From: a virus
DNA length: 64,000 bases
Direction: 5' to 3' (one strand)
Virus record (IMG/VR): IMGVR_UViG_3300031787_000065
Location: 15,387-79,386 of that record
In this document: positions 1 to 64,000 of the stretch, piece by piece
How the letters are laid out: the number at the start of each line of letters is the position of its first letter
How positions within the stretch are numbered: the stretch's first letter is position 1
The notes under the pieces: model-generated
What the model saw: only the letters and a program-made list of their open reading frames with translations
Told to the model about the DNA's origin: nothing
Databases searched by the model: none
Translations under genes and position numbers: made by a program

Positions 1-482
1 TATTTTTGAATACGAGTGGAGCTGACTTTAATATAAATAAATGCTTTTTGATTAATAAAGAAGATCAACTAAAGTCATCAGACGGTACTTATCACAATGT
101 TTCTACTGGAGAGGCAGATAAAAATATTGGAGACATACATCTAGGCGTATCGGAATTAGCACAAATATATAAGAATTATGACGAAATAGTATTTAGATTT
201 TATGGGTCTATGCTGCCCCAATCCTTGTTTGACGCTATATACTACGGAAATAAAGTCTATTACGATCTAGAAGACGGGGAAACTCAGGGCGTTGTGGAAA
301 GTAAGCTAAAGAAAATATTCAAAGTAGACGATTTAACAAATGTTAAAGAAATCAAGAATATTGTAAAAAATAAACACACATGTTTACACAGAACAAAATC
401 CTTGCTGTCTCAGCTTCCATCACATAACATTATTAATGGGTTAGATCAGATCATAGACTATCAAAAGGGGCTAACAACATGA
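1..482 (+). CDS. Hypothetical, possibly glycosyltransferase (GT-B C-terminal-like) protein; 5' truncated
   Basis: The frame is open to the window edge, so the TTG at 6 is probably not the start. C-terminal HTCLHRTKSLL resembles the HTxxxR end of CgeB/GT1-like proteins. It lies next to a GT2 gene. Confidence 0.4.
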   Translation, partial: FLNTSGADFNINKCFLINKEDQLKSSDGTYHNVSTGEADKNIGDIHLGVSELAQIYKNYDEIVFRFYGSMLPQSLFDAIYYGNKVYYDLEDGETQGVVESKLKKIFKVDDLTNVKEIKNIVKNKHTCLHRTKSLLSQLPSHNIINGLDQIIDYQKGLTT

Positions 483-1249
483 GCGTAACAGTTGTTCTTA
501 GCGGATTTAAAAGACCACACGTTTTAAAACAACAGTTTGAAGCTATCAAGAGGCAAACTGTTGGACAGGTGCCAATCATGTTGTGGGTAAATCTAGTAGA
601 TCAAAATATTAAATTTGATAATGATATACTAAATAGTTGCGAAACTATTATATCTAATTCAGATTATGGTAGCTGGGGTAGATTCTGTATAGCTCTTAAC
701 GCTTCAACGCAGTATATTTGTGTTATAGATGATGACACTATACCGGGAAGTAAATGGCTTGAAAATTGTTTTAATACTATGGAAACTCATCGCGGAGTTT
801 TAAGTACAAGGGGCGTAATAGCTGACAAGATTTATGATTTAGAATATCCAGCACCACGTAGCTATACTCCTATAGGGTGGTGCAATCCAAACGAACAGGT
901 TATGCGTGTAGATATGGGTTGCCACTCATGGTTCTTTGAAAAAGATTGGTTACGAGCTTTCTGGATGGAAATGCCATTAACCGTACCAAAAAGATATGGT
1001 GAAGATACTCATATATCATATGTAGTAAAAAAACACTTTGGGCTAAATACATATGTTCCACCGCACCCAAAAGACGATATAGAAATGTGGGGTTCTATGC
1101 CAGAAACAGCTATAAAGTATGGCGAAGAACCAGTGGCTATTTCTATGGATTATAATGCTAATATTGGAATGAATAAATATTGGAATTTTGTTAGGTCAAA
1201 TGGCTATAACATCATAGCCCACGAAACAAAGTCGGAGAAAACAGAATGA
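479..1249 (+). CDS. Glycosyltransferase family 2 (GT-A fold)
   Basis: N-terminal VTVVLSGFKRP strand, YICVIDDDTIP DxD motif and late GED motif; ATGA overlap with the upstream gene. Confidence 0.8.
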   Translation: MSVTVVLSGFKRPHVLKQQFEAIKRQTVGQVPIMLWVNLVDQNIKFDNDILNSCETIISNSDYGSWGRFCIALNASTQYICVIDDDTIPGSKWLENCFNTMETHRGVLSTRGVIADKIYDLEYPAPRSYTPIGWCNPNEQVMRVDMGCHSWFFEKDWLRAFWMEMPLTVPKRYGEDTHISYVVKKHFGLNTYVPPHPKDDIEMWGSMPETAIKYGEEPVAISMDYNANIGMNKYWNFVRSNGYNIIAHETKSEKTE

Positions 1250-1734
1250 ATATAGGGATATATGTTAATTCTCTTAGCGATGCCAACCTAGAGTATATTT
1301 CTAACTTTATTAACGAGTCTATAGAACATCAATATGCTTCTGATGCTAGCATATTCTTTGATGATGTAGGTTACAATCCTCATAAGGTGCAGTGCGGCAT
1401 ATTTAACGCTGCTGATATTTGGAATTTTCATGGAGTTCTTATTACAACGTCGTTAGATACTCTTTCTAGTGCTAAAAATATAGTAAACAATATTGATTTA
1501 TATTATTATTATGGATATGAAGATATTTCAAAAATAAACCTATTAAATCTAATAGAGAAAACAAAGAATGTCAAAGTAATATGTAACAACGAGACAGACA
1601 GCTTAGAATTCTATAGAAAAACTGGAAAAAAACCATCCGTTATATCTGAATGCTATAAAGGTTTAGCGGCACAACTACAAGGGCACGAAAATGAATACTC
1701 AAAAAATACTACAAATGTATATAGAGCAAAATAA
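1246..1734 (+). CDS. Hypothetical protein, possible glycosyltransferase N-terminal Rossmann-like fragment
   Basis: MNIGIYV start and alpha/beta pattern; translationally coupled to the GT2 gene. Confidence 0.4.
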   Translation: MNIGIYVNSLSDANLEYISNFINESIEHQYASDASIFFDDVGYNPHKVQCGIFNAADIWNFHGVLITTSLDTLSSAKNIVNNIDLYYYYGYEDISKINLLNLIEKTKNVKVICNNETDSLEFYRKTGKKPSVISECYKGLAAQLQGHENEYSKNTTNVYRAK

Positions 1735-2458
1735 AAGCACCTATGAAATAGCAGAACATTTTAAAACTTATCCCAACAAGATTAGAAGAATTCTTATTAA
1801 GCAAGGAATTGAGCTAAAGACTAAAAGCGAGGCTCAGAAAAATGCTATAGATCGCGGTGTGGCCATACATCCAACGAGCGGCAAAACAAGAACAGCAGAA
1901 GAAAAACTTAAGATTAGCTCTAGTCTACAAAAATATTGGGATAATATGTCTGATGAAGACTATGAACAAAAAATTCATCAGTCTAGGGAGCGTTGGCATA
2001 ATATGTCAGCAGTTGAAAGAGCCAATATGATGGAAGCTGCTATAAAAGGTATACAATTAGCTGGTAAAGAGGGTTCTAAATTAGAAAAGTTTTTATACTC
2101 AGAGTTAACCGCCGCTGGATATAAAATAGATTTTCATAAAAAGCAGCTTATCCAGAATGAAAACTTAGAAATCGACATGTACGTTCCCAAGCTCAAGACT
2201 ATAATAGAGATAGACGGGCCATCCCACTTCCTTCCAATATGGGGAGAAGAAAAGCTTCAAAAGCAAATTAAGGCAGATGCCCATAAAACAGGTTTAATTT
2301 TGAGCAAAGGCATGGTAATTATACGTGTTAAAAATATATCAGACGCCCAATCGTTAGCGTCCAAAGAAAAATTGCGTCTTGACATTTTGAATTGTCTTGG
2401 TAAAATAGACAAAAACTTTCCACCACAATCAGAAAGGCTTATTGAGATAGAAATATGA
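1691..2458 (+). CDS. Vsr/DUF559 (EDxHD-like) putative homing endonuclease with N-terminal HTH
   Basis: HTH STYEIAEHFKTYPNKIRR, NUMOD3-like RTAEEKLKISSS, and catalytic-type SKLE..EIDMY..IEIDGPSH. Confidence 0.7.
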   Translation: MNTQKILQMYIEQNKSTYEIAEHFKTYPNKIRRILIKQGIELKTKSEAQKNAIDRGVAIHPTSGKTRTAEEKLKISSSLQKYWDNMSDEDYEQKIHQSRERWHNMSAVERANMMEAAIKGIQLAGKEGSKLEKFLYSELTAAGYKIDFHKKQLIQNENLEIDMYVPKLKTIIEIDGPSHFLPIWGEEKLQKQIKADAHKTGLILSKGMVIIRVKNISDAQSLASKEKLRLDILNCLGKIDKNFPPQSERLIEIEI

Positions 2459-3222
2459 GTACAACAATCGTTGAAACTGAAAACTTGTTTGCAGAAGTTG
2501 AGCTAGCTACGCCAAGCAATACCGATACTAGAACAAAAGATGTGGTGGTGTCTGACGCTCCATCAATGCTATCTGCTGAATGGCACGACTACGCAATGAC
2601 GCTATTCCATCCATCAGAAATGGTAGATGGTCACCCTCTCGTTGCTGGACTGCGAAGAGTATCAGAGGTTGTTTTGGGACCAATCATGTTTAGTGGCCCA
2701 ACGCAAGTGTTTCCAGTACAGAGAGAAGATCATCATGGTAGAGCTACCGTAGTATTTACAGTAGAATTTGCTAATGGAATGAAGTATTCAGAAGTTGCAG
2801 ACTCTTGGGAGGGTAATACTGATGACATGTTTTGTGCATTCGCTGTAGCTATTGCTAGCACAAGAGCAGAAGCCAGAGCGTTAAGAAAAGCTCTCAAGAT
2901 TAAGGGTGTGGCGGCAGAAGAACTAACTAAGAAAGATACCGCCAAGATAGTGCGAGATATCTCTTCTACCAAGACCGCTAGCGAGGGTGAATATAATGAA
3001 CAAAGTCGTATGAGCGATGCTCAGTACAATTTTATTGATGTTAAGTGTAAACAGCTAAATATCAATGGTCAGAAGCTATTTAAGAATTTCAATGTAGATA
3101 GCGGAAAGAAGGTTTCTAAGAAAACGGCAAGTGATATCATTGATGCCCTCAATGACTATCAAAGAGATAAGAGTATGATTCCAAAAGATATTATGGGCTA
3201 TGAACAGGAGTGGCGTAACTAA
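2455..3222 (+). CDS. Rad52/Sak-like single-strand annealing protein
   Basis: AIASTRAEARALRKAL helix typical of Rad52/Erf-class SSAPs, plus a C-terminal MSDAQ..SKKTASDIIDAL domain. Confidence 0.55.
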   Translation: MSTTIVETENLFAEVELATPSNTDTRTKDVVVSDAPSMLSAEWHDYAMTLFHPSEMVDGHPLVAGLRRVSEVVLGPIMFSGPTQVFPVQREDHHGRATVVFTVEFANGMKYSEVADSWEGNTDDMFCAFAVAIASTRAEARALRKALKIKGVAAEELTKKDTAKIVRDISSTKTASEGEYNEQSRMSDAQYNFIDVKCKQLNINGQKLFKNFNVDSGKKVSKKTASDIIDALNDYQRDKSMIPKDIMGYEQEWRN

Positions 3223-3557
3223 TGAAACTAACATATACTACTAAAAACGGCAGAATTAATGTAGAGGTAGAAGGAGAGTCCCAAAAGGATTTGTTTCTAG
3301 AGCTTAGTAAATTTCAAGAAGTGTTTGAAGAAACTAAGTGTGGAAAGTGCGGTTCGGAAGATCTGAGATTCGTAGTTAGGACAGTAGAGGATAATCAGTA
3401 TTACGAGCTACGATGTATGTCTTGTGGTGCTAGATTAGCATTTGGTGTACACAAGAAGGGTGGCGGGTTATTCCCCAAGCGTAAGGATAACGATGGAAAG
3501 TGGTTGCCAGATAATGGATGGGTTAAGTGGAATCCAAAAACAGAGCAATCGGAATAA
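3222..3557 (+). CDS. Zinc-ribbon protein
   Basis: CGKC and CMSC pairs; TAATG-coupled to the SSAP gene. Confidence 0.6.
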   Translation: MKLTYTTKNGRINVEVEGESQKDLFLELSKFQEVFEETKCGKCGSEDLRFVVRTVEDNQYYELRCMSCGARLAFGVHKKGGGLFPKRKDNDGKWLPDNGWVKWNPKTEQSE

Positions 3558-3567
3558 AGGAGAGTTT

Positions 3568-3855
3568 ATGAAGAATTTACTAGGCGTATTCATTCTATTA
3601 CTTGCTAGCGTTTCTTCTAATTGTTACGCTAATAATGTTATATATGTTACGCCACCACAACCAGTTCCAGTTCTACAGGTAATGGTTTATCAAGCTCCAG
3701 CTTATACCGTCATGGTTCCAGTTGTAGTGCAACCAGTACCAGTGGTAGAACAAAGAGTGGTATGGGGATATCCTTATCAACCCATGATAGTTCCAGTGGC
3801 TCAATATGGCCATTGGGGATATGATAGGCGTTGTAGGCTTATCAATCATTATTGA
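3568..3855 (+). CDS. Small secreted Pro/Val/Tyr-rich protein
   Basis: AAGGAG SD before ATG 3568 (the track start at 3442 is too long); Sec-type signal MKNLLGVFILLLASVSSNCYA. Confidence 0.7.
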   Translation: MKNLLGVFILLLASVSSNCYANNVIYVTPPQPVPVLQVMVYQAPAYTVMVPVVVQPVPVVEQRVVWGYPYQPMIVPVAQYGHWGYDRRCRLINHY

Positions 3856-3895
3856 AAAGTTGGGGGTAGCCTAAAAACTACCCCCTTTTTCTTTT
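3855..3895. terminator. Intrinsic terminator between convergent arms, probably bidirectional
   Basis: GGGGGTAG-cctaaaaa-CTACCCCC stem (3862-3885), followed by a T-run and preceded by an A-run. Confidence 0.85.
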
Positions 3896-3898
3896 CTA

Positions 3899-4612
3899 TT
3901 ATAGATATTCTACGGTAAAGTATAGACCGTATTGAGTCTTGCTACCAATGGTAACTGGCTCAGAACTTAGAGCAACGTACCAATCGTGCCTAGCAGCAGT
4001 GTGTAAACTGCCATTATTACTATTATAACCAAGGGCAACGCTAGTATCTTGAGCATTAGTATTCTTACCACTAGCTCCTGGAGAAGATGTTAAGGTCATG
4101 TCTGTCATAGCGTTTACTGGATCAAATTCATACCAAGCATTTTCTATTCTTCCGCGATGGCTCAAATTAGATACCGTTTGTAGTGTAGCTGGGTGTCTAG
4201 ACTCATAAACATATGTGACCACGCCGCTAGCGTGATTATTAATGTTATTTCGGTCAAATATACGAAGCTTACAATTCTGAACTTTTACAGGTTCAGAGTG
4301 AGTGAATCTAATATTTAGAGGGCATAAATAGTTAGGTAATTTATCTAGATCTATAGCACTAGCCCCATTTACACTAACAGTGCCAGCGGTAGATAGGGTT
4401 CCACTAGATACTAAAGCTGTATTATTAAGCCTAGCGCCCTCTGATGTGCCGTTAGCATTAGTAATAAAGGTTGTTGTTTGCTGAGTCCCAACGGGAACTG
4501 AAATACCAAAACCGTTGCCGTAGAATCCTACGCCAGAACCGGCTGAGTGATTAATTAGCTCGCCGTCTCCACTTTGGTCTTTAATATTAGCATAAAATTT
4601 GATTTCAGCCAT
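3899..4612 (-). CDS. Putative virion structural protein
   Basis: Beta-rich, G/S/T/N-rich; last gene of the late arm; has its own GTGTATT motif and GGAG SD. Confidence 0.55.
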   Translation of the reverse strand: MAEIKFYANIKDQSGDGELINHSAGSGVGFYGNGFGISVPVGTQQTTTFITNANGTSEGARLNNTALVSSGTLSTAGTVSVNGASAIDLDKLPNYLCPLNIRFTHSEPVKVQNCKLRIFDRNNINNHASGVVTYVYESRHPATLQTVSNLSHRGRIENAWYEFDPVNAMTDMTLTSSPGASGKNTNAQDTSVALGYNSNNGSLHTAARHDWYVALSSEPVTIGSKTQYGLYFTVEYL

Positions 4613-4646
4613 AGATTTCTCCCTATTTTATATGGTTCTACTAAAT

Positions 4647-4654
4647 AATACACG
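4647..4654 (-). promoter_or_regulatory. Putative late promoter CGTGTATT
   Basis: Copy of the shared GTGTATW motif, 35 bp upstream of ATG 4612. Confidence 0.6.
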
Positions 4655-4658
4655 AAAA

Positions 4659-7600
4659 TTAGCCTGCTCCTATTTCTAAATCAATATATTGGGCAAATCC
4701 TGGGGTAAACGGTGTTTCAAATAATAATGTATGTAATATATCATTATGCATAAAATAAAAGGCGTCATAGGCATTAGAAGTGCCACCCTCAAGAGATAAT
4801 GGTGTGCTTAAAGACCCTTCCGCTGGCTCTTTTCCTAAATTGCTAGGCAAGCTTAATCTGGTAATACCAACCCTTTCTTGCGGTCCAAGATCATGCTCTA
4901 GTTTAGAGTAAACCTTTCCGCTTCTGAAATAGATTAATGCCCCTCGACCAGTGCCGTCCGTGCCTTGTGGCTTAGCTCCGCTGCCAACAAAATCAAATGT
5001 CGTAAAATTTGTTCCACTATTAATTATTTCAAATCCGCCAACTCCTCCAGTGCCAACAGTAGAAGACACTCTAATGGTAGCATTTCTTGGAAAGTTAATA
5101 ATATCTCCAACAACGTATCCAGACCCAGGATTAGCAATAACATAATCTGAACCATTCAATCCTATGTCAGTTTTATAATATTTAAACCCGCCCTTTGTTA
5201 ATAAAGCTCCGCGTCTGATTGGGTTAACTCTCCATTGACTTTGTGACCTTAAAGCTCCTTCTAAAAGACTGCCATTATAGACTCCAGACTCTTTAATGAG
5301 TCTACCAACGGGAACTATGGTATTGTCTTTTGATGCGTCTTTGGCGTGCATAAATGTTGGCACTCTAAAGTCTACACTAGTTGATATTTTATCTACAGAT
5401 CTTTGATAAGACACGTTTATTTTATCTGGAGTCCAAGTTCCAGTATAAACTTTGCCACTGTCAACAATTTCAGATTCTACTTTATATATATTTGAATCAA
5501 TCTCTCCAGAAGGAGGTATAGGATTAAAATGTAAAATAGAAAAATATCTTCCATCATAGACTGTTTGCTCATCTGGCCACTGATCAAAAATTCTAACTTG
5601 CAATGCGGTTGTTCCATAGCTATCGTACTTGTCTTCTCTAAATCTATCTCCCCATTGAGCATTAGCATTTTCTCGTATTGGATTCGCACCAGTACTCCAG
5701 CTTAAAAATGCACCAATAACAGTAACTACTGGACCCTGACCGCCAGCAATGGTTACGTTTGGGGTTAATCCAAAATAGTTTTTAGTCGTTAATGTAATAC
5801 TGCCATTTGCTGGGGCAGTGAATTTGTTTTTGGCAGCTATAATACCAAATAAATTACCTCGCTCAGTACTATTTTCTTTTGGCATAACGTTCGGACCACC
5901 AAGCGGAGCAACCGTTGATTGCTTTACATATGGTCCGAATCTATAAGTAGCTAATATATCCACATTATCATTAGAGATTAGAATACCATTTCTCTTTAAG
6001 TCATTTCTATCGTAAAAATCAAATGGATGAAAATCAATATCATTTTGTAAGTCTGGTTTATAAAGAGCCTTGACATATGCGTTTATTGTATTATCAAACA
6101 GTGTATATTCAGAATTCTCTCTCTTTGGCTTTACGGAAATATTAAATAGCGATGCTTCTAATTGTAGAGGAGAAAATTGAATATAATTTGGTTTGATTGG
6201 AGTAAGCCCATACACATCTTGGGCATCAAGAACATAGTCTCCACTTGTGCCAACGTTTCTCAATAGCCAAGAAAACCTATTTTCAGAAATTAAATAGTTA
6301 TGTAAACAGTCTACAATATTCCCATTATAAACCGGTGGATGTTCTATTGGGCTACCAAAAGCATTCTTTTTTCCGTTTGTAGCAACTTCTGCTGGTAACT
6401 GAAGACCATTTCCATCTGATGAATCGGAAAACATCCAATTGCCAGAATCGGCTAAAGATGATTTAGATGTACTAAATGGAGATATACCATTAAGGCCAAA
6501 AGCATCAAAGAATAGTCTACTGATTCCGATTTTATATTTAGCTAGTTGATCTTTATCAGAATATAGCTTACTAACGCTTAATGCTTTTAATGTTCCAAGC
6601 GATGATTCATTTCGTAATCTAGATAATTGAGATGAAGAATATCCATCTGGAAATACTGGACCCCAAAATAAAGGCAAGCTTTTTTGCATTGGATAATACC
6701 CGTCTTCTTCTGTATTAACCGTGGGGCTTGGAGAATATTTTACATTAGTTCTTCCAATAACATCATAAGTATTTGTTCCTCCAAAATTTTCTGACAATTG
6801 ATCAAATACTGTGCTTTGATAATATGCAGCATTAACATCTATATAGTATGTTGATTTTTCTGGTAAAGACTTGGCTAAAGCATCCTTTTCCGATAAATCG
6901 ACGTACATATTTAATTTAGCTATTACATTTGTGTCGATTCCCGCAGATTTTAAATAAGATGCCCTAGACCAAACCGGTCCAGCAGAATCTCCCTGCCCTT
7001 GAAACATGTTTGTATAGAATAGTAATCTCATTTTAGTTTCGTAGCTGTCTGGAGAAATATTATTTCTATAAGCGTCAAACCCAGTAATAGCGTCACCACT
7101 AACATATCTGGCGTCTTTAAAGAAATTGTCACTATTAACAATATATTTTTGAAAAGACCATTTGCCAATTTTTGTAGCCTTGGTTTTACTAATAGCTCCA
7201 GCGTCAAACCCTTGCAATATCCACTCATTATCTATATGACTACATAGAACAGTATCGCCCTTCTTAAAGCTTCGTCCAGAGCGATTAACTACCATTATTT
7301 TTTCCATTTTTGGATTTGTTCCACTTGGGCAACCAACAAAGTTGGGTCCAAATTGATGAGGATTTCCCGCCTCTACACTTAATGGTAAAGCCATTCCAAT
7401 GGTAAATTTAGAAAAATATAAGGAATTATTTGGGTCGTAAAAGTTTTGAGGAGAACCATTTTGTATGCTATCTGCATTTATTTCTTCTGATGGTGCTGGA
7501 TCAACATCTGTAACTAATTTAGCAAGTATTTGGTGAGTACCAGCTTGCCATTTTCCAAAAGATGGGCTATATCTTAAATCTAAAGGAGCGGCTATAGAAT

Positions 7601-8267
7601 TTTTTGGGTTATTAATTCCTCCTTCGTATGGATTTTGATAAACACCAATAGCTGAATCTTCAGTGCCTCTATAAGAATATTGAGATGTAGAAGATCTTCT
7701 AGGAATATCCACAATGACAGGAGCGCCTTTTTGGGCTATCTGTCTAGAATCATCGCTATTCTCTTTATCTCTTAGAAAAAATCTAACTAATGGATTTCTA
7801 TCAGACCCAAGAACATTATAGCTAGTGTTAAATGTTAAGCATCCAGAAAAACTATTTTGAATATTTTGTGTTACTTCTTTTATATTATTATTTTCTATTT
7901 CGTCGCTAATTCTTCCTAAAATATAGTTTCTGTGCTTAATAATAAAGTCTACCAAATCATTTGCTACAAGGGTGTTCGATTCTGTTTTAAAAATTTCCTG
8001 ACCATTGACCATATCGTATTTTAAAGTTTCTTTATTAAATTTAAGCATATATAAGCTAGTAGTATCTGTACACAGAAGTTTGTTTTTAATAATATAATTG
8101 GGCATCCCATTAAAATAGGCAGAAATTTCTGCGTCAGATGTTCTACCAAAATATCCACTACAACTAAACAGTGTATAATTACCTAATCCTATAGCTGTTA
8201 AAGAAACTTCATCTGAACCAAATAGGTGAAACTCTTTTCTTTTACTGTGAATATTAGAATTAAACAT
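4659..8267 (-). CDS. Tail tip/baseplate-associated structural protein
   Basis: 1202 aa downstream of the TMP; C-terminal IANPGSGY..IINSG beta-repeats common in phage tail proteins. Confidence 0.55.
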   Translation of the reverse strand: MFNSNIHSKRKEFHLFGSDEVSLTAIGLGNYTLFSCSGYFGRTSDAEISAYFNGMPNYIIKNKLLCTDTTSLYMLKFNKETLKYDMVNGQEIFKTESNTLVANDLVDFIIKHRNYILGRISDEIENNNIKEVTQNIQNSFSGCLTFNTSYNVLGSDRNPLVRFFLRDKENSDDSRQIAQKGAPVIVDIPRRSSTSQYSYRGTEDSAIGVYQNPYEGGINNPKNSIAAPLDLRYSPSFGKWQAGTHQILAKLVTDVDPAPSEEINADSIQNGSPQNFYDPNNSLYFSKFTIGMALPLSVEAGNPHQFGPNFVGCPSGTNPKMEKIMVVNRSGRSFKKGDTVLCSHIDNEWILQGFDAGAISKTKATKIGKWSFQKYIVNSDNFFKDARYVSGDAITGFDAYRNNISPDSYETKMRLLFYTNMFQGQGDSAGPVWSRASYLKSAGIDTNVIAKLNMYVDLSEKDALAKSLPEKSTYYIDVNAAYYQSTVFDQLSENFGGTNTYDVIGRTNVKYSPSPTVNTEEDGYYPMQKSLPLFWGPVFPDGYSSSQLSRLRNESSLGTLKALSVSKLYSDKDQLAKYKIGISRLFFDAFGLNGISPFSTSKSSLADSGNWMFSDSSDGNGLQLPAEVATNGKKNAFGSPIEHPPVYNGNIVDCLHNYLISENRFSWLLRNVGTSGDYVLDAQDVYGLTPIKPNYIQFSPLQLEASLFNISVKPKRENSEYTLFDNTINAYVKALYKPDLQNDIDFHPFDFYDRNDLKRNGILISNDNVDILATYRFGPYVKQSTVAPLGGPNVMPKENSTERGNLFGIIAAKNKFTAPANGSITLTTKNYFGLTPNVTIAGGQGPVVTVIGAFLSWSTGANPIRENANAQWGDRFREDKYDSYGTTALQVRIFDQWPDEQTVYDGRYFSILHFNPIPPSGEIDSNIYKVESEIVDSGKVYTGTWTPDKINVSYQRSVDKISTSVDFRVPTFMHAKDASKDNTIVPVGRLIKESGVYNGSLLEGALRSQSQWRVNPIRRGALLTKGGFKYYKTDIGLNGSDYVIANPGSGYVVGDIINFPRNATIRVSSTVGTGGVGGFEIINSGTNFTTFDFVGSGAKPQGTDGTGRGALIYFRSGKVYSKLEHDLGPQERVGITRLSLPSNLGKEPAEGSLSTPLSLEGGTSNAYDAFYFMHNDILHTLLFETPFTPGFAQYIDLEIGAG

Positions 8268-11200
8268 TATACAACCTCATCCTGTGTAAATGGCGTGTCC
8301 TGATTAAAATATAACGATTGTCTAGCTGAAGTATTAGGGTCTGGCTTAAAGGCCATTGAGCTATGAAATGGTTCATTAGAAGCTGGCGCATACATGTCAT
8401 TAACAGACGAAAAAGCCGAATCTTGATATGCTTTTGCTACACCGTCTTCCCCAATATAATTTGAGGCCACATTATTTAAATCTTGATGAGACGTAAAAGA
8501 ACCATCTGAAGAATATGCAGTACTATTAACTTCAGATTCTCTAGATAAAGAATATCCGGTTTGTTCATACGGTTTAACTTGAATAGAAACTCCAGCTATT
8601 GGAGCTTGACCATTAATCATTGAGTTATTAATATTATTATTTATGTCTTGATATTGTTTAACATAATTAGTATTGTTATAATTTTTACCAAGACCCTTTC
8701 TGATTAGGGAATTTTTTTCATCTTTTAGCTTTTGTCTTTCTCTGCTTATTGTCGAAATAGCATCTTGTTTTTGTTTATGAAGCTTCCCGAAGCTAGCAGT
8801 ATAAGAATCTAATTTATACGTTGTTCTTGCTCCAGCTTCAGAAACATCAACCTGAATATTAGTAATGATGGGTCCAGACCTCATAAGTTCTGTACCCAAA
8901 GATAATCCAAGTGGAACAAATGGTATTACAAAACCTCCACGTTCAGAAGAAAGCATAAGGCTATTTGAAAATTGGGCCTGCAAACGGCCAGCGGTATTCA
9001 TTAAATCATATCCACAATAGTTCCACGGTGATAAATTTTCATCTTTAACAAAGTCAACTTTACCGCCTATATTAGAGTATAGTATGGCATCATTGTTTAA
9101 TTGAGATGATATCCAAGGACCGTAACATCTATCTTTAGACATAAATGGTAAAACAACCAGATCTGGATATACTGGAGATGGAACACTATAGTTCATTAAC
9201 TGAGGAACGCCAAATGATATTAAAGAATCATTAGCTTTTTTAGCAGCCAAAAATGCGTGAACACGTACATCTGCGGATATTGATTGATCATCAAATATCT
9301 CTAAGATCTTTTTCTGAGGACTTGGTGTAAAGGATGGTTTATCAAATCCATTCAATCCTTTTACTGTATCCATCGTCATATAATGTTTAAATTTTTCGGC
9401 ATTGGAAGACTGAAATGGTCCGTCACGAAATCTTGCATCTTTTGTGGGAACGACTCTTCCAGGAAGTGTAATCAAGGCATAAACATGGTTTGTGTCTAAT
9501 TTTCCAAGTTGAGTATCTATTAATCTTCCTTGTATTGTTACTCCAGCGATTTGTAGCCCAGAAGACGCATTAAAATCCCAGATATTGACTTTCTGGCCCC
9601 TAGTTGTTCTTGGGTAGAATTGGGCTACGTAATATGAAAAGCTATCAAAATATTCATCTTTACATGGATCATATATTTTTTTAGGCGGTCTAAGAACTTT
9701 GGTTTGTGATACAGTTTGCCCATAAACATGTGTTTCTTGATAAGTGATTTTTGGCGTCATGTATAGTTTTTCATCGACTTGACACTTTACATAAGCAATT
9801 TGTGGAGGCTTAGTAGTTGTAGCCACATTGCCCTGTGGAAAAGAGTAAAAAGTATCTACTCCAGCATTATCTAAATTATTTGATATATCTGGAATCATGC
9901 CTTGAGCGGTGATAATTTGCTGACTGAAATCAGAAGAATTAAAACCCTCAAAAGATAAGTCTTCGCTATGATCAAATCTCACGTAAGGAGAAACGCGATT
10001 ATTATCAGAAATAAAATTAGATAAATCTATTGGTATTAGCTGATTCTGCACCCCTAAAGGTAATGATTTATATCCACTAGCTACCAACTGCTGTATGCTA
10101 GATGCAGATATTAGATTTCTATAAAGATCAAAATCAAAAAATCCACCCTCATTAACTGGCATATAATTAAATTCATATTGATCTATTACAGGATTAAAAT
10201 GAGCATTCAGTTCTCCAACTAAATTATAATTATATGATCCAGAATCTAATAAAAATTCCATCATATGTCTACCGCCGAAGGTGCTAGTTCCTGGAAGGCT
10301 TTTAGCATCCTGTTGCATCTTAGCAATAACCGGTTGGATATTATTAGCATAAAATTCATAACCAATACCAGAAGTAATAGGTCTTGGTTTAAAGCCAAAC
10401 GGTCCATAAGTATATTCCATATTAGTTCGCGCAGATTCTGATGCTCTTGGATTTAATGACTCTGATCCCTTTTGAGTTATAGAGATTTGATTCTCAAAAA
10501 ATGGATTAACAACCTTTGGTAATTTAACTAAGAACTTTTTGCCCAAGCACTCTTCGGCAATGGATTTTACAAAGTCGTATACTTTCATGGCGTTTCTTAG
10601 ATTACGCTTAGCTAACTTAGACATGTCTGGGGAAAAGAATAATGGCTTATAATTTTCCATAGTTTCTTCAATTAAGGATATCATATTATTAACATCGCCC
10701 TCACTGGCTTTTTCTGCTTTGTCTAAAAGGTCTTCTAGCATTTCTAAGTAATCAGCTTCAGCTTTATTTAGCTTTTTACCTACCGCTAGTAAATCTTTTA
10801 ATCTATTTATTTCACTATTTAATATATGTTTAAAATTTGTTTTATCTACTGAGCCTAAAGACGCCATACCAGTTAATAAGCTAGTAAATCTACCCTGTAT
10901 TTCAACAAGACCTCCCTCTGGAATTCCAATTTTAGTCATTCTCTTATAGTACAAAGGGTAACCATAAGGAGGATTACAAGGACTATATGGAAGCCCATCA
11001 GATCCAAACGGTTCTGGGGCATACGTATTAAATACAGATCTTGGAACTGTAACAGCATAATTATTACTAATACTTTCTATCGGTGGGAATCCAGATGGTG
11101 CAACAGCTTGTAAGAGTGCAGCAGAATCGGTGGCATCGCTATCCTCTATAGATTCTAAATAAATATCATTATATAATTGTAAAAATTGTTTCCATCTTTC

Positions 11201-13024
11201 AAAAGATACTAATGCGCATCTCAGTTCCATTTCTGTGGCTACGTAATATGACCCAACTCCATTAACGCCCAAGCTAGTAGCATCTAACAAAATTTGTTGA
11301 TAGGCTCCAAATCCTTTTGGAATAGTAACTGCTCTATTTCCCAATAATCCATAGTAAGGTAAGATCTGTTGTTTAAGAGATGTTTCTAGTAACCACTGCT
11401 TACCGATAGACTCTGTTCCCAACCTATTTCTATCACTGTTGGACGAAAAGTAGTGCATATCAACTTCTTGCGCACCAACAACAAACTTATCTGTTGTAAT
11501 ATTAGATAGCTCAAATCCAACATCTTGATTTTCTGTATATATTCCGTAATAAGCTAAGCTATCTATATAACTCTTAATAGCCCCGTAATTGGGAGAACGA
11601 GATCTATTAATAGCATCTAATCGAATAATTCCAGATATAAGTTTAGATGGATTATTAATATTGTTTTGATTCCAAGAGTATATAAATGAACAAGCTGGAT
11701 GATTTATAACCGGCAACAGTGTGACAAATAAATCATGACTAGTTATGTCGCATATCTCCAATGCTAGTTCCAGCATAGTTATTTGATCAAAATCAAGATA
11801 ATACAAATCTGGAATTTCTGGAAGCGACCCAAAGTCTATCACATAATTAAATCCTCTAAAGTTAATGACTCCACCAAAACCCTTCGTTGCATATTCTAAT
11901 GGAAGCTCCATATTATATTGCATTAAAGCGTTAACAGCTTGTTTTACTCTATAATAAGGTATTCCTTGTGGACCCCTTCTTGAAAAACCGGTGCCGGTCA
12001 TGGGGAATGTGACTGTGCCTACAGGTAAGGTTGCTGGATAAGGAGTTGTTGTTGCGTTTGGGTTATATGTTGTAGTTGTAGTAGTGGTTAATGGTATATT
12101 AGAATAAGTATCATTGCCACGAAAAAATGTTTGACCAGATGGCAACGTATACTTAGTCAAAATGTTTTCAGTAGGTAATTTAGATTTAATAAAATTGATA
12201 GTATCGTCGCTTGGATTATATTCTAAAAATCCATAAATATTAAGAATATTGTGATGATTAAATATTGTTCCTGTATAATTATTTAAAATCAACACTGTGT
12301 TAGATAGTATTTCTCTTGGGTCAATAACTTGGATTGAAAACGTTGGACTACCTCCCGGACCTTTATTTTGTAAATAAGATTGTAAAATGCCACCAAACAC
12401 TGTGTGATACTTTCCCCTGCTTGCACTTCTGATATATGATGAAATGTCAACATATGTTCCACTTCCACCGGCGGGGTTATAAAAATCTACTAATTGATTA
12501 TTTTCAAGATTTTCAAAAGTTAAAGGATTGAAAGGGCCATCGTATACTGGATCAGTAAATACTGGAAAAGTATTCACTTTATACAAAGAATCAAAAGTTG
12601 ACCTGTATGCTTCTTCAATAGTAGCTAAGTTCATTCCAAACTTAAAATAAACAGGAGAACCAACTGGTGGTGGGCTGAAAAAGTCACGAACGCCATTGTG
12701 ATAAGGATCATCACCTCCACCAAGACCAGTTTGATCAGATTTATTATATTCATCATTAACTAGTTCTACTGATAATGTTGAACTATTATCACCGAAACCG
12801 CCATTAATACTAAAACTACGAATAGATGCTCCTAAGAAAGTTTGTTGAACAAAGCCTTTATCGCTCAATGACCAACCGGCAGAAGAGAAAGACGTTGGAA
12901 TAGACCCGCTGGCTGGCCAATTAGTTCCAAAAAAGCCAGAATCTGGAACTACGCTATGAGAATATAGCTCTCCACCAGTGATACTGCTCGGATATGGATA
13001 AGATGTAGTATTTGTAGCAGTCAT
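8267..13024 (-). CDS. Large tail tip/hub protein
   Basis: 1585 aa in the post-TMP module; C-terminal ITNIQVDVSEAGARTTYKL followed by a coiled coil, as in central tail/hub proteins. Confidence 0.55.
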   Translation of the reverse strand: MTATNTTSYPYPSSITGGELYSHSVVPDSGFFGTNWPASGSIPTSFSSAGWSLSDKGFVQQTFLGASIRSFSINGGFGDNSSTLSVELVNDEYNKSDQTGLGGGDDPYHNGVRDFFSPPPVGSPVYFKFGMNLATIEEAYRSTFDSLYKVNTFPVFTDPVYDGPFNPLTFENLENNQLVDFYNPAGGSGTYVDISSYIRSASRGKYHTVFGGILQSYLQNKGPGGSPTFSIQVIDPREILSNTVLILNNYTGTIFNHHNILNIYGFLEYNPSDDTINFIKSKLPTENILTKYTLPSGQTFFRGNDTYSNIPLTTTTTTTYNPNATTTPYPATLPVGTVTFPMTGTGFSRRGPQGIPYYRVKQAVNALMQYNMELPLEYATKGFGGVINFRGFNYVIDFGSLPEIPDLYYLDFDQITMLELALEICDITSHDLFVTLLPVINHPACSFIYSWNQNNINNPSKLISGIIRLDAINRSRSPNYGAIKSYIDSLAYYGIYTENQDVGFELSNITTDKFVVGAQEVDMHYFSSNSDRNRLGTESIGKQWLLETSLKQQILPYYGLLGNRAVTIPKGFGAYQQILLDATSLGVNGVGSYYVATEMELRCALVSFERWKQFLQLYNDIYLESIEDSDATDSAALLQAVAPSGFPPIESISNNYAVTVPRSVFNTYAPEPFGSDGLPYSPCNPPYGYPLYYKRMTKIGIPEGGLVEIQGRFTSLLTGMASLGSVDKTNFKHILNSEINRLKDLLAVGKKLNKAEADYLEMLEDLLDKAEKASEGDVNNMISLIEETMENYKPLFFSPDMSKLAKRNLRNAMKVYDFVKSIAEECLGKKFLVKLPKVVNPFFENQISITQKGSESLNPRASESARTNMEYTYGPFGFKPRPITSGIGYEFYANNIQPVIAKMQQDAKSLPGTSTFGGRHMMEFLLDSGSYNYNLVGELNAHFNPVIDQYEFNYMPVNEGGFFDFDLYRNLISASSIQQLVASGYKSLPLGVQNQLIPIDLSNFISDNNRVSPYVRFDHSEDLSFEGFNSSDFSQQIITAQGMIPDISNNLDNAGVDTFYSFPQGNVATTTKPPQIAYVKCQVDEKLYMTPKITYQETHVYGQTVSQTKVLRPPKKIYDPCKDEYFDSFSYYVAQFYPRTTRGQKVNIWDFNASSGLQIAGVTIQGRLIDTQLGKLDTNHVYALITLPGRVVPTKDARFRDGPFQSSNAEKFKHYMTMDTVKGLNGFDKPSFTPSPQKKILEIFDDQSISADVRVHAFLAAKKANDSLISFGVPQLMNYSVPSPVYPDLVVLPFMSKDRCYGPWISSQLNNDAILYSNIGGKVDFVKDENLSPWNYCGYDLMNTAGRLQAQFSNSLMLSSERGGFVIPFVPLGLSLGTELMRSGPIITNIQVDVSEAGARTTYKLDSYTASFGKLHKQKQDAISTISRERQKLKDEKNSLIRKGLGKNYNNTNYVKQYQDINNNINNSMINGQAPIAGVSIQVKPYEQTGYSLSRESEVNSTAYSSDGSFTSHQDLNNVASNYIGEDGVAKAYQDSAFSSVNDMYAPASNEPFHSSMAFKPDPNTSARQSLYFNQDTPFTQDEVV

Positions 13025-13039
13025 AAGATTAAATTTTCT

Positions 13040-13882
13040 TTATACCGATGAACCTTGAGGTGAAGTTGAAGACCAAGAAATTACATATTGGCAGCTATAA
13101 TTAAATGATTGTGAAAGTGCCTGTTGTAAAATTACTAATTGTCCTGGATACATAACTATAAAACGATTAGCAAGTGAGCAACTGATACTAACATGTACAT
13201 ATAGTTTATCACTAGACCTATTAGTTATTCTGAATACACGACCATCGCGCCCCACAAATTCCGAATGGTAACCATTACTTGTACTGTATAAATCGCTGGA
13301 TTGGATTATATTGGGAGATGAAATTGGCGCAGACTCAATTAATATGAAGTGTGTGCTAGGAGTAGTAGTAGGTTGATAAGTGGTAGTAGTAACAGATTGA
13401 CCGCCATTAGGATTAGAAGCATTAGTTGTTGACGTTGAAGTTATGGTTCTAGTAGATATTTTTACTGATGGAGCAAATACGCTAGCTTGTGGCATACTTA
13501 TTGCAGGGGTAACTGGCGCAGACGTTGTGGTTGTAGTAGTAGTAATAGATAATATGCCACTAGATCTGGATTTAGTATCATATAATTCAAATCTGCTTTC
13601 AGAGTATTTTAACAAATTATTAGGATTAATTGTAACTGCAACAGCATTTGCTCCACTTGGTAATTGGTAATGAACGTAAGAACCTGTAGAAATAAAATCT
13701 GTTATACCGCTTCCACTTGGACTAACTCCGTATCCATTCCAGCTATCAGAAAGAGAAAGAGAATAAACCCTCTTTAATCCAGATGCATTAAATATGTTAG
13801 GCTGTTGAGTAGTTGTGTAAAGTGGTGGGCTTGTGCTTGTTGTTGTAGTAGTTGTGGCTGGTATTGGAGTTGTATTAACCAT
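13040..13882 (-). CDS. Thr/Ser/Pro-rich (mucin-like) putative virion protein
   Basis: Several poly-Thr tracts; located in the tail module. Confidence 0.55.
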   Translation of the reverse strand: MVNTTPIPATTTTTTSTSPPLYTTTQQPNIFNASGLKRVYSLSLSDSWNGYGVSPSGSGITDFISTGSYVHYQLPSGANAVAVTINPNNLLKYSESRFELYDTKSRSSGILSITTTTTTTSAPVTPAISMPQASVFAPSVKISTRTITSTSTTNASNPNGGQSVTTTTYQPTTTPSTHFILIESAPISSPNIIQSSDLYSTSNGYHSEFVGRDGRVFRITNRSSDKLYVHVSISCSLANRFIVMYPGQLVILQQALSQSFNYSCQYVISWSSTSPQGSSV

Positions 13883-13883
13883 A

Positions 13884-15728
13884 TTAATTCTCTAGTTCAT
13901 ATGTCCAACTTAAATTTAAGTTATAAGTTCCGTCCATAGGATTCCACGATTCTTGCGGAGGATTAACAAAATATTTTCTAATACCTAGTTCGTAGGCTGG
14001 GCTGATAGCTTTAATCATATTATTTATATGTGTTCTAGCTGGTTCCCACATGGTAGGTTTACTTAATACGTATTGATTTCTATATAAAAATTGTAATTGT
14101 GCTGGATGTAAAGTGGTTGTTGTTGTAGTCGTTGTGGAACCGTTTGCAGGCGCTGGCGTTGTTGTCGTAGTGCGTCCATACTGAGTGTCAAATACTAGCT
14201 CTATAGATACATCTCTTTTGTATTCTGTCCTAGTTCCTAAATATTGTAAAACTGGACCGTTTGACCTACCAATTACAGGTATTGTCGCAAAAACATCTCC
14301 TGGATATGTATCGTTGATGGATATGCTACTGGATTTTAATCCACCAACATTGTCTATCAACGGTCTATTATCAAAATCTATATTATAAGTAATTTCACCA
14401 GTAAATTCATTATGACCAATAGATATTGATTTTGGCGTTGGATTAATATCAAAGTTGACTAATTTTCTCGCTCTTTTGTATAAATCAGATGTTATCCCAA
14501 ACGTTCCTTGGTTGCTAATAAGGTTATATTTATTAATTGCATTTTGATATGGTGTAACATGAACAGTAGACCTATAATCTCCACCATAAATGTATCCGCT
14601 TGGCGGCATACTAGATAAGCCCTTAACTGTACCGTTGACAGATATGGTAGTTAAAGTATCTTCTGCCGAGGAACCGATAGAAGATGAATAGTTTTCATAA
14701 GCCGTTCCGCTAGATAGCAACCAAGTATCAACGATGTTATAGCTACCAGTAGACACATCGAAGCTTTCGCTTCTAGAATGATTAAAACCACCATACATTT
14801 GTGCTGATAAATATATAAATCCACTACCAAAATAATGACCAGCCGTCCAGCTTTGAGATGGCAAATCGGAATGTTGACGAGTTATTCCATTGTCATCATG
14901 CAAATATCCATTATAATTATGGCTATATTTATCTAAATATTTTTTAAGAAAACCCCTAGCTTGAGCAAAAGCTTCTCCACCTTGATTTGGCGCAAGGCAA
15001 TCAGAGATACGTTTACCAGTAGCAGATAAATTTCTAGTTAATCTATATGTTCTAGTTACAGCGTCGTTTGGCGCGGAGTTTCCACCATTGCTATAAGGTG
15101 GAGTAATACCATTTCCATCTTGTGGCTCTAAAGACCAATTCTCAGAAAAATCAGAAACAATACCTCCATATTTATTTATATAATCTGGTATAGATACACC
15201 GCTTGTATCTTCTATATTAATATTAATAATTCCTTGACCATAGCTATTCATAGCTATAATCTTATCTTCCTTATTGAGCAAGAAATCAGTTTCTAACGTA
15301 ATCGAATACCTACATGTGTCTACCCATACCCCTTCTTCAAAAGATATAGACGTTAGCTTTGGATAAAATTGAATTACCGGCTCATTTCCATCAATAGAAG
15401 AAACTTCTACCCTGTTGCAACTGTCTGCAAACAAGCTTCTTAAAGCTACTTGTTTTGATAAAATGCTACCAAGGCGACCACTTGCTGGAATAGTCTGGCT
15501 ACTTGGTCTAGGATCATACTGGTTAGCAAACGAAGATGGTGAACTAGATAGGGTAGGACTATTAGTATATGGAGAACCCTCATCGGCTATAATGGAGCCA
15601 TTAAGAGTAATAGTATAAGATCCACCAGCATTTCCAGTGGCAGTATTAGTAGAATTCCAATCTATATTCATTAATGGGCATGGCCTAATCACTTTAGCTG
15701 TGCCAGCTTTATCATATACTATAATCAT
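13884..15728 (-). CDS. Tail (distal-tail-like) structural protein
   Basis: Beta-rich repeated segments ending in YNLNLSWTYE; post-TMP position. Confidence 0.5.
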   Translation of the reverse strand: MIIVYDKAGTAKVIRPCPLMNIDWNSTNTATGNAGGSYTITLNGSIIADEGSPYTNSPTLSSSPSSFANQYDPRPSSQTIPASGRLGSILSKQVALRSLFADSCNRVEVSSIDGNEPVIQFYPKLTSISFEEGVWVDTCRYSITLETDFLLNKEDKIIAMNSYGQGIININIEDTSGVSIPDYINKYGGIVSDFSENWSLEPQDGNGITPPYSNGGNSAPNDAVTRTYRLTRNLSATGKRISDCLAPNQGGEAFAQARGFLKKYLDKYSHNYNGYLHDDNGITRQHSDLPSQSWTAGHYFGSGFIYLSAQMYGGFNHSRSESFDVSTGSYNIVDTWLLSSGTAYENYSSSIGSSAEDTLTTISVNGTVKGLSSMPPSGYIYGGDYRSTVHVTPYQNAINKYNLISNQGTFGITSDLYKRARKLVNFDINPTPKSISIGHNEFTGEITYNIDFDNRPLIDNVGGLKSSSISINDTYPGDVFATIPVIGRSNGPVLQYLGTRTEYKRDVSIELVFDTQYGRTTTTTPAPANGSTTTTTTTTLHPAQLQFLYRNQYVLSKPTMWEPARTHINNMIKAISPAYELGIRKYFVNPPQESWNPMDGTYNLNLSWTYELEN

Positions 15729-18700
15729 TATTTTCCTCTAATTCGCATGTTAAGCGACTGATTTTCACTTCCTGTCCCACTGGCGGTAAATAAACTCAAA
15801 CCAGAACTAGAAACCGTAATCGGATCTGGACAATCTGTATATAGATACAGGCCAGAAGGACTACTGGATACAATATCTTTGACCGCTCCAGTGAACATTC
15901 CTATGTTATTATACACAATTGCTGAATCATCTACTTGTGTAAATATATTCATATTTTCTACTTCTGGAGGATTATTAGATAGGACATACAGGCTCATAAT
16001 ACCGCTATTTGGAGTACCATATGCATACTGACCGTTAACTGACTTAATAAATGGCCTATGCTGTATAAATCCTTTAGCTACTGGGTCTTGACCAGAAGCC
16101 TCTAAGAAAATCTGACCCCTTGTATCTGTATAGATTATTCCACTAGCATAATATGATTTATTATTAGATTGCCCATTTGTGACTTCTAAAAATACATTCG
16201 GATACCAATTTTGATCTATTTCTCCAAAGACTCTAGCTTGAATAAATGCGTCTGGACTTTGAATAGAAGGGGTTTGTTGACGCAGCATAATATCAGCCGT
16301 ATAAACTTCACCGCTATTCACTAAAGATCCAACACATAACGTATAATCAGCATCAGTTCTATTACTTCTATCTATACTAACAGCGCATCCAAACCTACCA
16401 CTATCTTCTGTAAAACCAAACATTTCTGGAGTCAATTTTTCTACTAATGACCAATTTTGGGTTTTTGTGGCCCAATCAACAATGCTATTTTCAAATAAAT
16501 ATACTGCGCCATTATCTTGTACTCCAGATTCTAAAAATTCTGTTACTATCCTAGATGGTATATAAAATTCTGGATTAAATGATTTTCTAATAAATTCTCC
16601 AGAACCATTAGTATAAATATTACTAAAATTATGATTTGGTGTGCCAACGGCTATAATATCACTAGATATATCTAAAGATATTCCAAACCTATCTGAACTT
16701 GATCCACTTACTCCTACGTGTAAACTATCTGGCCTTAGTTTTTGTATACATTCCCAAGGAGTGGTTAATCCGTGATATCCAGAGCCTTTAAAAGTTTGTT
16801 CAAAAATATATACCGCCCCAGCGCCTCCATCATATCCAACTTTTAGTCCAGAGTTAGCAGAATGATAAGCCCAATCACCAATACTGTTATTACTAAATGC
16901 TGATCCTGGCGATCCAACTACAACTTTATTTTTATGAATACTAATATCGTATCCAAATAAATCTCCCTTATATAAATTAGTAAATTTATCAAAATCTAGA
17001 TAATCATATCCTTTATCCTTCATTAACTTTGGTAAGCCGCCTTTGTAATTAGCATCAGAGTAAAGTTGACCATCTATTATACCGCTAAACTTAGCGGTAG
17101 ATCCTGCTAAATTTTGTTTTGCCACAAATGTAGCTATTTCTTGACGCTTTTTTTCTGCTCTCATTTGTTCTATAATTTCTGGATTTCCAATCTTTGGAAT
17201 TTCAGCATATGGCGTCATTGGATCTTTTACAAATGCTGGATCATATCTAGACTCATTATTATTAAACGAAGAAAATCCTAAACTAGAACTTGCCGACATG
17301 TATCCACCATTAAATAGTTTGTTAATTCCAGAATTATGTGGAGCTAATGTTAGATATTTTGCTGGACTTCCTCTTTCTGGAGAAACAATTTTAGTTATAG
17401 TGTCAAATGATCTTCCTCTATTTGCGTTTCCAAAAAATGTTTCTGGATATAAGCTACGCAAAAATGTTACAGATTCTCTAGACGCTCTATAGAATTCATC
17501 TCCCATACATTTACCCTGTACCAAAGATGAATCTGAAATTAATGTAATCCTAGAGCGATTATAACCAACATCGAAAGAAGAAAAATGTTCTATTTCTTGA
17601 GCAACAACTACTGGGCCATCGGCAATCCATTGATTATTTAAATTTTGTTCAAAACATTTGTTGCCATTACAATATTGATCATTTCTATTACTAATATGCG
17701 CAAATCTTGTACTAGTAAAAGAAAACTCTGGCTGCGCTGGAGACATTTCTATAAGTTCAAATCTATCAAACACTTTATAAGATTGAGAAGATGACGTTTT
17801 AGTATTAATGATTGGTGCTAATACGCCGGATATAGCCATTAATCTAGTGGTTTTTGGTATAAAGTCGCTAGTTATTAAAGGGAATCTATTATTATATGCA
17901 GATATATAAATAGAAATTTCACCAGATGTTGCCTGTATATCAAAATGCTTAGTAGAAGATTTGTTAATGGTTACACTGGTTAATGAGCTATCAATACCAA
18001 TGCGTTCCATAGAATAACCGTTTTCTAAAGTTATCGTAGTCATATCTGAACCGGCATATGTTGGTAGACCGTATGCGCGAGTAACATTATCTATATAGAT
18101 TCTTATTGGCTCTAATTCTGTTGGGGATTCTGATATATTTGTAAAAAATAGTCTATATCCAGAATTTGGGATTGATGGAAAAGTGACTTTGGTTATTCCA
18201 CTATCAAATCTCCAGTAACCAGCCGTATCAAGTTTAGTTTGATATATTTCTTGTGTAGAGTGGGCGAGGGGCGACAACCCATTAATCAATTTAATTGGAA
18301 TAAATTGTAAACTACTTATAGAGAAAGAATCTATTTTACTTTTTCTATCATGTCCATTGGCTATGTATGTATTTGGATTTACTCTTAATGCTCCCATTGG
18401 CACTCCTGCTGTAGCAAATTTTTCATCAGCAAATAAATATAATGGTTCTAATTTACTATTTAAAATTGATAATAATTCTGACACTAGTCTTGCTTGGGTT
18501 GATTTATTGCTATAAGTAATAATTAACTTTTTATTTGATAGCCTTAACCACGACAACAATTCTTGCAGTTGTTGAGGGCTTGGTAATTGAATTGGGTCTG
18601 CTATCCAGCAAACGTCATGACTAGGAGATATTGTTGGCACATTTAGTTCAACGCTATTGTTAGAATTAGTAAATACTTCATATAATATAGAATTAGGATT

Positions 18701-21700
18701 AGCAGAAATAAAACTGCTATGACCTGTCCATCCGCCCAATTGAGCAATTCTAGACTCGCCCCGCTTGAAAGGCTGTGATACAAGATTGATATAAAAGTAT
18801 AGATTTTTATCACCAAAACCAGACATTAATGAGCTTGAGCTTTCAGTATCGGTAGATGCTATACATACAATTCTAGAATTATTTATAAATGTTTCTTCTA
18901 CCGCAAAATAAGATAATTCTGAAACTAATTCATTACCTTTCAATACTTCTTGTTCCGATATAGCGTTTGATTGCAATAAAGCTTGCCTATCTTCAAAAGA
19001 TTCTGGAGTATAAAACTTCTGAGTACTATTGCTAGCACTGGCATTATAATTAATACTAGTATAATTAGAAGTTCCAGAGTTCCATATTATGCTAACATCA
19101 GAGGAAATATTATTCTCATCAAATAAGGCTCTTTCTGTAATAGATGTAGATATTTCTTCTCTAAATATTGCTATATTTCCAGACACTGCCGGTTTTGCTG
19201 GTATAGTAATGGTTTCAGTTACTAAAGAAGCCGCAGCTAATAAAGGAACCGGTTCTTGATTTGGTAAATCTTTATAAATTGGTGGACCATTCAATGCACA
19301 AGAGGAAGCGTCATAAGTTTTAAACAGTGTTGGCCAATTAACTGGAATAAATATGGTTTTTAATTGATCGTTTAAACATTTATGATTCCATTGCGCTCTT
19401 AAATCTCCAATGTGTTTAAGTGGTAATTCACATTTAGTATTAGCTGGTGTTGGGTCCATATACATTGATATAGTTTTATTAAAAGAATCTTGATTAGAAT
19501 CATTACAAGGCATATATAGTTCAAACTCTGGATCTTCAAGATTCATTCTAATATCCGCAACCCCATAAGCATTAAGATTTTGAGGTATTATATAACTATG
19601 AGTTGCATTGGTTGGAATAAATGATGGAATGACCTTGCCACACCCAGAAGGCATCATCAATGCTTCAGCATAATTTCTAGCTGGAACCAAAGTCATTCTA
19701 GATTTTATATGTAATAATATTTTATTAATAATTTTATTAGAATCTGCATAGGCTCCATTTTGTTCCCAAGAAGGATCATTTCCAACCAAGACCAAGTTCC
19801 TATCACCCAAAGCTAACCAAGATGAAATATTTTCTAAAACTTCTTCACTAAGGGCGTCCACTGCTGGAGTTATTATGAAAGCCAAGCCAGCATCCTCTGG
19901 TATCTTAACCTCAGAAAAATCTGTTTTTCTAAAGTTTTTATCTCTAAATATATTAGATAAATATCCAAAATGTCCAGAATCTATAGGATCGCCTATGTCT
20001 TCTTGCAAATTTCCAAATTTACCAAATTCAACAACAGAGTTGTGTGGATAATATTTTCTAGACTCTAATAGTGTTACTGATCCAGCATTTACAGTAGCAT
20101 CCCAAGAAGGAGTTATTGAAGTTGTAGATAGTAACGGTCCTCTATATCCATCGTTCTGATAATAAACTCTAGCATCTCCACCTTTATTAAAACTGTCAGT
20201 TGGGGAACCCACCGCTACAAGTCTACCGTCTTCACTAACGGCAACGCTGTATCCGCACCTTGGGGTTGGGGCAAAGTTATCTATAATAAATTCCCAATCG
20301 TCAGCATCTTTTTGCTCTCTATTTTCTGGCAATGTTAATATAATTGATTGTCCATTATAAATATTTGATAATTGATATTCTGATATGCTAAGAAATTTTC
20401 TAGCTTCTAATTTTTCAGTCGATGTTAATGAACAATATAGCATCTTATTAGCAGATACTATATTCATAGTATTTAACCACTCTTGCAAAGAAGATATCAA
20501 AGATGTATATCTTAAATTATTTCCACCAACAAGGGAGCTTTTATTATAAAGCCAAGTATGTAAAGAAGAATATAATCTATCTTTTTCTTCTTTTTTATAT
20601 TCATAAATCTGACATGCTTGGCTAATGTATGGAGATCCAATAGCAATAACTTCTGAGTTTTCACTAATCGCTACAGCATGACCAAATCTATCTGGAGTAT
20701 CGTATATAATATTTGGTGATTGTATTTCTTGAATACAATTCCAATATCCGCTCTCTTTTTCAAAAATAAACACGCTGCCACCGCTTGGTGGAGGATAATT
20801 AAACTGAGAAAGGTTAGAATTGAATGCTTCTGGTCCGACACCGGAAGTAAAAAATCTAACTTGATTTTCTTTTACTAGTCTTCCTGTGTCTAGAACATAA
20901 TCTAAAATTTTCTTACTGTTATCTATCCAATCTTCGCTATCGTCAGAAGCAAATTCTACACATTGCCCAGAAGATGGAACTCCATAAAAATCTTTTAATC
21001 CGCTGGCAAAGCTATATTCTCCAAAATAAGAAATAAAACGATTTAGTGCTGGAGAAACAGCTTCTTTGCCTAAAGATGCGCTATCATCAACATATATACC
21101 AAGAATAACTGGTATATTATTATTTAGTTTTGATTCATCATATGGATAAGCTTCGTGAAAAGCGCTCTTAATGTCATTAAATATTAAGTTTGTTCTTTCT
21201 TCGCTGAGTATACCTTGATTTCTAGCTATTCTCTTTTTTACAATATAGTTTGGCTTTGGCTCTGGGAAATCTTCTAATTGTCTATTGGAATAATCAGCAA
21301 TTGGTTCACATATAATAAGTTTAACATCAAATTTTACAGGGGGATCTGAAAAATATTGAAAGATTAAATCTTTATTCTGTATAGCTCTCTGTATCTCGTA
21401 ATGCTCTATTCTATCAAATGTATTATATCTATTTTTTTTGTAAATAATTGGAGTAAACTCGTCAGTAAATATCATTAATCCTATTTGGACGCCAGAAGAT
21501 GATAGTTCTTCAAAGCTTCTGTGCTTCCATTGTGCGCTAGGTGCCCCAACTACTAATATTTTTCTGTCACTTTCTCCTATTGACGGATCGCCACTTGATG
21601 TTACGGCTAGATCCAAAGAGTGACCAAACTCTCTTCCCTCTTGACCCACCATCCATAATCTTTCTTCTACTGGTAGAGGCATGTCAATGCCGCCTATTTT

Positions 21701-22303
21701 ATTTGTATATCTTACATTGTAGTAATCTTTAATAAAACCGGATGGAAGAGTAATAATTTCATCAAGAAGCCAAGGAGACTTATGTTTTTCTTCTGGCCAA
21801 CTATATCCAGAAGGTCTATCTTCTCTGCGATAAACGTGTACTGATCCCGTTTTCTCTAAATTAAAAGTTACCGTATTACCAGAAGCGTCAAGTTCTGAAT
21901 AGGTAATAGTATCAAATGGAGAACCAGCAGCTAAATAATTTTTCTTTACACTGACAGCTTTGCCATATTTTTGAGAATTGTGCGGAAGAGTATGTCCAGA
22001 GTAATTTACAAAATCATTAGAGCCATACTCTACTTCTGTAAACTCTAGCGGGGTGTTGATAGCTCCACCGCTACCAGTTTTGCCTTCAATTACTATAGAA
22101 TATGGAGCATTTGGTATTAACCCATCATACTTTCTAATGCCATAAAAATTTCCGCTATATCCAACTGGAGTATTAAATCCACTAGATTCAAGATTGGTGT
22201 AAGTATTTTTAGCTCTTAGAATACCACCATCAACGCACTCGCTGGGAGCGGCCCATTTTAAATCGTGTAAAACCACAGGCGTTTCAGAGCATTTTTTAGT
22301 CAT
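15728..22303 (-). CDS. Giant tail adhesin with seven FG-GAP (integrin-alpha-like) repeats and inserted domains
   Basis: Seven (F/Y/C)Gx[SA][VL]..VG[AST]P repeats. Start moved to ATG 22303 (GGAG SD, ATGA overlap). Confidence 0.65.
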   Translation of the reverse strand: MTKKCSETPVVLHDLKWAAPSECVDGGILRAKNTYTNLESSGFNTPVGYSGNFYGIRKYDGLIPNAPYSIVIEGKTGSGGAINTPLEFTEVEYGSNDFVNYSGHTLPHNSQKYGKAVSVKKNYLAAGSPFDTITYSELDASGNTVTFNLEKTGSVHVYRREDRPSGYSWPEEKHKSPWLLDEIITLPSGFIKDYYNVRYTNKIGGIDMPLPVEERLWMVGQEGREFGHSLDLAVTSSGDPSIGESDRKILVVGAPSAQWKHRSFEELSSSGVQIGLMIFTDEFTPIIYKKNRYNTFDRIEHYEIQRAIQNKDLIFQYFSDPPVKFDVKLIICEPIADYSNRQLEDFPEPKPNYIVKKRIARNQGILSEERTNLIFNDIKSAFHEAYPYDESKLNNNIPVILGIYVDDSASLGKEAVSPALNRFISYFGEYSFASGLKDFYGVPSSGQCVEFASDDSEDWIDNSKKILDYVLDTGRLVKENQVRFFTSGVGPEAFNSNLSQFNYPPPSGGSVFIFEKESGYWNCIQEIQSPNIIYDTPDRFGHAVAISENSEVIAIGSPYISQACQIYEYKKEEKDRLYSSLHTWLYNKSSLVGGNNLRYTSLISSLQEWLNTMNIVSANKMLYCSLTSTEKLEARKFLSISEYQLSNIYNGQSIILTLPENREQKDADDWEFIIDNFAPTPRCGYSVAVSEDGRLVAVGSPTDSFNKGGDARVYYQNDGYRGPLLSTTSITPSWDATVNAGSVTLLESRKYYPHNSVVEFGKFGNLQEDIGDPIDSGHFGYLSNIFRDKNFRKTDFSEVKIPEDAGLAFIITPAVDALSEEVLENISSWLALGDRNLVLVGNDPSWEQNGAYADSNKIINKILLHIKSRMTLVPARNYAEALMMPSGCGKVIPSFIPTNATHSYIIPQNLNAYGVADIRMNLEDPEFELYMPCNDSNQDSFNKTISMYMDPTPANTKCELPLKHIGDLRAQWNHKCLNDQLKTIFIPVNWPTLFKTYDASSCALNGPPIYKDLPNQEPVPLLAAASLVTETITIPAKPAVSGNIAIFREEISTSITERALFDENNISSDVSIIWNSGTSNYTSINYNASASNSTQKFYTPESFEDRQALLQSNAISEQEVLKGNELVSELSYFAVEETFINNSRIVCIASTDTESSSSLMSGFGDKNLYFYINLVSQPFKRGESRIAQLGGWTGHSSFISANPNSILYEVFTNSNNSVELNVPTISPSHDVCWIADPIQLPSPQQLQELLSWLRLSNKKLIITYSNKSTQARLVSELLSILNSKLEPLYLFADEKFATAGVPMGALRVNPNTYIANGHDRKSKIDSFSISSLQFIPIKLINGLSPLAHSTQEIYQTKLDTAGYWRFDSGITKVTFPSIPNSGYRLFFTNISESPTELEPIRIYIDNVTRAYGLPTYAGSDMTTITLENGYSMERIGIDSSLTSVTINKSSTKHFDIQATSGEISIYISAYNNRFPLITSDFIPKTTRLMAISGVLAPIINTKTSSSQSYKVFDRFELIEMSPAQPEFSFTSTRFAHISNRNDQYCNGNKCFEQNLNNQWIADGPVVVAQEIEHFSSFDVGYNRSRITLISDSSLVQGKCMGDEFYRASRESVTFLRSLYPETFFGNANRGRSFDTITKIVSPERGSPAKYLTLAPHNSGINKLFNGGYMSASSSLGFSSFNNNESRYDPAFVKDPMTPYAEIPKIGNPEIIEQMRAEKKRQEIATFVAKQNLAGSTAKFSGIIDGQLYSDANYKGGLPKLMKDKGYDYLDFDKFTNLYKGDLFGYDISIHKNKVVVGSPGSAFSNNSIGDWAYHSANSGLKVGYDGGAGAVYIFEQTFKGSGYHGLTTPWECIQKLRPDSLHVGVSGSSSDRFGISLDISSDIIAVGTPNHNFSNIYTNGSGEFIRKSFNPEFYIPSRIVTEFLESGVQDNGAVYLFENSIVDWATKTQNWSLVEKLTPEMFGFTEDSGRFGCAVSIDRSNRTDADYTLCVGSLVNSGEVYTADIMLRQQTPSIQSPDAFIQARVFGEIDQNWYPNVFLEVTNGQSNNKSYYASGIIYTDTRGQIFLEASGQDPVAKGFIQHRPFIKSVNGQYAYGTPNSGIMSLYVLSNNPPEVENMNIFTQVDDSAIVYNNIGMFTGAVKDIVSSSPSGLYLYTDCPDPITVSSSGLSLFTASGTGSENQSLNMRIRGK

Positions 22304-25300
22304 TGACAGTCTCCATAACAAATGATATCCACACCCCTAATTTCGTCATTTGCCTCTAAGAAAGCTTTATCATTATCAAGGCTTGTAATAGATTTACCAA
22401 CATTATCAGAAGTCCACATAATAACGCCTTGTTGATTAATTTGTTGATTAAAAGCTGGATAGTTTATAGTAAATAGTCCAACCGAACTTTCAATAGATTC
22501 GTATGATCCTACACATTGTAAATATAGGTTAAAATCATTACCGAAAGAAACAATATCTTTTAATCCGTCTATTACTAAATTCATAGTAGCCAATGGATAG
22601 TTATCTTCCACTGGACTTCTAGAGTTCACAAATATATTTACACTATTTAATATCGTTTCTGCTACTTTGTTACTTGCAAAAAGACCAATTTGTTGTGATT
22701 GAGATGGATAGCTTTCTTGAACATGAGTATTTAATGGTAGAATTTGATAATCAAATTTCTCATTAGCTATTAGGAACAATCCTAGTTCTGGTACAAAAGA
22801 TTCATCATTTGGAGATATTGATCCAAAATTATTATTAGTAAATGAAGAAATTCTGCCAATATTTAAGCAAGATAACCCTAAATTAGCATTTCTGTTATAC
22901 GCACTAGTGGTAAACATATTGACGGCGACATTGTGAGTATCAATAGGCTTGCCATCAGTCGAAAGGTTTAATGAAGCATATAAGGGAGATAATCCAGCGG
23001 TATGTAAGTTAATGGTATTGAGAGCTTTTTTCTCACCGCTAGATACTAAGTTGAGTATAGAATTGCTATCTTCTTTTTTCAAAATAGCGTCTTGTAACTT
23101 AACGTTCGCGGCGTGTATCTTGATAGAAGATTCAAACGGGCTTCCAGAAGGATAAACAATGTCATACTGTAAAAACATATCATTTATATCATAAGAATAA
23201 TACTTATGATCAAATTCTGATATGAGTTGATCATTATTAAAATTAGACCATTTTTCTGACCTGTCTAATATGTCTTTATGATTAAACGTACTGATTAATT
23301 TATGTATATTGCCAGAAGATCTAATGTAATACGTAGACCTATTAATAAGACCCAAGTTCTTAGTGCTGGGTCGGTTACTATCATCTTTCTTTGTTGTGTA
23401 TAAGCTTACAATAAACTTGGGGCCAATCTCGCCATCTTTCCAAATTAAATTATTAAGAGTTTGATGTTCAATTATTGTTTCTACACAAATGGCTCTTTCA
23501 GCAAAGTTGTAATCTCTTGGTAAAGCTTTGCTTACTCTTGAATTTGCAAACATAAAATTATTGTCAACATTGGACAGACTGAATCTTACAAAGTCATTTT
23601 CTATCTGTGTGTGATATGAAACGCCATCTAGGTTAATAGACGAAGGGGTTGGTAATAGATTACTTATCTGCAAATATCCGCTACCACTATGATTAAGATT
23701 ATGAACAATATAATCATCTCCATCTCTCTTTGTCATCCTAAAAAAGTCTGCTGAGAAATGTCCATAGTTGTAATCTCCTAAAAGCCACTTATCTGTATCG
23801 TCATCAATAAAATCATATAATTTATATCTATTATTTGATTGAGATCTGATGCTATCAAAAAATGATGAAACAGAAATTTGTTTATTAGATTTTATAGGAT
23901 TATTAGAAACAATATTACATCCAAAATTAGATCCATCAGATAACCCTAATTCAGATAAGAATATTGGCAAATTCACATCGTTATTGTTAATACGGCCAAT
24001 AACTATTCCAGATCCAATTTGCTCAATGTTGAATTCGCTAGATTCTGCTCTTAATATAGTAAAATTATCTATAGACTCATTATCTGTATAGATACGTAAT
24101 TTTTTAGAATTATTATCATTATATGTAATTAATAAAGAAAGTGGATATGTATATTCGCTATAGTGAGCAGTATCACTTATAGAGATATAATTATCATTTG
24201 TGTCTTTACATGTTACATTTAAGTAGCCATTGCCATATTTAATAGTTAGATTATTAGTGGTGTCTCCAGATATATTACCAAAAGTAGCGATAACGCCAGA
24301 ATTAAATAAATCATAACTATTACTAATGGCTTGATTTGATGGAGTAAATCTAATATAACATGCAAATCCATTCTTATAATTAAATGGCGTAGAGTTGTCT
24401 GTTAATCTTGGTAAATTGCCAAATCTACCCACATTGACAAATCGATCAAAACTATCGTTAATAGTAATATTAATATTTTGTTGACTATTAGTTTTTGTCC
24501 AATCTATAGTTTTATTTGGTGTTGGTTCTGAGAAAATTGATGAATTATTTAGTCTATATCCTATATTCTGATCTTGAATTTTAGCAGTAATGCCACCAAG
24601 CCACACTAGAGTATTTGTAGAATTAGAAGAGGGTGTATTGGGTATAGATTCTCTAGATATTAAATGTACTAAACCGCTTGGATATAGTAGATTAAATATT
24701 TCTTCAATATGATTAAAGTTATAATAACCGTAAGTAAATGGATTATCTGATGGTGGATTGTAAAAGTCGGCAGAAAATTGATCTGGATTAAATGGACCCC
24801 AAACAACGTTACCATCTACGCCCTTCCATCTATTAGAATAATTAGTAGTCACTCCGCTAGAATAAGAATAGGCATGTGGTAGTGGTGCCAAGCTAGAACT
24901 ATTAATATTGTGAATGATCTGTGTTCCAGAGGAACTGGATGGCAATAGCTTTAAGTTTCTTAATACAAGTTCACTAGATTGCGCTTGACCAAATGTGTGT
25001 AGCTGTAAAGCGTTAGATGGCTTGTATGTTACGACTAAATATGCTGTAGATATAGAAGCTCCACTTGGAATTGGATAAAGATCTATATAAAGATTTTCAA
25101 ACATAGGACTAATATTATACGCCCTAGATTTACCAATACTTACTTGGTCTTCGTAAATTTCTAATGGTATAACATATTCTTGAAACGAAGTAGAGGTTAC
25201 AAGTGGAGCATTATTAATAATATAATGATCACCGGCTGGATTTGTAATTTCATTTTCTTGAAAATATTGATTCTTGGTTGACAATGGATTGGTAGATATG

Positions 25301-27030
25301 CCAAGATCATCAATGTTATTAAGGCCAGATATAGTAGCTATATTGCCAGCAAAATGGTTGTTATTACTAGCAACGTTTTGTAAAAATGAGTTCTTGCGCG
25401 ACGTAACGTTTAATAAACCGTCATCACTATAACCAATAACGTCTAATGGATAACTATTTGAGCCAGCGACTTTCTTTGCCACTACCCTCAGTTCTATTTG
25501 ATCAACAGTGAAATAATTGTCTGTTTCTGATACATATTGTAATTCAGCAGTATCAAATGCATTATTGTCTCCACCAAATGAGAATGCGCCATCAGAATAA
25601 GAAACAACTGACTGTGGCGGTCTGTGACTAAATTTTAGTGTTAGGCGACCGCTATCTATGGGAGAAGAATTATCATATAAAGTAATAAAATTATATGGGG
25701 CATCATCTTGTAGCTTAGAAGATAGATATTTTATACCAGAAGCGTAGTCGTTATAAGCATAGATACTAGTATTCCCAACTAGTGTTCTCCATGAACTAAG
25801 GCCGCTGGGAAAAATTCCTAAATCAAATCCACTAGCTAATATTTCTGACGGATAAATATTTCGAACAGTTCTTTGGCCAGTTGGTTTTACTTCTGAGTGG
25901 AATGATAGATAATTATCCCTTATCACTCCAACGCTTCCACTACCACAAATTTCAATAGCTGATATTCTTATACTATTATTAGGATTTAAATTAAAACCTT
26001 GATTTTGTGTTGATAGTGGAGAACCTGCGTATGATAAATAATCATTAATATATCCAGATGTTTGTAAAACCTCTACCTTACAAGTGTCTTCATAGCCTTT
26101 ACTAAATCCTTCTGAGAATGGATCATCAAGACAGTCTATGTCAAAATCTAAGTTTAAGGTATACCCGCTAGGCAAACCAAAAATGGGATATCCACTATAC
26201 CAAGAGTAACCAGAAGCAGGGTTAACTTCTGCATGAGTGATATATGTTGCAAACTTACCATCACCCCTTAACGTAATGTCTTTATATTGAGAAATTAAAT
26301 TGCCAGATGGGTCTTGTAAAGATATATTAGATATCGAATACTGTGGCGGAATGTCAGAAGAAAAATCAGACAGTGGAGCAAACGCCCTTAATACCAAAAC
26401 GCTATCTTTGATGTCGGCTACTGGTGGAGTTATTTCACACTTATATCTAAACTTGCCCTTTGTAAACACGGATGATGGCTGTATATAGCTAGAATGGTCA
26501 TCTGATATTATACGGCTACCAGAAGATCCATGTCTTATATAATCACCGGTAAAAACACCCTCATCAACATAAGAATATAAATTATTTGTATTGAGGTCTT
26601 TGTTGATAAAGAAACTATTATTCTGCTCTATTGTGATGTCTTTAATTGGATAAAGTTTTTGATTATACTTAGAAGTATCTATAGATTTAGATGCATAAAA
26701 TTTGTCAACAGAGTTTATTTTGAATATTGGATTACCAGATAGCTTTGTTATCGCATTATGAGATAGTCTAAAATTTGCTTTTATATTAGTTTCTGGTTTT
26801 GTTATAAGTTCTCTTAAATTCATAGAAGCATTATGAAATGCCTTAACAGTTCCTTGCGCAGAAATTTTGGCAAATCTTGGAACATCAGAAGAATTATTAG
26901 GCTTAATAGAGGATAGGCCGATTAGTCTACTAGGAATAGAGCAAGAAACATTCATCATAGCTTTGATAGAGCTAGACTGACTTAGTTTTGTGGTCTGATT
27001 TTTAGCAAATGATAGACATACAGTAGACAT
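22300..27030 (-). CDS. Large tail protein with LamG/ConA-like domain
   Basis: GFACYIRF..LLITYND..LRIYTD..IVIGR pattern; immediately follows the TMP. Confidence 0.55.
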   Translation of the reverse strand: MSTVCLSFAKNQTTKLSQSSSIKAMMNVSCSIPSRLIGLSSIKPNNSSDVPRFAKISAQGTVKAFHNASMNLRELITKPETNIKANFRLSHNAITKLSGNPIFKINSVDKFYASKSIDTSKYNQKLYPIKDITIEQNNSFFINKDLNTNNLYSYVDEGVFTGDYIRHGSSGSRIISDDHSSYIQPSSVFTKGKFRYKCEITPPVADIKDSVLVLRAFAPLSDFSSDIPPQYSISNISLQDPSGNLISQYKDITLRGDGKFATYITHAEVNPASGYSWYSGYPIFGLPSGYTLNLDFDIDCLDDPFSEGFSKGYEDTCKVEVLQTSGYINDYLSYAGSPLSTQNQGFNLNPNNSIRISAIEICGSGSVGVIRDNYLSFHSEVKPTGQRTVRNIYPSEILASGFDLGIFPSGLSSWRTLVGNTSIYAYNDYASGIKYLSSKLQDDAPYNFITLYDNSSPIDSGRLTLKFSHRPPQSVVSYSDGAFSFGGDNNAFDTAELQYVSETDNYFTVDQIELRVVAKKVAGSNSYPLDVIGYSDDGLLNVTSRKNSFLQNVASNNNHFAGNIATISGLNNIDDLGISTNPLSTKNQYFQENEITNPAGDHYIINNAPLVTSTSFQEYVIPLEIYEDQVSIGKSRAYNISPMFENLYIDLYPIPSGASISTAYLVVTYKPSNALQLHTFGQAQSSELVLRNLKLLPSSSSGTQIIHNINSSSLAPLPHAYSYSSGVTTNYSNRWKGVDGNVVWGPFNPDQFSADFYNPPSDNPFTYGYYNFNHIEEIFNLLYPSGLVHLISRESIPNTPSSNSTNTLVWLGGITAKIQDQNIGYRLNNSSIFSEPTPNKTIDWTKTNSQQNINITINDSFDRFVNVGRFGNLPRLTDNSTPFNYKNGFACYIRFTPSNQAISNSYDLFNSGVIATFGNISGDTTNNLTIKYGNGYLNVTCKDTNDNYISISDTAHYSEYTYPLSLLITYNDNNSKKLRIYTDNESIDNFTILRAESSEFNIEQIGSGIVIGRINNNDVNLPIFLSELGLSDGSNFGCNIVSNNPIKSNKQISVSSFFDSIRSQSNNRYKLYDFIDDDTDKWLLGDYNYGHFSADFFRMTKRDGDDYIVHNLNHSGSGYLQISNLLPTPSSINLDGVSYHTQIENDFVRFSLSNVDNNFMFANSRVSKALPRDYNFAERAICVETIIEHQTLNNLIWKDGEIGPKFIVSLYTTKKDDSNRPSTKNLGLINRSTYYIRSSGNIHKLISTFNHKDILDRSEKWSNFNNDQLISEFDHKYYSYDINDMFLQYDIVYPSGSPFESSIKIHAANVKLQDAILKKEDSNSILNLVSSGEKKALNTINLHTAGLSPLYASLNLSTDGKPIDTHNVAVNMFTTSAYNRNANLGLSCLNIGRISSFTNNNFGSISPNDESFVPELGLFLIANEKFDYQILPLNTHVQESYPSQSQQIGLFASNKVAETILNSVNIFVNSRSPVEDNYPLATMNLVIDGLKDIVSFGNDFNLYLQCVGSYESIESSVGLFTINYPAFNQQINQQGVIMWTSDNVGKSITSLDNDKAFLEANDEIRGVDIICYGDCQ

Positions 27031-27033
27031 AAT

Positions 27034-30000
27034 TTACTTACCAAGAACTGTTTGTGATTTCACAATGTTACCACCGGGACCAACTCTATAATTTCCTAAT
27101 TCTTTAGCTAGTTGATCAAAGAGTTCTTTCTGTATTTGATCTTTAAGCGTAGACAAGAATGAAGCTCCTTGGAAGTTAACATTAATATTAGCTGTCTCTA
27201 GTTTAATCTGGAATTTAGTATTTTGTAAGTTTGTAATATTAGCAGATAGATCTTTATTAAATGTATTTAATGCACTAGCAAGATTGCTGACCACCTGTGG
27301 ATCAAGATTCACTGGTTGCATTCCGGTTAACATGGACATTAACTTGCCAACAAGTCCACCATCTGATAGATACTGTGTTCCACCGCGAATCTTGCCGCCA
27401 CGATTAGCATATGCGGTGCCGCTACCAGAAACATGATTTCCACTATTTATAGCTTTTAGTAGTTGTAGATTATTCTGCGTAGCCCTTCTATTTACAACAA
27501 ACTCTCCAGGAGTTAACATTGCTGGAACAGTATCTGTTCCGCGTGGAACAAACATGCCTCTACTAGCATAAACCATTCCTCCGCGAGCAAATCCAGATGC
27601 GGCCTCATTTCCGCGTTGTATAATTTCTTCTAGCTTAATATTAGCTTGAGATACAATAATCTCGGCTGTATTTAACTCCATTTGTGCCATATCTATGCCA
27701 ACCTGTCCAGTTTCACTTAAAACTCCACCAAGTTCTCGTATTCTTGCTCTCTTTCCTTCTTCTTCCGGTGTTGTTCCAGCTAGAGACTGAGCGGCGAATG
27801 GGCTTTGAATTCCTCTCGCAGCTAAAGCAGATTGAGCAGCCATTTCTCCAAGACCACCAGCGCCAGATAATTGTACTCCATATAGAGACTGAACACCAGC
27901 CTCCATTTGTCTTTGAATATCTTGGAAAGCTGACGCTAAAGCAGAGGCTCCAAATTGATTGATTAAACTTTCATTTCCAGTTGCAATAGCAGCCGTAGCA
28001 CCAACTGCTGCTTGTTGTTCAAAGAACTTTTCTATATCGCCAGAAATCAACGATTCCATTGACTGCTTTTCTAATTTATTCTTTTCTTGAATAATCTTAA
28101 GCTCATCTTGTTCTAGCTTAATTAATGATCTGATAGTATCTATTTGTGTTCTATAAGCTTTTTGTAAATCTCTTTGTTGTTCAGAAGCTTCAACGCCAGA
28201 AGCTCCTTGCAATCCGCCCTCTGTTCTTGCTCTTTCCTCATAAGTAGCTGCGCCAGCCCTGAGTTCTATATTTCTGCGTCTAAGTTCTTCTGCGCTACCA
28301 CTTCTGAAACCACTTAGACCTAGACGGTCGCCCTCAACATTAGCTTTTCCAAGAATGACCCCTCTTCTTTCCGCTCCGGTAACGGCCATGCCGCCAGCAC
28401 CAGCTTGTACTTCTCGTCCCTCTAGGTATAAATCTAATGCTTCTTGTTGTGCTTCAACTAACTTTCTTTCTGCTTCTATTCTCTTTTGAGTTAATTGAAT
28501 AATTACCTGTTCGGCCTTTTGTCTTTCTTGAGCAATTTTAATTATGCTTTCAATTTGTTTTTGTTGAGCTTCTCCTAATTTATTGCCAAATACTTCATAA
28601 TTTCCACCGATTATTTGATCAATTTCGTCATCTGTAAGATTAATACCCTCTATAGCTTTCTTAAGATTTTCCTTTGCTGGACCACCAACTAGATTAGAAA
28701 GTTCTGTAGCTAGCTCCTTTCTAAAATCTTCAGCATTTAATCCTTTAAAAGCTTTGTCTCCTATTCTTTGTCTAACATTTTCAAATGCTTGAGAATATTT
28801 TTGCTGAGCAGCAACGAAAGCGTTGGTATTATTTTCAAACTTAGACACAAACGCTGGAGAAACTCCTAATTTTTCTAAATTTTGCGCAACATTAGATACT
28901 GCATTTTTAATGTCTGTAGGATCCATAGCTTGAGCGGCACTGCTAACAGCTTCTCTTAAAAACTCTGCGTCGGAAACAAACGCTGAAGAACCAGCCTCAA
29001 AACTAGAAGCAAACCTCGCCATGCTCGCTGACATAGCTGTGGATGTTGCTTCCGCTCCACGTAAACCTAAATTCATTGCCTCAAATGATGCTTTAGCTCT
29101 AGCAACTTCTTTTTCAAGATTAAGTAATTCAGAGTTAATTTGATCTACTTGTCCCTTAAGTTGAATAAATGCTTCTTGCGCTGCTGCTGCACCCTCAGCG
29201 TCACCAGCCTTAGCTAAATTAGTTGCTTTGTCACTTAAATCTCGTAATCTTTGTAATTTATCATCTCTAGTACCAATTCCTAGGGCTTCTCTTCTCACCC
29301 GTTCTGGATCTTGACCTCTCGCCAAACCAGAACGTATAGCTGCTTGTCTGGCTGGAGACTGTAATTCAAAAGCTCTAGCTTGACCCTCATTGCTCTTTCT
29401 AATCATCTCTGCGCTTTGTTCACCAAGTTTATCGTCTCTTTCTTGTGCAGAATCAACATACCCAAAAGTGGCTGTAGCTCTAACGTCTCGGAAATATCCT
29501 CCCCAAGTTCTATTTCCATTTTTATCATATTGCCTATTTTCTGTATTAGATTGAGCAAAGTCTAAAGCTCTATTTTGTTGTATTGTGGCGGATTCAGTAG
29601 AGGTTCTAATTCTAGCTAATGCTTCTGATGCGGTTATAGTTCCTCTCTCAAAATCCTGCATCGCCGTGGTTGCTGTTTTTTGAGCTTGATCAAGAGATTT
29701 CTGCGTACTTATTGCTCCAGCTTGCGCAGCCGCCAAGTCAACAGCACTTTTTGTTGTTGTTTCAAAATTTGATGCTACTCCAACTAAGCCAGTACCCAAA
29801 CCAACTAAAGCTCCCACAGCGGTGCCAACGACAGGAATAAAACTTCCAATTGCAGCGCCAGCAGCAGTAGCTGCTACTACTCCACCAGCAGACCCCGCTC
29901 CGCGCTGAAAATTACTTTTTTCTAAAGCTACAGACTTAGCTTCTTCAACATTGCCGGATTTTATTGCTTTATTAAGTCTTCCTTCAAAATTATAAATACT

Positions 30001-33000
30001 TTCGGCTATAGCATTAAAGGCGGCTTGTGCTAGTGCCGCTCCACCAACAACTGCAAGCAAGGGGCCAGCGAGCTTTGCAAGCCCATTAGCTGTACCAGTT
30101 AATAATCCAGCTAAATCTTTACTGCCACCAACTCCTCTGACAGTATTGAAAACAGCTTGTTTTCCACCATTTCCAATTCCTCCACCGCTAAAGAAGTTCA
30201 TTAAGGCTTGTTTTTTCATGCTAACACCAAAGGCTTCTAGCGCAGTCATTGTCGCAAAAACAGTTGTTACACAACCAAGCAAAGAATGGCTTAATTTTGT
30301 CAGAGCGCCACTGCTTTCATCAACTGCTGGTAAAAATCCTTGAAGCAAGCTTGTTGCCATAGATGCAGCAAACATTTTATTATCTGATATCATCCCTCCC
30401 GATCCACGACTATTATTTACGCCAGCCGATCCGCCCACGCCGCCGCCAGTTCCGCCAGATCTAGCACCAACCGTTCCACCCACTGTAGACCACGGATTAG
30501 ACGGTCCAGTGGGGCTAGTTGGTGCAGTAGCTGGTCTACTACTTGTAGATGTTTTTGAAGAAGATGCAGAAGAATTTTTTGCTTTAGTATCATTATCAAG
30601 AGCTTTAATATAACGAGCCATAGCAGCTTGAATTTCTGCGTCTGACTTTCCTTGTCTTTGTAAAGAGCTAATATATTCAGAATATTTTAGAGCTATTTTT
30701 TCTTGAGCAGTTTGCGTTCTATTGTTTGCTATAGCATTAGCTCTAACAGAATCTACAAGAGCGGGAACAACCGTTTGTATGTTGGCAAATGCTAACCTTG
30801 TTTTAGCGGTTTCTGACCCAAGACCTCTTATTAGATCTGATACTGAAAATACTGTTTTTTCTAAAATACCAAAAATTCTAGGATTGATACCAAACGCTTG
30901 AGATCCAACGCGATCAAAAGATGGTTTTACTCCAGTTCCGGCAGTACCCGTGGCAAATCTTTGAACAACTCCACCCTTTGCATATCTACCAACCTTATTC
31001 ATACGATTTAACGCACCGTACCCAATATTCTGCGCAGATGCACGATTAATAACAAATTCACCAGGAGTTAGTAGTGCTGGAACAGTATCTGTACCAACGC
31101 CGCCACCAGTGGCAAAGCCTCGCCTTCTCTGTCTTGCGGCTAAGAAGCCCTTTTGCCTTTCGCTGCCACCCTCATACTCTCTAGTCGCTAAACCCTGCTT
31201 TTGCCTAAAAGTTTCTATGCGGTCTTGCTTTTCAAGTTTTGCCGCCATAGTTTTTTGATAAAGAGCAGAGTCTGGTGGTCTATATGAAAGTAAACCAAAC
31301 TGTTTTTCAAGATCATAATATTCTAACGCTAAGCTCTCAGCGCCAGTTCTGGGATTTATTTTTCTTTCTTGCATTAACTCCTTTAACTTGTCTAAAGTTA
31401 TGCCCTTACGCTTTGCGGCAGCTTTCATATCATCTATGCTATATCGCAAAGACCCAACAGTAAATAGTTCTGGTCCACCAACTTCGCCACCGGTTGCAAA
31501 TTTTTGTATTAAACCACCAAAATGTTTCTTTTGAATTTTTATGCCAGATAATACGCCATTATTAATAGAATTAATTATTTTACTAGAAATGCTACCGCTT
31601 CCAGCATCTCCATCTATGATTTTACTAGAATAAGACGCCTTTGCATCAGCTTGTTTTAGTTTAGAAATGCCGGTTTCATTTCCAAATAAAGCTGCTAATC
31701 TTTTTCTACTACCCTGTAAAGATGAGGATGGGAAATCAAAAACGGCATTGCCAGAAGCAGGCTTTGCGCCAGTTAAAGCGTCTATAACTCCTTCGTATAG
31801 ATATCCAGACGTTGTTCTAATAGCTCCAGCGTCAGATTGAATACGCTTGGCGGCAGACGAAAGCAAAGCATCATTACTGTCAATAGGTGGAATATCTAAT
31901 AACTTTTTAGAAGATACCTCGTTAGCAACAGACATTACTGCTTCTGATAATTTATTTTTTACATTGCTTTGAATAATTTGACTCAAAGATCCAGACTGTA
32001 TATCGCCAATAGAAGGATAAAATGTCTGTATTTGTCCAGCTTGAAGAATACCCTTGGCAGAAAATGTGTCTGGCTTGCCAGCCATTTTATCGCCCTTATT
32101 TTTATAAGGATTTACTCCATTTAATGACAATAATTTAGGATTTGTTATATCAAATGTTTTTTGTTTAAATGGTTTTAATCCGTCTGGAGTTCCTTCTTTG
32201 TTCATAAAGAAAGCTCCAATATTTCCGGGATCTACTGAAAACATTAATTCATCTTTATCTCTTCCAGATGTAAATTTCTTTTTCTTAGTTTGGCTTTCTG
32301 TTTTTTGTATTTTCTGTGCGCCTCTAGCTCTTGCCAATTTTTGAGCCATAGTCATTGGCCCGCCGTCTTCATATCTATTCTCATTCATCGCCGCCAAATT
32401 AGCAGCACCCAACTTTTGAACACTACTCTTTCGTATAACGAATTCTCCAGGACTTAACATGGCAGGAACAGTATCTCTATTACCAGTTCCGGGAACCATG
32501 CCACCCCTAGCAAAATGGTGAACTTTGCCACCCTTGTTGAAGGTTCTAGCGGAAGCTAAACCTCCACCAATCCCGCCAAGAAAAGAACCAAGACCTCTAG
32601 CTATTCTAATAGCAGCTAAAGCTCCTAATAATGGAAGTAGTGGCTTAATAGAATCAGCGAGCTTGATTAAAGATGTGGCTAAAGATAGGGCGGTATTAGC
32701 CATAATCTGGAATGTGGCGGTTTCTGTAATGCTACGAACTAACGCAAGAAATTCTTCTTTAACCTTAGTTATTCTAATGGCTAAAGCTTGTTGCGCAGTG
32801 GCAGCGTCTTGAGCTAAACTGTTTCCAGATTTTTGTGCAACATTAAGCGCGGATTGTGCTACTGAAAATTGTTGTAGTAATGGTAATACTTTACCAATCT
32901 GTCGGAACCCACCAAGTTCTTCTGCTACTCTAATAAATGTTAAATCACCCTCGCCAAGACCGGCTAATGCGCCACTCAATCTTTTCACAGCTTCAAATGG

Positions 33001-33885
33001 GCCAACGAACTTGCCTTCTAAGTCTACAAGCTCAACACCAAACTGTTTTAAGAATTCAATAGTTTGTGGTCGCTGAATACGTGTGAAAATAGTACGCAAG
33101 CCAGTACCAATACTTTCAGCACTTTCTCGCGTCGTTGCTCTTACTGAAGTAAATAATGCTAGTAATTCATTTAGATCTCCACCAGATGCCTTAAACACAC
33201 CGCCCGTTCTACGAATAACGTCAATTAAGTCTCCAGCTTCTACTGCGAACGCGCCAGCAACAGCATTAATAGACCCAAGCTGCTTTTCTAATGATCCAAC
33301 TCCCTCTTGGAACTGTGCTAGAATGGCAATAGCGCCTTCCGCCGTTTCAGTAATACTATCAAAGTTAGGAGCTAAAGCTGCCCTTGCCAATGATTTAAGT
33401 GCTACTTCAGTATCTTTAGAATTTAAACCAGCCTGTAATAGGATGGTAGACACTTCTAATAATGACTGAGAAGATACACCAAGGCCGGTTGATAAGTCAG
33501 TAATAGTACTAGTTAATTTACTAAGCTTACTGAGACTTTCGCCAGTAACCTGAGAAATTTTAACTAATTGTCTTTCAAAATCAATAGCTGTTTGTACAGC
33601 GTCACCAAGAGTGCTGGTAAATAAACCAACAGCCCTTGTGGCAATAGAGAAAGCTGCAAAACGACGAACAGATACAGCAAATGCTCGTCCCATCCTTTCC
33701 GCCGCAGTTGTGGCGTTATTGGTGTTCTGAGTTATTTGCTGTATTTGTCTTTGAGCTTGCTGCGCGCCTTGAACCTGTACATTAACGGTGACGTTATTTA
33801 ACTGGCTCTGTATTTGGCGAACAACTTGTGCTACATTATTGGGTGCTTGTAATTGTAATTGTGCGGTCAGTACAAATCTGGACAT
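27034..33885 (-). CDS. Tape measure protein
   Basis: 2283 aa, Ala/Gln-rich and helical; TP901-type N-terminal core (FERQLVKISQVTG..IGTGLRTIFTRI); hydrophobic Gly/Ala segments; follows the tail tube and chaperones. Confidence 0.9.
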   Translation of the reverse strand: MSRFVLTAQLQLQAPNNVAQVVRQIQSQLNNVTVNVQVQGAQQAQRQIQQITQNTNNATTAAERMGRAFAVSVRRFAAFSIATRAVGLFTSTLGDAVQTAIDFERQLVKISQVTGESLSKLSKLTSTITDLSTGLGVSSQSLLEVSTILLQAGLNSKDTEVALKSLARAALAPNFDSITETAEGAIAILAQFQEGVGSLEKQLGSINAVAGAFAVEAGDLIDVIRRTGGVFKASGGDLNELLALFTSVRATTRESAESIGTGLRTIFTRIQRPQTIEFLKQFGVELVDLEGKFVGPFEAVKRLSGALAGLGEGDLTFIRVAEELGGFRQIGKVLPLLQQFSVAQSALNVAQKSGNSLAQDAATAQQALAIRITKVKEEFLALVRSITETATFQIMANTALSLATSLIKLADSIKPLLPLLGALAAIRIARGLGSFLGGIGGGLASARTFNKGGKVHHFARGGMVPGTGNRDTVPAMLSPGEFVIRKSSVQKLGAANLAAMNENRYEDGGPMTMAQKLARARGAQKIQKTESQTKKKKFTSGRDKDELMFSVDPGNIGAFFMNKEGTPDGLKPFKQKTFDITNPKLLSLNGVNPYKNKGDKMAGKPDTFSAKGILQAGQIQTFYPSIGDIQSGSLSQIIQSNVKNKLSEAVMSVANEVSSKKLLDIPPIDSNDALLSSAAKRIQSDAGAIRTTSGYLYEGVIDALTGAKPASGNAVFDFPSSSLQGSRKRLAALFGNETGISKLKQADAKASYSSKIIDGDAGSGSISSKIINSINNGVLSGIKIQKKHFGGLIQKFATGGEVGGPELFTVGSLRYSIDDMKAAAKRKGITLDKLKELMQERKINPRTGAESLALEYYDLEKQFGLLSYRPPDSALYQKTMAAKLEKQDRIETFRQKQGLATREYEGGSERQKGFLAARQRRRGFATGGGVGTDTVPALLTPGEFVINRASAQNIGYGALNRMNKVGRYAKGGVVQRFATGTAGTGVKPSFDRVGSQAFGINPRIFGILEKTVFSVSDLIRGLGSETAKTRLAFANIQTVVPALVDSVRANAIANNRTQTAQEKIALKYSEYISSLQRQGKSDAEIQAAMARYIKALDNDTKAKNSSASSSKTSTSSRPATAPTSPTGPSNPWSTVGGTVGARSGGTGGGVGGSAGVNNSRGSGGMISDNKMFAASMATSLLQGFLPAVDESSGALTKLSHSLLGCVTTVFATMTALEAFGVSMKKQALMNFFSGGGIGNGGKQAVFNTVRGVGGSKDLAGLLTGTANGLAKLAGPLLAVVGGAALAQAAFNAIAESIYNFEGRLNKAIKSGNVEEAKSVALEKSNFQRGAGSAGGVVAATAAGAAIGSFIPVVGTAVGALVGLGTGLVGVASNFETTTKSAVDLAAAQAGAISTQKSLDQAQKTATTAMQDFERGTITASEALARIRTSTESATIQQNRALDFAQSNTENRQYDKNGNRTWGGYFRDVRATATFGYVDSAQERDDKLGEQSAEMIRKSNEGQARAFELQSPARQAAIRSGLARGQDPERVRREALGIGTRDDKLQRLRDLSDKATNLAKAGDAEGAAAAQEAFIQLKGQVDQINSELLNLEKEVARAKASFEAMNLGLRGAEATSTAMSASMARFASSFEAGSSAFVSDAEFLREAVSSAAQAMDPTDIKNAVSNVAQNLEKLGVSPAFVSKFENNTNAFVAAQQKYSQAFENVRQRIGDKAFKGLNAEDFRKELATELSNLVGGPAKENLKKAIEGINLTDDEIDQIIGGNYEVFGNKLGEAQQKQIESIIKIAQERQKAEQVIIQLTQKRIEAERKLVEAQQEALDLYLEGREVQAGAGGMAVTGAERRGVILGKANVEGDRLGLSGFRSGSAEELRRRNIELRAGAATYEERARTEGGLQGASGVEASEQQRDLQKAYRTQIDTIRSLIKLEQDELKIIQEKNKLEKQSMESLISGDIEKFFEQQAAVGATAAIATGNESLINQFGASALASAFQDIQRQMEAGVQSLYGVQLSGAGGLGEMAAQSALAARGIQSPFAAQSLAGTTPEEEGKRARIRELGGVLSETGQVGIDMAQMELNTAEIIVSQANIKLEEIIQRGNEAASGFARGGMVYASRGMFVPRGTDTVPAMLTPGEFVVNRRATQNNLQLLKAINSGNHVSGSGTAYANRGGKIRGGTQYLSDGGLVGKLMSMLTGMQPVNLDPQVVSNLASALNTFNKDLSANITNLQNTKFQIKLETANINVNFQGASFLSTLKDQIQKELFDQLAKELGNYRVGPGGNIVKSQTVLGK

Positions 33886-33918
33886 ATTTTTCCTTTACTG
33901 ATACGCGCACTATCCAAA

Positions 33919-34761
33919 TTACTGTCCGTCGCTGGTAGATGTAGTACTAATATCTATTTTCTTACCCTTTTCGTCAATATAAGTAACGGTTGGCACATAA
34001 TTGCCAAATTCGTCTAGAATATTGCCGTCTTTGTCTACCCTTTTGCCCTCATCGTTAAGATAAAAGCCATTTCTGTCTATTCTTCGCCCCTCAGTGTCTA
34101 CGGTTTCACCCCTGTCATTTACTAAACTAAGGTTATCGTCAACAAAGTGGAACATTTTAAGGAATTTATTTTCTGGTAGCTTGGCCTCAAAATCCTTGTC
34201 TACGGCATATAGCATTGAAGCTAGATTAGTAGCGGCAGCGAAGCCAATTTCGCTATCAGCATTTTCCTTGTATTCGTCTAAATTAGAATACACCTTATTA
34301 CCATTTTCATAATAAGTACAAGCGGAAACTAGGTAATCAAATCTAGAGTTATCCGATATAGATTCGGCTGTATTTTGCTCTAGTGACATTTTCTCAGCTA
34401 TTAGGTCGCGAAGCTCATTTCTCTTGATTCTCATCTGAATAGCAATATCCTTGCCCTCTGTAGCTCTCATCTTACTATTCTTGTGAGTACCACCAACGTA
34501 CAACTTCTTTTCTAAATCGCTAATTTCTTGAACAATCTTACGCTGTTCTTCGTCCTTACCGTCATCCCAAATGCCCTGTTCTTTCATGAACTTTTCAAGC
34601 TCCTTCTTGGTCATGATGCCATCTCTGACACAATCTGTCCAAGTTTTAGCTCCAACCCTTTGGGCCTGAGATAAAATTACGTTGTTGGGCTTTTTAATAA
34701 CGATCTTAGTTTTTTCGCCGCCCACATTAACTTCTACTATTTTTTCCTTTTCCTGAGACAT
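33919..34761 (-). CDS. Putative tail assembly chaperone with C-terminal DxxG repeats
   Basis: Directly upstream of the TMP; charged helical protein; paralogous to 35127-36173. Confidence 0.55.
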   Translation of the reverse strand: MSQEKEKIVEVNVGGEKTKIVIKKPNNVILSQAQRVGAKTWTDCVRDGIMTKKELEKFMKEQGIWDDGKDEEQRKIVQEISDLEKKLYVGGTHKNSKMRATEGKDIAIQMRIKRNELRDLIAEKMSLEQNTAESISDNSRFDYLVSACTYYENGNKVYSNLDEYKENADSEIGFAAATNLASMLYAVDKDFEAKLPENKFLKMFHFVDDNLSLVNDRGETVDTEGRRIDRNGFYLNDEGKRVDKDGNILDEFGNYVPTVTYIDEKGKKIDISTTSTSDGQ

Positions 34762-34764
34762 ATT

Positions 34765-35124
34765 TTAGTCCTCCTTATTTAGTTTTTGTTGAATTACTGG
34801 CATTTTCATCGAATATCTTAACCATTCTACCTCATACTGGGCTAATTCAGCATCAATATTACGAGCTTGATTATTGCCCTTGTCTAAAATGTCTGACCTA
34901 ACCTTATTATAAAGATTTTTCATAACCTCTTGTTCTTTGGTCAATTTACCATCTGGGCTTGACCATAAAAATCCAAAGCTCTCCTCTATTGTGCTAAGAG
35001 CGCCTATCATAGTAGTCTGAATTTTCTTCTTCAAAATTTTAGATAGTCTATCTTTAGAATCAGCCTTGTATTTTGTTTCTCTAAGCTTTTTATACTCAGC
35101 GTGTTGCTTCCTAAGATCGTCCAT
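34765..35124 (-). CDS. Hypothetical helical protein (tail assembly region)
   Basis: AGGAGG SD; lies between the two chaperone-like paralogs. Confidence 0.6.
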   Translation of the reverse strand: MDDLRKQHAEYKKLRETKYKADSKDRLSKILKKKIQTTMIGALSTIEESFGFLWSSPDGKLTKEQEVMKNLYNKVRSDILDKGNNQARNIDAELAQYEVEWLRYSMKMPVIQQKLNKED

Positions 35125-35126
35125 TA

Positions 35127-36173
35127 TTATCCTCCTTTAAGTTTTCCTCTCATTTGATTAGTCTGCTGCATTTGTAGTTTTAATCGCTCATCTATAAAGT
35201 CGTGCTGATTTACTGATCCCTTTTGTTTTATCATAGCTTCTCTTTGTTTTTTGATAGACATTGCATGACTATTGTTCATTGAGTCTATACGCTCAGCGCC
35301 CTGTTTATCGCCAGTGACAACAAATACCTCTGATGCGTTTTTAATTTTATCATTCTTTGTAGCCGATTCAGTTTCCTGTGCGAGTTTTTCCTGTTCGCGC
35401 TTTTTGGCTTGAATTATAAACCATCCATCTAGCATATCGTCATCTTCAATTACATCTTTTGCTGGACACTCTATGGATTCTTGTATGTTGTCATACATCT
35501 GTGACCATATAATTATATTTTTTTGATTAAATGTTAACTCAGAATTTTTAGGATTATTAAATAGATTTATTCTTGCGTTTTCTCTTGTAACCCACAATGA
35601 TTTCCAAGGCTCATTTCTTGCTAGTTCTCTAGACTGCTTATCTGTCAATAGTGAGGATTGCCATTCGTCAACCACGTATTGTAATGATAATTCGTTAAAC
35701 TTGTAAGATTTATTATTAGAAAATGTTGAGTTTTTAATAGACCATAAAACCTTTTCGTTAGAAGCATATCCCTCAATAGTATTTTGATAATATGAGTTTT
35801 TCTTATGCAGAATAGAACCCAAAGACTCTTCGCATCTTCTAAGGTATATTCTTATTTGCTCCCTTAGTTTGGGAGAATTTCTAGCATTGTAGATTTCTAT
35901 TTTGAGCTTTTCCAAGTCCTTTTTTAATCCTTCTATTTTAGCATCATCGTCGTATAACCATAAGCCATTTTCTCTCATCCAATCCAACATTTCCTCTTCG
36001 CTCATCATTCCGTCAATGTATGCTTGATTATATGCTTCGTTATAAATATAACAAGCTTCTAAAGACTGATCTGTGGTAAGTGGCAATATTGTAAGAGATA
36101 TATTATTTTTTTTGACTGGTACCTTTCCAGATCTTATCATTGCAATAAAAAACTCCCGCTCATGTTGTTTCAT
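35127..36173 (-). CDS. Putative tail assembly chaperone, long paralog
   Basis: Directly downstream of the tail tube gene; N-terminal half aligns with 33919-34761. Confidence 0.5.
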   Translation of the reverse strand: MKQHEREFFIAMIRSGKVPVKKNNISLTILPLTTDQSLEACYIYNEAYNQAYIDGMMSEEEMLDWMRENGLWLYDDDAKIEGLKKDLEKLKIEIYNARNSPKLREQIRIYLRRCEESLGSILHKKNSYYQNTIEGYASNEKVLWSIKNSTFSNNKSYKFNELSLQYVVDEWQSSLLTDKQSRELARNEPWKSLWVTRENARINLFNNPKNSELTFNQKNIIIWSQMYDNIQESIECPAKDVIEDDDMLDGWFIIQAKKREQEKLAQETESATKNDKIKNASEVFVVTGDKQGAERIDSMNNSHAMSIKKQREAMIKQKGSVNQHDFIDERLKLQMQQTNQMRGKLKGG

Positions 36174-36193
36174 AAAAACCTCATGGCGGGAGT
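36152..36193 (-). promoter_or_regulatory. mRNA hairpin enclosing the SD and start codon of 35127-36173
   Basis: Minus strand reads ACTCCCGC-CATG-AGGTTTTT-ATG-AAACAA-CATG-A-GCGGGAGT. Confidence 0.6.
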
Positions 36194-36246
36194 CTTAATA
36201 TTTTATTTCCTTGTAAATCCTAAAAATTAAATAAACTGTAACAGAA

Positions 36247-37353
36247 TTATACGTTGGCTAATTCACCAGCGCCACCGTGTGGAGGAATAACATCAAGATC
36301 GTTATATGTAACGTAGCTAAATGTCATACTAGCATTACCACCGCCAGCGTCTCCACCGCCGTATGTAACAGATGATAGTCTATTCTTAGAGCCTAAATCA
36401 AAAGTCGTGCCATCAGTAAGTCTAATCTTAATGGTTTCTTCTGATGTGTTACTGCCCTCATTTATTGTTCCAACATAGGCTGGATTACCATTCTCATAAG
36501 CATAAACAAAATCACCAGAGATAGAAATAACTTCGAATTCCGCCGTTACTTCTACTGGGAAATTGGGCGCTCTATAGTATGGGGCGCGCTGACCTAGTTC
36601 TAGAATGTCTTCTCGTCCAAGGTCTGTACTAATGCTAATATTTTGAATATGTGCTTTTGGAGCCTTGGCGCTTGAATCCCAATTATTACCAGTGGTAGCA
36701 GTCGCGCTTAAGCCATAGCTATTAAGAACGGCTGTTGGTACGATAGAAGATGCCATAACAACATTTTCTCTTCTTTGAACACCACCCGCAACATATCCAG
36801 ACTGAAGATTCTTAGGAACGTCAACGTTTCCGCTAGTAGCAAACTTTGGAAAAGCTAAAGACGATGTAAACTTATTAGATAAATTCCACTGCTTATGATT
36901 GCCCACAAGCGTTACAGATTCTGTGCAATTGCCTTCTACGGGCAAGGTGTATGAAATGGCATTAACATACATGCCAGACATGTAAACCTGTTGCTGTGGA
37001 GTGCCACTAACAATGTCTTTATCGTCTGGATAGATAGCTAAAACAGCAGAACATCTATTCTTTGTTCTTTCTACGAGCTTATCGCCTGGATTAGAACCGT
37101 TTACATTTTGTGTAGATAAACGGTATGCTAATGGATAGCCGTCAAGAACCTTTTCTATTGTTAGCTCTACGTCGGGAAGACCTTCGATATTTTCATAGAT
37201 AGAAATCTGACCGAGTTCGAAAATTTGTTCTAGGTTGAAAGATGTATTAATGCCAACGCTCTGAACGCCGTGAAGCTCTGTGAAATTGCTTGCGTCTGGG
37301 CATGGAGCAATGGCTACGGCTTGGCAGGCATAAAATATTCTATTATTTGCCAT
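36247..37353 (-). CDS. Major tail tube protein
   Basis: VQSVGINTSFNLEQIFELGQ and IQNISISTDLGREDILELGQ duplicated tube-fold motifs; position; strong SD plus late motif. Confidence 0.75.
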   Translation of the reverse strand: MANNRIFYACQAVAIAPCPDASNFTELHGVQSVGINTSFNLEQIFELGQISIYENIEGLPDVELTIEKVLDGYPLAYRLSTQNVNGSNPGDKLVERTKNRCSAVLAIYPDDKDIVSGTPQQQVYMSGMYVNAISYTLPVEGNCTESVTLVGNHKQWNLSNKFTSSLAFPKFATSGNVDVPKNLQSGYVAGGVQRRENVVMASSIVPTAVLNSYGLSATATTGNNWDSSAKAPKAHIQNISISTDLGREDILELGQRAPYYRAPNFPVEVTAEFEVISISGDFVYAYENGNPAYVGTINEGSNTSEETIKIRLTDGTTFDLGSKNRLSSVTYGGGDAGGGNASMTFSYVTYNDLDVIPPHGGAGELANV

Positions 37354-37393
37354 TATAATTCTCTCCTAATTAAGTGGAAAAACTCTATTTAGA

Positions 37394-37401
37394 TATACAC
37401 G
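37394..37401 (-). promoter_or_regulatory. Putative late promoter CGTGTATA
   Basis: 41 bp upstream of the tail tube ATG. Confidence 0.65.
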
Positions 37402-37405
37402 AAAT

Positions 37406-38377
37406 TTATATAGTGACCTCAATCGTTTCAGCCGTCAATCTCACTATACCAGCATAAAAATTGCTGTTAATTAAATCCATATTTTGAACTGTAGAATTTT
37501 TAAATCTCAGTTTTCCTCTATAAAATAGATCGATTAGCTCTGGATATCTTAAAGCTCCAGAAACCGGCACTCCCATATTGTCCATAGGAAACGCCCCGGA
37601 ATCCGCTATGGCGTTACTATTAAACATATGTATTGTTTTTTCGTTTTGTAGTGATATAATATCTACTAACTTATTCCTAGTGAATTCGTCTTCAGCTAAG
37701 CAGTGAAATATAACGTCGGTTTCTACCGTTTGACCTCCACCAAGCTGATATCCACGAACAGTCCTTCTGGGAACTATTTCTACAGCTATAGCTGGTAATT
37801 GAACCCTGCTTTCTGCTGATAGAGCATATTCATTCTTATTATTAGTATTAAAGTTAGATGGGGCGTCTAATGTTCTGTATTGTATTTCTTTTATCCAGGG
37901 TAAACTATTAGCATATAATATATTAATATATTTATAGCTATATTCAGCTTTAACAATTGATCCAGTGGGAATTGGGTTATTAAATAAGACACGCCCGTTA
38001 AAATAGTCTACTTTGTGAGAATATTGACCACTAGCGGAAGATGGGACAAAGGTATTATTTACATAAACTCCAGAAATTCCAGGGTGGCTATGATTATTCC
38101 CAACAATTGGTGGCGGATTAAAAGATACCCCACTTTGCCAGACCCAGTTTTTTCTAAATCCTTCCCAGGCTAATCCGCTAGGAAAGTTTTTATTAGAAGA
38201 TAATTTTAATCTACTATAATCTCCACCCCTTAAAGAAGCCTCTCCCAGAGAAACATTTTGGTAATTTCCCTTTTGTAACAAGGCCCAATCTAAAAATTCA
38301 ATAATATTATCTTGCAACTCATTATTTAGAGTTGTAGAAAATACATTATCAAATCCTTTTAAGTTTAGGTGGTCCAT
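37406..38377 (-). CDS. Tail terminator/completion protein
   Basis: QLPAIAVEIV..GYQLGG motif; directly upstream of the tail tube. Confidence 0.55.
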   Translation of the reverse strand: MDHLNLKGFDNVFSTTLNNELQDNIIEFLDWALLQKGNYQNVSLGEASLRGGDYSRLKLSSNKNFPSGLAWEGFRKNWVWQSGVSFNPPPIVGNNHSHPGISGVYVNNTFVPSSASGQYSHKVDYFNGRVLFNNPIPTGSIVKAEYSYKYINILYANSLPWIKEIQYRTLDAPSNFNTNNKNEYALSAESRVQLPAIAVEIVPRRTVRGYQLGGGQTVETDVIFHCLAEDEFTRNKLVDIISLQNEKTIHMFNSNAIADSGAFPMDNMGVPVSGALRYPELIDLFYRGKLRFKNSTVQNMDLINSNFYAGIVRLTAETIEVTI

Positions 38378-39009
38378 TAAGCTAAAGCTCTCTTTATAAT
38401 TGAGGTTATGGCCGTTTCTTGAGTTGAACCAATTAACGCTCTAGTAATAAAGTTGTCAGTATTTGTACCAGAGAATTGGGGTGGAATTCTAAAAGCTCCA
38501 CCGGGTAACATGTTTCCCAAATTAGATCGTCCAAGTCCAGTTTGAGGATTGTAACTATAATTAGCCACGATAATAGTGTCGCCCTTCGTTAATAGCCAAT
38601 CTAGCCAGTGTAAATCTCCATTATTAATGTTCACATGGCCCTCTGGTAAAGCCAATAAATTAGCAAAATTAGATGGTTGAAAGTATATTTCTAATCCGCC
38701 AGTTAGATTTGCTTTAAATGGAGTAAATTTTAAACTAATAGAATTTGCGACTGAGGCACATATCGATTCTATTATTGAATTAGTATCTCCAGGAATTCCA
38801 AATAAAGCCACTAAAGATCCAGTACTGTAAGATTGTAAAGACTGTATTTCTGGCTGAGCTTTAATCCAAGATGGTACAATTTTGACTAATTCAGATAGTA
38901 TCCAATTTTGTTGAGATCTTATTTTTTGGGTTAATACATCGGCTATTGCTAAATTAATATTTTTAGTAATTTGCTTTTCTGTTTCTACAAGTCTAATAGA
39001 AAGTGTCAT
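38377..39009 (-). CDS. Neck/tail-completion protein
   Basis: Position in the head-tail joining block; start moved to ATG 39009 (TAATG coupling, GGAG SD). Confidence 0.45.
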   Translation of the reverse strand: MTLSIRLVETEKQITKNINLAIADVLTQKIRSQQNWILSELVKIVPSWIKAQPEIQSLQSYSTGSLVALFGIPGDTNSIIESICASVANSISLKFTPFKANLTGGLEIYFQPSNFANLLALPEGHVNINNGDLHWLDWLLTKGDTIIVANYSYNPQTGLGRSNLGNMLPGGAFRIPPQFSGTNTDNFITRALIGSTQETAITSIIKRALA

Positions 39010-39491
39010 TACACCCTTCTCCACATACAGGCAAAGTATCTGTCTTGTCTTAACCCCATAGGTGTATGCTCGCCCATTCTCTCAAATCTTAACTCTTTAT
39101 ACTCTTTAATATTTTTATGAACTATTAGTGATTTAGCATTAAGTACTAGTGGTAAATCTTTCATGAATCCTATCGTTTGAATAGAACCGTCTGGCACTTG
39201 TATGTTTCCGCCAACGCCAATCCACTGTCTAGCATCCCAATATACTTTTAGCTTAATATCTTTTAGTACTTCGACTTCTTTTACAATTTTATGTCCACGC
39301 TCATAATCACCACCTCGTACTCTGTGGGCATTAATAGAATTTTTCTCTGGCACATTATTGTCTGGATCAACAACTAGTTCTTCCACTTTATTTATAGATA
39401 CTAATTGACATGTTACTCCAAAAATATCAAAGGTGGAGTCTATTACATCATAGTATTTATCAAAAACACTTTCTGGAACATATACTGGCAT
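39009..39491 (-). CDS. Head closure/stopper-like protein
   Basis: 160-aa beta-rich protein in the neck block. Confidence 0.45.
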   Translation of the reverse strand: MPVYVPESVFDKYYDVIDSTFDIFGVTCQLVSINKVEELVVDPDNNVPEKNSINAHRVRGGDYERGHKIVKEVEVLKDIKLKVYWDARQWIGVGGNIQVPDGSIQTIGFMKDLPLVLNAKSLIVHKNIKEYKELRFERMGEHTPMGLRQDRYFACMWRRV

Positions 39492-39988
39492 TATATTGAT
39501 TCCAATTCTGAAATAGATGTAGCGCTGTGTATGGCGTGTTTCTTATTAGCATACTCAGCACTAAGGGTGGCTCTAGCACTTCCGTATTGTAACATTAAAG
39601 AAGTTAGTTCTTGAATGGTTAGCTGATGTGGTTCGCCAGCGGTATCAATAATACTAGTTGAATTAGTAAGCCCAGCGTCGGCAGCTTCTTTTGCTAATAT
39701 AAAAGCTCCAGTTAATAATGTAACATCTTGTGTGTCTAAGCCCAACTTCCAGCCTTCTGGAGTTTCCCACCCACTTGCGATACTGTTTTTCCAACCTTGT
39801 TCAAGTTCCTCTAGCTTATTGAACTTGGCTAACTGTAAATCTAAGCTATTAAGTATAGCATTTATTTGAAGATACTGCTCTGGAGTTGGAGTATCAATAT
39901 AATGTACTATTATAGAACCGTCATCTGCTGTTGATAGACCCTCAATAGGTACTATACTACTAATCATATTGTGTAAATAACTTATCAT
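39491..39988 (-). CDS. DUF4376-like fibre-associated protein
   Basis: Follows a fibre gene; IDTAG..LTIQEL..AIHSATSISELESI pattern of DUF4376/fibre chaperones. Confidence 0.6.
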   Translation of the reverse strand: MISYLHNMISSIVPIEGLSTADDGSIIVHYIDTPTPEQYLQINAILNSLDLQLAKFNKLEELEQGWKNSIASGWETPEGWKLGLDTQDVTLLTGAFILAKEAADAGLTNSTSIIDTAGEPHQLTIQELTSLMLQYGSARATLSAEYANKKHAIHSATSISELESI

Positions 39989-39991
39989 AAA

Positions 39992-41917
39992 TTAGCACTC
40001 CCAAGAGCCTTGAATACCACCAAAATAATCGCTAGCATTTGATCCAAACAGAGCGTATGCTGATGTGACGGCCCCATTGCCCTTTTCTAGTAAAGTATAA
40101 TAATGATATCCAAGACCAGGATTATCAAACAATGTTACTGATAGTTGTTCATTTGTAGCATCGTTGATATTTGATATTCTGGTTCCCATAAATGGCGCGC
40201 TAGTAGAATCTTTAGCAATAGCAAAGCTGTATAAAACAGTGGGACTAGTTTGGGCGGCTGTAAATAATACGCCAGCGTTTAGAGCTACGGAATTTGTAAA
40301 TAATCCTTGAACCACTTCTACTGGATAAGAGACTGCGTTTAGTAGTCTCCAAGATGTTCCATTATATGTCCAAGGGCCAGCAGAAGACAATATTCTTAAA
40401 GATCTATTTACTCTATTATACATATTCCAAACAAATCTTTTTGCTTGAGAGTCTTCTGTAGTATTACTTGTTGTGGCACGAATAGTTCCAAGATATCTTC
40501 GGCTTAAATTTCCAGAGAGAACATAAACGCCGTCCTGTGTGGATAAATTTGTAGCTCTTGTGGTATCAGTAGACCAAGCTGTGCCAAGCTCCAAAGTTAC
40601 AGTTCCATTATTATTATAAGCGAAAACGTCATAATTTTTCCCAGATGTCAAGCCGGTTAAAGATAAAAACGCTTGTGTAAAATCTAAAATGTCCCAACTT
40701 GCACTTGATGTATTATACAAACAAATAGAACTGCCAACGTATGGGGTATAGTAAACAATGCTAGATGTGGCGTCAGAGCTAGTTACTGGAGTATTAGAAG
40801 TCAACGTTAGTCTTCCTCCAACAATATTAGTTAACGCCTTATTAAAGCTCAATTTCTGAGGCGTAACAGAAGAGTTTGCTAATTTAGTAGAATTGATAGC
40901 ATTGGCATCAATCGTCCATGTAGTTCCAGTATTTGTAACTAATATATCTCCCTTATCTCCATCTGGAATTCCTTGATTAGCAGATAAAATACCAGACACA
41001 TCGTTGATCTTTGTGTTTAATAACCCAGAAACTGACACTATGGCAGAATTTGTAGTGCCAATTAATGTAACAATCTTGTTATTAAGTATGCCAGACAAAG
41101 ATGATATACCGGGAACATCGTCTATAGTTAATTGTCTAAATGTTGGATACGCTGGAGAACATGGAGCAACGCACCCGCTTGGTGGACCAGCAAGGACTAA
41201 TCCAGCGTTTTGTGGTTTAAATAGAATGTATTGGTTAGCCACGCCGCTAAGATCAAATACGGCACTAGTACCAGTAAGTTGACCAATTTTCCCTTCGCTA
41301 AGAGCTTGACTATCTAATTTGTTCTTTTCGTAATGACTAAACTGAACGCCACCAGCATAATCATTATTTGGAGGAAAATATATGCCAGAACTTCCAACCA
41401 TAAAGCCAGAAGCTTTAACGACTGATTCTGGACCACTACCACCAAGATGAATCCCGTAGTCTGGAGTTGGATGGTTAACGCCTAGTCTTTTGAATGTCTT
41501 GTCCCAAACTATAGATGAATCATAATCTAAAGTATTACTAGATGACCAGAAAGCAATACCATTTTGAGAAGGTGTGCTTAAGCCGTCTATACCAGAACCC
41601 ATATATACAGCGTGGGTTGCTGGATATGTAACAAAGACTTCCTTTACGCCCTCTGGAAAGTCTACTCTATTATTGCTATTGGAACTTTTTAGTGGGAATC
41701 TAACGATATAGTTAATTGGGCCGGTTTTGAATAATCCAGAACCAATCTCATATCTTGATCCATCAGTAACTGCGTAAAATAAAGAATCATTATTAGAATA
41801 AGATGAACCAAAGGAGCTAAATCCGGCAACTGCCCCATTTAGGGAAAAGTTACCGGTCCCCATTGTATAACTGATTTCTTTTATTCTATCAGATATTTTT
41901 ATTTTGTTCTGGGACAT
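39992..41917 (-). CDS. Fibre protein
   Basis: DRIKE..GTG..YEIGSG N-terminal anchor, coiled segment, GDKGD and VTxxKL repeats, GGRLTL C-terminal domain. Confidence 0.7.
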   Translation of the reverse strand: MSQNKIKISDRIKEISYTMGTGNFSLNGAVAGFSSFGSSYSNNDSLFYAVTDGSRYEIGSGLFKTGPINYIVRFPLKSSNSNNRVDFPEGVKEVFVTYPATHAVYMGSGIDGLSTPSQNGIAFWSSSNTLDYDSSIVWDKTFKRLGVNHPTPDYGIHLGGSGPESVVKASGFMVGSSGIYFPPNNDYAGGVQFSHYEKNKLDSQALSEGKIGQLTGTSAVFDLSGVANQYILFKPQNAGLVLAGPPSGCVAPCSPAYPTFRQLTIDDVPGISSLSGILNNKIVTLIGTTNSAIVSVSGLLNTKINDVSGILSANQGIPDGDKGDILVTNTGTTWTIDANAINSTKLANSSVTPQKLSFNKALTNIVGGRLTLTSNTPVTSSDATSSIVYYTPYVGSSICLYNTSSASWDILDFTQAFLSLTGLTSGKNYDVFAYNNNGTVTLELGTAWSTDTTRATNLSTQDGVYVLSGNLSRRYLGTIRATTSNTTEDSQAKRFVWNMYNRVNRSLRILSSAGPWTYNGTSWRLLNAVSYPVEVVQGLFTNSVALNAGVLFTAAQTSPTVLYSFAIAKDSTSAPFMGTRISNINDATNEQLSVTLFDNPGLGYHYYTLLEKGNGAVTSAYALFGSNASDYFGGIQGSWEC

Positions 41918-41935
41918 AATATACTCCTAACAGGA

Positions 41936-42874
41936 TTAAAGAACAGTTACTACTGGTGGCACTCCGCTAGATTCATTAGGAGCTAATCCGTATACTACAA
42001 TGTCATTAAGTGCGGCATCTACGAACTGATTGCCGTCATTTAGAACGCAGAACGTCATATTTCTAAGAACAGAAGCGTCATCGCCATTTCTAGCAACAAT
42101 GCCCACTGTATTTAGATCAAAATCTTCTGGACTGTTAGAAGTGCCTCTAGAATTACTATTACCCAGTGCTACATAATTATTGCTTCTTAAAATGCCAGAA
42201 TTAAATATTACTTTAAATTTACCAACACCTATTTTCTGTAATTCTTTTACATTATAAGATGAGTATACTTGTGGAGAACCGTCTACTCCACTAGCATCAA
42301 AGCTTATCCAAGCCTTGGCTACACCTTTTGCCGTAGACATTACAGAGTTATCTGTATTAAAAACAAATCTTGTATTAGAACCTACTTTGACTTGCTCTAC
42401 TATGCCAGTATTAGTGGTTTGAGTTTGAAATTGAAGCCCCCTATTACTACTACTAACAATGTCTGAAGCTCCACTAGAGTTTATCCAATTGTTACCAAGT
42501 CCAAGGTTGGCAGACATTACTCTTACGCCATTTAGTGGTAAATATTGTAAGTGTGGATCCCCTACGGCTAATCCTCCCAACTGATTATGCTGAATACTTC
42601 CTGGACCTGGATAAGGCTCATACTGAATTCCAGGAGTCTCTGCATTTGGAAAACTAATACCAGATCCTGCTATAATTAGCTTCTGAAATCTAACATTGCT
42701 TCCAGTAAATGGTGTGGACACATCAAAGTCTCCACTAGCTACAATTTGATTTATAGAATCAACAAGGTCTTCCATGTTATGACGAACATCATAAGCTGAT
42801 ATAAGACCGGCGTTATTATCGGCCAATTCACCTTGAATATTAGCCTTAATCTGTGCTTGTGATAAAATAGCCAT
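41936..42874 (-). CDS. Fibre/whisker protein (paralogous N-terminus to 43476-46685)
   Basis: HNQLGGLAVGDPHLQYL fibre motif; AKAWISFD..SYNV..GVGKF C-terminal domain. Confidence 0.6.
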   Translation of the reverse strand: MAILSQAQIKANIQGELADNNAGLISAYDVRHNMEDLVDSINQIVASGDFDVSTPFTGSNVRFQKLIIAGSGISFPNAETPGIQYEPYPGPGSIQHNQLGGLAVGDPHLQYLPLNGVRVMSANLGLGNNWINSSGASDIVSSSNRGLQFQTQTTNTGIVEQVKVGSNTRFVFNTDNSVMSTAKGVAKAWISFDASGVDGSPQVYSSYNVKELQKIGVGKFKVIFNSGILRSNNYVALGNSNSRGTSNSPEDFDLNTVGIVARNGDDASVLRNMTFCVLNDGNQFVDAALNDIVVYGLAPNESSGVPPVVTVL

Positions 42875-42885
42875 TTAATCCTCCA

Positions 42886-43392
42886 TTAGTATCTAAAATA
42901 ATTGCTTCTAAAATCGTGATCTGAATTTGTACGTGTCACATAGTCACTTCCGGGAGAATATGGACCAAGAATAGCCTGACCGGTAGAGCCGTGATATCCG
43001 TAGTCAGAAACTAAATCGTCGTATTTCTTGGATATATCTTGATATAATGCTAATAAAGTCGAAGAAACTCCCCTCAAGTCTATAGCAGATGGTCCGTCTT
43101 TAATAGATATAGCATTTGAAGCCTCAGTTTTGACCTCTCCACCTAATATTACTACAGCAGTTTTTAATACTAGTAAATTCATAAAATAATCATCAGATAT
43201 TGGGTCTGGAGAAATCGTGCGCTCAATCACATTAATGCTGTACTGATTATTAAAATCAAGTTCTAATACTACAAGTTTAGCTGCTACTAAAACGGCAGAA
43301 TCTATTCTATCGTCTGTGTACTTATAATTTGACGAATCTACGTCATTTATAAGGTGTCTGACCATTATGTTAGCTTGTTCTTGCCACTGCAT
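42886..43392 (-). CDS. Head-tail adaptor-like protein
   Basis: VRHLIND..YTDDRI N-terminus typical of gp6/gp15-like adaptors; position. Confidence 0.55.
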   Translation of the reverse strand: MQWQEQANIMVRHLINDVDSSNYKYTDDRIDSAVLVAAKLVVLELDFNNQYSINVIERTISPDPISDDYFMNLLVLKTAVVILGGEVKTEASNAISIKDGPSAIDLRGVSSTLLALYQDISKKYDDLVSDYGYHGSTGQAILGPYSPGSDYVTRTNSDHDFRSNYFRY

Positions 43393-43430
43393 ATAAAATT
43401 CCCGTTAAAATATGTGGAAATCCATATAAG

Positions 43431-43438
43431 TATACACT
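43431..43438 (-). promoter_or_regulatory. Putative late promoter AGTGTATA
   Basis: 39 bp upstream of ATG 43392. Confidence 0.6.
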
Positions 43439-43475
43439 CAATCCCTATCGCTCTCTCTTGGAGTCCACATAGTTA

Positions 43476-46400
43476 TTAATTGCCAAAGTTGGGACAGGGC
43501 GCACTTTGTGTGCTAACCCATACCGGTCTATATTCATTATTTATTTTGATAGCTATTACGTAATCTCCAGCACTAATATGTAAGGTTTTATCTCTATTTA
43601 CAAGATTTATAGTACCAACATCGTACCAATGAGAATCCCTTACAATAAGATTTCCAGAGGTTGGAACTGATGGGTCTTGTGGCGAGGATATATCTCTAGA
43701 AACATTTCCTTCAATAAAAATAGAACTGAGAACACTGTTTATAGTAGAGATTTGACCACTAACTGTTGCAACTTGAGCATTCAGATTAGTTATTTGAGAA
43801 GAAGAATCTAAAGAAGTTCCATCACTGAATCTAACTGAGCCTAGTAGTCTTAAATCTCCACGAAGATCTGCGTGTGGAATGTCATTACTATCGGAGTTAT
43901 AGTTTGGAGTCTTGCTAAGCGGTGCAACGTGATGCTTAAGTGTTAAAAGATCAGCCGAAGAATTACCCTTAAATCTAAAGGATAACGTATTGTCTGGGTA
44001 ATTATTGCCACTAAAGTCTTGAACCTCTATAATATTAGCTCTAAGACCAAGGGCATCGGCATTAGTATTGTCAAATATATTTAATTTACCGCCGCTTGGT
44101 AAAGACAACTGTTTATCTTGATCGGTTGGGCCTAGGGTTCCTTGTAGTAATACCAGATTATGTTGCGCACCTAGAATAAAGTTGTAGTTTCCACTAGTAT
44201 TATTTCCTATAGAATTGTTACCTATTACAATATTATGACTTGCACTATTTATAGTGTTATTGAATCCACTGTTACCAATAACTATATTATTAGATCCAGT
44301 TGATATACTTCTAGCTGAATATGGACCAATTATCGTATTATTAGATCCAGTTATTAGCCCGCTTGCAGCATGTGAACCTATCGCGATATTAAAATCGCCA
44401 TTAGAGATAGAATATAATGATCTATGTCCTAAAGTCGTGTTACCATTAGCTCCAGATAAAATCCTAGTTCGTGGAGATTGTAAGCCGCCAAAAGTATTCT
44501 CAAAATTATCAGTGAATAACAGTCTAGCATCGTTAACGTCAAACTTATTTATAATAAGATCATGAGTATTACCGCTGCCGTCCATAAAGAATACAGACTG
44601 AGCTTGATAATCTGCAATTTTAGGTTTTACAAAAAGCTTACCGTATGTGCTTGTGGCAGTTGGTGAACCGCTATAATCTTTCAAACTAATTGCGGCTGTG
44701 TTTCTAAAGTTATCACCAAGCGTGAGCATGGCATTTGATGTGCCGCTACTGGTAAATAGTCCAACTGTATTGTTATCATACAGCCTAAAGAATACTTGCT
44801 TGCCAGAATCTTTGTATATACTTAGATCTGCAACGCCGCTAGTATTTAAATAAGCAATTTCTATACCATTATATTCATAGCTTTGTTCGCCAAACAACTG
44901 TAAGGCAGCAATAGTTTTACTCTGGTTTTCTGCCGTGGCTCTAATAATGGCGTTACCAGTTGTGCGAATATCCAAGGCGGTTTTTGGAACTATATTTTCT
45001 GATAATACTCCAAGACCATTAATTCCAAAAATACCTTGAGAACCGTCCTTCATTAAGGATATGGTATTAAACATGTTAGAAGAATTATTGTATGATCCAA
45101 TAACAAATCTGTCAGATGGTATAGACAAGTTTTGTGAGCTTGTATCAATAAATTTTAATTCAAAGCCCGTAAGAATGTCTTTATTATTATTGAGAGAATC
45201 TTTAACTCTTCGCTTAGCGCCAGTAATCATTCTTGTGGATACGCTGACGCCAGATTCTAAGGACGCTATTGAGGTCACATAGTCATTAATAATACCAGAA
45301 TTAGAAATAAAGTTTACGTTTCCAAGTCCCGCGATATTACCACTAGAACTAGAAGGTCTAGCGTCTAGTATATTTTTTCTTCCAATATATGTATTTCCGC
45401 CATCAAAAAATAGCCCGTGACAGTTATTATCATAGCTAACTATTCGATTAGTTCTTAGGTATGCTCCAGAATCAATAGCTAATGTAGTATTAGTATACCA
45501 TGAAGCTTGGGCATAACCGTTAGTATCGCACTGTAAACCAGAAGATGGTGGTAAGAATGTGAATCTATAATCTCTGCGATAACCAGTACCGCTTGTGCTT
45601 GCTATGATGCCAGCACCAAGCATTTGTTCATCAGTTATTAGAGAGCATTCATAAATTAATGGAGACTGATAAGCATAGTCATATATACTTGTTGGACCAC
45701 CGCCATCAAGAGTTTCTACAACTCCGCTAGAGGCAAGATGGATTGTTTTACAATAATATTCACAGGTTTCATAAGCATTAAATCTATTAAAAGTAGCAAC
45801 GCCATTAACTACAATATTATCAAAGTATCCACCAGACCAAGGTTGGCTTAATGTTCCAATACTTGAATTGTTATTGTTACTGACTATATTAGTATTGGTT
45901 ATAATATTTTCGTCGGCAGATAGATAAACACCGCTATTAAAAGATATATAGTTGGTATGTAAATTATTCCACCTATAACTAGAGTTACCTAGACTGCTAA
46001 TATTTCCAGATGATGGAGTGATATCACCATTAACCTCTAGAGTTCCGTTAGAGTTTAGAGTATTGGTATTGATACCAACTTTCTTAGCACCAAAATCTCC
46101 ATATAATAATGGTACTAATCCAGAACCATTAGGATTAGAGCATATGTAAGAGTCATCAACGGGGTGAGAGGCTATAAATAATTTATTAGAAGTAAATCTA
46201 TCAACATAGTATCCTGCGCCATGTCCGATAGCAACATTAAAGTTACCGATCTTATTATTTATTAAAGAGTAATTGCCAAGACCAACATTACCAAAACCGT
46301 TAGTATTGCCACCAAGAGCGTTATATCCAACAGCCGCATTATCTTCACCATACACGTTGCATGATAATGAATGAGAACCTACCGCTGTATTTCTGGAGCC

Positions 46401-46685
46401 TTGATAGTTAGATTTAAGAGAAGCGAAACCAAAAGCAGAATTATCTATACTAAAATAACCATTTAAAGATAAATTTTCTATAGTATAATGCCCAGCCCTA
46501 GTGGTTCTAGTGGCGGGAGAAGAAAAGTTATTAGTATCTAACTCATTGTTTTGAAGTAATACAGCTACTGAATCTATAATATCTAACAGATTATGACGTA
46601 TATCGTATGGCGATATTTGTCCAGTAGAATTATCAGATAGCTCAGTAAGTATGTTCTCAACAAGTTGGGACTTGCTTAAAATCAT
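43476..46685 (-). CDS. Long fibre protein with YadA/Hep-Hag-like NxAxG beta-roll repeats
   Basis: Two blocks of 17-residue NTAVG/NVAIG/NIVIG repeats, KVGIN..LEVNG motifs and a coiled C-terminus. Confidence 0.7.
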   Translation of the reverse strand: MILSKSQLVENILTELSDNSTGQISPYDIRHNLLDIIDSVAVLLQNNELDTNNFSSPATRTTRAGHYTIENLSLNGYFSIDNSAFGFASLKSNYQGSRNTAVGSHSLSCNVYGEDNAAVGYNALGGNTNGFGNVGLGNYSLINNKIGNFNVAIGHGAGYYVDRFTSNKLFIASHPVDDSYICSNPNGSGLVPLLYGDFGAKKVGINTNTLNSNGTLEVNGDITPSSGNISSLGNSSYRWNNLHTNYISFNSGVYLSADENIITNTNIVSNNNNSSIGTLSQPWSGGYFDNIVVNGVATFNRFNAYETCEYYCKTIHLASSGVVETLDGGGPTSIYDYAYQSPLIYECSLITDEQMLGAGIIASTSGTGYRRDYRFTFLPPSSGLQCDTNGYAQASWYTNTTLAIDSGAYLRTNRIVSYDNNCHGLFFDGGNTYIGRKNILDARPSSSSGNIAGLGNVNFISNSGIINDYVTSIASLESGVSVSTRMITGAKRRVKDSLNNNKDILTGFELKFIDTSSQNLSIPSDRFVIGSYNNSSNMFNTISLMKDGSQGIFGINGLGVLSENIVPKTALDIRTTGNAIIRATAENQSKTIAALQLFGEQSYEYNGIEIAYLNTSGVADLSIYKDSGKQVFFRLYDNNTVGLFTSSGTSNAMLTLGDNFRNTAAISLKDYSGSPTATSTYGKLFVKPKIADYQAQSVFFMDGSGNTHDLIINKFDVNDARLLFTDNFENTFGGLQSPRTRILSGANGNTTLGHRSLYSISNGDFNIAIGSHAASGLITGSNNTIIGPYSARSISTGSNNIVIGNSGFNNTINSASHNIVIGNNSIGNNTSGNYNFILGAQHNLVLLQGTLGPTDQDKQLSLPSGGKLNIFDNTNADALGLRANIIEVQDFSGNNYPDNTLSFRFKGNSSADLLTLKHHVAPLSKTPNYNSDSNDIPHADLRGDLRLLGSVRFSDGTSLDSSSQITNLNAQVATVSGQISTINSVLSSIFIEGNVSRDISSPQDPSVPTSGNLIVRDSHWYDVGTINLVNRDKTLHISAGDYVIAIKINNEYRPVWVSTQSAPCPNFGN

Positions 46686-46686
46686 T

Positions 46687-47379
46687 CTACTTTAAACTTA
46701 TTTCTAAAGAATTAATGTCGAACTTAATATTATCGCCAGTATAAATATATCGTGGATTTTCTATCTTTGCATACATTAATAAATTACCAGAACCATAATT
46801 AGCAGTATCTACAATGGCTATGCCAGAAACCCATCCCCAATCTGTTAGGGCGGTATCAAATACTATCTGAGAAGAATTCTTTATAAATCCATTTCCATCA
46901 TACTTAGCATAACCGGGATCGCCACTCATTGCTGTTTGCTGTAGGTTTGTTGGGGCGTGGAATGTTACATTGGGAAATTCTCTAAATCTATATGATTGAG
47001 TAAATCCATTAGAGGCTGTTAACGCCGTAGACTGATTTAAATAGAGTGGGTAGAAATAACCGCTTTGACCAACGGTTGCTCCAGACGAACTTGTTCCATA
47101 AACAGAGAAAACTGTAGTATCATCTACTCCAACAGCATTCCAGACATTATTACCAGCAGTAGCTGGATTACCTAAATTAATTCTTTTATAGTTTGTTGTA
47201 ACGAAATTGGTTCCTCTGTTGACGCCAGAGGGTAATTCTGGTATAGTAGAACCAGAATCTGAATCTAGTGGAACGCCACTAGTAAGAGCAATTGCAATAG
47301 TAGAGGGTCTATTAAACGCTGTATTTCTAAAGATATGATTAAGTAGACCCGACTCCAAATAATCCGATAATGCTGCCAT
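46687..47379 (-). CDS. Virion structural protein
   Basis: LSDYLE..LLNH and WGWVSGIAIVD..GNLL motifs common in phage minor structural proteins. Confidence 0.6.
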   Translation of the reverse strand: MAALSDYLESGLLNHIFRNTAFNRPSTIAIALTSGVPLDSDSGSTIPELPSGVNRGTNFVTTNYKRINLGNPATAGNNVWNAVGVDDTTVFSVYGTSSSGATVGQSGYFYPLYLNQSTALTASNGFTQSYRFREFPNVTFHAPTNLQQTAMSGDPGYAKYDGNGFIKNSSQIVFDTALTDWGWVSGIAIVDTANYGSGNLLMYAKIENPRYIYTGDNIKFDINSLEISLK

Positions 47380-47422
47380 AATTTTCTCCTAATTAGAGTC
47401 GCATAGACTTCTTCTAGTTTAG

Positions 47423-47430
47423 TATACACG
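47423..47430 (-). promoter_or_regulatory. Putative late promoter CGTGTATA
   Basis: Abuts the U-tract of the MCP terminator; 44 bp upstream of ATG 47379. Confidence 0.65.
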
Positions 47431-47462
47431 AAAAAAGCCACCCCCAATAAAATGAGGGTGGC
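47431..47462 (-). terminator. Intrinsic terminator after the MCP gene
   Basis: Minus strand reads GCCACCCTCA-ttttat-TGGGGGTGGC-TTTTTT. Confidence 0.85.
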
Positions 47463-47494
47463 CTTAATCTGATTTCTAGAACTCTAATCTTAGA

Positions 47495-48502
47495 TTAGAA
47501 AGAACCTAGAATTACTCTTCGGTTATCAAGAACACCGAAACCAAGTTCTGACCAACCGTAGTAGCCAGCGCGCTGCTGACGGTGTAGGGTTGGATCTTCG
47601 AATACTTGGAGTTGCTCCTTAACGGGCATTACGAAACTATCACTGGTTGACTGGTCAAGACCAACAACGAGTTCTAGATCGCTAGACTGTAGAGCGCCAC
47701 CGAGATCCGATGTTACGAAGTTCTGATATTCCTGACCTTCGCCTAGTTCGTCAAGATCATGAAGATTGACGCCGAAGATTCTTGTGATTACAGCGCTACC
47801 TGGAGCAGCGGTGTAAATTTCTCTTCGTGTTACTTCATCAACTTGGTCTAGACCCCAGTTACGAACATCTTCTAGAGCTTCTGGACTAACGTAGAGGTCA
47901 GTTAAACGACCACGGCCCACAGAAGCACTATTACCACCAGAGTTACGACGCATTACGGTCTGCATAAGAGAAACTAGTCTCTTGCTGAAAAGACCGGCTG
48001 TAGCATCAGCGTCATAAACGAGGATGTTACGATCAACGCCAGCAGCTAGAAGTGTGTGCCAGCCATCATCGTTCATCTTCTTTGTAAAACCGGCTTCCAT
48101 GACCTGCATGGCGCGACCAACGATATCCCATCTGGCTTCGCGAGCATAGCGAAGTAGATAGTCTACAGAAGATGTGATGCTATATGTTGGGATCATCACA
48201 TAATCGCTCTCAACAGATCTTTCTGGAATTCTACCGTGGCCAGGATTGGTGTAAGCGACATGCTCACCCTCAAGGCCGGGAGAAACTAGATCAAGAGGAT
48301 ACTCTGTTGTAGAACCGGCTTCAACATTAATGGTTTCGAAAATGTTACCAAGAATGTTACCAACGAGAACGCCCTTACGAAGGGGTAGTTCTAGAGCCTT
48401 GGCAAACTCATGCTGAGCAGCCGCAGCAACATTCACATCGGCATCCCCTGACTTACGTAGGAGAGCGATAAACTCATCGCTAGGTCTTTTATTAATTGGC
48501 AT
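47495..48502 (-). CDS. Major capsid protein (HK97 fold)
   Basis: 335 aa; order portal-protease-decoration-MCP; strong AAGGAG SD; followed by a terminator. Confidence 0.85.
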   Translation of the reverse strand: MPINKRPSDEFIALLRKSGDADVNVAAAAQHEFAKALELPLRKGVLVGNILGNIFETINVEAGSTTEYPLDLVSPGLEGEHVAYTNPGHGRIPERSVESDYVMIPTYSITSSVDYLLRYAREARWDIVGRAMQVMEAGFTKKMNDDGWHTLLAAGVDRNILVYDADATAGLFSKRLVSLMQTVMRRNSGGNSASVGRGRLTDLYVSPEALEDVRNWGLDQVDEVTRREIYTAAPGSAVITRIFGVNLHDLDELGEGQEYQNFVTSDLGGALQSSDLELVVGLDQSTSDSFVMPVKEQLQVFEDPTLHRQQRAGYYGWSELGFGVLDNRRVILGSF

Positions 48503-48531
48503 GTTTAAATCTCCTTTGTTTAATTTATTAG

Positions 48532-49002
48532 TCAGGGAAGGTTAACTTCTACTTTGGCATAACCGTCTTCATCCTTTGTTGAAAGGAAACGGCCAACCAT
48601 TAGTACGCCAGAACTGCCTGGACTATCTACTCTTAGATTGCCAGCATTTACGTGGCAAGCATAGGCAGGGTCACCAGCATTTACGGTCGAACTTGTAATA
48701 TTATTTGTTACAACATAACCCTTTCGGAGTACTGTAACCTTGCCACCCTTTTGTACCTCGTCCTTGTAGACATTGAGGTGTGTTCGGGTTAGATCCTTAT
48801 TTACAACGTCGTTAAGTAGAATACCTACTGGGCGACTAGCCGATGTTGCTGCCGCGTACTTCACAAGGTTGACACCTTGATCCATAGCTGCGCCAGAACC
48901 GGCTGTATCATGTACAACTACGCCACCGCGAGTAGCAGTGCCTTCATTGTAAAAGAAACTGATATCAGTTTGAAACTCATATCTATCTGATTTTAGAGCC
49001 AT
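48532..49002 (-). CDS. Capsid decoration/cement protein
   Basis: 156 aa, PVGILL..KVTVLRKG beta-tulip-like pattern; immediately upstream of the MCP. Confidence 0.7.
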   Translation of the reverse strand: MALKSDRYEFQTDISFFYNEGTATRGGVVVHDTAGSGAAMDQGVNLVKYAAATSASRPVGILLNDVVNKDLTRTHLNVYKDEVQKGGKVTVLRKGYVVTNNITSSTVNAGDPAYACHVNAGNLRVDSPGSSGVLMVGRFLSTKDEDGYAKVEVNLP

Positions 49003-49022
49003 AGTTTTTTCTCCTGTTTAAA

Positions 49023-50474
49023 TCACTTACGTAGGACGTTTTCTGTTAGCCACTCTGCTACACTAGCTCTTGTAGCCTCTAACTCATCATTTACATCAGA
49101 AGCGTCTACAAGAGTGGCTTCTGTTGATTCGACACCTTCAAAAAGTTCAGAAGTTGCTTCTGGAGTTGTTTCTACCACTTCCTGTTCGGAAGCGACAGTT
49201 GTTTCAGAAGCCATTTCCTTTTCTTTTTCTTTCATCATCTTGTCTTTCATAGCGCCCCACTTCTTTTTCATACCGGCGACTACAGCTTCAAAAGCTTCGT
49301 CACTTAGGGCGTCATAAAGAGAAACTGACTCTTCAGCTTCTGCGTCTTCAAAGCCAGCCATGACTAGCTTTTCTTTACGCATACGATCTTTTTCTTTCTT
49401 CTGCATATCTTTCATAGCGGTAGAAAGTTCAGAAAGCTCTTTGTCTTTGGCTGCAATAGCCTCTTCTAGAGATGCTACCTTTTCTTCAAAAGCCTTGATA
49501 GCTGTTTCTCTTTCAGCAAGACTAGACTCAAGTGTAGAAACCTTATCTGTAAATTCTTGTGTTACAGACTCAACTTCTGCCTTTGTTGTCTTGACTTGCT
49601 CTTGTGAAGAAGCTAACTCACCTTGTAGATCGGCTAGCTGCTTCTCTAAGTTAGTATCTGACATATTAATATCTCCTTTAGAAACGTTTGAAATACTATA
49701 CTCTTCTTTTTTAGCAGAGAAAGCTTTGCTAGAATCAAGAATAACACTTCTTGGATTAGCTGGCTTAGATACTAAACCCTTGCCAGAAAAAGAAATGTCT
49801 CTTAATGATCTACCAATTTTATAGCCTTCATACTCTCCTGTACCACCGTATGCTCGTAAGTGTTTTGTTAAAAATGCTGACTCTTCGCTACGTGTGATAA
49901 TTCTTGCATTGCCATTATTGTCTAATACTGAGTAGTCAAAGTTAGCAAACAAACATTCCATTGAAACAAACCACTTTCCTTCTTCTATCTCTGATATTAT
50001 CTTTTGCATACGCTCTCTATTATCTGGATTAGTCCAGCTATTATAGAGAACAGCTTCTGTAACAATATCAAATTCTAGTGGAGTTTCGTCAGAATCTTCT
50101 GCTAATATTCTTTGTCCCTGCCTATCAACTACATAACTACCAGTAATATGCCCAATGATATCATTTTCATTGTGCATGAAGTTAAATTGTTTGTCTTCTG
50201 GAGTAGCTCTAGCAGCCCAAGTTTCGTTTGGATCAAAAACGTCATCGTTTTTATTCCAACCCGTCGAAACTAAAATAGATTTAAGATAATATAAATCTAT
50301 CTGATTAGGATTACTAGAAGCTCTGATTTTTTGTATTGTTTGTCTTGACACATCCCAAGAGCTATCTTGATCAATATTGCTAACCAATATAGCAGGCGCA
50401 CAATAAGCAATGCTTGCTTGCGCCTTGATGCTCTCGGATAAACCGTCTAAAATTTCTTGTTTATATATATTCAT
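49023..50474 (-). CDS. Prohead protease fused to coiled-coil scaffold
   Basis: NxNxD, FNFMH..IIGH, VSMEC and GLVSKPANP protease motifs; acidic coiled-coil C-terminal half with possible internal start (AAGGAG before MSDTN). Start moved to ATG 50474. Confidence 0.8.
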   Translation of the reverse strand: MNIYKQEILDGLSESIKAQASIAYCAPAILVSNIDQDSSWDVSRQTIQKIRASSNPNQIDLYYLKSILVSTGWNKNDDVFDPNETWAARATPEDKQFNFMHNENDIIGHITGSYVVDRQGQRILAEDSDETPLEFDIVTEAVLYNSWTNPDNRERMQKIISEIEEGKWFVSMECLFANFDYSVLDNNGNARIITRSEESAFLTKHLRAYGGTGEYEGYKIGRSLRDISFSGKGLVSKPANPRSVILDSSKAFSAKKEEYSISNVSKGDINMSDTNLEKQLADLQGELASSQEQVKTTKAEVESVTQEFTDKVSTLESSLAERETAIKAFEEKVASLEEAIAAKDKELSELSTAMKDMQKKEKDRMRKEKLVMAGFEDAEAEESVSLYDALSDEAFEAVVAGMKKKWGAMKDKMMKEKEKEMASETTVASEQEVVETTPEATSELFEGVESTEATLVDASDVNDELEATRASVAEWLTENVLRK

Positions 50475-50500
50475 TATTGGTGTGTGCCTCTCAAAAATAA

Positions 50501-50508
50501 TATACACA
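50501..50508 (-). promoter_or_regulatory. Putative late promoter TGTGTATA
   Basis: 27 bp upstream of ATG 50474. Confidence 0.6.
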
Positions 50509-50524
50509 AAAAGAGATTTGCACG

Positions 50525-52615
50525 TTAAACAGAGACATTTTGCTCTATGTATAAGCCAACAATGTTTCTTCGATATTGCTCTATATTCATGGAATCAAAA
50601 TTAATATTATATTCTTTTAATAGAGACATAAATTCTTTCGGTGCAGACTTGTGTTGTTTTAATAAGTCTGTAACAGAAGCTTCGGTAACGTTTTCCATAA
50701 GCTCTACGTTGGTCAATACATCTATCTTAAGCTGTTCTAACTCATTGGCTTCTGCTTTTGTTAGCTGTCTTAAATTTTTCTTACTCTTACAATTAAGATA
50801 AGCATTATTTAATATATCTGAAATATTATCCCAAGCTGTCTCAGCCCAAACAACAAGCTCTGCAACGCCGGGTTTAGATCGTGGCTTGGCTATTCTTTGT
50901 TTACGTTGCTGTGAATCTTTTGATAATGGAGGTCTACCATTTGGATTAGCTGGCTTTGGTTGGCTTGGAGATGTTCCTACGGGCGCGGCTGGTGCTGGCT
51001 TTGGAATCAATATATCTTTTGGTACAGTTGTTTTGATGCCAACATCTTGTGGCAATACTTGATTAGTTTGAAGAGCAATCTTTTCTAGATTTTCTTTGTG
51101 CTGTGGATTATGATATGGGCCAGCCTTATTTGGAGTTTTATCCCCAGACCTTTCTTCAACTTCTCTTTGAAGTCTAATCTTTTCCACTTGTGGAATTTCC
51201 TTGAATCTAGATAGAAGTGTTTCGTGGCTAATAATATCTCTATCAGCTAATTGTATGAGCAAGTTCTTTTCGGCAGCTTCATCAGACAGGCTCATCTGGT
51301 CAAATTGAACATATGCCCTATTCCTAAAACCCATAGACCTTCTAACAAGCTCAATTTCTTTTTCCCAAAACTTAACTAATAGATCTCTTCCATACTGAAG
51401 TCGTTCTACGAGGGTCTTTAAGGATATGAAGTTATTGGTAAATCCACCGCCGTTAGTAGCCATACCAGTTAAGGTTGGTGGAACGCCAAGTCCAGCGTAT
51501 ATACTATTTAATACTGCGGTATATTTCTCAGAACCAAGGAACTTATAAACTTCACTACTAGACTCTTTAAATGTTAACTCTGGACCCCAAACAAGTTCCA
51601 TTGTTCCGCCGCCGACATTACTGGCTAGTATATCTCTTAGTTTATTAATAGCTGGCTTATTTGGTAAAATCTTATGCTCAAGACTGCCGAGCGTCCACAA
51701 TCTGATATTAGATATGGCACCGTCAAGAGCGGACAAGTCTGCTAGTCTCATTTTTTCAAGCATGATTATATCGTCTAGTATTGCATAAATCATGGGATTT
51801 GCCCATAATTGCCAATCATCCTTTTTGTAATGAAAAACGCTTAGCCTATCAACATCTAATGGAACCTTTTTCTGGCCGCTCTTAAGAGCTTGTTTTATGT
51901 TTTCTGGTAAAGTGTTTATAACATCGCTTTGAACATCACCGTCTACAAATCTATCAAAAAACGTTCCCAAATTAACTACGTAAGAAGATTTCCCAAGAAA
52001 TAGAGAGAGGGCACCATCTTTATGCTCTACATTGAGAGGATTAAAAAAGTTATATCTCCAAGGAATTTCTCGCGTAGTCATTTTGGGAATTTCTACTTTA
52101 ATATCTGATGCGAGCGACTTCATATATTGCTCTATTTGGGGAGTAATCTTAGCATAGCTTCTATATGTGATTACGTTCCCAGTTTTATAGAGATTGTTTA
52201 AGAAGCGTTCTGATCTTTCTTTACCATTAACACTCTTAAACCACTGCTGATAAAATCTCTCAACGCTTTTATTTTGGTGGACTATCTGTATACCTTGGCA
52301 ACCAAAGTCGCCCATCAAATCTATAATATTTCTAATAATGCCAACTTTATCGTAAGCGTCCATGCACATTTTAATGGCTTTACGCTGCTGAGATGGAACA
52401 GCCTCGTTTGGTCTAAAAGCATAATAATCTTGATGAGAAAATCCTGGTCTAACTGAGCGATTTGGTTCAATATCTGTGAAGTTTCTATATGTGCTGCCTT
52501 GGGTTTTAGCAAAGCCGCCATAAGCATCAACATTATCAGAAAATTGAGACATGGCTTGAGATTTACTTGTGGGATTATCGTCTGACCACATTACCATTTC
52601 ACTATTATCGCTCAT
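50525..52615 (-). CDS. Portal protein
   Basis: Follows TerL; IYAGLGVPP motif; Pro-rich C-terminal extension. Confidence 0.8.
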   Translation of the reverse strand: MSDNSEMVMWSDDNPTSKSQAMSQFSDNVDAYGGFAKTQGSTYRNFTDIEPNRSVRPGFSHQDYYAFRPNEAVPSQQRKAIKMCMDAYDKVGIIRNIIDLMGDFGCQGIQIVHQNKSVERFYQQWFKSVNGKERSERFLNNLYKTGNVITYRSYAKITPQIEQYMKSLASDIKVEIPKMTTREIPWRYNFFNPLNVEHKDGALSLFLGKSSYVVNLGTFFDRFVDGDVQSDVINTLPENIKQALKSGQKKVPLDVDRLSVFHYKKDDWQLWANPMIYAILDDIIMLEKMRLADLSALDGAISNIRLWTLGSLEHKILPNKPAINKLRDILASNVGGGTMELVWGPELTFKESSSEVYKFLGSEKYTAVLNSIYAGLGVPPTLTGMATNGGGFTNNFISLKTLVERLQYGRDLLVKFWEKEIELVRRSMGFRNRAYVQFDQMSLSDEAAEKNLLIQLADRDIISHETLLSRFKEIPQVEKIRLQREVEERSGDKTPNKAGPYHNPQHKENLEKIALQTNQVLPQDVGIKTTVPKDILIPKPAPAAPVGTSPSQPKPANPNGRPPLSKDSQQRKQRIAKPRSKPGVAELVVWAETAWDNISDILNNAYLNCKSKKNLRQLTKAEANELEQLKIDVLTNVELMENVTEASVTDLLKQHKSAPKEFMSLLKEYNINFDSMNIEQYRRNIVGLYIEQNVSV

Positions 52616-52652
52616 GATTACCTCAATTGGATTGTAATTGGATTACCAATAA

Positions 52653-54638
52653 TTAATACACATCTTTCATTTGTTCTACAAACCAGCTTGGTCCAGTATA
52701 GAGTTTTTCAGAAGGATTTTTCTGAGCATGTCCACCGGTAGCAAAACCTCCATAAAACTGATATGCTTCTTGGGTTGGTGTGCGCTGTAGAACTCTAGCC
52801 GCCATATTTGCCATCAATAAAGCAGAATATCTATCTTTTCTCATTTTGCTCTTTTTGCCAGTACCAACTATAACTTCTGGCGTGTCCCACCTGTCTCTTC
52901 CGCTATTAGTTTGAGTCATCTGAATCATAGATAACTCATCTTTTAATTCTTCTATTTCTAGAACGCATTCTTCTAGCGTGTCAAACATTCTATTTTTTAT
53001 AGAGTCTTCAGCGTTAGATAGGCTTAATGATATTGTATCAAAATATGGGAACAATAACACCTTGTCTTCAAAATCTTTCCTCATTCCGTGATTAGCTTCT
53101 GCCAGCCAATCGTGTCTAGCGAACTGGCAGGGTTCTATAATGTGTAAACCTCGCTCTCCATCAGTATCTTTTGGTTTATCATCTTCTATAACTGGCCAGA
53201 TTGGTAGCTCTCCCTCTCTGATCTTGTCTTGATCGTGTAGAGACTCTATAACAGCTATGCCACCACCTTGAGCGTCTATTGAAATATGAATACATGGATA
53301 CAGAACCATCAAATCTCTTATTTTTCTAGCGCAATAAGAATAAAAATCTGTTTCGTTTGAGTAACCCTTTTTAACAAGTTCTTTATGTTCTGATCTTGTT
53401 GTTGTCCAGCAGTGAACAATTCTTCTATGATCTGAATTAACTTCTAGTACAATTATGCTAAAATTGTCTACTTCTGAGGCTGGGTCAACTCCAAAGATAT
53501 ATCTTTTATTTGGATCTCCCATTAAAGAAGCCTCAAAGTGTATATCATTTCCCTTAGTATCTTTAATTGAAGAGTCTTTTGTTATCACGCAAGATTCTAT
53601 AAGCGATCTCTTAAAAAAGCCTTGAGAATCTCTTGTGAAACAAGCTCCATATTCCATTTGGTAAATACCCGCATGAACGGTGGCCTTAGATCTGGCAACT
53701 TGGTCTGCGTCCATGAATCCGGGTGGAAGTAATTCATATGGCATTCTTATAATAGAATATTGTCTCCAATCAAAATTCTCGGGCGGATCTTCTCCGTTAA
53801 AAACATCTCTTAATTTAGACTGAACTCCTCTACTCTTTATAATAGACTGCCACTTTTTCCAGTATGTAGCAAAGTGATTAAAGTCATAATAAGCAGTTCC
53901 AGACAAGATAATCTGATTATCCTTTTGGTCTTTTGGGGTTTCTTCTGCTATAATTTCTACTCCCAGCTCTTTAGCTTTACTTTGTGCTGCTAATCTTTTT
54001 ACATTTTCAACCGGATCAGCACTGACCGCAGCGAAGCCAGCTACAACGTTCTCAAAAATATCTCTAGGAATAGATGCGAATTCGTCAGCAATAATATCGT
54101 TGGCTCTTTGACCTCTAATTTTCTGACCATCACCAAGTGGTAAACATGTAATTATGCTATCATTAATACGCATAACACATCTATCAGTATCTCTACGGGG
54201 ACCACTATCTGCATCACACATATCTCTTAACATTGGAGAATTTCTCCAAATTGTTTCCATATATTCAAAAACTACCTTAGACTGCCTAAACGCTGCGCCA
54301 ACAATAACAATTTTTCTACGAGGAAGCATTAATGCTCTAAGCATAGAATATACAGACAATTTGAATGATTTACCAAATCCTCGACTAGCAATAAGCATTG
54401 GAAATTTTCTTTCCCATAGCTCTTTTATAATTAAGCTCTGGGACGGAAGCAATTGTATATTTAGAATATGGTTAGCAAAAAAAGAAAGGTAGTCTGGCCT
54501 ACTCATTAACCAAGAAAGCTTAAGATGAAAGTCATCATCGGAAGACTTTAATATAGACATTGGATTAAATAGGTCTGTCTCTATTGTCTCTAGACCTAAC
54601 CAAGCCTCGTCTATAATCTTTAGCTTAGATTTACTCAT
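52653..54638 (-). CDS. terL: Terminase large subunit
   Basis: Walker A ASRGFGKS, RGQRA, Walker B IIADEF, LSGT, RNase H-like FGVDPA and KDRYSA. Confidence 0.92.
   Translation of the reverse strand: MSKSKLKIIDEAWLGLETIETDLFNPMSILKSSDDDFHLKLSWLMSRPDYLSFFANHILNIQLLPSQSLIIKELWERKFPMLIASRGFGKSFKLSVYSMLRALMLPRRKIVIVGAAFRQSKVVFEYMETIWRNSPMLRDMCDADSGPRRDTDRCVMRINDSIITCLPLGDGQKIRGQRANDIIADEFASIPRDIFENVVAGFAAVSADPVENVKRLAAQSKAKELGVEIIAEETPKDQKDNQIILSGTAYYDFNHFATYWKKWQSIIKSRGVQSKLRDVFNGEDPPENFDWRQYSIIRMPYELLPPGFMDADQVARSKATVHAGIYQMEYGACFTRDSQGFFKRSLIESCVITKDSSIKDTKGNDIHFEASLMGDPNKRYIFGVDPASEVDNFSIIVLEVNSDHRRIVHCWTTTRSEHKELVKKGYSNETDFYSYCARKIRDLMVLYPCIHISIDAQGGGIAVIESLHDQDKIREGELPIWPVIEDDKPKDTDGERGLHIIEPCQFARHDWLAEANHGMRKDFEDKVLLFPYFDTISLSLSNAEDSIKNRMFDTLEECVLEIEELKDELSMIQMTQTNSGRDRWDTPEVIVGTGKKSKMRKDRYSALLMANMAARVLQRTPTQEAYQFYGGFATGGHAQKNPSEKLYTGPSWFVEQMKDVY
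52655..52662 (-). promoter_or_regulatory. Putative late promoter TGTGTATT overlapping the TerL stop
   Basis: 40 bp upstream of the portal ATG. Confidence 0.5.
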
Positions 54639-55279
54639 GCAAGTGGGTGCCAGCTAGTTATAATTTTATCAGCAAATCCATAGTAAATAGCCTCATCTGA
54701 ATGCATATACCAATCGCCAGACTTAAACTTTCTAATCAAGAATTGCTTAACCTGTTTTTCGCTCGGTTTTTTGCCAAACTTTTCATAAAAGAATGACCCA
54801 TTAACACATCTTTTAGCGTAGATATTAAACATAACATCGCACATTTTCTTTTCATAATCAGCGTAATTCATGGCACTAAGATAATCCATATTGATATTGC
54901 TGGACCCAAAATGGCACATAAAGTGCGTATTGGGCGTTAGAAGTCTATAATCAGCAGCTTGCAATATAATGCTACTCATTGAAGAGGCTTGCCCGTAAGC
55001 AATAATGGTAACATAAGATCTACACATAGTAATTGCGTCATATATAGCCATGCCGTCATCCCATTCACCACCTATACTCTGCATATGTATAATAATGGGC
55101 TGATCTGATCTGGTGTCTAATGCTCTGAGATTTTTGAGAAAAGTATTGGACATTCTATATTCAACACCGGGATTAGAATTGTCCTCTGTGTGATAATGAT
55201 TATGTAAAAATATTTCTCTGGATGCTATGTTAGCGCCATAGTCATGAAAATCTTTTAATAGTTCTGGTTCAGCCATCAT
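54635..55279 (-). CDS. clpP: ClpP-like serine protease
   Basis: QSIGGE..AIYD, GQASSM (Ser), FMCH (His), DWYM..EAIYYGFADKI. Confidence 0.8.
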   Translation of the reverse strand: MMAEPELLKDFHDYGANIASREIFLHNHYHTEDNSNPGVEYRMSNTFLKNLRALDTRSDQPIIIHMQSIGGEWDDGMAIYDAITMCRSYVTIIAYGQASSMSSIILQAADYRLLTPNTHFMCHFGSSNINMDYLSAMNYADYEKKMCDVMFNIYAKRCVNGSFFYEKFGKKPSEKQVKQFLIRKFKSGDWYMHSDEAIYYGFADKIITSWHPLA

Positions 55280-55776
55280 TCTTTTCTCCCTATGGTGTAC
55301 ATTTCGTTGATTCTTTTAAAGATGCTACTAACCGCTAAGAACGCATTATATTTATCCCCACAGAACAGTACATTGATATTATTATAAATTTGAAACTCTA
55401 TTAGACACTTCAACATGTACTTTCCAGTTATCTTTACTGAAGCCTTGTTCTTAATTGGAATACGTGTTTCGGCTGGGAATTTAACCAAGTCTTCTAATGA
55501 AAATTCTAAAACTATAAATCTATGCGGAAAAGATGCCATTCTTTCTATCTCGTCAAGAAATGTATATTTTTTTTGACCTAGATTTACAGCCAATTCTTCT
55601 ACACACCCCTTGCGCTCTATGCACACCTTGTCTTCTAATCCCTGTATGGTATAATCTCCAGTATCAAGCTTACGCTCTACCATTCCGGCGCACGTATTAA
55701 ATGCGCTAAAAAAGTATCCATCTTGCTCTCTTGTGTCTTTAATAACTGTAAAATGTGGAGCTTGTTTATAGGCCAT
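55276..55776 (-). CDS. ERCC4/XPF-family nuclease
   Basis: DTREQ, LDTGDY and IERK motifs. Confidence 0.85.
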   Translation of the reverse strand: MAYKQAPHFTVIKDTREQDGYFFSAFNTCAGMVERKLDTGDYTIQGLEDKVCIERKGCVEELAVNLGQKKYTFLDEIERMASFPHRFIVLEFSLEDLVKFPAETRIPIKNKASVKITGKYMLKCLIEFQIYNNINVLFCGDKYNAFLAVSSIFKRINEMYTIGRKE

Positions 55777-56026
55777 TTATAATCTCCATAAATAAAGTTT
55801 CATAGTGGTGTTCTTTTCCCTTTATGGATTTGTGGCAATTTGGACATAAACTAATCCCATTAGATATTTCATATCTCAATGAAGAGGCGGTAGACCACTT
55901 TCTAATATGGTGTACCTGTAGTTTTCTGTTGTATCCACATCCTGGCATCATACACCTATTCCCATCTCTTTTAATAACAGCTTTTCTAAAAGCCGTATAA
56001 GCTGGATCATCATAGTTTCTTTTCAT
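55766..56026 (-). CDS. HNH endonuclease (packaging-associated type)
   Basis: RD..CMMPGC..VHHI..NGISLCPNCH. Confidence 0.85.
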   Translation of the reverse strand: MKRNYDDPAYTAFRKAVIKRDGNRCMMPGCGYNRKLQVHHIRKWSTASSLRYEISNGISLCPNCHKSIKGKEHHYETLFMEIINGL

Positions 56027-56271
56027 AGAAGCTCTATTTTATCTATTCTACATTCTCTTTTAAGTTTTCTACACAGAATTCTCATGCTAATGGAGGGGTT
56101 TTGGTCCATGATCATTTTTATTAATTGATCAAAAGCAAGCCTACAGACCTCGTCTGGATCATTAGCTGATATAAAAATGGTAGGAAATGGTGAATTATAA
56201 GCCCTTAATATTAAATGTTTGATTTTGTCAAACACTCTAGATATGTCTAGCGTTACACGGTAGTTTTTCAT
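56023..56271 (-). CDS. Hypothetical protein
   Basis: Overlaps both neighbours within the operon. Confidence 0.6.
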   Translation of the reverse strand: MKNYRVTLDISRVFDKIKHLILRAYNSPFPTIFISANDPDEVCRLAFDQLIKMIMDQNPSISMRILCRKLKRECRIDKIELL

Positions 56272-57325
56272 TTAACCTATCACTTATCATTAATGATACT
56301 AAATCTGGTAAGTCATATTTTGGGATCCATCCAAGCTTTTCGTTAGCTTTTGAGCAATCTCCACGTAAATAATCTACTTCTGCTGGTCTGTAAAACTCCT
56401 TATCTACTACTACGAGATTAGACCAAGTATTTATGCCAATACGATGAAATGCTAAGTCTAAAAAGTCTCGTACTTTATAAGTTTTGCCAGTACAAATAAC
56501 ATAATCGTCTGGGATTTCTTGTTGAAGCATAAGCCACATAGCTTCAACGTAATCTCCAGCATATCCCCAATCTCTAAAGGAGTCTAAATTTCCTAATCTT
56601 AATTTGGGAATGTTTTCACCAAGCACTCTGCCGTATATATAATCTGTATCGTAGTTTAGATCTTTTAGTTCAAGCTTATTGCTCAAAAGCCAATAGTGAA
56701 AATCTACAATCCAATTTGTTATTTTCTTAGTTACAAAGTTATCTCCTCTGCGCGGTCCTTCATGATTAAAAAGTATTCCGGCACTAGCATGAAGACTATA
56801 CGCTTCTCTAAAGAGTCTTACTGCATAATGAGCGGCGCATTTAGCTATAGCATATGGAGATTGTGGTAAAAACTTAGTATTTTCATTCTGAAATTTTGTG
56901 CCATCTGGGCCAATATCGTAAGAATCACCAAACATTTCGCTGGAAGAAGCTTGGTAGAATCTAGACTGAAACATATTTAGATCTACTATTGTCTGTAGAA
57001 TATTAATACAGCCTTTACCGGTAATATCCCAGGTAATAGCTGGTTGTTTGAATGATGTTCCTACATGAGACTGCGCTGCCAAGTTATAGATTTCATCTAC
57101 ATCGACGTTACTCCGAAGTAGATTAGAGACACTATAAGAATCGGTAATATCCCCCTCAACAAGCTTGAAGCGATCATTAGAAAGTAAATGTTTTATTCTT
57201 TGAGTTGTATCAACGCTAGATCGTCGCATTACCCCAACTACCTTGCTATACTCTTTTGATAATAGAAGGTCTGCTAAGTGGCTTCCATCTTGTCCCGTTA
57301 CTCCAAAAATAATCGCAGTTTTCAT
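56237..57325 (-). CDS. gmd: GDP-mannose 4,6-dehydratase
   Basis: GVTGQDGS, YNLAAQSHV, QASSSE, YAIAK, FNHE, LGNLD..RDWG, RPAEVD. Confidence 0.95.
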   Translation of the reverse strand: MKTAIIFGVTGQDGSHLADLLLSKEYSKVVGVMRRSSVDTTQRIKHLLSNDRFKLVEGDITDSYSVSNLLRSNVDVDEIYNLAAQSHVGTSFKQPAITWDITGKGCINILQTIVDLNMFQSRFYQASSSEMFGDSYDIGPDGTKFQNENTKFLPQSPYAIAKCAAHYAVRLFREAYSLHASAGILFNHEGPRRGDNFVTKKITNWIVDFHYWLLSNKLELKDLNYDTDYIYGRVLGENIPKLRLGNLDSFRDWGYAGDYVEAMWLMLQQEIPDDYVICTGKTYKVRDFLDLAFHRIGINTWSNLVVVDKEFYRPAEVDYLRGDCSKANEKLGWIPKYDLPDLVSLMISDRLNEKLPCNARHI

Positions 57326-57337
57326 GTGTTCTCCTAA

Positions 57338-58123
57338 TTAGTCTTTAATTGTATCTGGTGTTAAGAATGGTTGATCAATTATCCCGTCTTCATATTTATG
57401 GAACGCGCTTAAGCGTTCCTTTTCTTTCAACATCGCCAGTCTCATTTTCTCCATCTCTATACCGTAACGTTTCATCTTCTCTGGATCTTGTATTAAGCTA
57501 GCTATCCAAGAAGTAAAGCTTTGTTTACTATCTTCTAGTCGTTTAATTCTCTGCTCTCTAGTGCCCTTCATTTCTCTTAACATCGCCGCCTTCTTTGTTT
57601 GTAGCTCACGATAATCGCGGTTAAGACTTTCTTGACTAGCCCGTAGAGCCGCCATCTGTCTCTCAAGGTTCATAAGATAATCTTGATCTCGCTGATCTTT
57701 TTCTAAAGCGCGCTCGTCACGAATAAGTTTTTCAAGCAGGCTCATTTCATTAAGATTATCCTTATTACTCTTTAAGCACCTATTCATGAGTATTTCTAAC
57801 TTAATAACATCTACTACCTGTAGTTCTTCAGTAGGAAAAACATCATCTTTGAACTGTGCGATAATTCTAGTCCAGTGATATTTAAATAGTTCCAACTCTT
57901 CAGAGGTAAACTGATTTTCTAGCTCTATCCAATAGGGGCGATCTTCTAATTCAAAAGCCGCCTCTTCTTCCAGAGATAGTCCGCGCTTAAGCTTACGCTT
58001 TACAAAGGAGTCTATAGACTCAACATCTCTGTCGAGCTTTTTTGCTATATCGTCTACGGTGAGATTATCTATATTATTAGATATAAACCTAATCTCTTCT
58101 TTAGATAGTCTACCCTTCTTCAT
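57338..58123 (-). CDS. HTH plus coiled-coil protein, candidate terminase small subunit
   Basis: N-terminal LSKEE..DDIAKKLDR HTH and long helical oligomerisation region, upstream of TerL. Confidence 0.4.
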   Translation of the reverse strand: MKKGRLSKEEIRFISNNIDNLTVDDIAKKLDRDVESIDSFVKRKLKRGLSLEEEAAFELEDRPYWIELENQFTSEELELFKYHWTRIIAQFKDDVFPTEELQVVDVIKLEILMNRCLKSNKDNLNEMSLLEKLIRDERALEKDQRDQDYLMNLERQMAALRASQESLNRDYRELQTKKAAMLREMKGTREQRIKRLEDSKQSFTSWIASLIQDPEKMKRYGIEMEKMRLAMLKEKERLSAFHKYEDGIIDQPFLTPDTIKD

Positions 58124-58616
58124 CCATGTACCTTTCTACTAATTCCTTTATAAGCTCTATTACTTCTTCTCTTCTCTTTTTAGGAACATATACATCATTA
58201 ATTAGTTTAAGATAGTCGGCGCGATAACTAGGTGGTAAGTGTTTGTCTAAAATCTTTTGTATTTGTTTAGCGTCTATGTTGATATCGTGGTTATCTGAGT
58301 GCCTATTTACCGGCATGTACTCTTCTGATGACAAACTCTTAGGCTTAAGCACCTTTTTCTTTTCTTCTTCGTCTTTTGTAAAATAATTGTCTCTAATAAA
58401 ATTCTTTAAGCGATTAGATAAGTGTACTGATAGGAAGTTTTCTAAGGGCCGCTTATTGTCATATCTATCAAGCGCATCCATGCATATAATAAAAGCCTCT
58501 TGTTTTATATCATCAACCTCATATCCATAAAACGTATATTTAGATGCTATTCTATTGACTACGGTATTGATTTGATGAACCACCTCTTGTTCTGTCATAT
58601 TCTTGGGTATTTTCAT
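58110..58616 (-). CDS. Short sigma70-family (region 2) factor, candidate late sigma
   Basis: DDIKQEAFIICMDALDRYD..LENFLSVHLSNRLKNFIRD region-2 pattern; no clear region-4 HTH. Confidence 0.7.
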   Translation of the reverse strand: MKIPKNMTEQEVVHQINTVVNRIASKYTFYGYEVDDIKQEAFIICMDALDRYDNKRPLENFLSVHLSNRLKNFIRDNYFTKDEEEKKKVLKPKSLSSEEYMPVNRHSDNHDINIDAKQIQKILDKHLPPSYRADYLKLINDVYVPKKRREEVIELIKELVERYMDEEG

Positions 58617-59389
58617 TCTTCAATGTCTTCCTTCCAAACTAAAGATCTCCATTTCTCTCCATCATAATACTTAAGATTATTGTCCGTCTTATCATAGATA
58701 AAGCAACCCTTTTTGGCTCCAGACTTACTAGATGGAACAAATTGTAATACGCTTGTTGCTAGTTTCTTAACATCTAATTTGCTAGTTTTAAGAATAATTT
58801 GTTTAGTAAAGCTTGATAAGGAACTCCATAACCTTTCCACAAACATAACGTTATTAAGAGATAAAGATTGTAATCCATCGTTTAATCTTCCAACTAATGA
58901 GTCTTCAGATACCGCAAAAGAGTGCGGCGTAAAGGGGGCTATGGACGTAATTAGTGAATTAGACTCTAATAAGTTTTCAACATATAATTGAGGAACCGTA
59001 GAATAAGCTATAAGATAATCACAGTCTGTGCATCTAAAGGGCGTACATCCACCTATGCATGCCGATTGATTAGATGGGTCTGATCCAGTAGCTATTGGGA
59101 TTTCTCTGACAATAACAGTTTTACCGTTTTTATCAGCCAAGTACCCAATGCCACGCTCGTATTTTATAACCTTATTATTCTTGACTTGCTCTAGAGCGTA
59201 GAAAAAGCGACAATCATTACCAAATACGTGACTAAAACAATTACAGTCCGTTATGGTCTTATTTTTAATGGCGTAAGAAAGGGGCTGGTTAACATCGCAT
59301 AGCCCGTAAACGCCAAGAAGCTCTATATTGTCTTCGTAATCTATGCGAGCTAGCTCAATCGCCTTGTTCGTTGTTGTTTTCAGATTCAT
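58613..59389 (-). CDS. Hypothetical Cys-rich protein with fibre-like motifs
   Basis: FFYA..YERGIG..VREIP and GCFIYDKTDNNLKYYDGEKW. Confidence 0.5.
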   Translation of the reverse strand: MNLKTTTNKAIELARIDYEDNIELLGVYGLCDVNQPLSYAIKNKTITDCNCFSHVFGNDCRFFYALEQVKNNKVIKYERGIGYLADKNGKTVIVREIPIATGSDPSNQSACIGGCTPFRCTDCDYLIAYSTVPQLYVENLLESNSLITSIAPFTPHSFAVSEDSLVGRLNDGLQSLSLNNVMFVERLWSSLSSFTKQIILKTSKLDVKKLATSVLQFVPSSKSGAKKGCFIYDKTDNNLKYYDGEKWRSLVWKEDIEE

Positions 59390-59519
59390 CCTTGTCCTTT
59401 ACCTCTAAAACCGTGCTAATAGGCTTATCGGGCTTGGATAAATCTTCGACTATTTCGTTTCGCAAAGCGGCTGTAGCCCTGCAATCCAATTGCGTTTCGA
59501 TTTGTTGCTTTTTAATCAT
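59355..59519 (-). CDS. Small acidic protein (54 aa), absent from the ORF track
   Basis: MIKKQQIETQLDCRATAALRNEIVEDLSKPDKPISTVLEVKDKDESENNNEQGD; GGAG SD and late motif upstream. Confidence 0.65.
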   Translation of the reverse strand: MIKKQQIETQLDCRATAALRNEIVEDLSKPDKPISTVLEVKDKDESENNNEQGD

Positions 59520-59538
59520 ATTAATACTCCTGCTATAT

Positions 59539-59546
59539 AATACACG
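59539..59546 (-). promoter_or_regulatory. Putative late promoter CGTGTATT heading the late arm
   Basis: 20 bp upstream of ATG 59519. Confidence 0.6.
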
Positions 59547-59618
59547 GTAACACGGGGAATAACACTGTTTGATCCAAATCTAGTTAACGAACGTACTATA
59601 TAATACAAGGAGGTGGCG

Positions 59619-60806
59619 ATGAGCAAGGATGCTAAATTACATATTGAAAATCTAGAGAATAGGCTTGCACTAACTGGTGCCATTGTGGCTTTTGTTGATT
59701 CTGGCATAGATCTTAATCATAAAGACTTATCAGAGAATATATGGACAAATCCTAGTGAAAAAGTAGACGGAATTGATAACGACAATAACGGGTACATTGA
59801 CGATATTAATGGGTGGGATTTTGCAAATAACGACAATATTCCACAGGACGATTTTTATCACGGAACGCACATTGCGGGAATAGTTGATTCTGTTAGTAAA
59901 AATACTGTCACATTAATGCCCCTTAAGTTCCAAAACTATCAAGGATTGGGATATACGGGGGCGGCGGCGACAGCTATTAACTATGCTACTAAGATGAAAC
60001 TGCGTGGACATAATATAGCGGCTATTAATTTAAGCTGGGGAGGCGGAACTTCATCGTCTCTAGCACTGTATAATGCTATAAAAAATGCTAGTGATGCTGG
60101 AATAGTTGTGGTTATAGCTGCTGGGAACAACTCATCTGATAATGATCTACTGCCACGATATCCTTCGTCATATAAGTTCAACAATACTATTAGTGTGGCT
60201 GGACTCAACTCTAATATGACTCTAGCCGGATATTCTAATTATGGAAAAAATAGTGTTGAGATTGGGGCGATTGGAACGGCGTATTCAACACTTCCTGGAA
60301 ATAATTACGGAACAATTAGTGGAACTAGTATGGCGGCTCCAAATGTGAGCGCAGCAGTAGCAATGCTGAAGAACGTTAATGTTAATTATGGGGCAAATCA
60401 GATTAAGTGGGCAATATTGTCTACGGCTAAGATGGTAGCTGGATTGGTGGATAGAGTAACCTATGGATACTTGGATATTCAAGGGGCTATGGGGCTAAAT
60501 ATGGTTCCAAAGCCAGATATCATACCAATTCAGCCACCACAGCCAATAGTAGTTCCAATAGTTGAGAGCCATGCGCACGTAGTTTCAGTAAACAAACATT
60601 ACGTTAAAACGCAGACTCAAGACGGGGCTGGTAGATTAACAATTAAAATAAACAATAGGGTCAGATATGAGTCTGATGTGTCGGGGTATTCAAGTGTAGC
60701 GATAAAGAGGTGGATGACTAAGCGGTACAATAATGTTACCGTAGTTTTCAAGAGTAATCTGGGCAAAGAGTCAATAATTTATCAAGGGTCTTTGAGGGCA
60801 AGATAA
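59619..60806 (+). CDS. Subtilisin-like S8 protease with planctomycete-type LExRxLL leader
   Basis: VDSG (Asp), HGTHIAG (His), AAGN, GTSMAAP (Ser); DGIDNDNNGYIDD Ca-loop; leader LHIENLENRLAL; AGGAGG SD before ATG 59619. Confidence 0.9.
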   Translation: MSKDAKLHIENLENRLALTGAIVAFVDSGIDLNHKDLSENIWTNPSEKVDGIDNDNNGYIDDINGWDFANNDNIPQDDFYHGTHIAGIVDSVSKNTVTLMPLKFQNYQGLGYTGAAATAINYATKMKLRGHNIAAINLSWGGGTSSSLALYNAIKNASDAGIVVVIAAGNNSSDNDLLPRYPSSYKFNNTISVAGLNSNMTLAGYSNYGKNSVEIGAIGTAYSTLPGNNYGTISGTSMAAPNVSAAVAMLKNVNVNYGANQIKWAILSTAKMVAGLVDRVTYGYLDIQGAMGLNMVPKPDIIPIQPPQPIVVPIVESHAHVVSVNKHYVKTQTQDGAGRLTIKINNRVRYESDVSGYSSVAIKRWMTKRYNNVTVVFKSNLGKESIIYQGSLRAR

Positions 60807-60814
60807 GCAACAGC

Positions 60815-60822
60815 CGTGTATA
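60815..60822 (+). promoter_or_regulatory. Putative late promoter CGTGTATA
   Basis: 40 bp upstream of ATG 60862; also contains TATAAT. Confidence 0.5.
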
Positions 60823-60861
60823 ATAGAGGGGTAGTTTTACAATTCAATATGAGGCTGTGTA

Positions 60862-61848
60862 ATGTCAAGACCAAAAGGGTCAAAAGACTCAAAAAAAAGA
60901 AGAACTAGAAATCAATATGGATTTAGCAAGCAAGATATAGATACGATAAACAAACTAAAAAATCAACATAAAACCAATAAGGATATAGAGAGAGTTACTG
61001 GTTTTAGTAAATCTCAAATTAACAAGATATGCAAAGAGAACAATATTAAGCAAATAGATAATAAAATAATATCAGAAAAAGAAGAATTAATATTAGATGA
61101 AAGTAAAGAAGAAATATGCGGAATTTATATTATTCAATTATTTAGAAAAGATGGATATCAAGGATATTATATTGGTAGCTCAACAAATATAAGAAAAAGA
61201 TGCGTGTCACATCAAAGATTGTTACAAATTAACAACCATTATAATGCTAGGCTGCAAGAGGATTTTAATAATAAAAAGTCTATCAAATATAAAATATGGT
61301 CTATAGAACCAGAATCTGATTTATTAAAAATAGAAAATAATCTTATAAGTCAATATGCGGGACTATATAACACTTGGAGCGCTGTAAATGCTGGTGATAT
61401 TAAAGAATATATAGATTTAGCTATCGAGAAAATAAATGCAAGATATACAGTAGATGTAAATGATGGATGTTGGCTTTATAAATACAAAAGAAAAGATGGA
61501 TACGGTAGGGATATAGGAATTAATATTGATGGTAGAAAAAAATATCTAAAGCCACATCGCGTATCTTACTATGCGCATTATCAAGATTATCCAGAATTAA
61601 TTAGGCATAAATGTAATAATAAGCTTTGCATAAATCCAGAACATTTAGAACCTGGAAGCTATAGAGATAATGGGTTAGATAAGACTCTGTCAAAGTGGCA
61701 AGAGTTTAAAGACAAGTGGAAAGAATACAATGGAGACTATACTAGGATCACAGAGTATTTTGGATACAAAAAGAATTACAAATCATCAAGTGGACAAGAA
61801 TATTATTGTCATATCAAAGCAATCGCTAAAAAGCTTGGGTTGGTTTAA
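60862..61848 (+). CDS. Putative homing endonuclease: HTH + GIY-YIG + HNH (Zn-loop) fusion
   Basis: CGIYII..YYIGSS..R..H and E/N residues; GCW..HRVSY..RHKCNNKLCINPEHL..N; N-terminal RPKGSK and HTH. Confidence 0.8.
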   Translation: MSRPKGSKDSKKRRTRNQYGFSKQDIDTINKLKNQHKTNKDIERVTGFSKSQINKICKENNIKQIDNKIISEKEELILDESKEEICGIYIIQLFRKDGYQGYYIGSSTNIRKRCVSHQRLLQINNHYNARLQEDFNNKKSIKYKIWSIEPESDLLKIENNLISQYAGLYNTWSAVNAGDIKEYIDLAIEKINARYTVDVNDGCWLYKYKRKDGYGRDIGINIDGRKKYLKPHRVSYYAHYQDYPELIRHKCNNKLCINPEHLEPGSYRDNGLDKTLSKWQEFKDKWKEYNGDYTRITEYFGYKKNYKSSSGQEYYCHIKAIAKKLGLV

Positions 61849-62158
61849 TTAGATACTAAAGGATTGGATAATACATTTATATTTTTAATTGCCAATCGTG
61901 CTTTGGATACCCATCGATTTTTCCTATACTGTTTATCTTCACATTTATAAGATAAAACCCCCACCTTCTCTGTATTGCCTATCTTAACATTTTCTGTTCG
62001 TACCCCGCCCCGCGTGTCATAAGTCTATATATAGCAACCACTTACGACACATTCTCACCATACCGAGTGTCCATTCTATAGAGAAAAAATTCTTTTTGAC
62101 GTAACTCCTTATGGGATAATGACTTAGGGAAAATCCAAAATTATTCTAAAGAGAGGGC

Positions 62159-62187
62159 TTGACTTCTGCCGATGATATTGGTATAAT
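62159..62187 (+). promoter_or_regulatory. sigma70-type promoter
   Basis: TTGACT-17-TATAAT. Confidence 0.8.
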
Positions 62188-62223
62188 TAAGCATCAAAGG
62201 AAAAGAGAAGAAAGAGAAAGAAA

Positions 62224-62448
62224 ATGAAAAACGCTACTCACATCAACAGCTTCATCAACAGCCTTCCCAAGGTTGCTCAAAAGAAAGTGTGGAAGGTTAA
62301 GGATTCCAATGGTACGGTTGTTCAGTATGTAGGCTCTACCGATAATCGGAAAAGCACTGCTCAAGTGTACATCAACAACAAGTATCCCGGTCAGACCTTG
62401 ACCCTTACGTTTTCTCACTTCAACGGAATGATTGCTCTCCCCCGATAA
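62224..62448 (+). CDS. Small early hypothetical protein
   Basis: Downstream of a promoter, with purine-rich leader. Confidence 0.7.
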   Translation: MKNATHINSFINSLPKVAQKKVWKVKDSNGTVVQYVGSTDNRKSTAQVYINNKYPGQTLTLTFSHFNGMIALPR

Positions 62449-62454
62449 GAGGGG

Positions 62455-62482
62455 TTGACGGGCGGGAAAAGTTTGCTAGAAT
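62455..62482 (+). promoter_or_regulatory. sigma70-type promoter
   Basis: TTGACG-16-TAGAAT with extended -10 TG. Confidence 0.65.
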
Positions 62483-62508
62483 ATTGGTATAAGAAAGAGA
62501 GAAAGATT

Positions 62509-62721
62509 ATGAGCAAGAATGAAGTGATGATGATTGTGGAAAAGATTTTCGGTGATGATGCTAATCGTGTTCGCGTTAACATGAGTGGTGATTGCTACCG
62601 CATCGAATGGGAAGATGGTTGCCATTCGGTTAGGGTTAACGAAAAAAATGCGTTTGACAAGATTAACGATCTCTACTATGATGTTGCTTGTGAGAATGCT
62701 TCCGAGTTTGGTTGGTCGTGA
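62509..62721 (+). CDS. Small early hypothetical protein
   Basis: Start moved to ATG 62509 (MSKNEV) after the AAGAAAGAGA leader. Confidence 0.7.
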   Translation: MSKNEVMMIVEKIFGDDANRVRVNMSGDCYRIEWEDGCHSVRVNEKNAFDKINDLYYDVACENASEFGWS

Positions 62722-62736
62722 ATAAAGGGTAAGAAA

Positions 62737-62907
62737 ATGGTTTTCTATATGTATCGTGCTGTTGATGCTAAGCGTTTAGGCACAGTGTTTGCTAAAGATT
62801 GGGTTGACGCCCGTACACTAGCCACCGAAAAGTGGGGATATAAGTTTGGCGAGGTATTCGCCTGTACAGCCCCATTGCCAGAGGAAAATGGCTTAGTGAT
62901 TTGGTGA
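62737..62907 (+). CDS. Small early hypothetical protein (56 aa), absent from the ORF track
   Basis: MVFYMYRAVDAKRLGTVFAKDWVDARTLATEKWGYKFGEVFACTAPLPEENGLVIW; AAGGG SD-like sequence. Confidence 0.6.
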   Translation: MVFYMYRAVDAKRLGTVFAKDWVDARTLATEKWGYKFGEVFACTAPLPEENGLVIW

Positions 62908-63053
62908 ACGTAAACCCTTTCACCATAAGGACTTAGGGCAAATCGGCCCCGCCAAAATCCACGTAAGTATTTGTGGTATATAGACTTACGACGAATATGT
63001 TTTCTTTCTCCTTTGGCATAGAAATATATTTCTGATTTTCTTAAGAAAGCCTA

Positions 63054-63081
63054 TTGACGCAGCCGATAAATAGAGTATAAT
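63054..63081 (+). promoter_or_regulatory. sigma70-type promoter
   Basis: TTGACG-16-TATAAT. Confidence 0.75.
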
Positions 63082-63101
63082 TAAGGCATAAGAAAGAGAG
63101 A

Positions 63102-63272
63102 ATGAAAATGAAAAACCTGTCGCACCAAGAAATGATTGAAATGGCTATGGGATTCGGATACGATGGTGAGCCGATTGAGGCTGTGTATGATATGTGCGAT
63201 ATCTTCAAGGTTTCAGACGAGAAGAGAAAGCAACTTGTGGCTGCGTATGAGGAAGGGCATTTTGATTGGTAA
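63102..63272 (+). CDS. Small early acidic protein (56 aa), absent from the ORF track
   Basis: MKMKNLSHQEMIEMAMGFGYDGEPIEAVYDMCDIFKVSDEKRKQLVAAYEEGHFDW, after a promoter and AAGAAAGAGA leader. Confidence 0.65.
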   Translation: MKMKNLSHQEMIEMAMGFGYDGEPIEAVYDMCDIFKVSDEKRKQLVAAYEEGHFDW

Positions 63273-63287
63273 AACATTTGTTCAGTA

Positions 63288-63316
63288 TTGACAGATTAAA
63301 AGCCGATCTATAGAAT
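63288..63316 (+). promoter_or_regulatory. sigma70-type promoter
   Basis: TTGACA-17-TAGAAT. Confidence 0.75.
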
Positions 63317-63334
63317 ACAGCCAAAGGAAAACAA

Positions 63335-63484
63335 ATGACCATTCAAGTTCAAAATACCGTTCGTCGCCTTGTTGCTCGTCATGGATATTCGGCAACATTT
63401 GTTCAGCATATGGGCGAAGGAATTAGCCTTTACAGCGTTGGCGGAATCATGTATCGTATTCGTGGTGATGGCACGATTCTCTAA
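63335..63484 (+). CDS. Small early protein (49 aa), absent from the ORF track
   Basis: MTIQVQNTVRRLVARHGYSATFVQHMGEGISLYSVGGIMYRIRGDGTIL; AAAGGA SD. Confidence 0.65.
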   Translation: MTIQVQNTVRRLVARHGYSATFVQHMGEGISLYSVGGIMYRIRGDGTIL

Positions 63485-63507
63485 TTCTCTAGAATAAGGA
63501 ATAAGGT

Positions 63508-63702
63508 ATGCAGATGAATAGCCTTGACAAAATTCTTTCCGCCATGCGTACAGGTAAGTATGGTAGCGTTGTTGACACTAAGGGTAGTGTACATGTGGGC
63601 ATCATCAACTCTATCATGCGTGAGGATGGTAGCGGTAGGAACTGGATCGTATCAGTGACCAACCGTACAGTAAGCGAACAGGTTTTTATCCACGCGACGT
63701 AA
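63508..63702 (+). CDS. Small early hypothetical protein (beta-rich)
   Basis: AAGGA SD; the stop codon lies inside the palindromic box at 63698. Confidence 0.7.
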   Translation: MQMNSLDKILSAMRTGKYGSVVDTKGSVHVGIINSIMREDGSGRNWIVSVTNRTVSEQVFIHAT

Positions 63703-63784
63703 GTTGTTGTGGGATAAAGACTTAGAGCAAATCGGGCGGGCCATTTTTGACGTAAACCCTTGCTGCGTATAGACTTACGGCGAG

Positions 63785-63859
63785 TGTTGCAAAATGCGGA
63801 GCAAAATGCTACACAGTGTAGCAAAATGCAACAGTCATTCTGACAGTGCCAATCTGGCA
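63785..63859. promoter_or_regulatory. Cluster of five CA-N3-TG palindromes (candidate activator-binding sites)
   Basis: GCAAAATGC three times (including TGTAGCAAAATGCAACA), GTCATTCTGAC and TGCCAATCTGGCA. Confidence 0.55.
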
Positions 63860-63915
63860 TAGATCGTAAGTCGAATAGAATCAACCACTTAGGACAACAA
63901 AAAATATTTCTGACT

Positions 63916-63932
63916 TTGGCACGGAGAGTGCA
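63916..63932 (+). promoter_or_regulatory. sigma54 (-24/-12)-type promoter
   Basis: TTGGCACG-GAGA-GTGCA; GG-N10-GC spacing; one mismatch to TGGCACG-N4-TTGC. Confidence 0.6.
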
Positions 63933-63965
63933 TATATATAGAGCATAAGAAAGAGAGTTTGAAAG

Positions 63966-64000
63966 ATGAAAATGGTTGAAACTAAGTTTGGTCCGATTGG
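63966..64000 (+). CDS. Early ORF, truncated by the window end
   Basis: MKMVETKFGPI.. after the AAGAAAGAGA leader. Confidence 0.5.
   Translation, partial: MKMVETKFGPI

Follow-up and report, generated by a model that had tools for sequence, protein, structure and literature searches.

Can a phage tape measure protein be partitioned by repeated copies of one short module, and do these copies mark the points at which the chain comes apart? Tape measure proteins occasionally carry an enzyme domain, and those of lambda and T5 are each cut once. The window analysed here, a stretch of 64,000 nucleotides from the IMG/VR virus record IMGVR_UViG_3300031787_000065, encodes a tape measure protein which the initial annotation had described as built like a polyprotein, with internal copies of a module as supposed processing sites and with non-helical inserts between them that could be released as effectors. 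This reading was partly supported: the anatomy, the homology and the exchange between modules 1 and 2 were borne out, and the insert between modules 2 and 3 was not.

Identity of the protein and anatomy of its joints

In this uncultured phage, the 2,283-aa product is the tape measure protein of the tail. Both models of the TP901 tape measure family scored above their curated cut-offs, TIGR01760 on aa 89-425 (98.7 bits, E 3e-28; cut-off 28.8) and PF10145, the sole family in a Pfam scan of the chain, on aa 127-312 (82.2 bits, E 6e-23; cut-off 33.2). The gene lies inside one minus-strand block together with a weak major-head-protein match (47495-48502); further structural ORFs were found on that side of it, and giant ORFs without family assignment on the other. 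A position in the tail block, hydrophobic segments (hydropathy maxima at aa 1201-1221, 1268-1294 and 1332-1374) and a long Ala-rich part, as expected of the TP901 type, were all present. More than 2,000 homologues have 2.0-2.5 kaa. Complete genomes of relatives measure ~165-175 kb and contain no recognisable sheath gene; close relatives at the DNA level were not found among isolated phages.

Table 1. Features of the tape measure protein gene, with positions in the window
Feature	Residues (aa)	Position	Strand	Basis
Tape measure protein gene (P0001), single ORF	2,283 aa	27034..33885	minus	PF10145, TIGR01760
N-terminal tape measure core	1-394	32704..33885	minus	70-94% identity, 119 relatives
Hydrophobic Ala/Gly-rich stretch directly ahead of module 1	395-446	32548..32703	minus	composition, hydropathy
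Joint module 1 (FNKGG, FARGG, DTVPAMLSPGEFV, two short helices, YEDGG)	447-509	32359..32547	minus	motif scan, profile
Core of copy 1, FARGG..DTVPAMLSPGEFV	458-483	32437-32514	minus	
Variable cassette, main globular domain	540-790	31516..32268	minus	alignment, AlphaFold2
Half joint (HFGG..FATGG, without the GEFV part)	788-805	31471..31524	minus	motif scan
Small basic helical segment, FATGG at either end	806-922	31120..31470	minus	predicted helical, low-to-middling confidence
Joint module 2	923-985	30931..31119	minus	motifs, conservation profile
Core of copy 2, FATGG..DTVPALLTPGEFV	924-945	31051-31116	minus	
Second variable stretch and Ser/Thr/Pro/Gly low-complexity linker	986-1165	30391..30930	minus	relatives, sequence
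Hydrophobic glycine-zipper (membrane-type) region	1166-1420	29626..30390	minus	hydropathy
Ala/Gln/Glu-rich ruler part	1421-2097	27595..29625	minus	helical by composition
Joint module 3, lambda-like (FARGG, FVPRG, DTVPAMLTPGEFV, YANRGG, YLSDGG)	2098-2177	27355..27594	minus	motifs
Core of copy 3, FARGG..DTVPAMLTPGEFV	2099-2130	27496-27591	minus	
C-terminal tail, presumed tail-tip anchor	2178-2283	27037..27354	minus	position only

The joint module comprises ~60 aa in the order [FY]AxGG, DTVPAxLxPGEFV, two short helices and [FY]xxGG, and occurs three times in the protein (Table 1). All three cores were recovered where the initial annotation had placed them, and the flanking motifs it had listed are present as FNKGG (aa 449), YEDGG (505), FATGG (796), YAKGG (968), YANRGG (2159) and YLSDGG (2172). 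Matches to [FY]xxGG numbered 9, with 1.4 expected, and those to [FY]AxGG 5, with 0.18 expected; as neither count was reached in any of 5,000 shuffles, the repetition is not due to chance. Over the core, the copies share 53-61% nucleotide identity and are therefore old, not recent duplicates.

A profile of the three copies, searched against a library of 1.84 billion proteins, recovered its own protein at E 3e-93; carriers of the module amount to 19,127 representative proteins (~19,000 protein clusters). The N-terminal core is common to 133 of 144 giant multi-module representatives at 50-57% identity, and the giants with a matching core carry from 3 up to 11 modules. Module 1 sits at the same place in 118 of 120 relatives, and the last module is followed by a median of 137 aa to the C-terminus (144 representatives), compared with 106 aa after module 3 here. 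One Ala-rich inter-module segment of the giants is of like size (~1,100-1,200 aa), and Pfam detected only PF10145 in the two giants scanned (P0125, P0140). An origin of the giants by tandem duplication of one ruler unit was rejected, as their inter-module segments are mutually without similarity.

Within the core DTVPAMLTPGEFV, 13 consecutive residues are 80-99% conserved across 754 instances. An HMM of these instances, run locally on six proteins, matched lambda gpH at E 5e-11 and two copies in Imvubu gp21; the same HMM found a single copy near the C-terminus of a Nitrincola phage protein. Against the sequences of solved structures, the three-copy profile matched gpH at aa 729-783 (E 0.027) and two internal copies in mycobacteriophage Douge gp16 (E 2e-7). 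The peptide is conserved across lambda, actinophages and cyanomyoviruses. No Pfam or NCBIfam model matched the module, Pfam returned nothing for the three modules, the cassette and the C-terminal tail even at E 10, and no published description of the module was found in the literature.

Exchange of the segment between modules 1 and 2

In an alignment with 119 relatives, conservation drops to ~0 directly after the GG at aa 509, the end of module 1, returns abruptly at GFATGG (aa 923) in module 2 and fades near aa 985. Cassette similarity was undetectable in 59 of the 102 relatives whose N-terminal core is at least 78% identical, and the similarities of the segments among relatives are uncorrelated (r about 0). 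By these sequence comparisons, the segment between modules 1 and 2 is subject to mosaic exchange, and the alignment proposed in the initial annotation gave the predicted picture for this interval, with conserved flanks, edges sharp at the GG motifs and a hypervariable or exchanged insert. Roughly half of the relatives in the alignment have the half joint in the form FGGxIxKFAxGG; similarity to the small basic segment was detected in 2 of 119 only.

The expectation of inserts between all internal copies held here and failed for the stretch from module 2 to module 3, which is an ordinary ruler and membrane part and not an insert, formed by an Ala-rich membrane region and a coiled-coil ruler. The ruler part is 35-70% identical among relatives, and Gly-zipper_Omp was matched in 4 of 20 of them; aa 1001-1100, in the second variable stretch, were matched by only 27-33 of 119.

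The cassette is Lys-rich, and E698, D717, K749 and K769 are invariant in 20 diverse sequences, with D or E two residues ahead of K749. The AlphaFold2 model (pLDDT 84, pTM 0.79) predicts that it folds confidently by itself, placing E698 on a helix, D717 at the start of a strand and (D/E)xK749 on a strand, which corresponds to the ordered motif of the PD-(D/E)xK type (helix-E, strand-D, strand-(D/E)xK). For the 261-aa cassette model, Foldseek found nothing in PDB and BFVD within a threshold of E 0.001, and a 551-aa model of module 1, cassette and module 2 had no significant match in PDB. VIA wide searches with both models yielded helical-hairpin look-alikes only (Z <=6), the best for the cassette at Z 5.9 with the hairpin dominating; look-alikes in the ESM Atlas were uninformative (best score 0.80), and no free-standing protein of 111-478 aa was homologous to the cassette at E 0.001. 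On the pattern E..D..(D/E)xK, the cassette appears nuclease-like, and we refer to it as a putative nuclease for which fold and family searches gave no match.

A second recognisable conflict-related effector domain was not detected by Pfam in the 2,283-aa protein, and relatives gave at most weak sub-threshold matches, e.g. to an ADP-ribosyltransferase in P0116 (E 0.0025). Of the proposed cassette for the delivery of effectors, one candidate domain is left, and only this one, a putative nuclease that no fold matched. The concept recalls the polyvalent proteins, in which unrelated domains are joined in one chain, co-delivered with DNA, mosaic and sometimes self-processed (Iyer et al., 2017; PMC5512222); these combine several effector domains, in contrast to one candidate here, and tape measure proteins are absent from the text of that paper (PMC5512222). 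A Pfam scan of the tape measure protein showed none of the domains typical of the polyvalent group, such as MPTase and ArdC-N.

Related modules in known tails

In lambda gpH, the module spans aa 728-788 (FATGG .. GEFV .. YATGG), so that the single element near the C-terminus named in the initial annotation is real, and its homology to the module is backed by both the three-copy profile and the 754-instance HMM. The account of the gpH cut given there needs amending: what is cut off is the ~14-kDa gpHC, of which at least three copies are retained in the virion (PMC12617516, PMC10721106). The sizes of gpHC (14 kDa) and gpH* (79 kDa) would put the cut at ~aa 710-736, the N-terminal border of the module, as judged by fragment size alone (PMC12617516). 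As in the protein described here, the gpH module stands behind a hydrophobic Gly-rich stretch (~aa 690-727) and precedes a short anchor at the C-terminus; the lambda-like copy is module 3, within the expected 70-200 aa of the C-terminus. Unlike our protein, gpH has one copy, no insert and the N-terminal core of a different tape measure family, whereas here two of three copies bracket an exchangeable cassette.

T5 pb2 is cut post-assembly after R1127, directly ahead of AEGGMMYPG, which parts the hydrophobic part (pb2*) from a C-terminal enzyme-bearing piece (pb2C), both kept in the tail (PMC10038345). The sequence at this cut resembles ARGGMVPG here, with the AxGGM..PG form of the module start in common. 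As a carrier of the module, pb2 was rejected: HMMs gave no match even at E 100, only this 8-residue motif is shared, and pb2 differs in its single cut and in having no detected GEFV core.

Trimeric C-terminal coils are present in lambda (aa 818-842), Douge (aa 1658-1699) and T5 (PMC10721106, PMC13033339, PMC10038345), and on this analogy and its position the moderately conserved C-terminal tail is presumed to be an anchor in the tail tip. Module 3 and the C-terminal tail, modelled as a homotrimer from three copies, scored 0.01 in a run without controls.

Douge gp16 and Imvubu gp21 resemble the present protein in their multiple internal modules. The length of the Douge tail, 269.6 nm, corresponds to all 1,699 aa of its protein; module-bounded parts accordingly belong to the ruler during assembly. 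Enzyme domains beside or between modules also occur in isolated phages: Imvubu gp21 has a transglycosylase domain (aa 1271-1344) between its two modules, and in the cyanomyovirus virion protein S-SCSM1 gp159 a glucosaminidase comes right after the module. Douge and Imvubu differ from our protein in the family of the N-terminal core and in the cargo, a cell-wall hydrolase there and a putative nuclease-like domain here. An Rpf-like transglycosylase motif embedded in mycobacteriophage tape measure proteins was reportedly described by Pedulla in 2003 and by Piuri and Hatfull in 2006 (both referenced in PMC13277306).

Possible fates of the joints

In the reading we favour, to which we give an even chance, three ancient joints link the fixed parts of the chain, the exchangeable cassette is delivered, and the joints serve as breakpoints after assembly. 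The build of the protein, its relation to lambda and Douge, the abrupt borders of conservation and the mosaic exchange are observed, whereas delivery, any cutting, a cutting enzyme and the activity of the cassette are inferred. The fixed parts are the N-terminal TP901-type core, the membrane region with the helical ruler, and the presumed C-terminal anchor; joints 1 and 2 enclose the globular cassette and, in this phage, also a small basic segment that is rare. The chain as a whole would measure the tail in assembly and occupy its lumen, from where the cassette would be ejected before the DNA, into the envelope or the cell of the host. After assembly, the joints would most likely act as flexible glycine-bounded breakpoints, with the chain nicked at or beside AxGG, comparable to the single cuts in lambda gpH and T5 pb2, and the resulting pieces would leave and refold separately. 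The insert flanked by the joints changes quickly, so the passenger domain that the tail probably brings into the host would be a changeable one. The analogy to polyproteins lies in conserved joints at segment borders; separate mature products are putative. In a very large uncultured group, a conserved joint is repeated 3 to 11 times, at the exact points of cassette exchange, which suggests that long phage tails can serve as reconfigurable protein-delivery devices. The joint is also a concrete candidate for the processing signal behind the gpH cut, a puzzle of 50 years.

Alternatively, the joints may stay uncut and act, in an intact protein, as hinges with glycine at either end or as points that dock to the tube wall, the hub or an assembly chaperone, with the cassette acting while tethered, a reading that we regard as possible and rather doubtful. 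We are similarly tentative about its corollary that bulky non-helical inserts are threaded in the lumen and the chain refolds into a trans-envelope channel. Uncut joints are consistent with the module model, disordered except for two short helices (pLDDT 30-45), which would suit a linker and a cut site equally. They also agree with protease searches, which were empty for the tape measure protein and ten neighbours (Pfam, PHROGs) and, for the GG-specific Prok-JAB and Peptidase_C48 (Pfam), in this record and four complete relatives, although a missing Pfam match is no proof that such an enzyme is missing. In line with uncut joints, the modules share a single reading frame in more than 60 related loci instead of being spread over separate genes, and none of 80 IMG/VR loci has the gene naturally split at a joint. 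There are known tape measures that keep an embedded domain and remain intact, as indicated by the fit of the Douge tail to the entire two-module protein and by P23-45 gp96, a giant tape measure protein fused to the virion RNA polymerase, which remains at full length in virions (PMC10770324). This host-directed enzyme is carried into the cell (PMC10770324), and differs from the cassette in being N-terminal. Against uncut joints, 13 residues at 80-99% conservation exceed the need of a plain hinge, the one copy in lambda sits at the border of a known cut, and T5 pb2 is cut directly ahead of AxGGM..PG.

Post-assembly breakage could go further, with the GG..GEFV joint as a general and self-contained signal for the processing of tail-lumen proteins, every copy cut at [FY]|AxGG and the effectors set free, by the joint's own chemistry or by an unrecognised tail or host protease. 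We consider this unlikely; it would explain the lambda and T5 cuts together. If every joint were indeed cut, these tape measures would be structural polyproteins that load the tail with changeable free effectors.

Similarity breakpoints at the module edges and the independent assortment of segments among relatives would also arise if the modules were recombination linkers, DNA kept for cassette exchange without a function in the protein. This is very improbable, since the peptide core is kept while the copies have diverged in nucleotides, and is shared by lambda, actinophages and cyanomyoviruses, which argues for selection at the protein level; exchange at the joints more plausibly follows from the conservation of the peptide. 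Least credible is a LysM-like strand-helix-helix-strand binder of wall or envelope, holding the ejected tail-lumen proteins to the peptidoglycan or to a membrane protein of the host with avidity from its copies, as the LysM-like spacing of G-E-F-V..G...L...N, one weak match to a LysM receptor kinase (E 1.3) and the neighbouring peptidoglycan hydrolases of Imvubu gp21 and S-SCSM1 gp159 stand against the lack of any Pfam LysM match even at E 10, a module model of low confidence and a receptor-kinase match at chance level.

Several short ORFs on long ENA contigs stop just past module 1, and were not recovered in a scan of viral contigs. As the DNA following module 1 is A-rich, assembly frameshifts are a likely cause of these ORFs.

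Form, age and distribution of the module

P0001, the TP901-type tape measure protein of this uncultured phage, contains three copies of a module of about 60 residues, at the positions at which the initial annotation had placed them (module 1, aa 447-509; module 2, aa 923-985; module 3, aa 2098-2177). Each copy runs from [FY]AxGG via a short loop to DTVPAxLxPGEFV, followed by two short helices ending in N and a closing [FY]xxGG; no residue of the module stands out as catalytic. The motif [FY]xxGG occurs 9 times in P0001 (1.4 expected) and [FY]AxGG 5 times (0.18 expected), and neither count was attained in any of 5,000 shuffles of the protein. Across 754 copies of the module, conservation is 80-99% in the core DTVPAMLTPGEFV and in the GG pairs; the D-T of DTVP is absent from the lambda and Douge copies. 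As the three copies in P0001 share only 53-61% nucleotide identity, a recent duplication was ruled out as their origin, and they were taken to be old copies under peptide selection. The modules are real, ancient and strongly constrained joints that flank an exchangeable cassette.

A profile of the three copies was searched against 1.84 billion representative proteins, yielding 19,127 matches at E 0.001 or better, 948 of them at E 1e-30 or better. The top matches are giant proteins, 2.1-7.9 kaa long, in which the module occurs 3 to 11 times. The N-terminal core of P0001 is common to 133 of the 144 top representatives (50-57% identity); in this set, the first module begins at about aa 450-600, directly past the core, and the last ends a median of 137 residues short of the C-terminus. 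Against sequences of solved structures, the profile gave two matches in Douge gp16 (aa 959-1012 and aa 1410-1464) and a single one in lambda gpH (aa 729-783). Tape measure proteins of isolated Mycobacterium, Gordonia, Streptomyces, Rhodococcus, Nitrincola, Vibrio and Ralstonia phages also carry the module, as does a hub-cluster virion protein of T4-like cyanophages (800-950 aa in S-SCSM1 and Bellamy; see table). The cyanophage gene is flanked by a baseplate hub assembly gene and the annotated tape measure gene, the latter place being taken in Bellamy by an unnamed hypothetical gene. No Pfam or NCBIfam model covers the module, and a text search combining the module motif with "tape measure" gave no paper.

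Gene and genomic neighbourhood

The window derives from a 79-kb IMG/VR virus record with a completeness rating of about 50%, and no close DNA relative was found among isolated phages. Residues 89-425 of P0001 far exceed the cut-offs of the TP901 models (PF10145, 82 bits; TIGR01760, 99 bits). Its neighbouring genes gave almost no PHROGs or Pfam matches, with the exceptions listed in the table; giant ORFs of 1,576, 1,585 and 1,202 aa in the same region had no family match. Immediately upstream of the tape measure gene, two ORFs (33919-34761 and 34765-35124) occupy the usual place of tail assembly chaperones. The complete relatives of this phage have genomes of 163-174 kb in which no sheath gene is recognisable, and its tail is therefore likely to be long and non-contractile. 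In Douge, a tail of 269.6 nm and a protein of 1,699 aa give about 0.16 nm per residue, a ratio by which the tail of this phage would measure roughly 350 nm. On the plus strand near the tape measure gene of L004-L083, the longest ORF in about half of these related loci is a neighbour of the tape measure protein, very uniform in length (about 2,640-2,690 aa) and without the joint module.

Coordinates of the tape measure gene, matched ORFs of the window, and module-bearing genes of isolated phages
Feature	Location	Strand	Length	Remarks
Tape measure ORF P0001	window 27034-33885	minus	2,283 aa	
ORF, second gene past tape measure gene	window 15728-22321	minus	2,197 aa	FG-GAP repeats PF14312, E 4e-13
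ORF	window 43476-46685	minus	1,069 aa	virion structural and tail-spike PHROGs, E 1e-27
ORF	window 47495-48502	minus	335 aa	weak major head protein PHROG match, E 2.5e-4
S-SCSM1 gp159	L084 2192-5044			module, glucosaminidase domain right after it
Bellamy gp12	L085 3044-5443			module-bearing virion protein
Imvubu gp21	L087 727-7110			two modules flanking an enzyme domain

Segments between the modules

Of 120 close family members, 118 have three modules, with module 1 at a fixed position and a spacing between modules 1 and 2 of about 300 to 660 aa. In sliding windows, aa 1-500 of P0001 are 70-94% identical across all 119 relatives; aa 500-850 are matched by only 8-74 of the 119, the module 2 block again by all, and past a second variable stretch (aa 1000-1100) identity is 35-70% up to the C-terminus. 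Per-column conservation falls to about zero directly past the GG of YEDGG (aa 509) and returns abruptly at GFATGG (aa 923), with a second end near aa 985. Similarities of the segments among relatives are uncorrelated (r about 0). For the main cassette domain (aa 540-790), 102 relatives with an N-terminal core at least 78% identical comprise 59 with no similarity, 32 with weak similarity and 11 at 50% or more, and the small basic segment at aa 806-922 was detected in only 2 of 119 relatives. The alignment of related proteins thus bears out, for the interval between modules 1 and 2, the proposal of hypervariable or swapped segments between conserved flanks: the segments are swapped or diverge independently of one another, and the breakpoints fall at the joints.

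The interval between modules 2 and 3 is not an insert. It contains hydrophobic segments of the glycine-zipper type and a presumably helical stretch rich in Ala, Gln and Glu, and is the ordinary part of the protein that serves as ruler and channel. Among the giants, the segments lying between modules show no paralogy to one another and are mostly Lys-rich, except for a single Ala-rich segment (about 1,100-1,200 aa), which resembles the module 2-3 interval of P0001 in size and composition.

Modelled together with both joints, the cassette has a confident core, and the joints are disordered (pLDDT 30-45) with two short helices each. Residues 540-800 modelled alone from 20 diverse sequences (pLDDT 84, pTM 0.79) form a small beta sandwich, a long helical hairpin and an alpha/beta part. 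In the cassette alignment, G694, E698, D717, K749 and K769 are invariant, with D or E two residues ahead of K749. The resulting order E698..D717..(D/E)xK749 is that of PD-(D/E)xK nucleases, making the domain a candidate nuclease; fold searches, a Pfam scan and an Atlas look-up gave no confirmation of this reading, and no stand-alone homologue of the cassette was found. In the relative P0116, an insert of 850 aa separates modules 1 and 2, and aa 947-1161 gave a weak, sub-threshold match to the ADP-ribosyltransferase exoenzyme family PF03496 (E 0.0025); another sequence in alignment A2 gave an ADP-ribosyltransferase match at 9e-5.

Relation to tape measure maturation

Judged by sequence comparison, the P0001 modules are homologous to the lambda gpH segment at the maturation cut, and module 1 resembles the lambda module in having the same kind of hydrophobic stretch ahead of it. 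The gpH cut was estimated from the sequence at about aa 710-736, for a 13-15-kDa C-terminal fragment or a 79-kDa gpH*, which falls either where the hydrophobic Gly-rich stretch ends or at the module-opening FATGG (F733 to G737); the module finding offers a direct experiment on this cut. The lambda tail tip retains at least three copies of gpHC, with aa 818-842 forming a coil seated on gpI (PMC12617516, PMC10721106). In the lambda record, gpK carries the annotation of a C40-family peptidase. In T5, pb2 is cleaved after R1127, at a site between a hydrophobic stretch and a peptidase motif, and both pieces are kept in the tail (PMC10038345). Within aa 1120-1140 of pb2 (L097, NC_005859), SFVPR precedes the mapped cut and AEGGMMYPG follows it; the former compares with the nearly invariant FVPRG of module 3 in the P0001 family, the latter with ARGGMVPG of modules 1 and 3. 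The module HMMs did not otherwise detect pb2. In Imvubu gp21, an Rpf-like transglycosylase domain (aa 1271-1344) lies between modules at aa 980-1034 and 1748-1814. The closest published concepts are lambda and T5 tape measure maturation, the mycobacteriophage tape measure motifs, the P23-45 RNA polymerase fusion and polyvalent proteins, the paper on which does not mention tape measure proteins (PMC5512222).

By analogy with lambda, T5 and the enzyme domains adjoining joints, a processing role of the joints is plausible; cutting at all three joints, with release of free effectors, is inferred. The original polyprotein reading is partly supported, by the constrained joints, the exchangeable cassette and the homology to the lambda cut segment. 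Against a true polyprotein, P23-45 gp96 carries an RNA polymerase domain yet is full length in virions, an enzyme-bearing but uncut example (PMC10770324). No protease was found in P0001, its neighbours or the complete relatives (Prok-JAB and C48 tested). The tail length of Douge fits the whole two-module protein, so that any cut would come after assembly. In 80 related loci, no case of modules distributed over two separate reading frames was found, and hence no gene split at the joints was seen. In four relatives (P0345, P0346, P0357 and P0358), encoded on contigs of 41-140 kb, the ORF is 527-543 aa long and stops 5-25 residues past module 1; these ends could reflect either genuine splitting of the gene at the joint or frameshifts in the downstream sequence, which is A-rich.

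Follow-up and report, generated by a model that had tools for sequence, protein, structure and literature searches.

IHF sites are known between the enhancer and the promoter in sigma54 systems, and the Bacillus phage SPO1 encodes an HU-family protein of its own, TF1, which requires hydroxymethyluracil DNA and has its preferred sites among clustered early promoters. In E. coli, the RIP and RIB elements are reportedly repetitive IHF-binding BIMEs at the 3' ends of transcription units. In the T4-type phages RB49/phi1, PST, and nt-1, promoter-early stem-loop (PeSL) cassettes have been described (PMC2839356, PMC4122927), and IHF elements are characterized by the consensus WATCAANNNNTTR and by two kinks 9 bp apart, as at the lambda H' and H1 sites (10.1101/382655, PMC1874591).

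The window analyzed here, a stretch of 64,000 nucleotides from the IMG/VR record IMGVR_UViG_3300031787_000065, contains seven copies, at 62018-63893, of a 29-bp box with the consensus CGTAAGT-N15-ACTTACG. There is about an even chance that the box, as double-stranded DNA, is bound by a bending protein of the IHF/HU type that has two-fold symmetry, most likely the IHF of the host. The boxes and the linkers of the two close pairs, none of which is assigned to a strand, are the following.

Box 1, 62018..62046, no strand: arms CATAAGT...ACTTACG
Box 2, 62100..62128, no strand: 82 bp after box 1
Box 3, 62909..62937, no strand: first box of pair 1, 1 nt past the stop codon of ORF C
Pair 1 linker, 62938..62961, no strand: 24 bp, G+C-rich, GCAAATCGGCCCCGCCAAAATCCA
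Box 4, 62962..62990, no strand: arms match the consensus perfectly, 53 bp after box 3
Box 5, 63698..63726, no strand: first box of pair 2, its TAA at 63700-63702 being the stop codon of ORF F
Pair 2 linker, 63727..63750, no strand: 24 bp, G+C-rich, GCAAATCGGGCGGGCCATTTTTGA
Box 6, 63751..63779, no strand: 53 bp after box 5
Box 7, 63865..63893, no strand: right half AATCAACCACTTA, a perfect WATCAANNNNTTR

A motif search that allows up to three mismatches over the 14 arm positions recovers all seven boxes at the starts reported by the first-pass annotation, against 1.81 matches expected, and none of 100 shuffles reaches seven. The same annotation had noticed no box in the preceding 62 kb, and indeed all seven matches fall within the last 2 kb of the window; the 15 kb of the 79-kb contig that lie upstream of the window contain no box at up to two mismatches. 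Its description of the element as an 11-7-11 palindrome stands only in part: the dyad is real, but its extent was overstated, symmetry being confined to the outer 7 bp and to the TT at positions 10-11 with the AA at 19-20, and positions 8-9 and 21-22 are non-complementary both in the window boxes and in the box family. The arrangement that it reported is borne out, namely the spacing of exactly 53 bp within two pairs (boxes 3/4 and 5/6), the linker GCAAATCGG.C..GCCA common to both, the beginning of each pair at or just after a stop codon (the TGA of the ORF at 62737-62907 for box 3, the TAA of the ORF at 63508-63702, contained in box 5), and the presence of a promoter downstream of each group of boxes.

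The same box recurs in more than 120 IMG/VR contigs, from freshwater and marine sources, that form one broad clade of uncultured, long-tailed phages of 130-240 kb. The terminases of the clade range from 96% identity (the closest) down to about 25%, and the box is kept across lineages whose terminases are only 23-30% identical; cultured relatives give no DNA match, and their best terminase match, to Basilisk-like phages of Bacillus, is 26% identical. Each phage carries an array of 7 to 25 boxes, in most cases paired at 53 bp around a G+C-rich linker and always between small early genes, and the 53-bp spacing is exact in 123 of about 235 close box pairs. The upstream stop codon lies within 5 nt on either side of the pair start in 39 of these 123 pairs, and a sigma70- or sigma54-type motif occurs within about 100 bp downstream in up to 60 of them, whereas only 3-4 have one upstream. 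Within the box, the most conserved bases are C1, G2, G6, and T7 on one side and A23, C24, C28, and G29 on the other, and positions 13-17 are nearly random (entropy of 1.8-1.9 bits). The boxes recall RIP/RIB in that both are extragenic repeats with an IHF-type consensus, located where transcription units end; however, RIP places one IHF site between two REP hairpins, whereas here two IHF-like sites surround a G+C-rich linker, REP hairpins are missing, and the setting is a phage.

Dyads that follow stop codons could act as RNA or single-stranded DNA hairpins, that is, as terminators, as RNase III or stabilizer sites, or as hairpin promoters of the N4 type. The boxes do lie where terminators are expected, neither a canonical intrinsic terminator nor a U-tract is seen on the plus strand at the operon ends of the window, and the boxes of one lineage (G004) resemble 13-bp stems with 3-nt loops. 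Nevertheless, a function as hairpins is very improbable: over 123 aligned pairs, positions 8/22, 9/21, 12/18, and 13/17 pair at the chance rate, mutual information never exceeds 0.27 for any pair of columns, and the commonest combinations at 9/21 and 8/22 are C-C and G-G. The folding energies of single boxes, 0 to -5.6 kcal/mol, are weak and no different from those of shuffles (z of -1.4 to +0.6). The boxes have neither a U-tract nor an Rfam match, and do not present the G+C-rich hairpin followed by a U-tract of an intrinsic terminator; moreover, their B-form phasing with the -35 hexamer, described below, is unexpected for an RNA element. Pairing between boxes (box 3 with box 4) or within the linker is likewise unsupported, as it shows no covariation. 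PeSL cassettes and the present loci both repeat a composite unit between small variable early ORFs, in which a dyad is followed by a near-consensus sigma70 promoter, and in both close relatives are mosaic in gene content; conversely, the PeSL dyad is a terminator stem-loop, while the box dyad is free of pairing constraint and of a U-tract, its sequence is conserved over very distant lineages, doubled, and phased with promoters, and the phages belong to a different clade.

The core of the box has an IHF-like anatomy. Specifically, the family conserves T10 (81%), T11 (94%), A19 (96%), and A20 (86%), hence two A-A (T-T) steps 9 bp apart, as at the proline intercalation points of IHF (PMC1874591), with TTA four bases beyond each step, elements that agree with published IHF sites (10.1101/382655, PMC1874591). 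At positions 15-20, TATCAA is the hexamer seen most often. The consensus WATCAANNNNTTR, which is that of E. coli, is perfect in 105 of 480 unique boxes (22%) and present with at most one mismatch in 231, and several boxes of the G004 lineage hold it on both strands. In the window, box 7 matches it perfectly, the right half of box 1 (TAGCAACCACTTA) has one mismatch, and boxes 2-6 have 2-4. The likeness to IHF sites includes the spacing of the A-A steps, the TTR four bases beyond, the TATCAA-type centre, and the footprint-like length of the element (about 29-35 bp). It extends to location, since the boxes keep to one face of the helix, roughly at -55 to -110 relative to the start of transcription, and also occur before -24/-12 promoters. 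As predicted IHF-type sites, the boxes also differ from known ones: they are two-fold symmetric with TTR-type arms on both sides, they carry the extra invariant bases CG...GT / AC...CG, and they are arrayed, mostly in 53-bp pairs. The A-tract that some IHF sites have opposite the consensus half is absent from the boxes, and a mirror TAA-N4-TTR arm takes its place. Against IHF as the binder, most boxes, among them boxes 2-6 of the window, match the WAT part of the consensus poorly, the positions conserved best fall outside the E. coli consensus, and the canonical site, unlike the box, is asymmetric with an A-tract.

The spacing between boxes and promoters adds to this anatomy. The promoters of the window, with the predicted sigma54-type elements at its end, are the following.

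P1, 62159..62187, plus strand: sigma70-type promoter, TTGACT-17-TATAAT with GCCGAT in the spacer, predicted driver of ORF A (62224-62448)
P2, 62455..62482, plus strand: TTGACG-16-TAGAAT, with no upstream box, predicted driver of ORFs B (62509-62721) and C (62737-62907)
P3, 63054..63081, plus strand: TTGACG-16-TATAAT with the spacer GCCGATAA, predicted driver of ORF D (63102-63272)
P4, 63288..63316, plus strand: TTGACA-17-TAGAAT, with no upstream box, predicted driver of ORFs E (63335-63484) and F (63508-63702)
Repeat stretch, 63780..63864, no strand: three GCAAAATGC repeats and the dyad GCTACAC/GTGTAGC, conserved in the relatives L107 and L177
Sigma54-type -24/-12 motif, 63917..63938, plus strand: TGGCAC-GGAGA-GTGCA followed directly by TATATA, preceding an ORF that starts at about 63967, with homologues in L107 and L177

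The near-consensus sigma70 early promoters P1 and P3 come after boxes, and box 2 lies upstream of P1 with its centre 45 bp from the -35 hexamer. Across the clade, the preferred distances between a box centre and the -35 hexamer are 43-44, 54-55, 63-65, 73-74, and 82-84 bp, with a period of about 10.3 bp (best fit at 10.1-10.5 in a scan of 6-16 bp); this periodicity has a p of about 5e-6 on 90 clusters and is equalled in 0 of 1000 jittered controls, figures that related sequences inflate even after clustering. The half-site closer to the consensus faces the promoter in 79 cases versus 38. An initial peak at 35 bp was removed as an artefact; it arose from the TTGA+CG in front of the second box in each pair. 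The distance from box 4 to P3 is 78 bp, off the main phase. The boxless P2 and P4 speak against IHF as a general requirement, indicating that not every early promoter needs a box. ORFs A-F have no counterpart in Pfam or PHROGs, and ORF A has no usable match in the ESM Atlas. In one lake metatranscriptome, contigs cover the endonuclease gene and ORFs A, B, and G and not the boxes, although such contigs cannot show RNA ends and the parts that they leave uncovered prove nothing. One contig of an RNA library starts at 62196, near P1, which is a weak hint only.

Sigma54-type motifs are overrepresented in the clade (137 versus about 23 expected), and about two dozen of them lie 30-70 bp downstream of a box centre; in the window, the centre of box 7 is 38 bp upstream of the TGGCAC of the motif, and the stretch at 63780-63864 could be an enhancer. 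Paired palindromes that share a helical face and lie upstream of -24/-12 motifs are a typical arrangement for enhancers, so the box pairs might themselves be the upstream activating sequences of a sigma54 enhancer-binding protein and not IHF sites. This is highly unlikely, given that a sigma70-type promoter follows 47 of the 123 pairs and a sigma54-type motif only 13, that about 55-90 bp separate the centre of the proximal box from the start site downstream, the usual position of IHF and not of an enhancer, that the enhancer position of the window is taken by the separate repeat block, and that the searched phages yield no PF00158 activator. The PF00158 matches that were obtained are a RuvB-like and a Clp-like ATPase, and RpoN is likewise not found in the searched phages. 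The proposal of the first-pass annotation that the boxes are phased sites for an IHF/HU-like bending protein gains support from the anatomy, the 53-bp pairing, the periodicity of about 10.3 bp, and the sigma54-type context.

Its second proposal, integron-like sites of a tyrosine recombinase, fares differently. Inverted arms around a short centre, in intergenic positions, would suit core sites at which early cassettes are excised and inserted, and close relatives do differ in gene content, but the central 5-7 bp are close to random and, because of this hypervariability, two boxes rarely share an overlap region. Furthermore, the cognate recombinase is missing, as PF00589 is absent from 12 related genomes (G001, G002, G004, G005, G007, G009, G011, G021, G029, G031, G034, and G045; G000, a 50% fragment, was left out); CheckV rates eight of the 12 as 100% complete. 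Breakpoints, too, fall mainly elsewhere: of 93 ends of homology blocks, 28 are at gene starts, 24 at stops, and 10 solely at a box edge. Recombinase core sites are largely refuted by these data and are hardly credible. Another reading would see in the boxes short conserved patches of homology that promote the swapping of early genes, similar to PeSL shuffling, with no binding function of their own. The early region is indeed mosaic when set against that of the closest relative, L125, whose terminase is 96% identical: ORFs B and D are missing, ORF F is placed behind C, and a 440-bp segment stands in place of F. In addition, the box edges 62908/62939, 62961, and 63747-63782 are points at which Logan contigs of lake metagenomes break or join. 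Nonetheless, with only those 10 of 93 block ends at a box edge and nowhere else, and since a passive patch would not keep the half-site pattern, the 53-bp spacing, and the 10.3-bp phase across distant lineages, homology patches offer an improbable explanation.

The symmetry in double-stranded DNA, the fixed length, and the helical phasing suit any dimeric regulator, and the boxes may be operators for a symmetric protein, made by the phage or delivered with the virion, that as a dimer or tetramer shuts off or coordinates the early units. We regard this as possible, if doubtful. The strongly conserved outer CGTAAGT arms exceed the IHF consensus, and within the early block no box lies beyond its first 9-20 kb, a restriction that would fit a dedicated regulator; in one genome (G005), sigma70 promoters continue elsewhere. 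On the other hand, clustering the ORFs of 73 box-rich loci reveals no early-region protein family common to all three lineages, the proteins of the lineages are only 20-40% identical and yet the 29-bp site is almost unchanged, and the activation of early promoters would require a factor that is already there at injection. The most conserved protein segment of the clade, a small basic domain named KPFR, was considered as the binder and discarded: it is present in 3,636 clusters and also in viruses that have no boxes, namely cultured phages and viruses of Pelagibacter, Roseobacter, and Nitrosopumilaceae, and it matches no Pfam family and no PDB fold.

An IHF-type protein would be expected to come from the host. 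In SPO1, as proposed here, a type II DNA-bending protein acts on a dense cluster of early promoters in the host-takeover region; unlike for TF1, however, no phage gene for such a protein is found, 14 records of the clade giving no PF00216 match above the cut-off. A marginal match in G031 corresponds to a membrane-anchored ORF of 64 aa. Since no HU/IHF gene is found in these records, a host factor is the most likely binder, and host IHF is favored, because early promoters fire before phage proteins exist. Metagenome bins that hold contigs of the clade were inspected to assign the host, but their labels are scattered (Silvanigrellaceae, SAR202, Rickettsiales, Flavobacteriales, Gemmataceae) and single out no host, so that possession of IHF by the host is presumptive.

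Conservation, symmetry free of pairing, IHF-like anatomy, phasing, and intergenic placement are observed features of the boxes, from which the identity of the binder, the bending, and an influence on transcription are inferred. By analogy with IHF, the T10-T11 and A19-A20 steps would be the points at which the bound protein kinks the DNA, and the TAA and TTA arms on either side would be held in its clamp. The boxes lie at the borders of early transcription units, immediately behind a stop codon and at a distance of whole helical turns (one or more) from the next promoter. So placed, the induced U-turn may give the DNA upstream of sigma70-type early promoters its shape and form a loop at sigma54-type promoters. 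In a 53-bp pair, corresponding to five turns on a stiff G+C-rich linker, the two bends would lie on one face and could build a compact cassette boundary. Taken to its full extent, the proposal is that a symmetric "super-site" for a host IHF-type protein has evolved throughout a very abundant clade of aquatic phages. Phased pairs of the site would be protein-built boundaries that end read-through without an RNA terminator, insulate strong neighboring promoters, and give early promoters of the sigma70 and sigma54 types alike their upstream architecture; in this full form it is tentative and rather unlikely.

Palindromes between early cassettes are not necessarily terminators or recombination sites. 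If the IHF reading is true, hundreds of uncultured phages in lakes and oceans, with genomes of 130-240 kb, would rely on one host architectural protein to organize the genes that they express first, and the boxes would exemplify in nature both a symmetric IHF-type site and the use of paired U-turn sites to delimit cassettes. The box, the 53-bp pair, and the phase of about 10.3 bp would then constitute a signature for locating early regions, and perhaps hosts, and would make early gene control accessible to testing in a group of phages without any cultured representative.

Seven copies of a 29-bp box, CGTAAGT-N15-ACTTACG, lie at 62018-63893 (boxes 1-7, left to right), against an expectation of 1.81 and with seven reached in 0 of 100 shuffles, and a search of everything outside this interval finds the box absent from the remaining contig. 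The 11-7-11 palindrome described in the first-pass annotation is retained as regards the seven boxes but not the length of the dyad, which is shorter, symmetry being confined to the outer 7 bp and to TT/AA at positions 10-11 and 19-20. As the same annotation claimed, boxes 3/4 (62909, 62962) and 5/6 (63698, 63751) are spaced exactly 53 bp apart, and these pairs sit at or just after the stops of gene blocks, box 3 starting one base past a stop codon and box 5 containing that of ORF F (63508-63702). Their linkers are similar, G+C-rich and 24 bp long.

The source contig (IMG/VR; 79,386 bp, linear, about 50% complete, the window being its final 64 kb) carries a long run of leftward virion genes, including those for giant tail proteins, and from about 62.2 kb a block of very small rightward ORFs; a near-perfect sigma70 promoter heads every rightward unit (62159, 62455, 63054 and 63288). 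The landmarks are:

47495-48502, leftward block, major-head-protein candidate
52653-54638, leftward block, terminase
63917-63938, sigma54-type -24/-12 motif, where box 7 is followed by TGGCACGGAGAGTGCA (63917-63932)

More than 596 terminase relatives at about 75-96% identity are present in IMG/VR, no cultured relative above 26% identity was found, and near-identical DNA occurs in lake and freshwater metagenomes from 16 studies. The sizes of the tape-measure-like proteins (2283 aa at 27034-33885; 5078 aa at G005:C1:85360-100596, in a 230-kb relative) imply extremely long tails. The most widely kept early genes are ORF A (62224-62448, 74 aa) and ORF E (63335-63484, 49 aa), whose DNA is 70-90% identical across many contigs and which match no family; the ORF A protein is 70% identical in the 230-kb relative. 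An 80-aa basic C-terminal domain (LNKPFR...FGDP...RRKSFRARH.C...YWSC), encoded outside the window at G000:C1:2837-3919 and also at L205:11548-12072 and L218:12620-12883, is 65-74% identical across phages with terminases about 25% identical. It recurs in 3,636 protein clusters, in which the N-termini joined to it differ, and also in Pelagibacter and Roseobacter phages and Nitrosopumilaceae spindle viruses, with neither a Pfam family nor a PDB fold match.

The exact box pattern is found in at least 120 viral contigs, most of which hold several boxes about 0.5-1.5 kb apart, and the records fall into three tiers of terminase identity to the window: 72-96%, 52-58% (including records of 186-238 kb, complete according to CheckV) and 26-32% (including complete records of 147-170 kb). 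The consensus, built from 221 oriented copies taken from 467 unique boxes, is CGTAAGTccTTg.....cAAcGACTTACG. Within the early block, boxes keep to the first 9-20 kb. Specifically, in the 230.7-kb relative, which has direct terminal repeats, 25 boxes (up to 3 mismatches allowed) lie at 161.3-180.6 kb, directly behind the leftward late block, and sigma70 promoters occur elsewhere in that genome without boxes; in the related record G004, 18 of 19 boxes fall within 85-93 kb. They are intergenic, with 7 of 60 inside a mechanical ORF of at least 80 aa in genomes of which such ORFs cover 83-96%. Close pairs are 53 bp apart, start to start, in 123 of about 235 cases, and 50, 52, 42 or 48 bp apart in separate lineages. 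Pairs start directly behind a stop codon: for 39 of the 123, the stop upstream ends no more than 5 nt before or after the first base of the pair.

A reading of the box as a hairpin is rejected, since in the 123 aligned 53-bp pairs Watson-Crick pairing at 8/22, 9/21, 12/18, 13/17 and 14/16 does not rise above column shuffles; a small excess is seen at positions 2/28 only, and the commonest combination at 9/21 is C-C. No column pair exceeds an MI of 0.27 in the 162-column alignment, the folding energies of the seven window boxes (0 to -5.6 kcal/mol) are no better than those of shuffles, neither a U-tract nor a canonical terminator was found at the operon ends in the window, and Rfam gives no match. 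The arrangement resembles the PeSL cassettes of T4-type phages in placing a dyad and an early promoter between variable ORFans, but in those cassettes the dyad is a terminator stem-loop (PMC2839356, PMC4122927).

The proposal that tyrosine recombinases shuffle cassettes at these sites is not borne out. The box centre is nearly random, so that the boxes share no overlap region, and none of twelve related records, of which eight are rated 100% complete, contains PF00589. The early region is indeed mosaic: in L125, the closest relative (96% terminase identity), ORFs B (62509-62721) and D (63102-63272) are missing, ORF F comes after C (62737-62907) rather than E, and a 440-bp segment stands in for F. 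Homology blocks between relatives, however, are single genes; of their 93 ends, 28 coincide with gene starts, 24 with stops and just 10 with nothing but a box edge. The same relative has 68 bp where the window has 60796-61908, an insertion carrying a GIY-YIG plus HNH homing-endonuclease gene (60862-61848; Pfam and PHROGs) with a G+C content of 34%, versus 42% in the early region. Lake-metagenome contigs break and join at box edges, as would be expected of an assembly graph with a short shared repeat, and this may also reflect variants. Two related records end beside or inside the box region (G001, 132557 bp long, has a box at 132432, and G002, 135790 bp long, has one at 134144), the source contig does likewise, and lake assemblies fragment there too; evidently, box repeats and population variation break assemblies.

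The conserved inner bases T10-T11 and A19-A20 form two A-A steps 9 bp apart, with TTA four bases past A20 and its mirror image on the opposite side of the box. In an IHF site, two kinks separated by 9 bp enclose WATCAR, prolines intercalate at A-A steps, and TTR lies in the flanking DNA (10.1101/382655, PMC1874591); because these elements match, the box reads as a putative two-fold symmetric version of the IHF site. TATCAA, in a register matched to IHF, is the commonest hexamer among 960 half-sites, and WATCAANNNNTTR is perfect in 105 of 480 boxes and within one mismatch in 231. Box 7 fits the IHF consensus perfectly, box 1 is one mismatch off, and in the G004 lineage both strands of several boxes match the full consensus.

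Promoters lie to one side of the pairs: a sigma70- or sigma54-type motif occurs within about 100 bp downstream in up to 60 of 123, and upstream in the same direction in 3-4 only, and in 79 cases versus 38 the half on the promoter side is the one that fits the IHF consensus better. Once false -35 hexamers, formed by TTGA together with the CG of a pair's second box, are removed, distances from box centre to -35 hexamer peak at 43-44, 54-55, 63-65, 73-74 and 82-84 bp. The strongest period is 10.1-10.5 bp (Rayleigh p ~5e-6; 6-16 bp scan, 90 sequence clusters), matched by 0 of 1000 jittered controls; this periodicity, close to the B-DNA repeat, is predicted for a bend-dependent upstream element, whereas neither an RNA signal nor a crossover site would be expected to show it. 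Early sigma70 promoters share GCCGATA(A/C) inside the -35/-10 spacer (62165-62181, 63060-63075, 63294-63310 and many relatives), which points to a shared promoter module or to a second factor. In the distant G004 lineage, box pair and promoter are separated by phased A-tracts (AAAAAAACTTT repeats; L221:5159-5203), and mRNAs look leaderless, since start codons are only 5-8 nt past the -10 hexamer.

TGGCAY-N5-TTGCW motifs are enriched six-fold in box loci (137 versus about 23 expected). About two dozen of them follow a box centre by 30-70 bp; the box then stands at about -55 to -90, where IHF classically sits at sigma54 promoters. At the window's own motif, a repeat block (63780-63864) occupies the enhancer position. 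Such motifs are often directly followed by TATATA, or flanked by an inverted copy, GCAA-N5-GTGCCA, 3-4 bp away (63917-63938 and loci L107, L177, L085 and L123 of relatives). Neither RpoN nor a sigma54 activator was found encoded by these phages.

Of the proposal of phased IHF/HU-like sites, the anatomy and the phasing stand; against it are the invariant outer bases, which the E. coli IHF consensus does not explain and which are one of the main weaknesses of host IHF as binder. That the boxes are bound by a phage or virion regulator seems rather unlikely: a search of 14 records gave no HU/IHF gene, no early protein family is common to all lineages, and the box has hardly changed although the identity of phage proteins has fallen to 20-40%. 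Early promoters, moreover, must act before phage proteins exist. Taken jointly, this speaks for a conserved host protein, predicted, at an even chance, to be host IHF or a close analogue.
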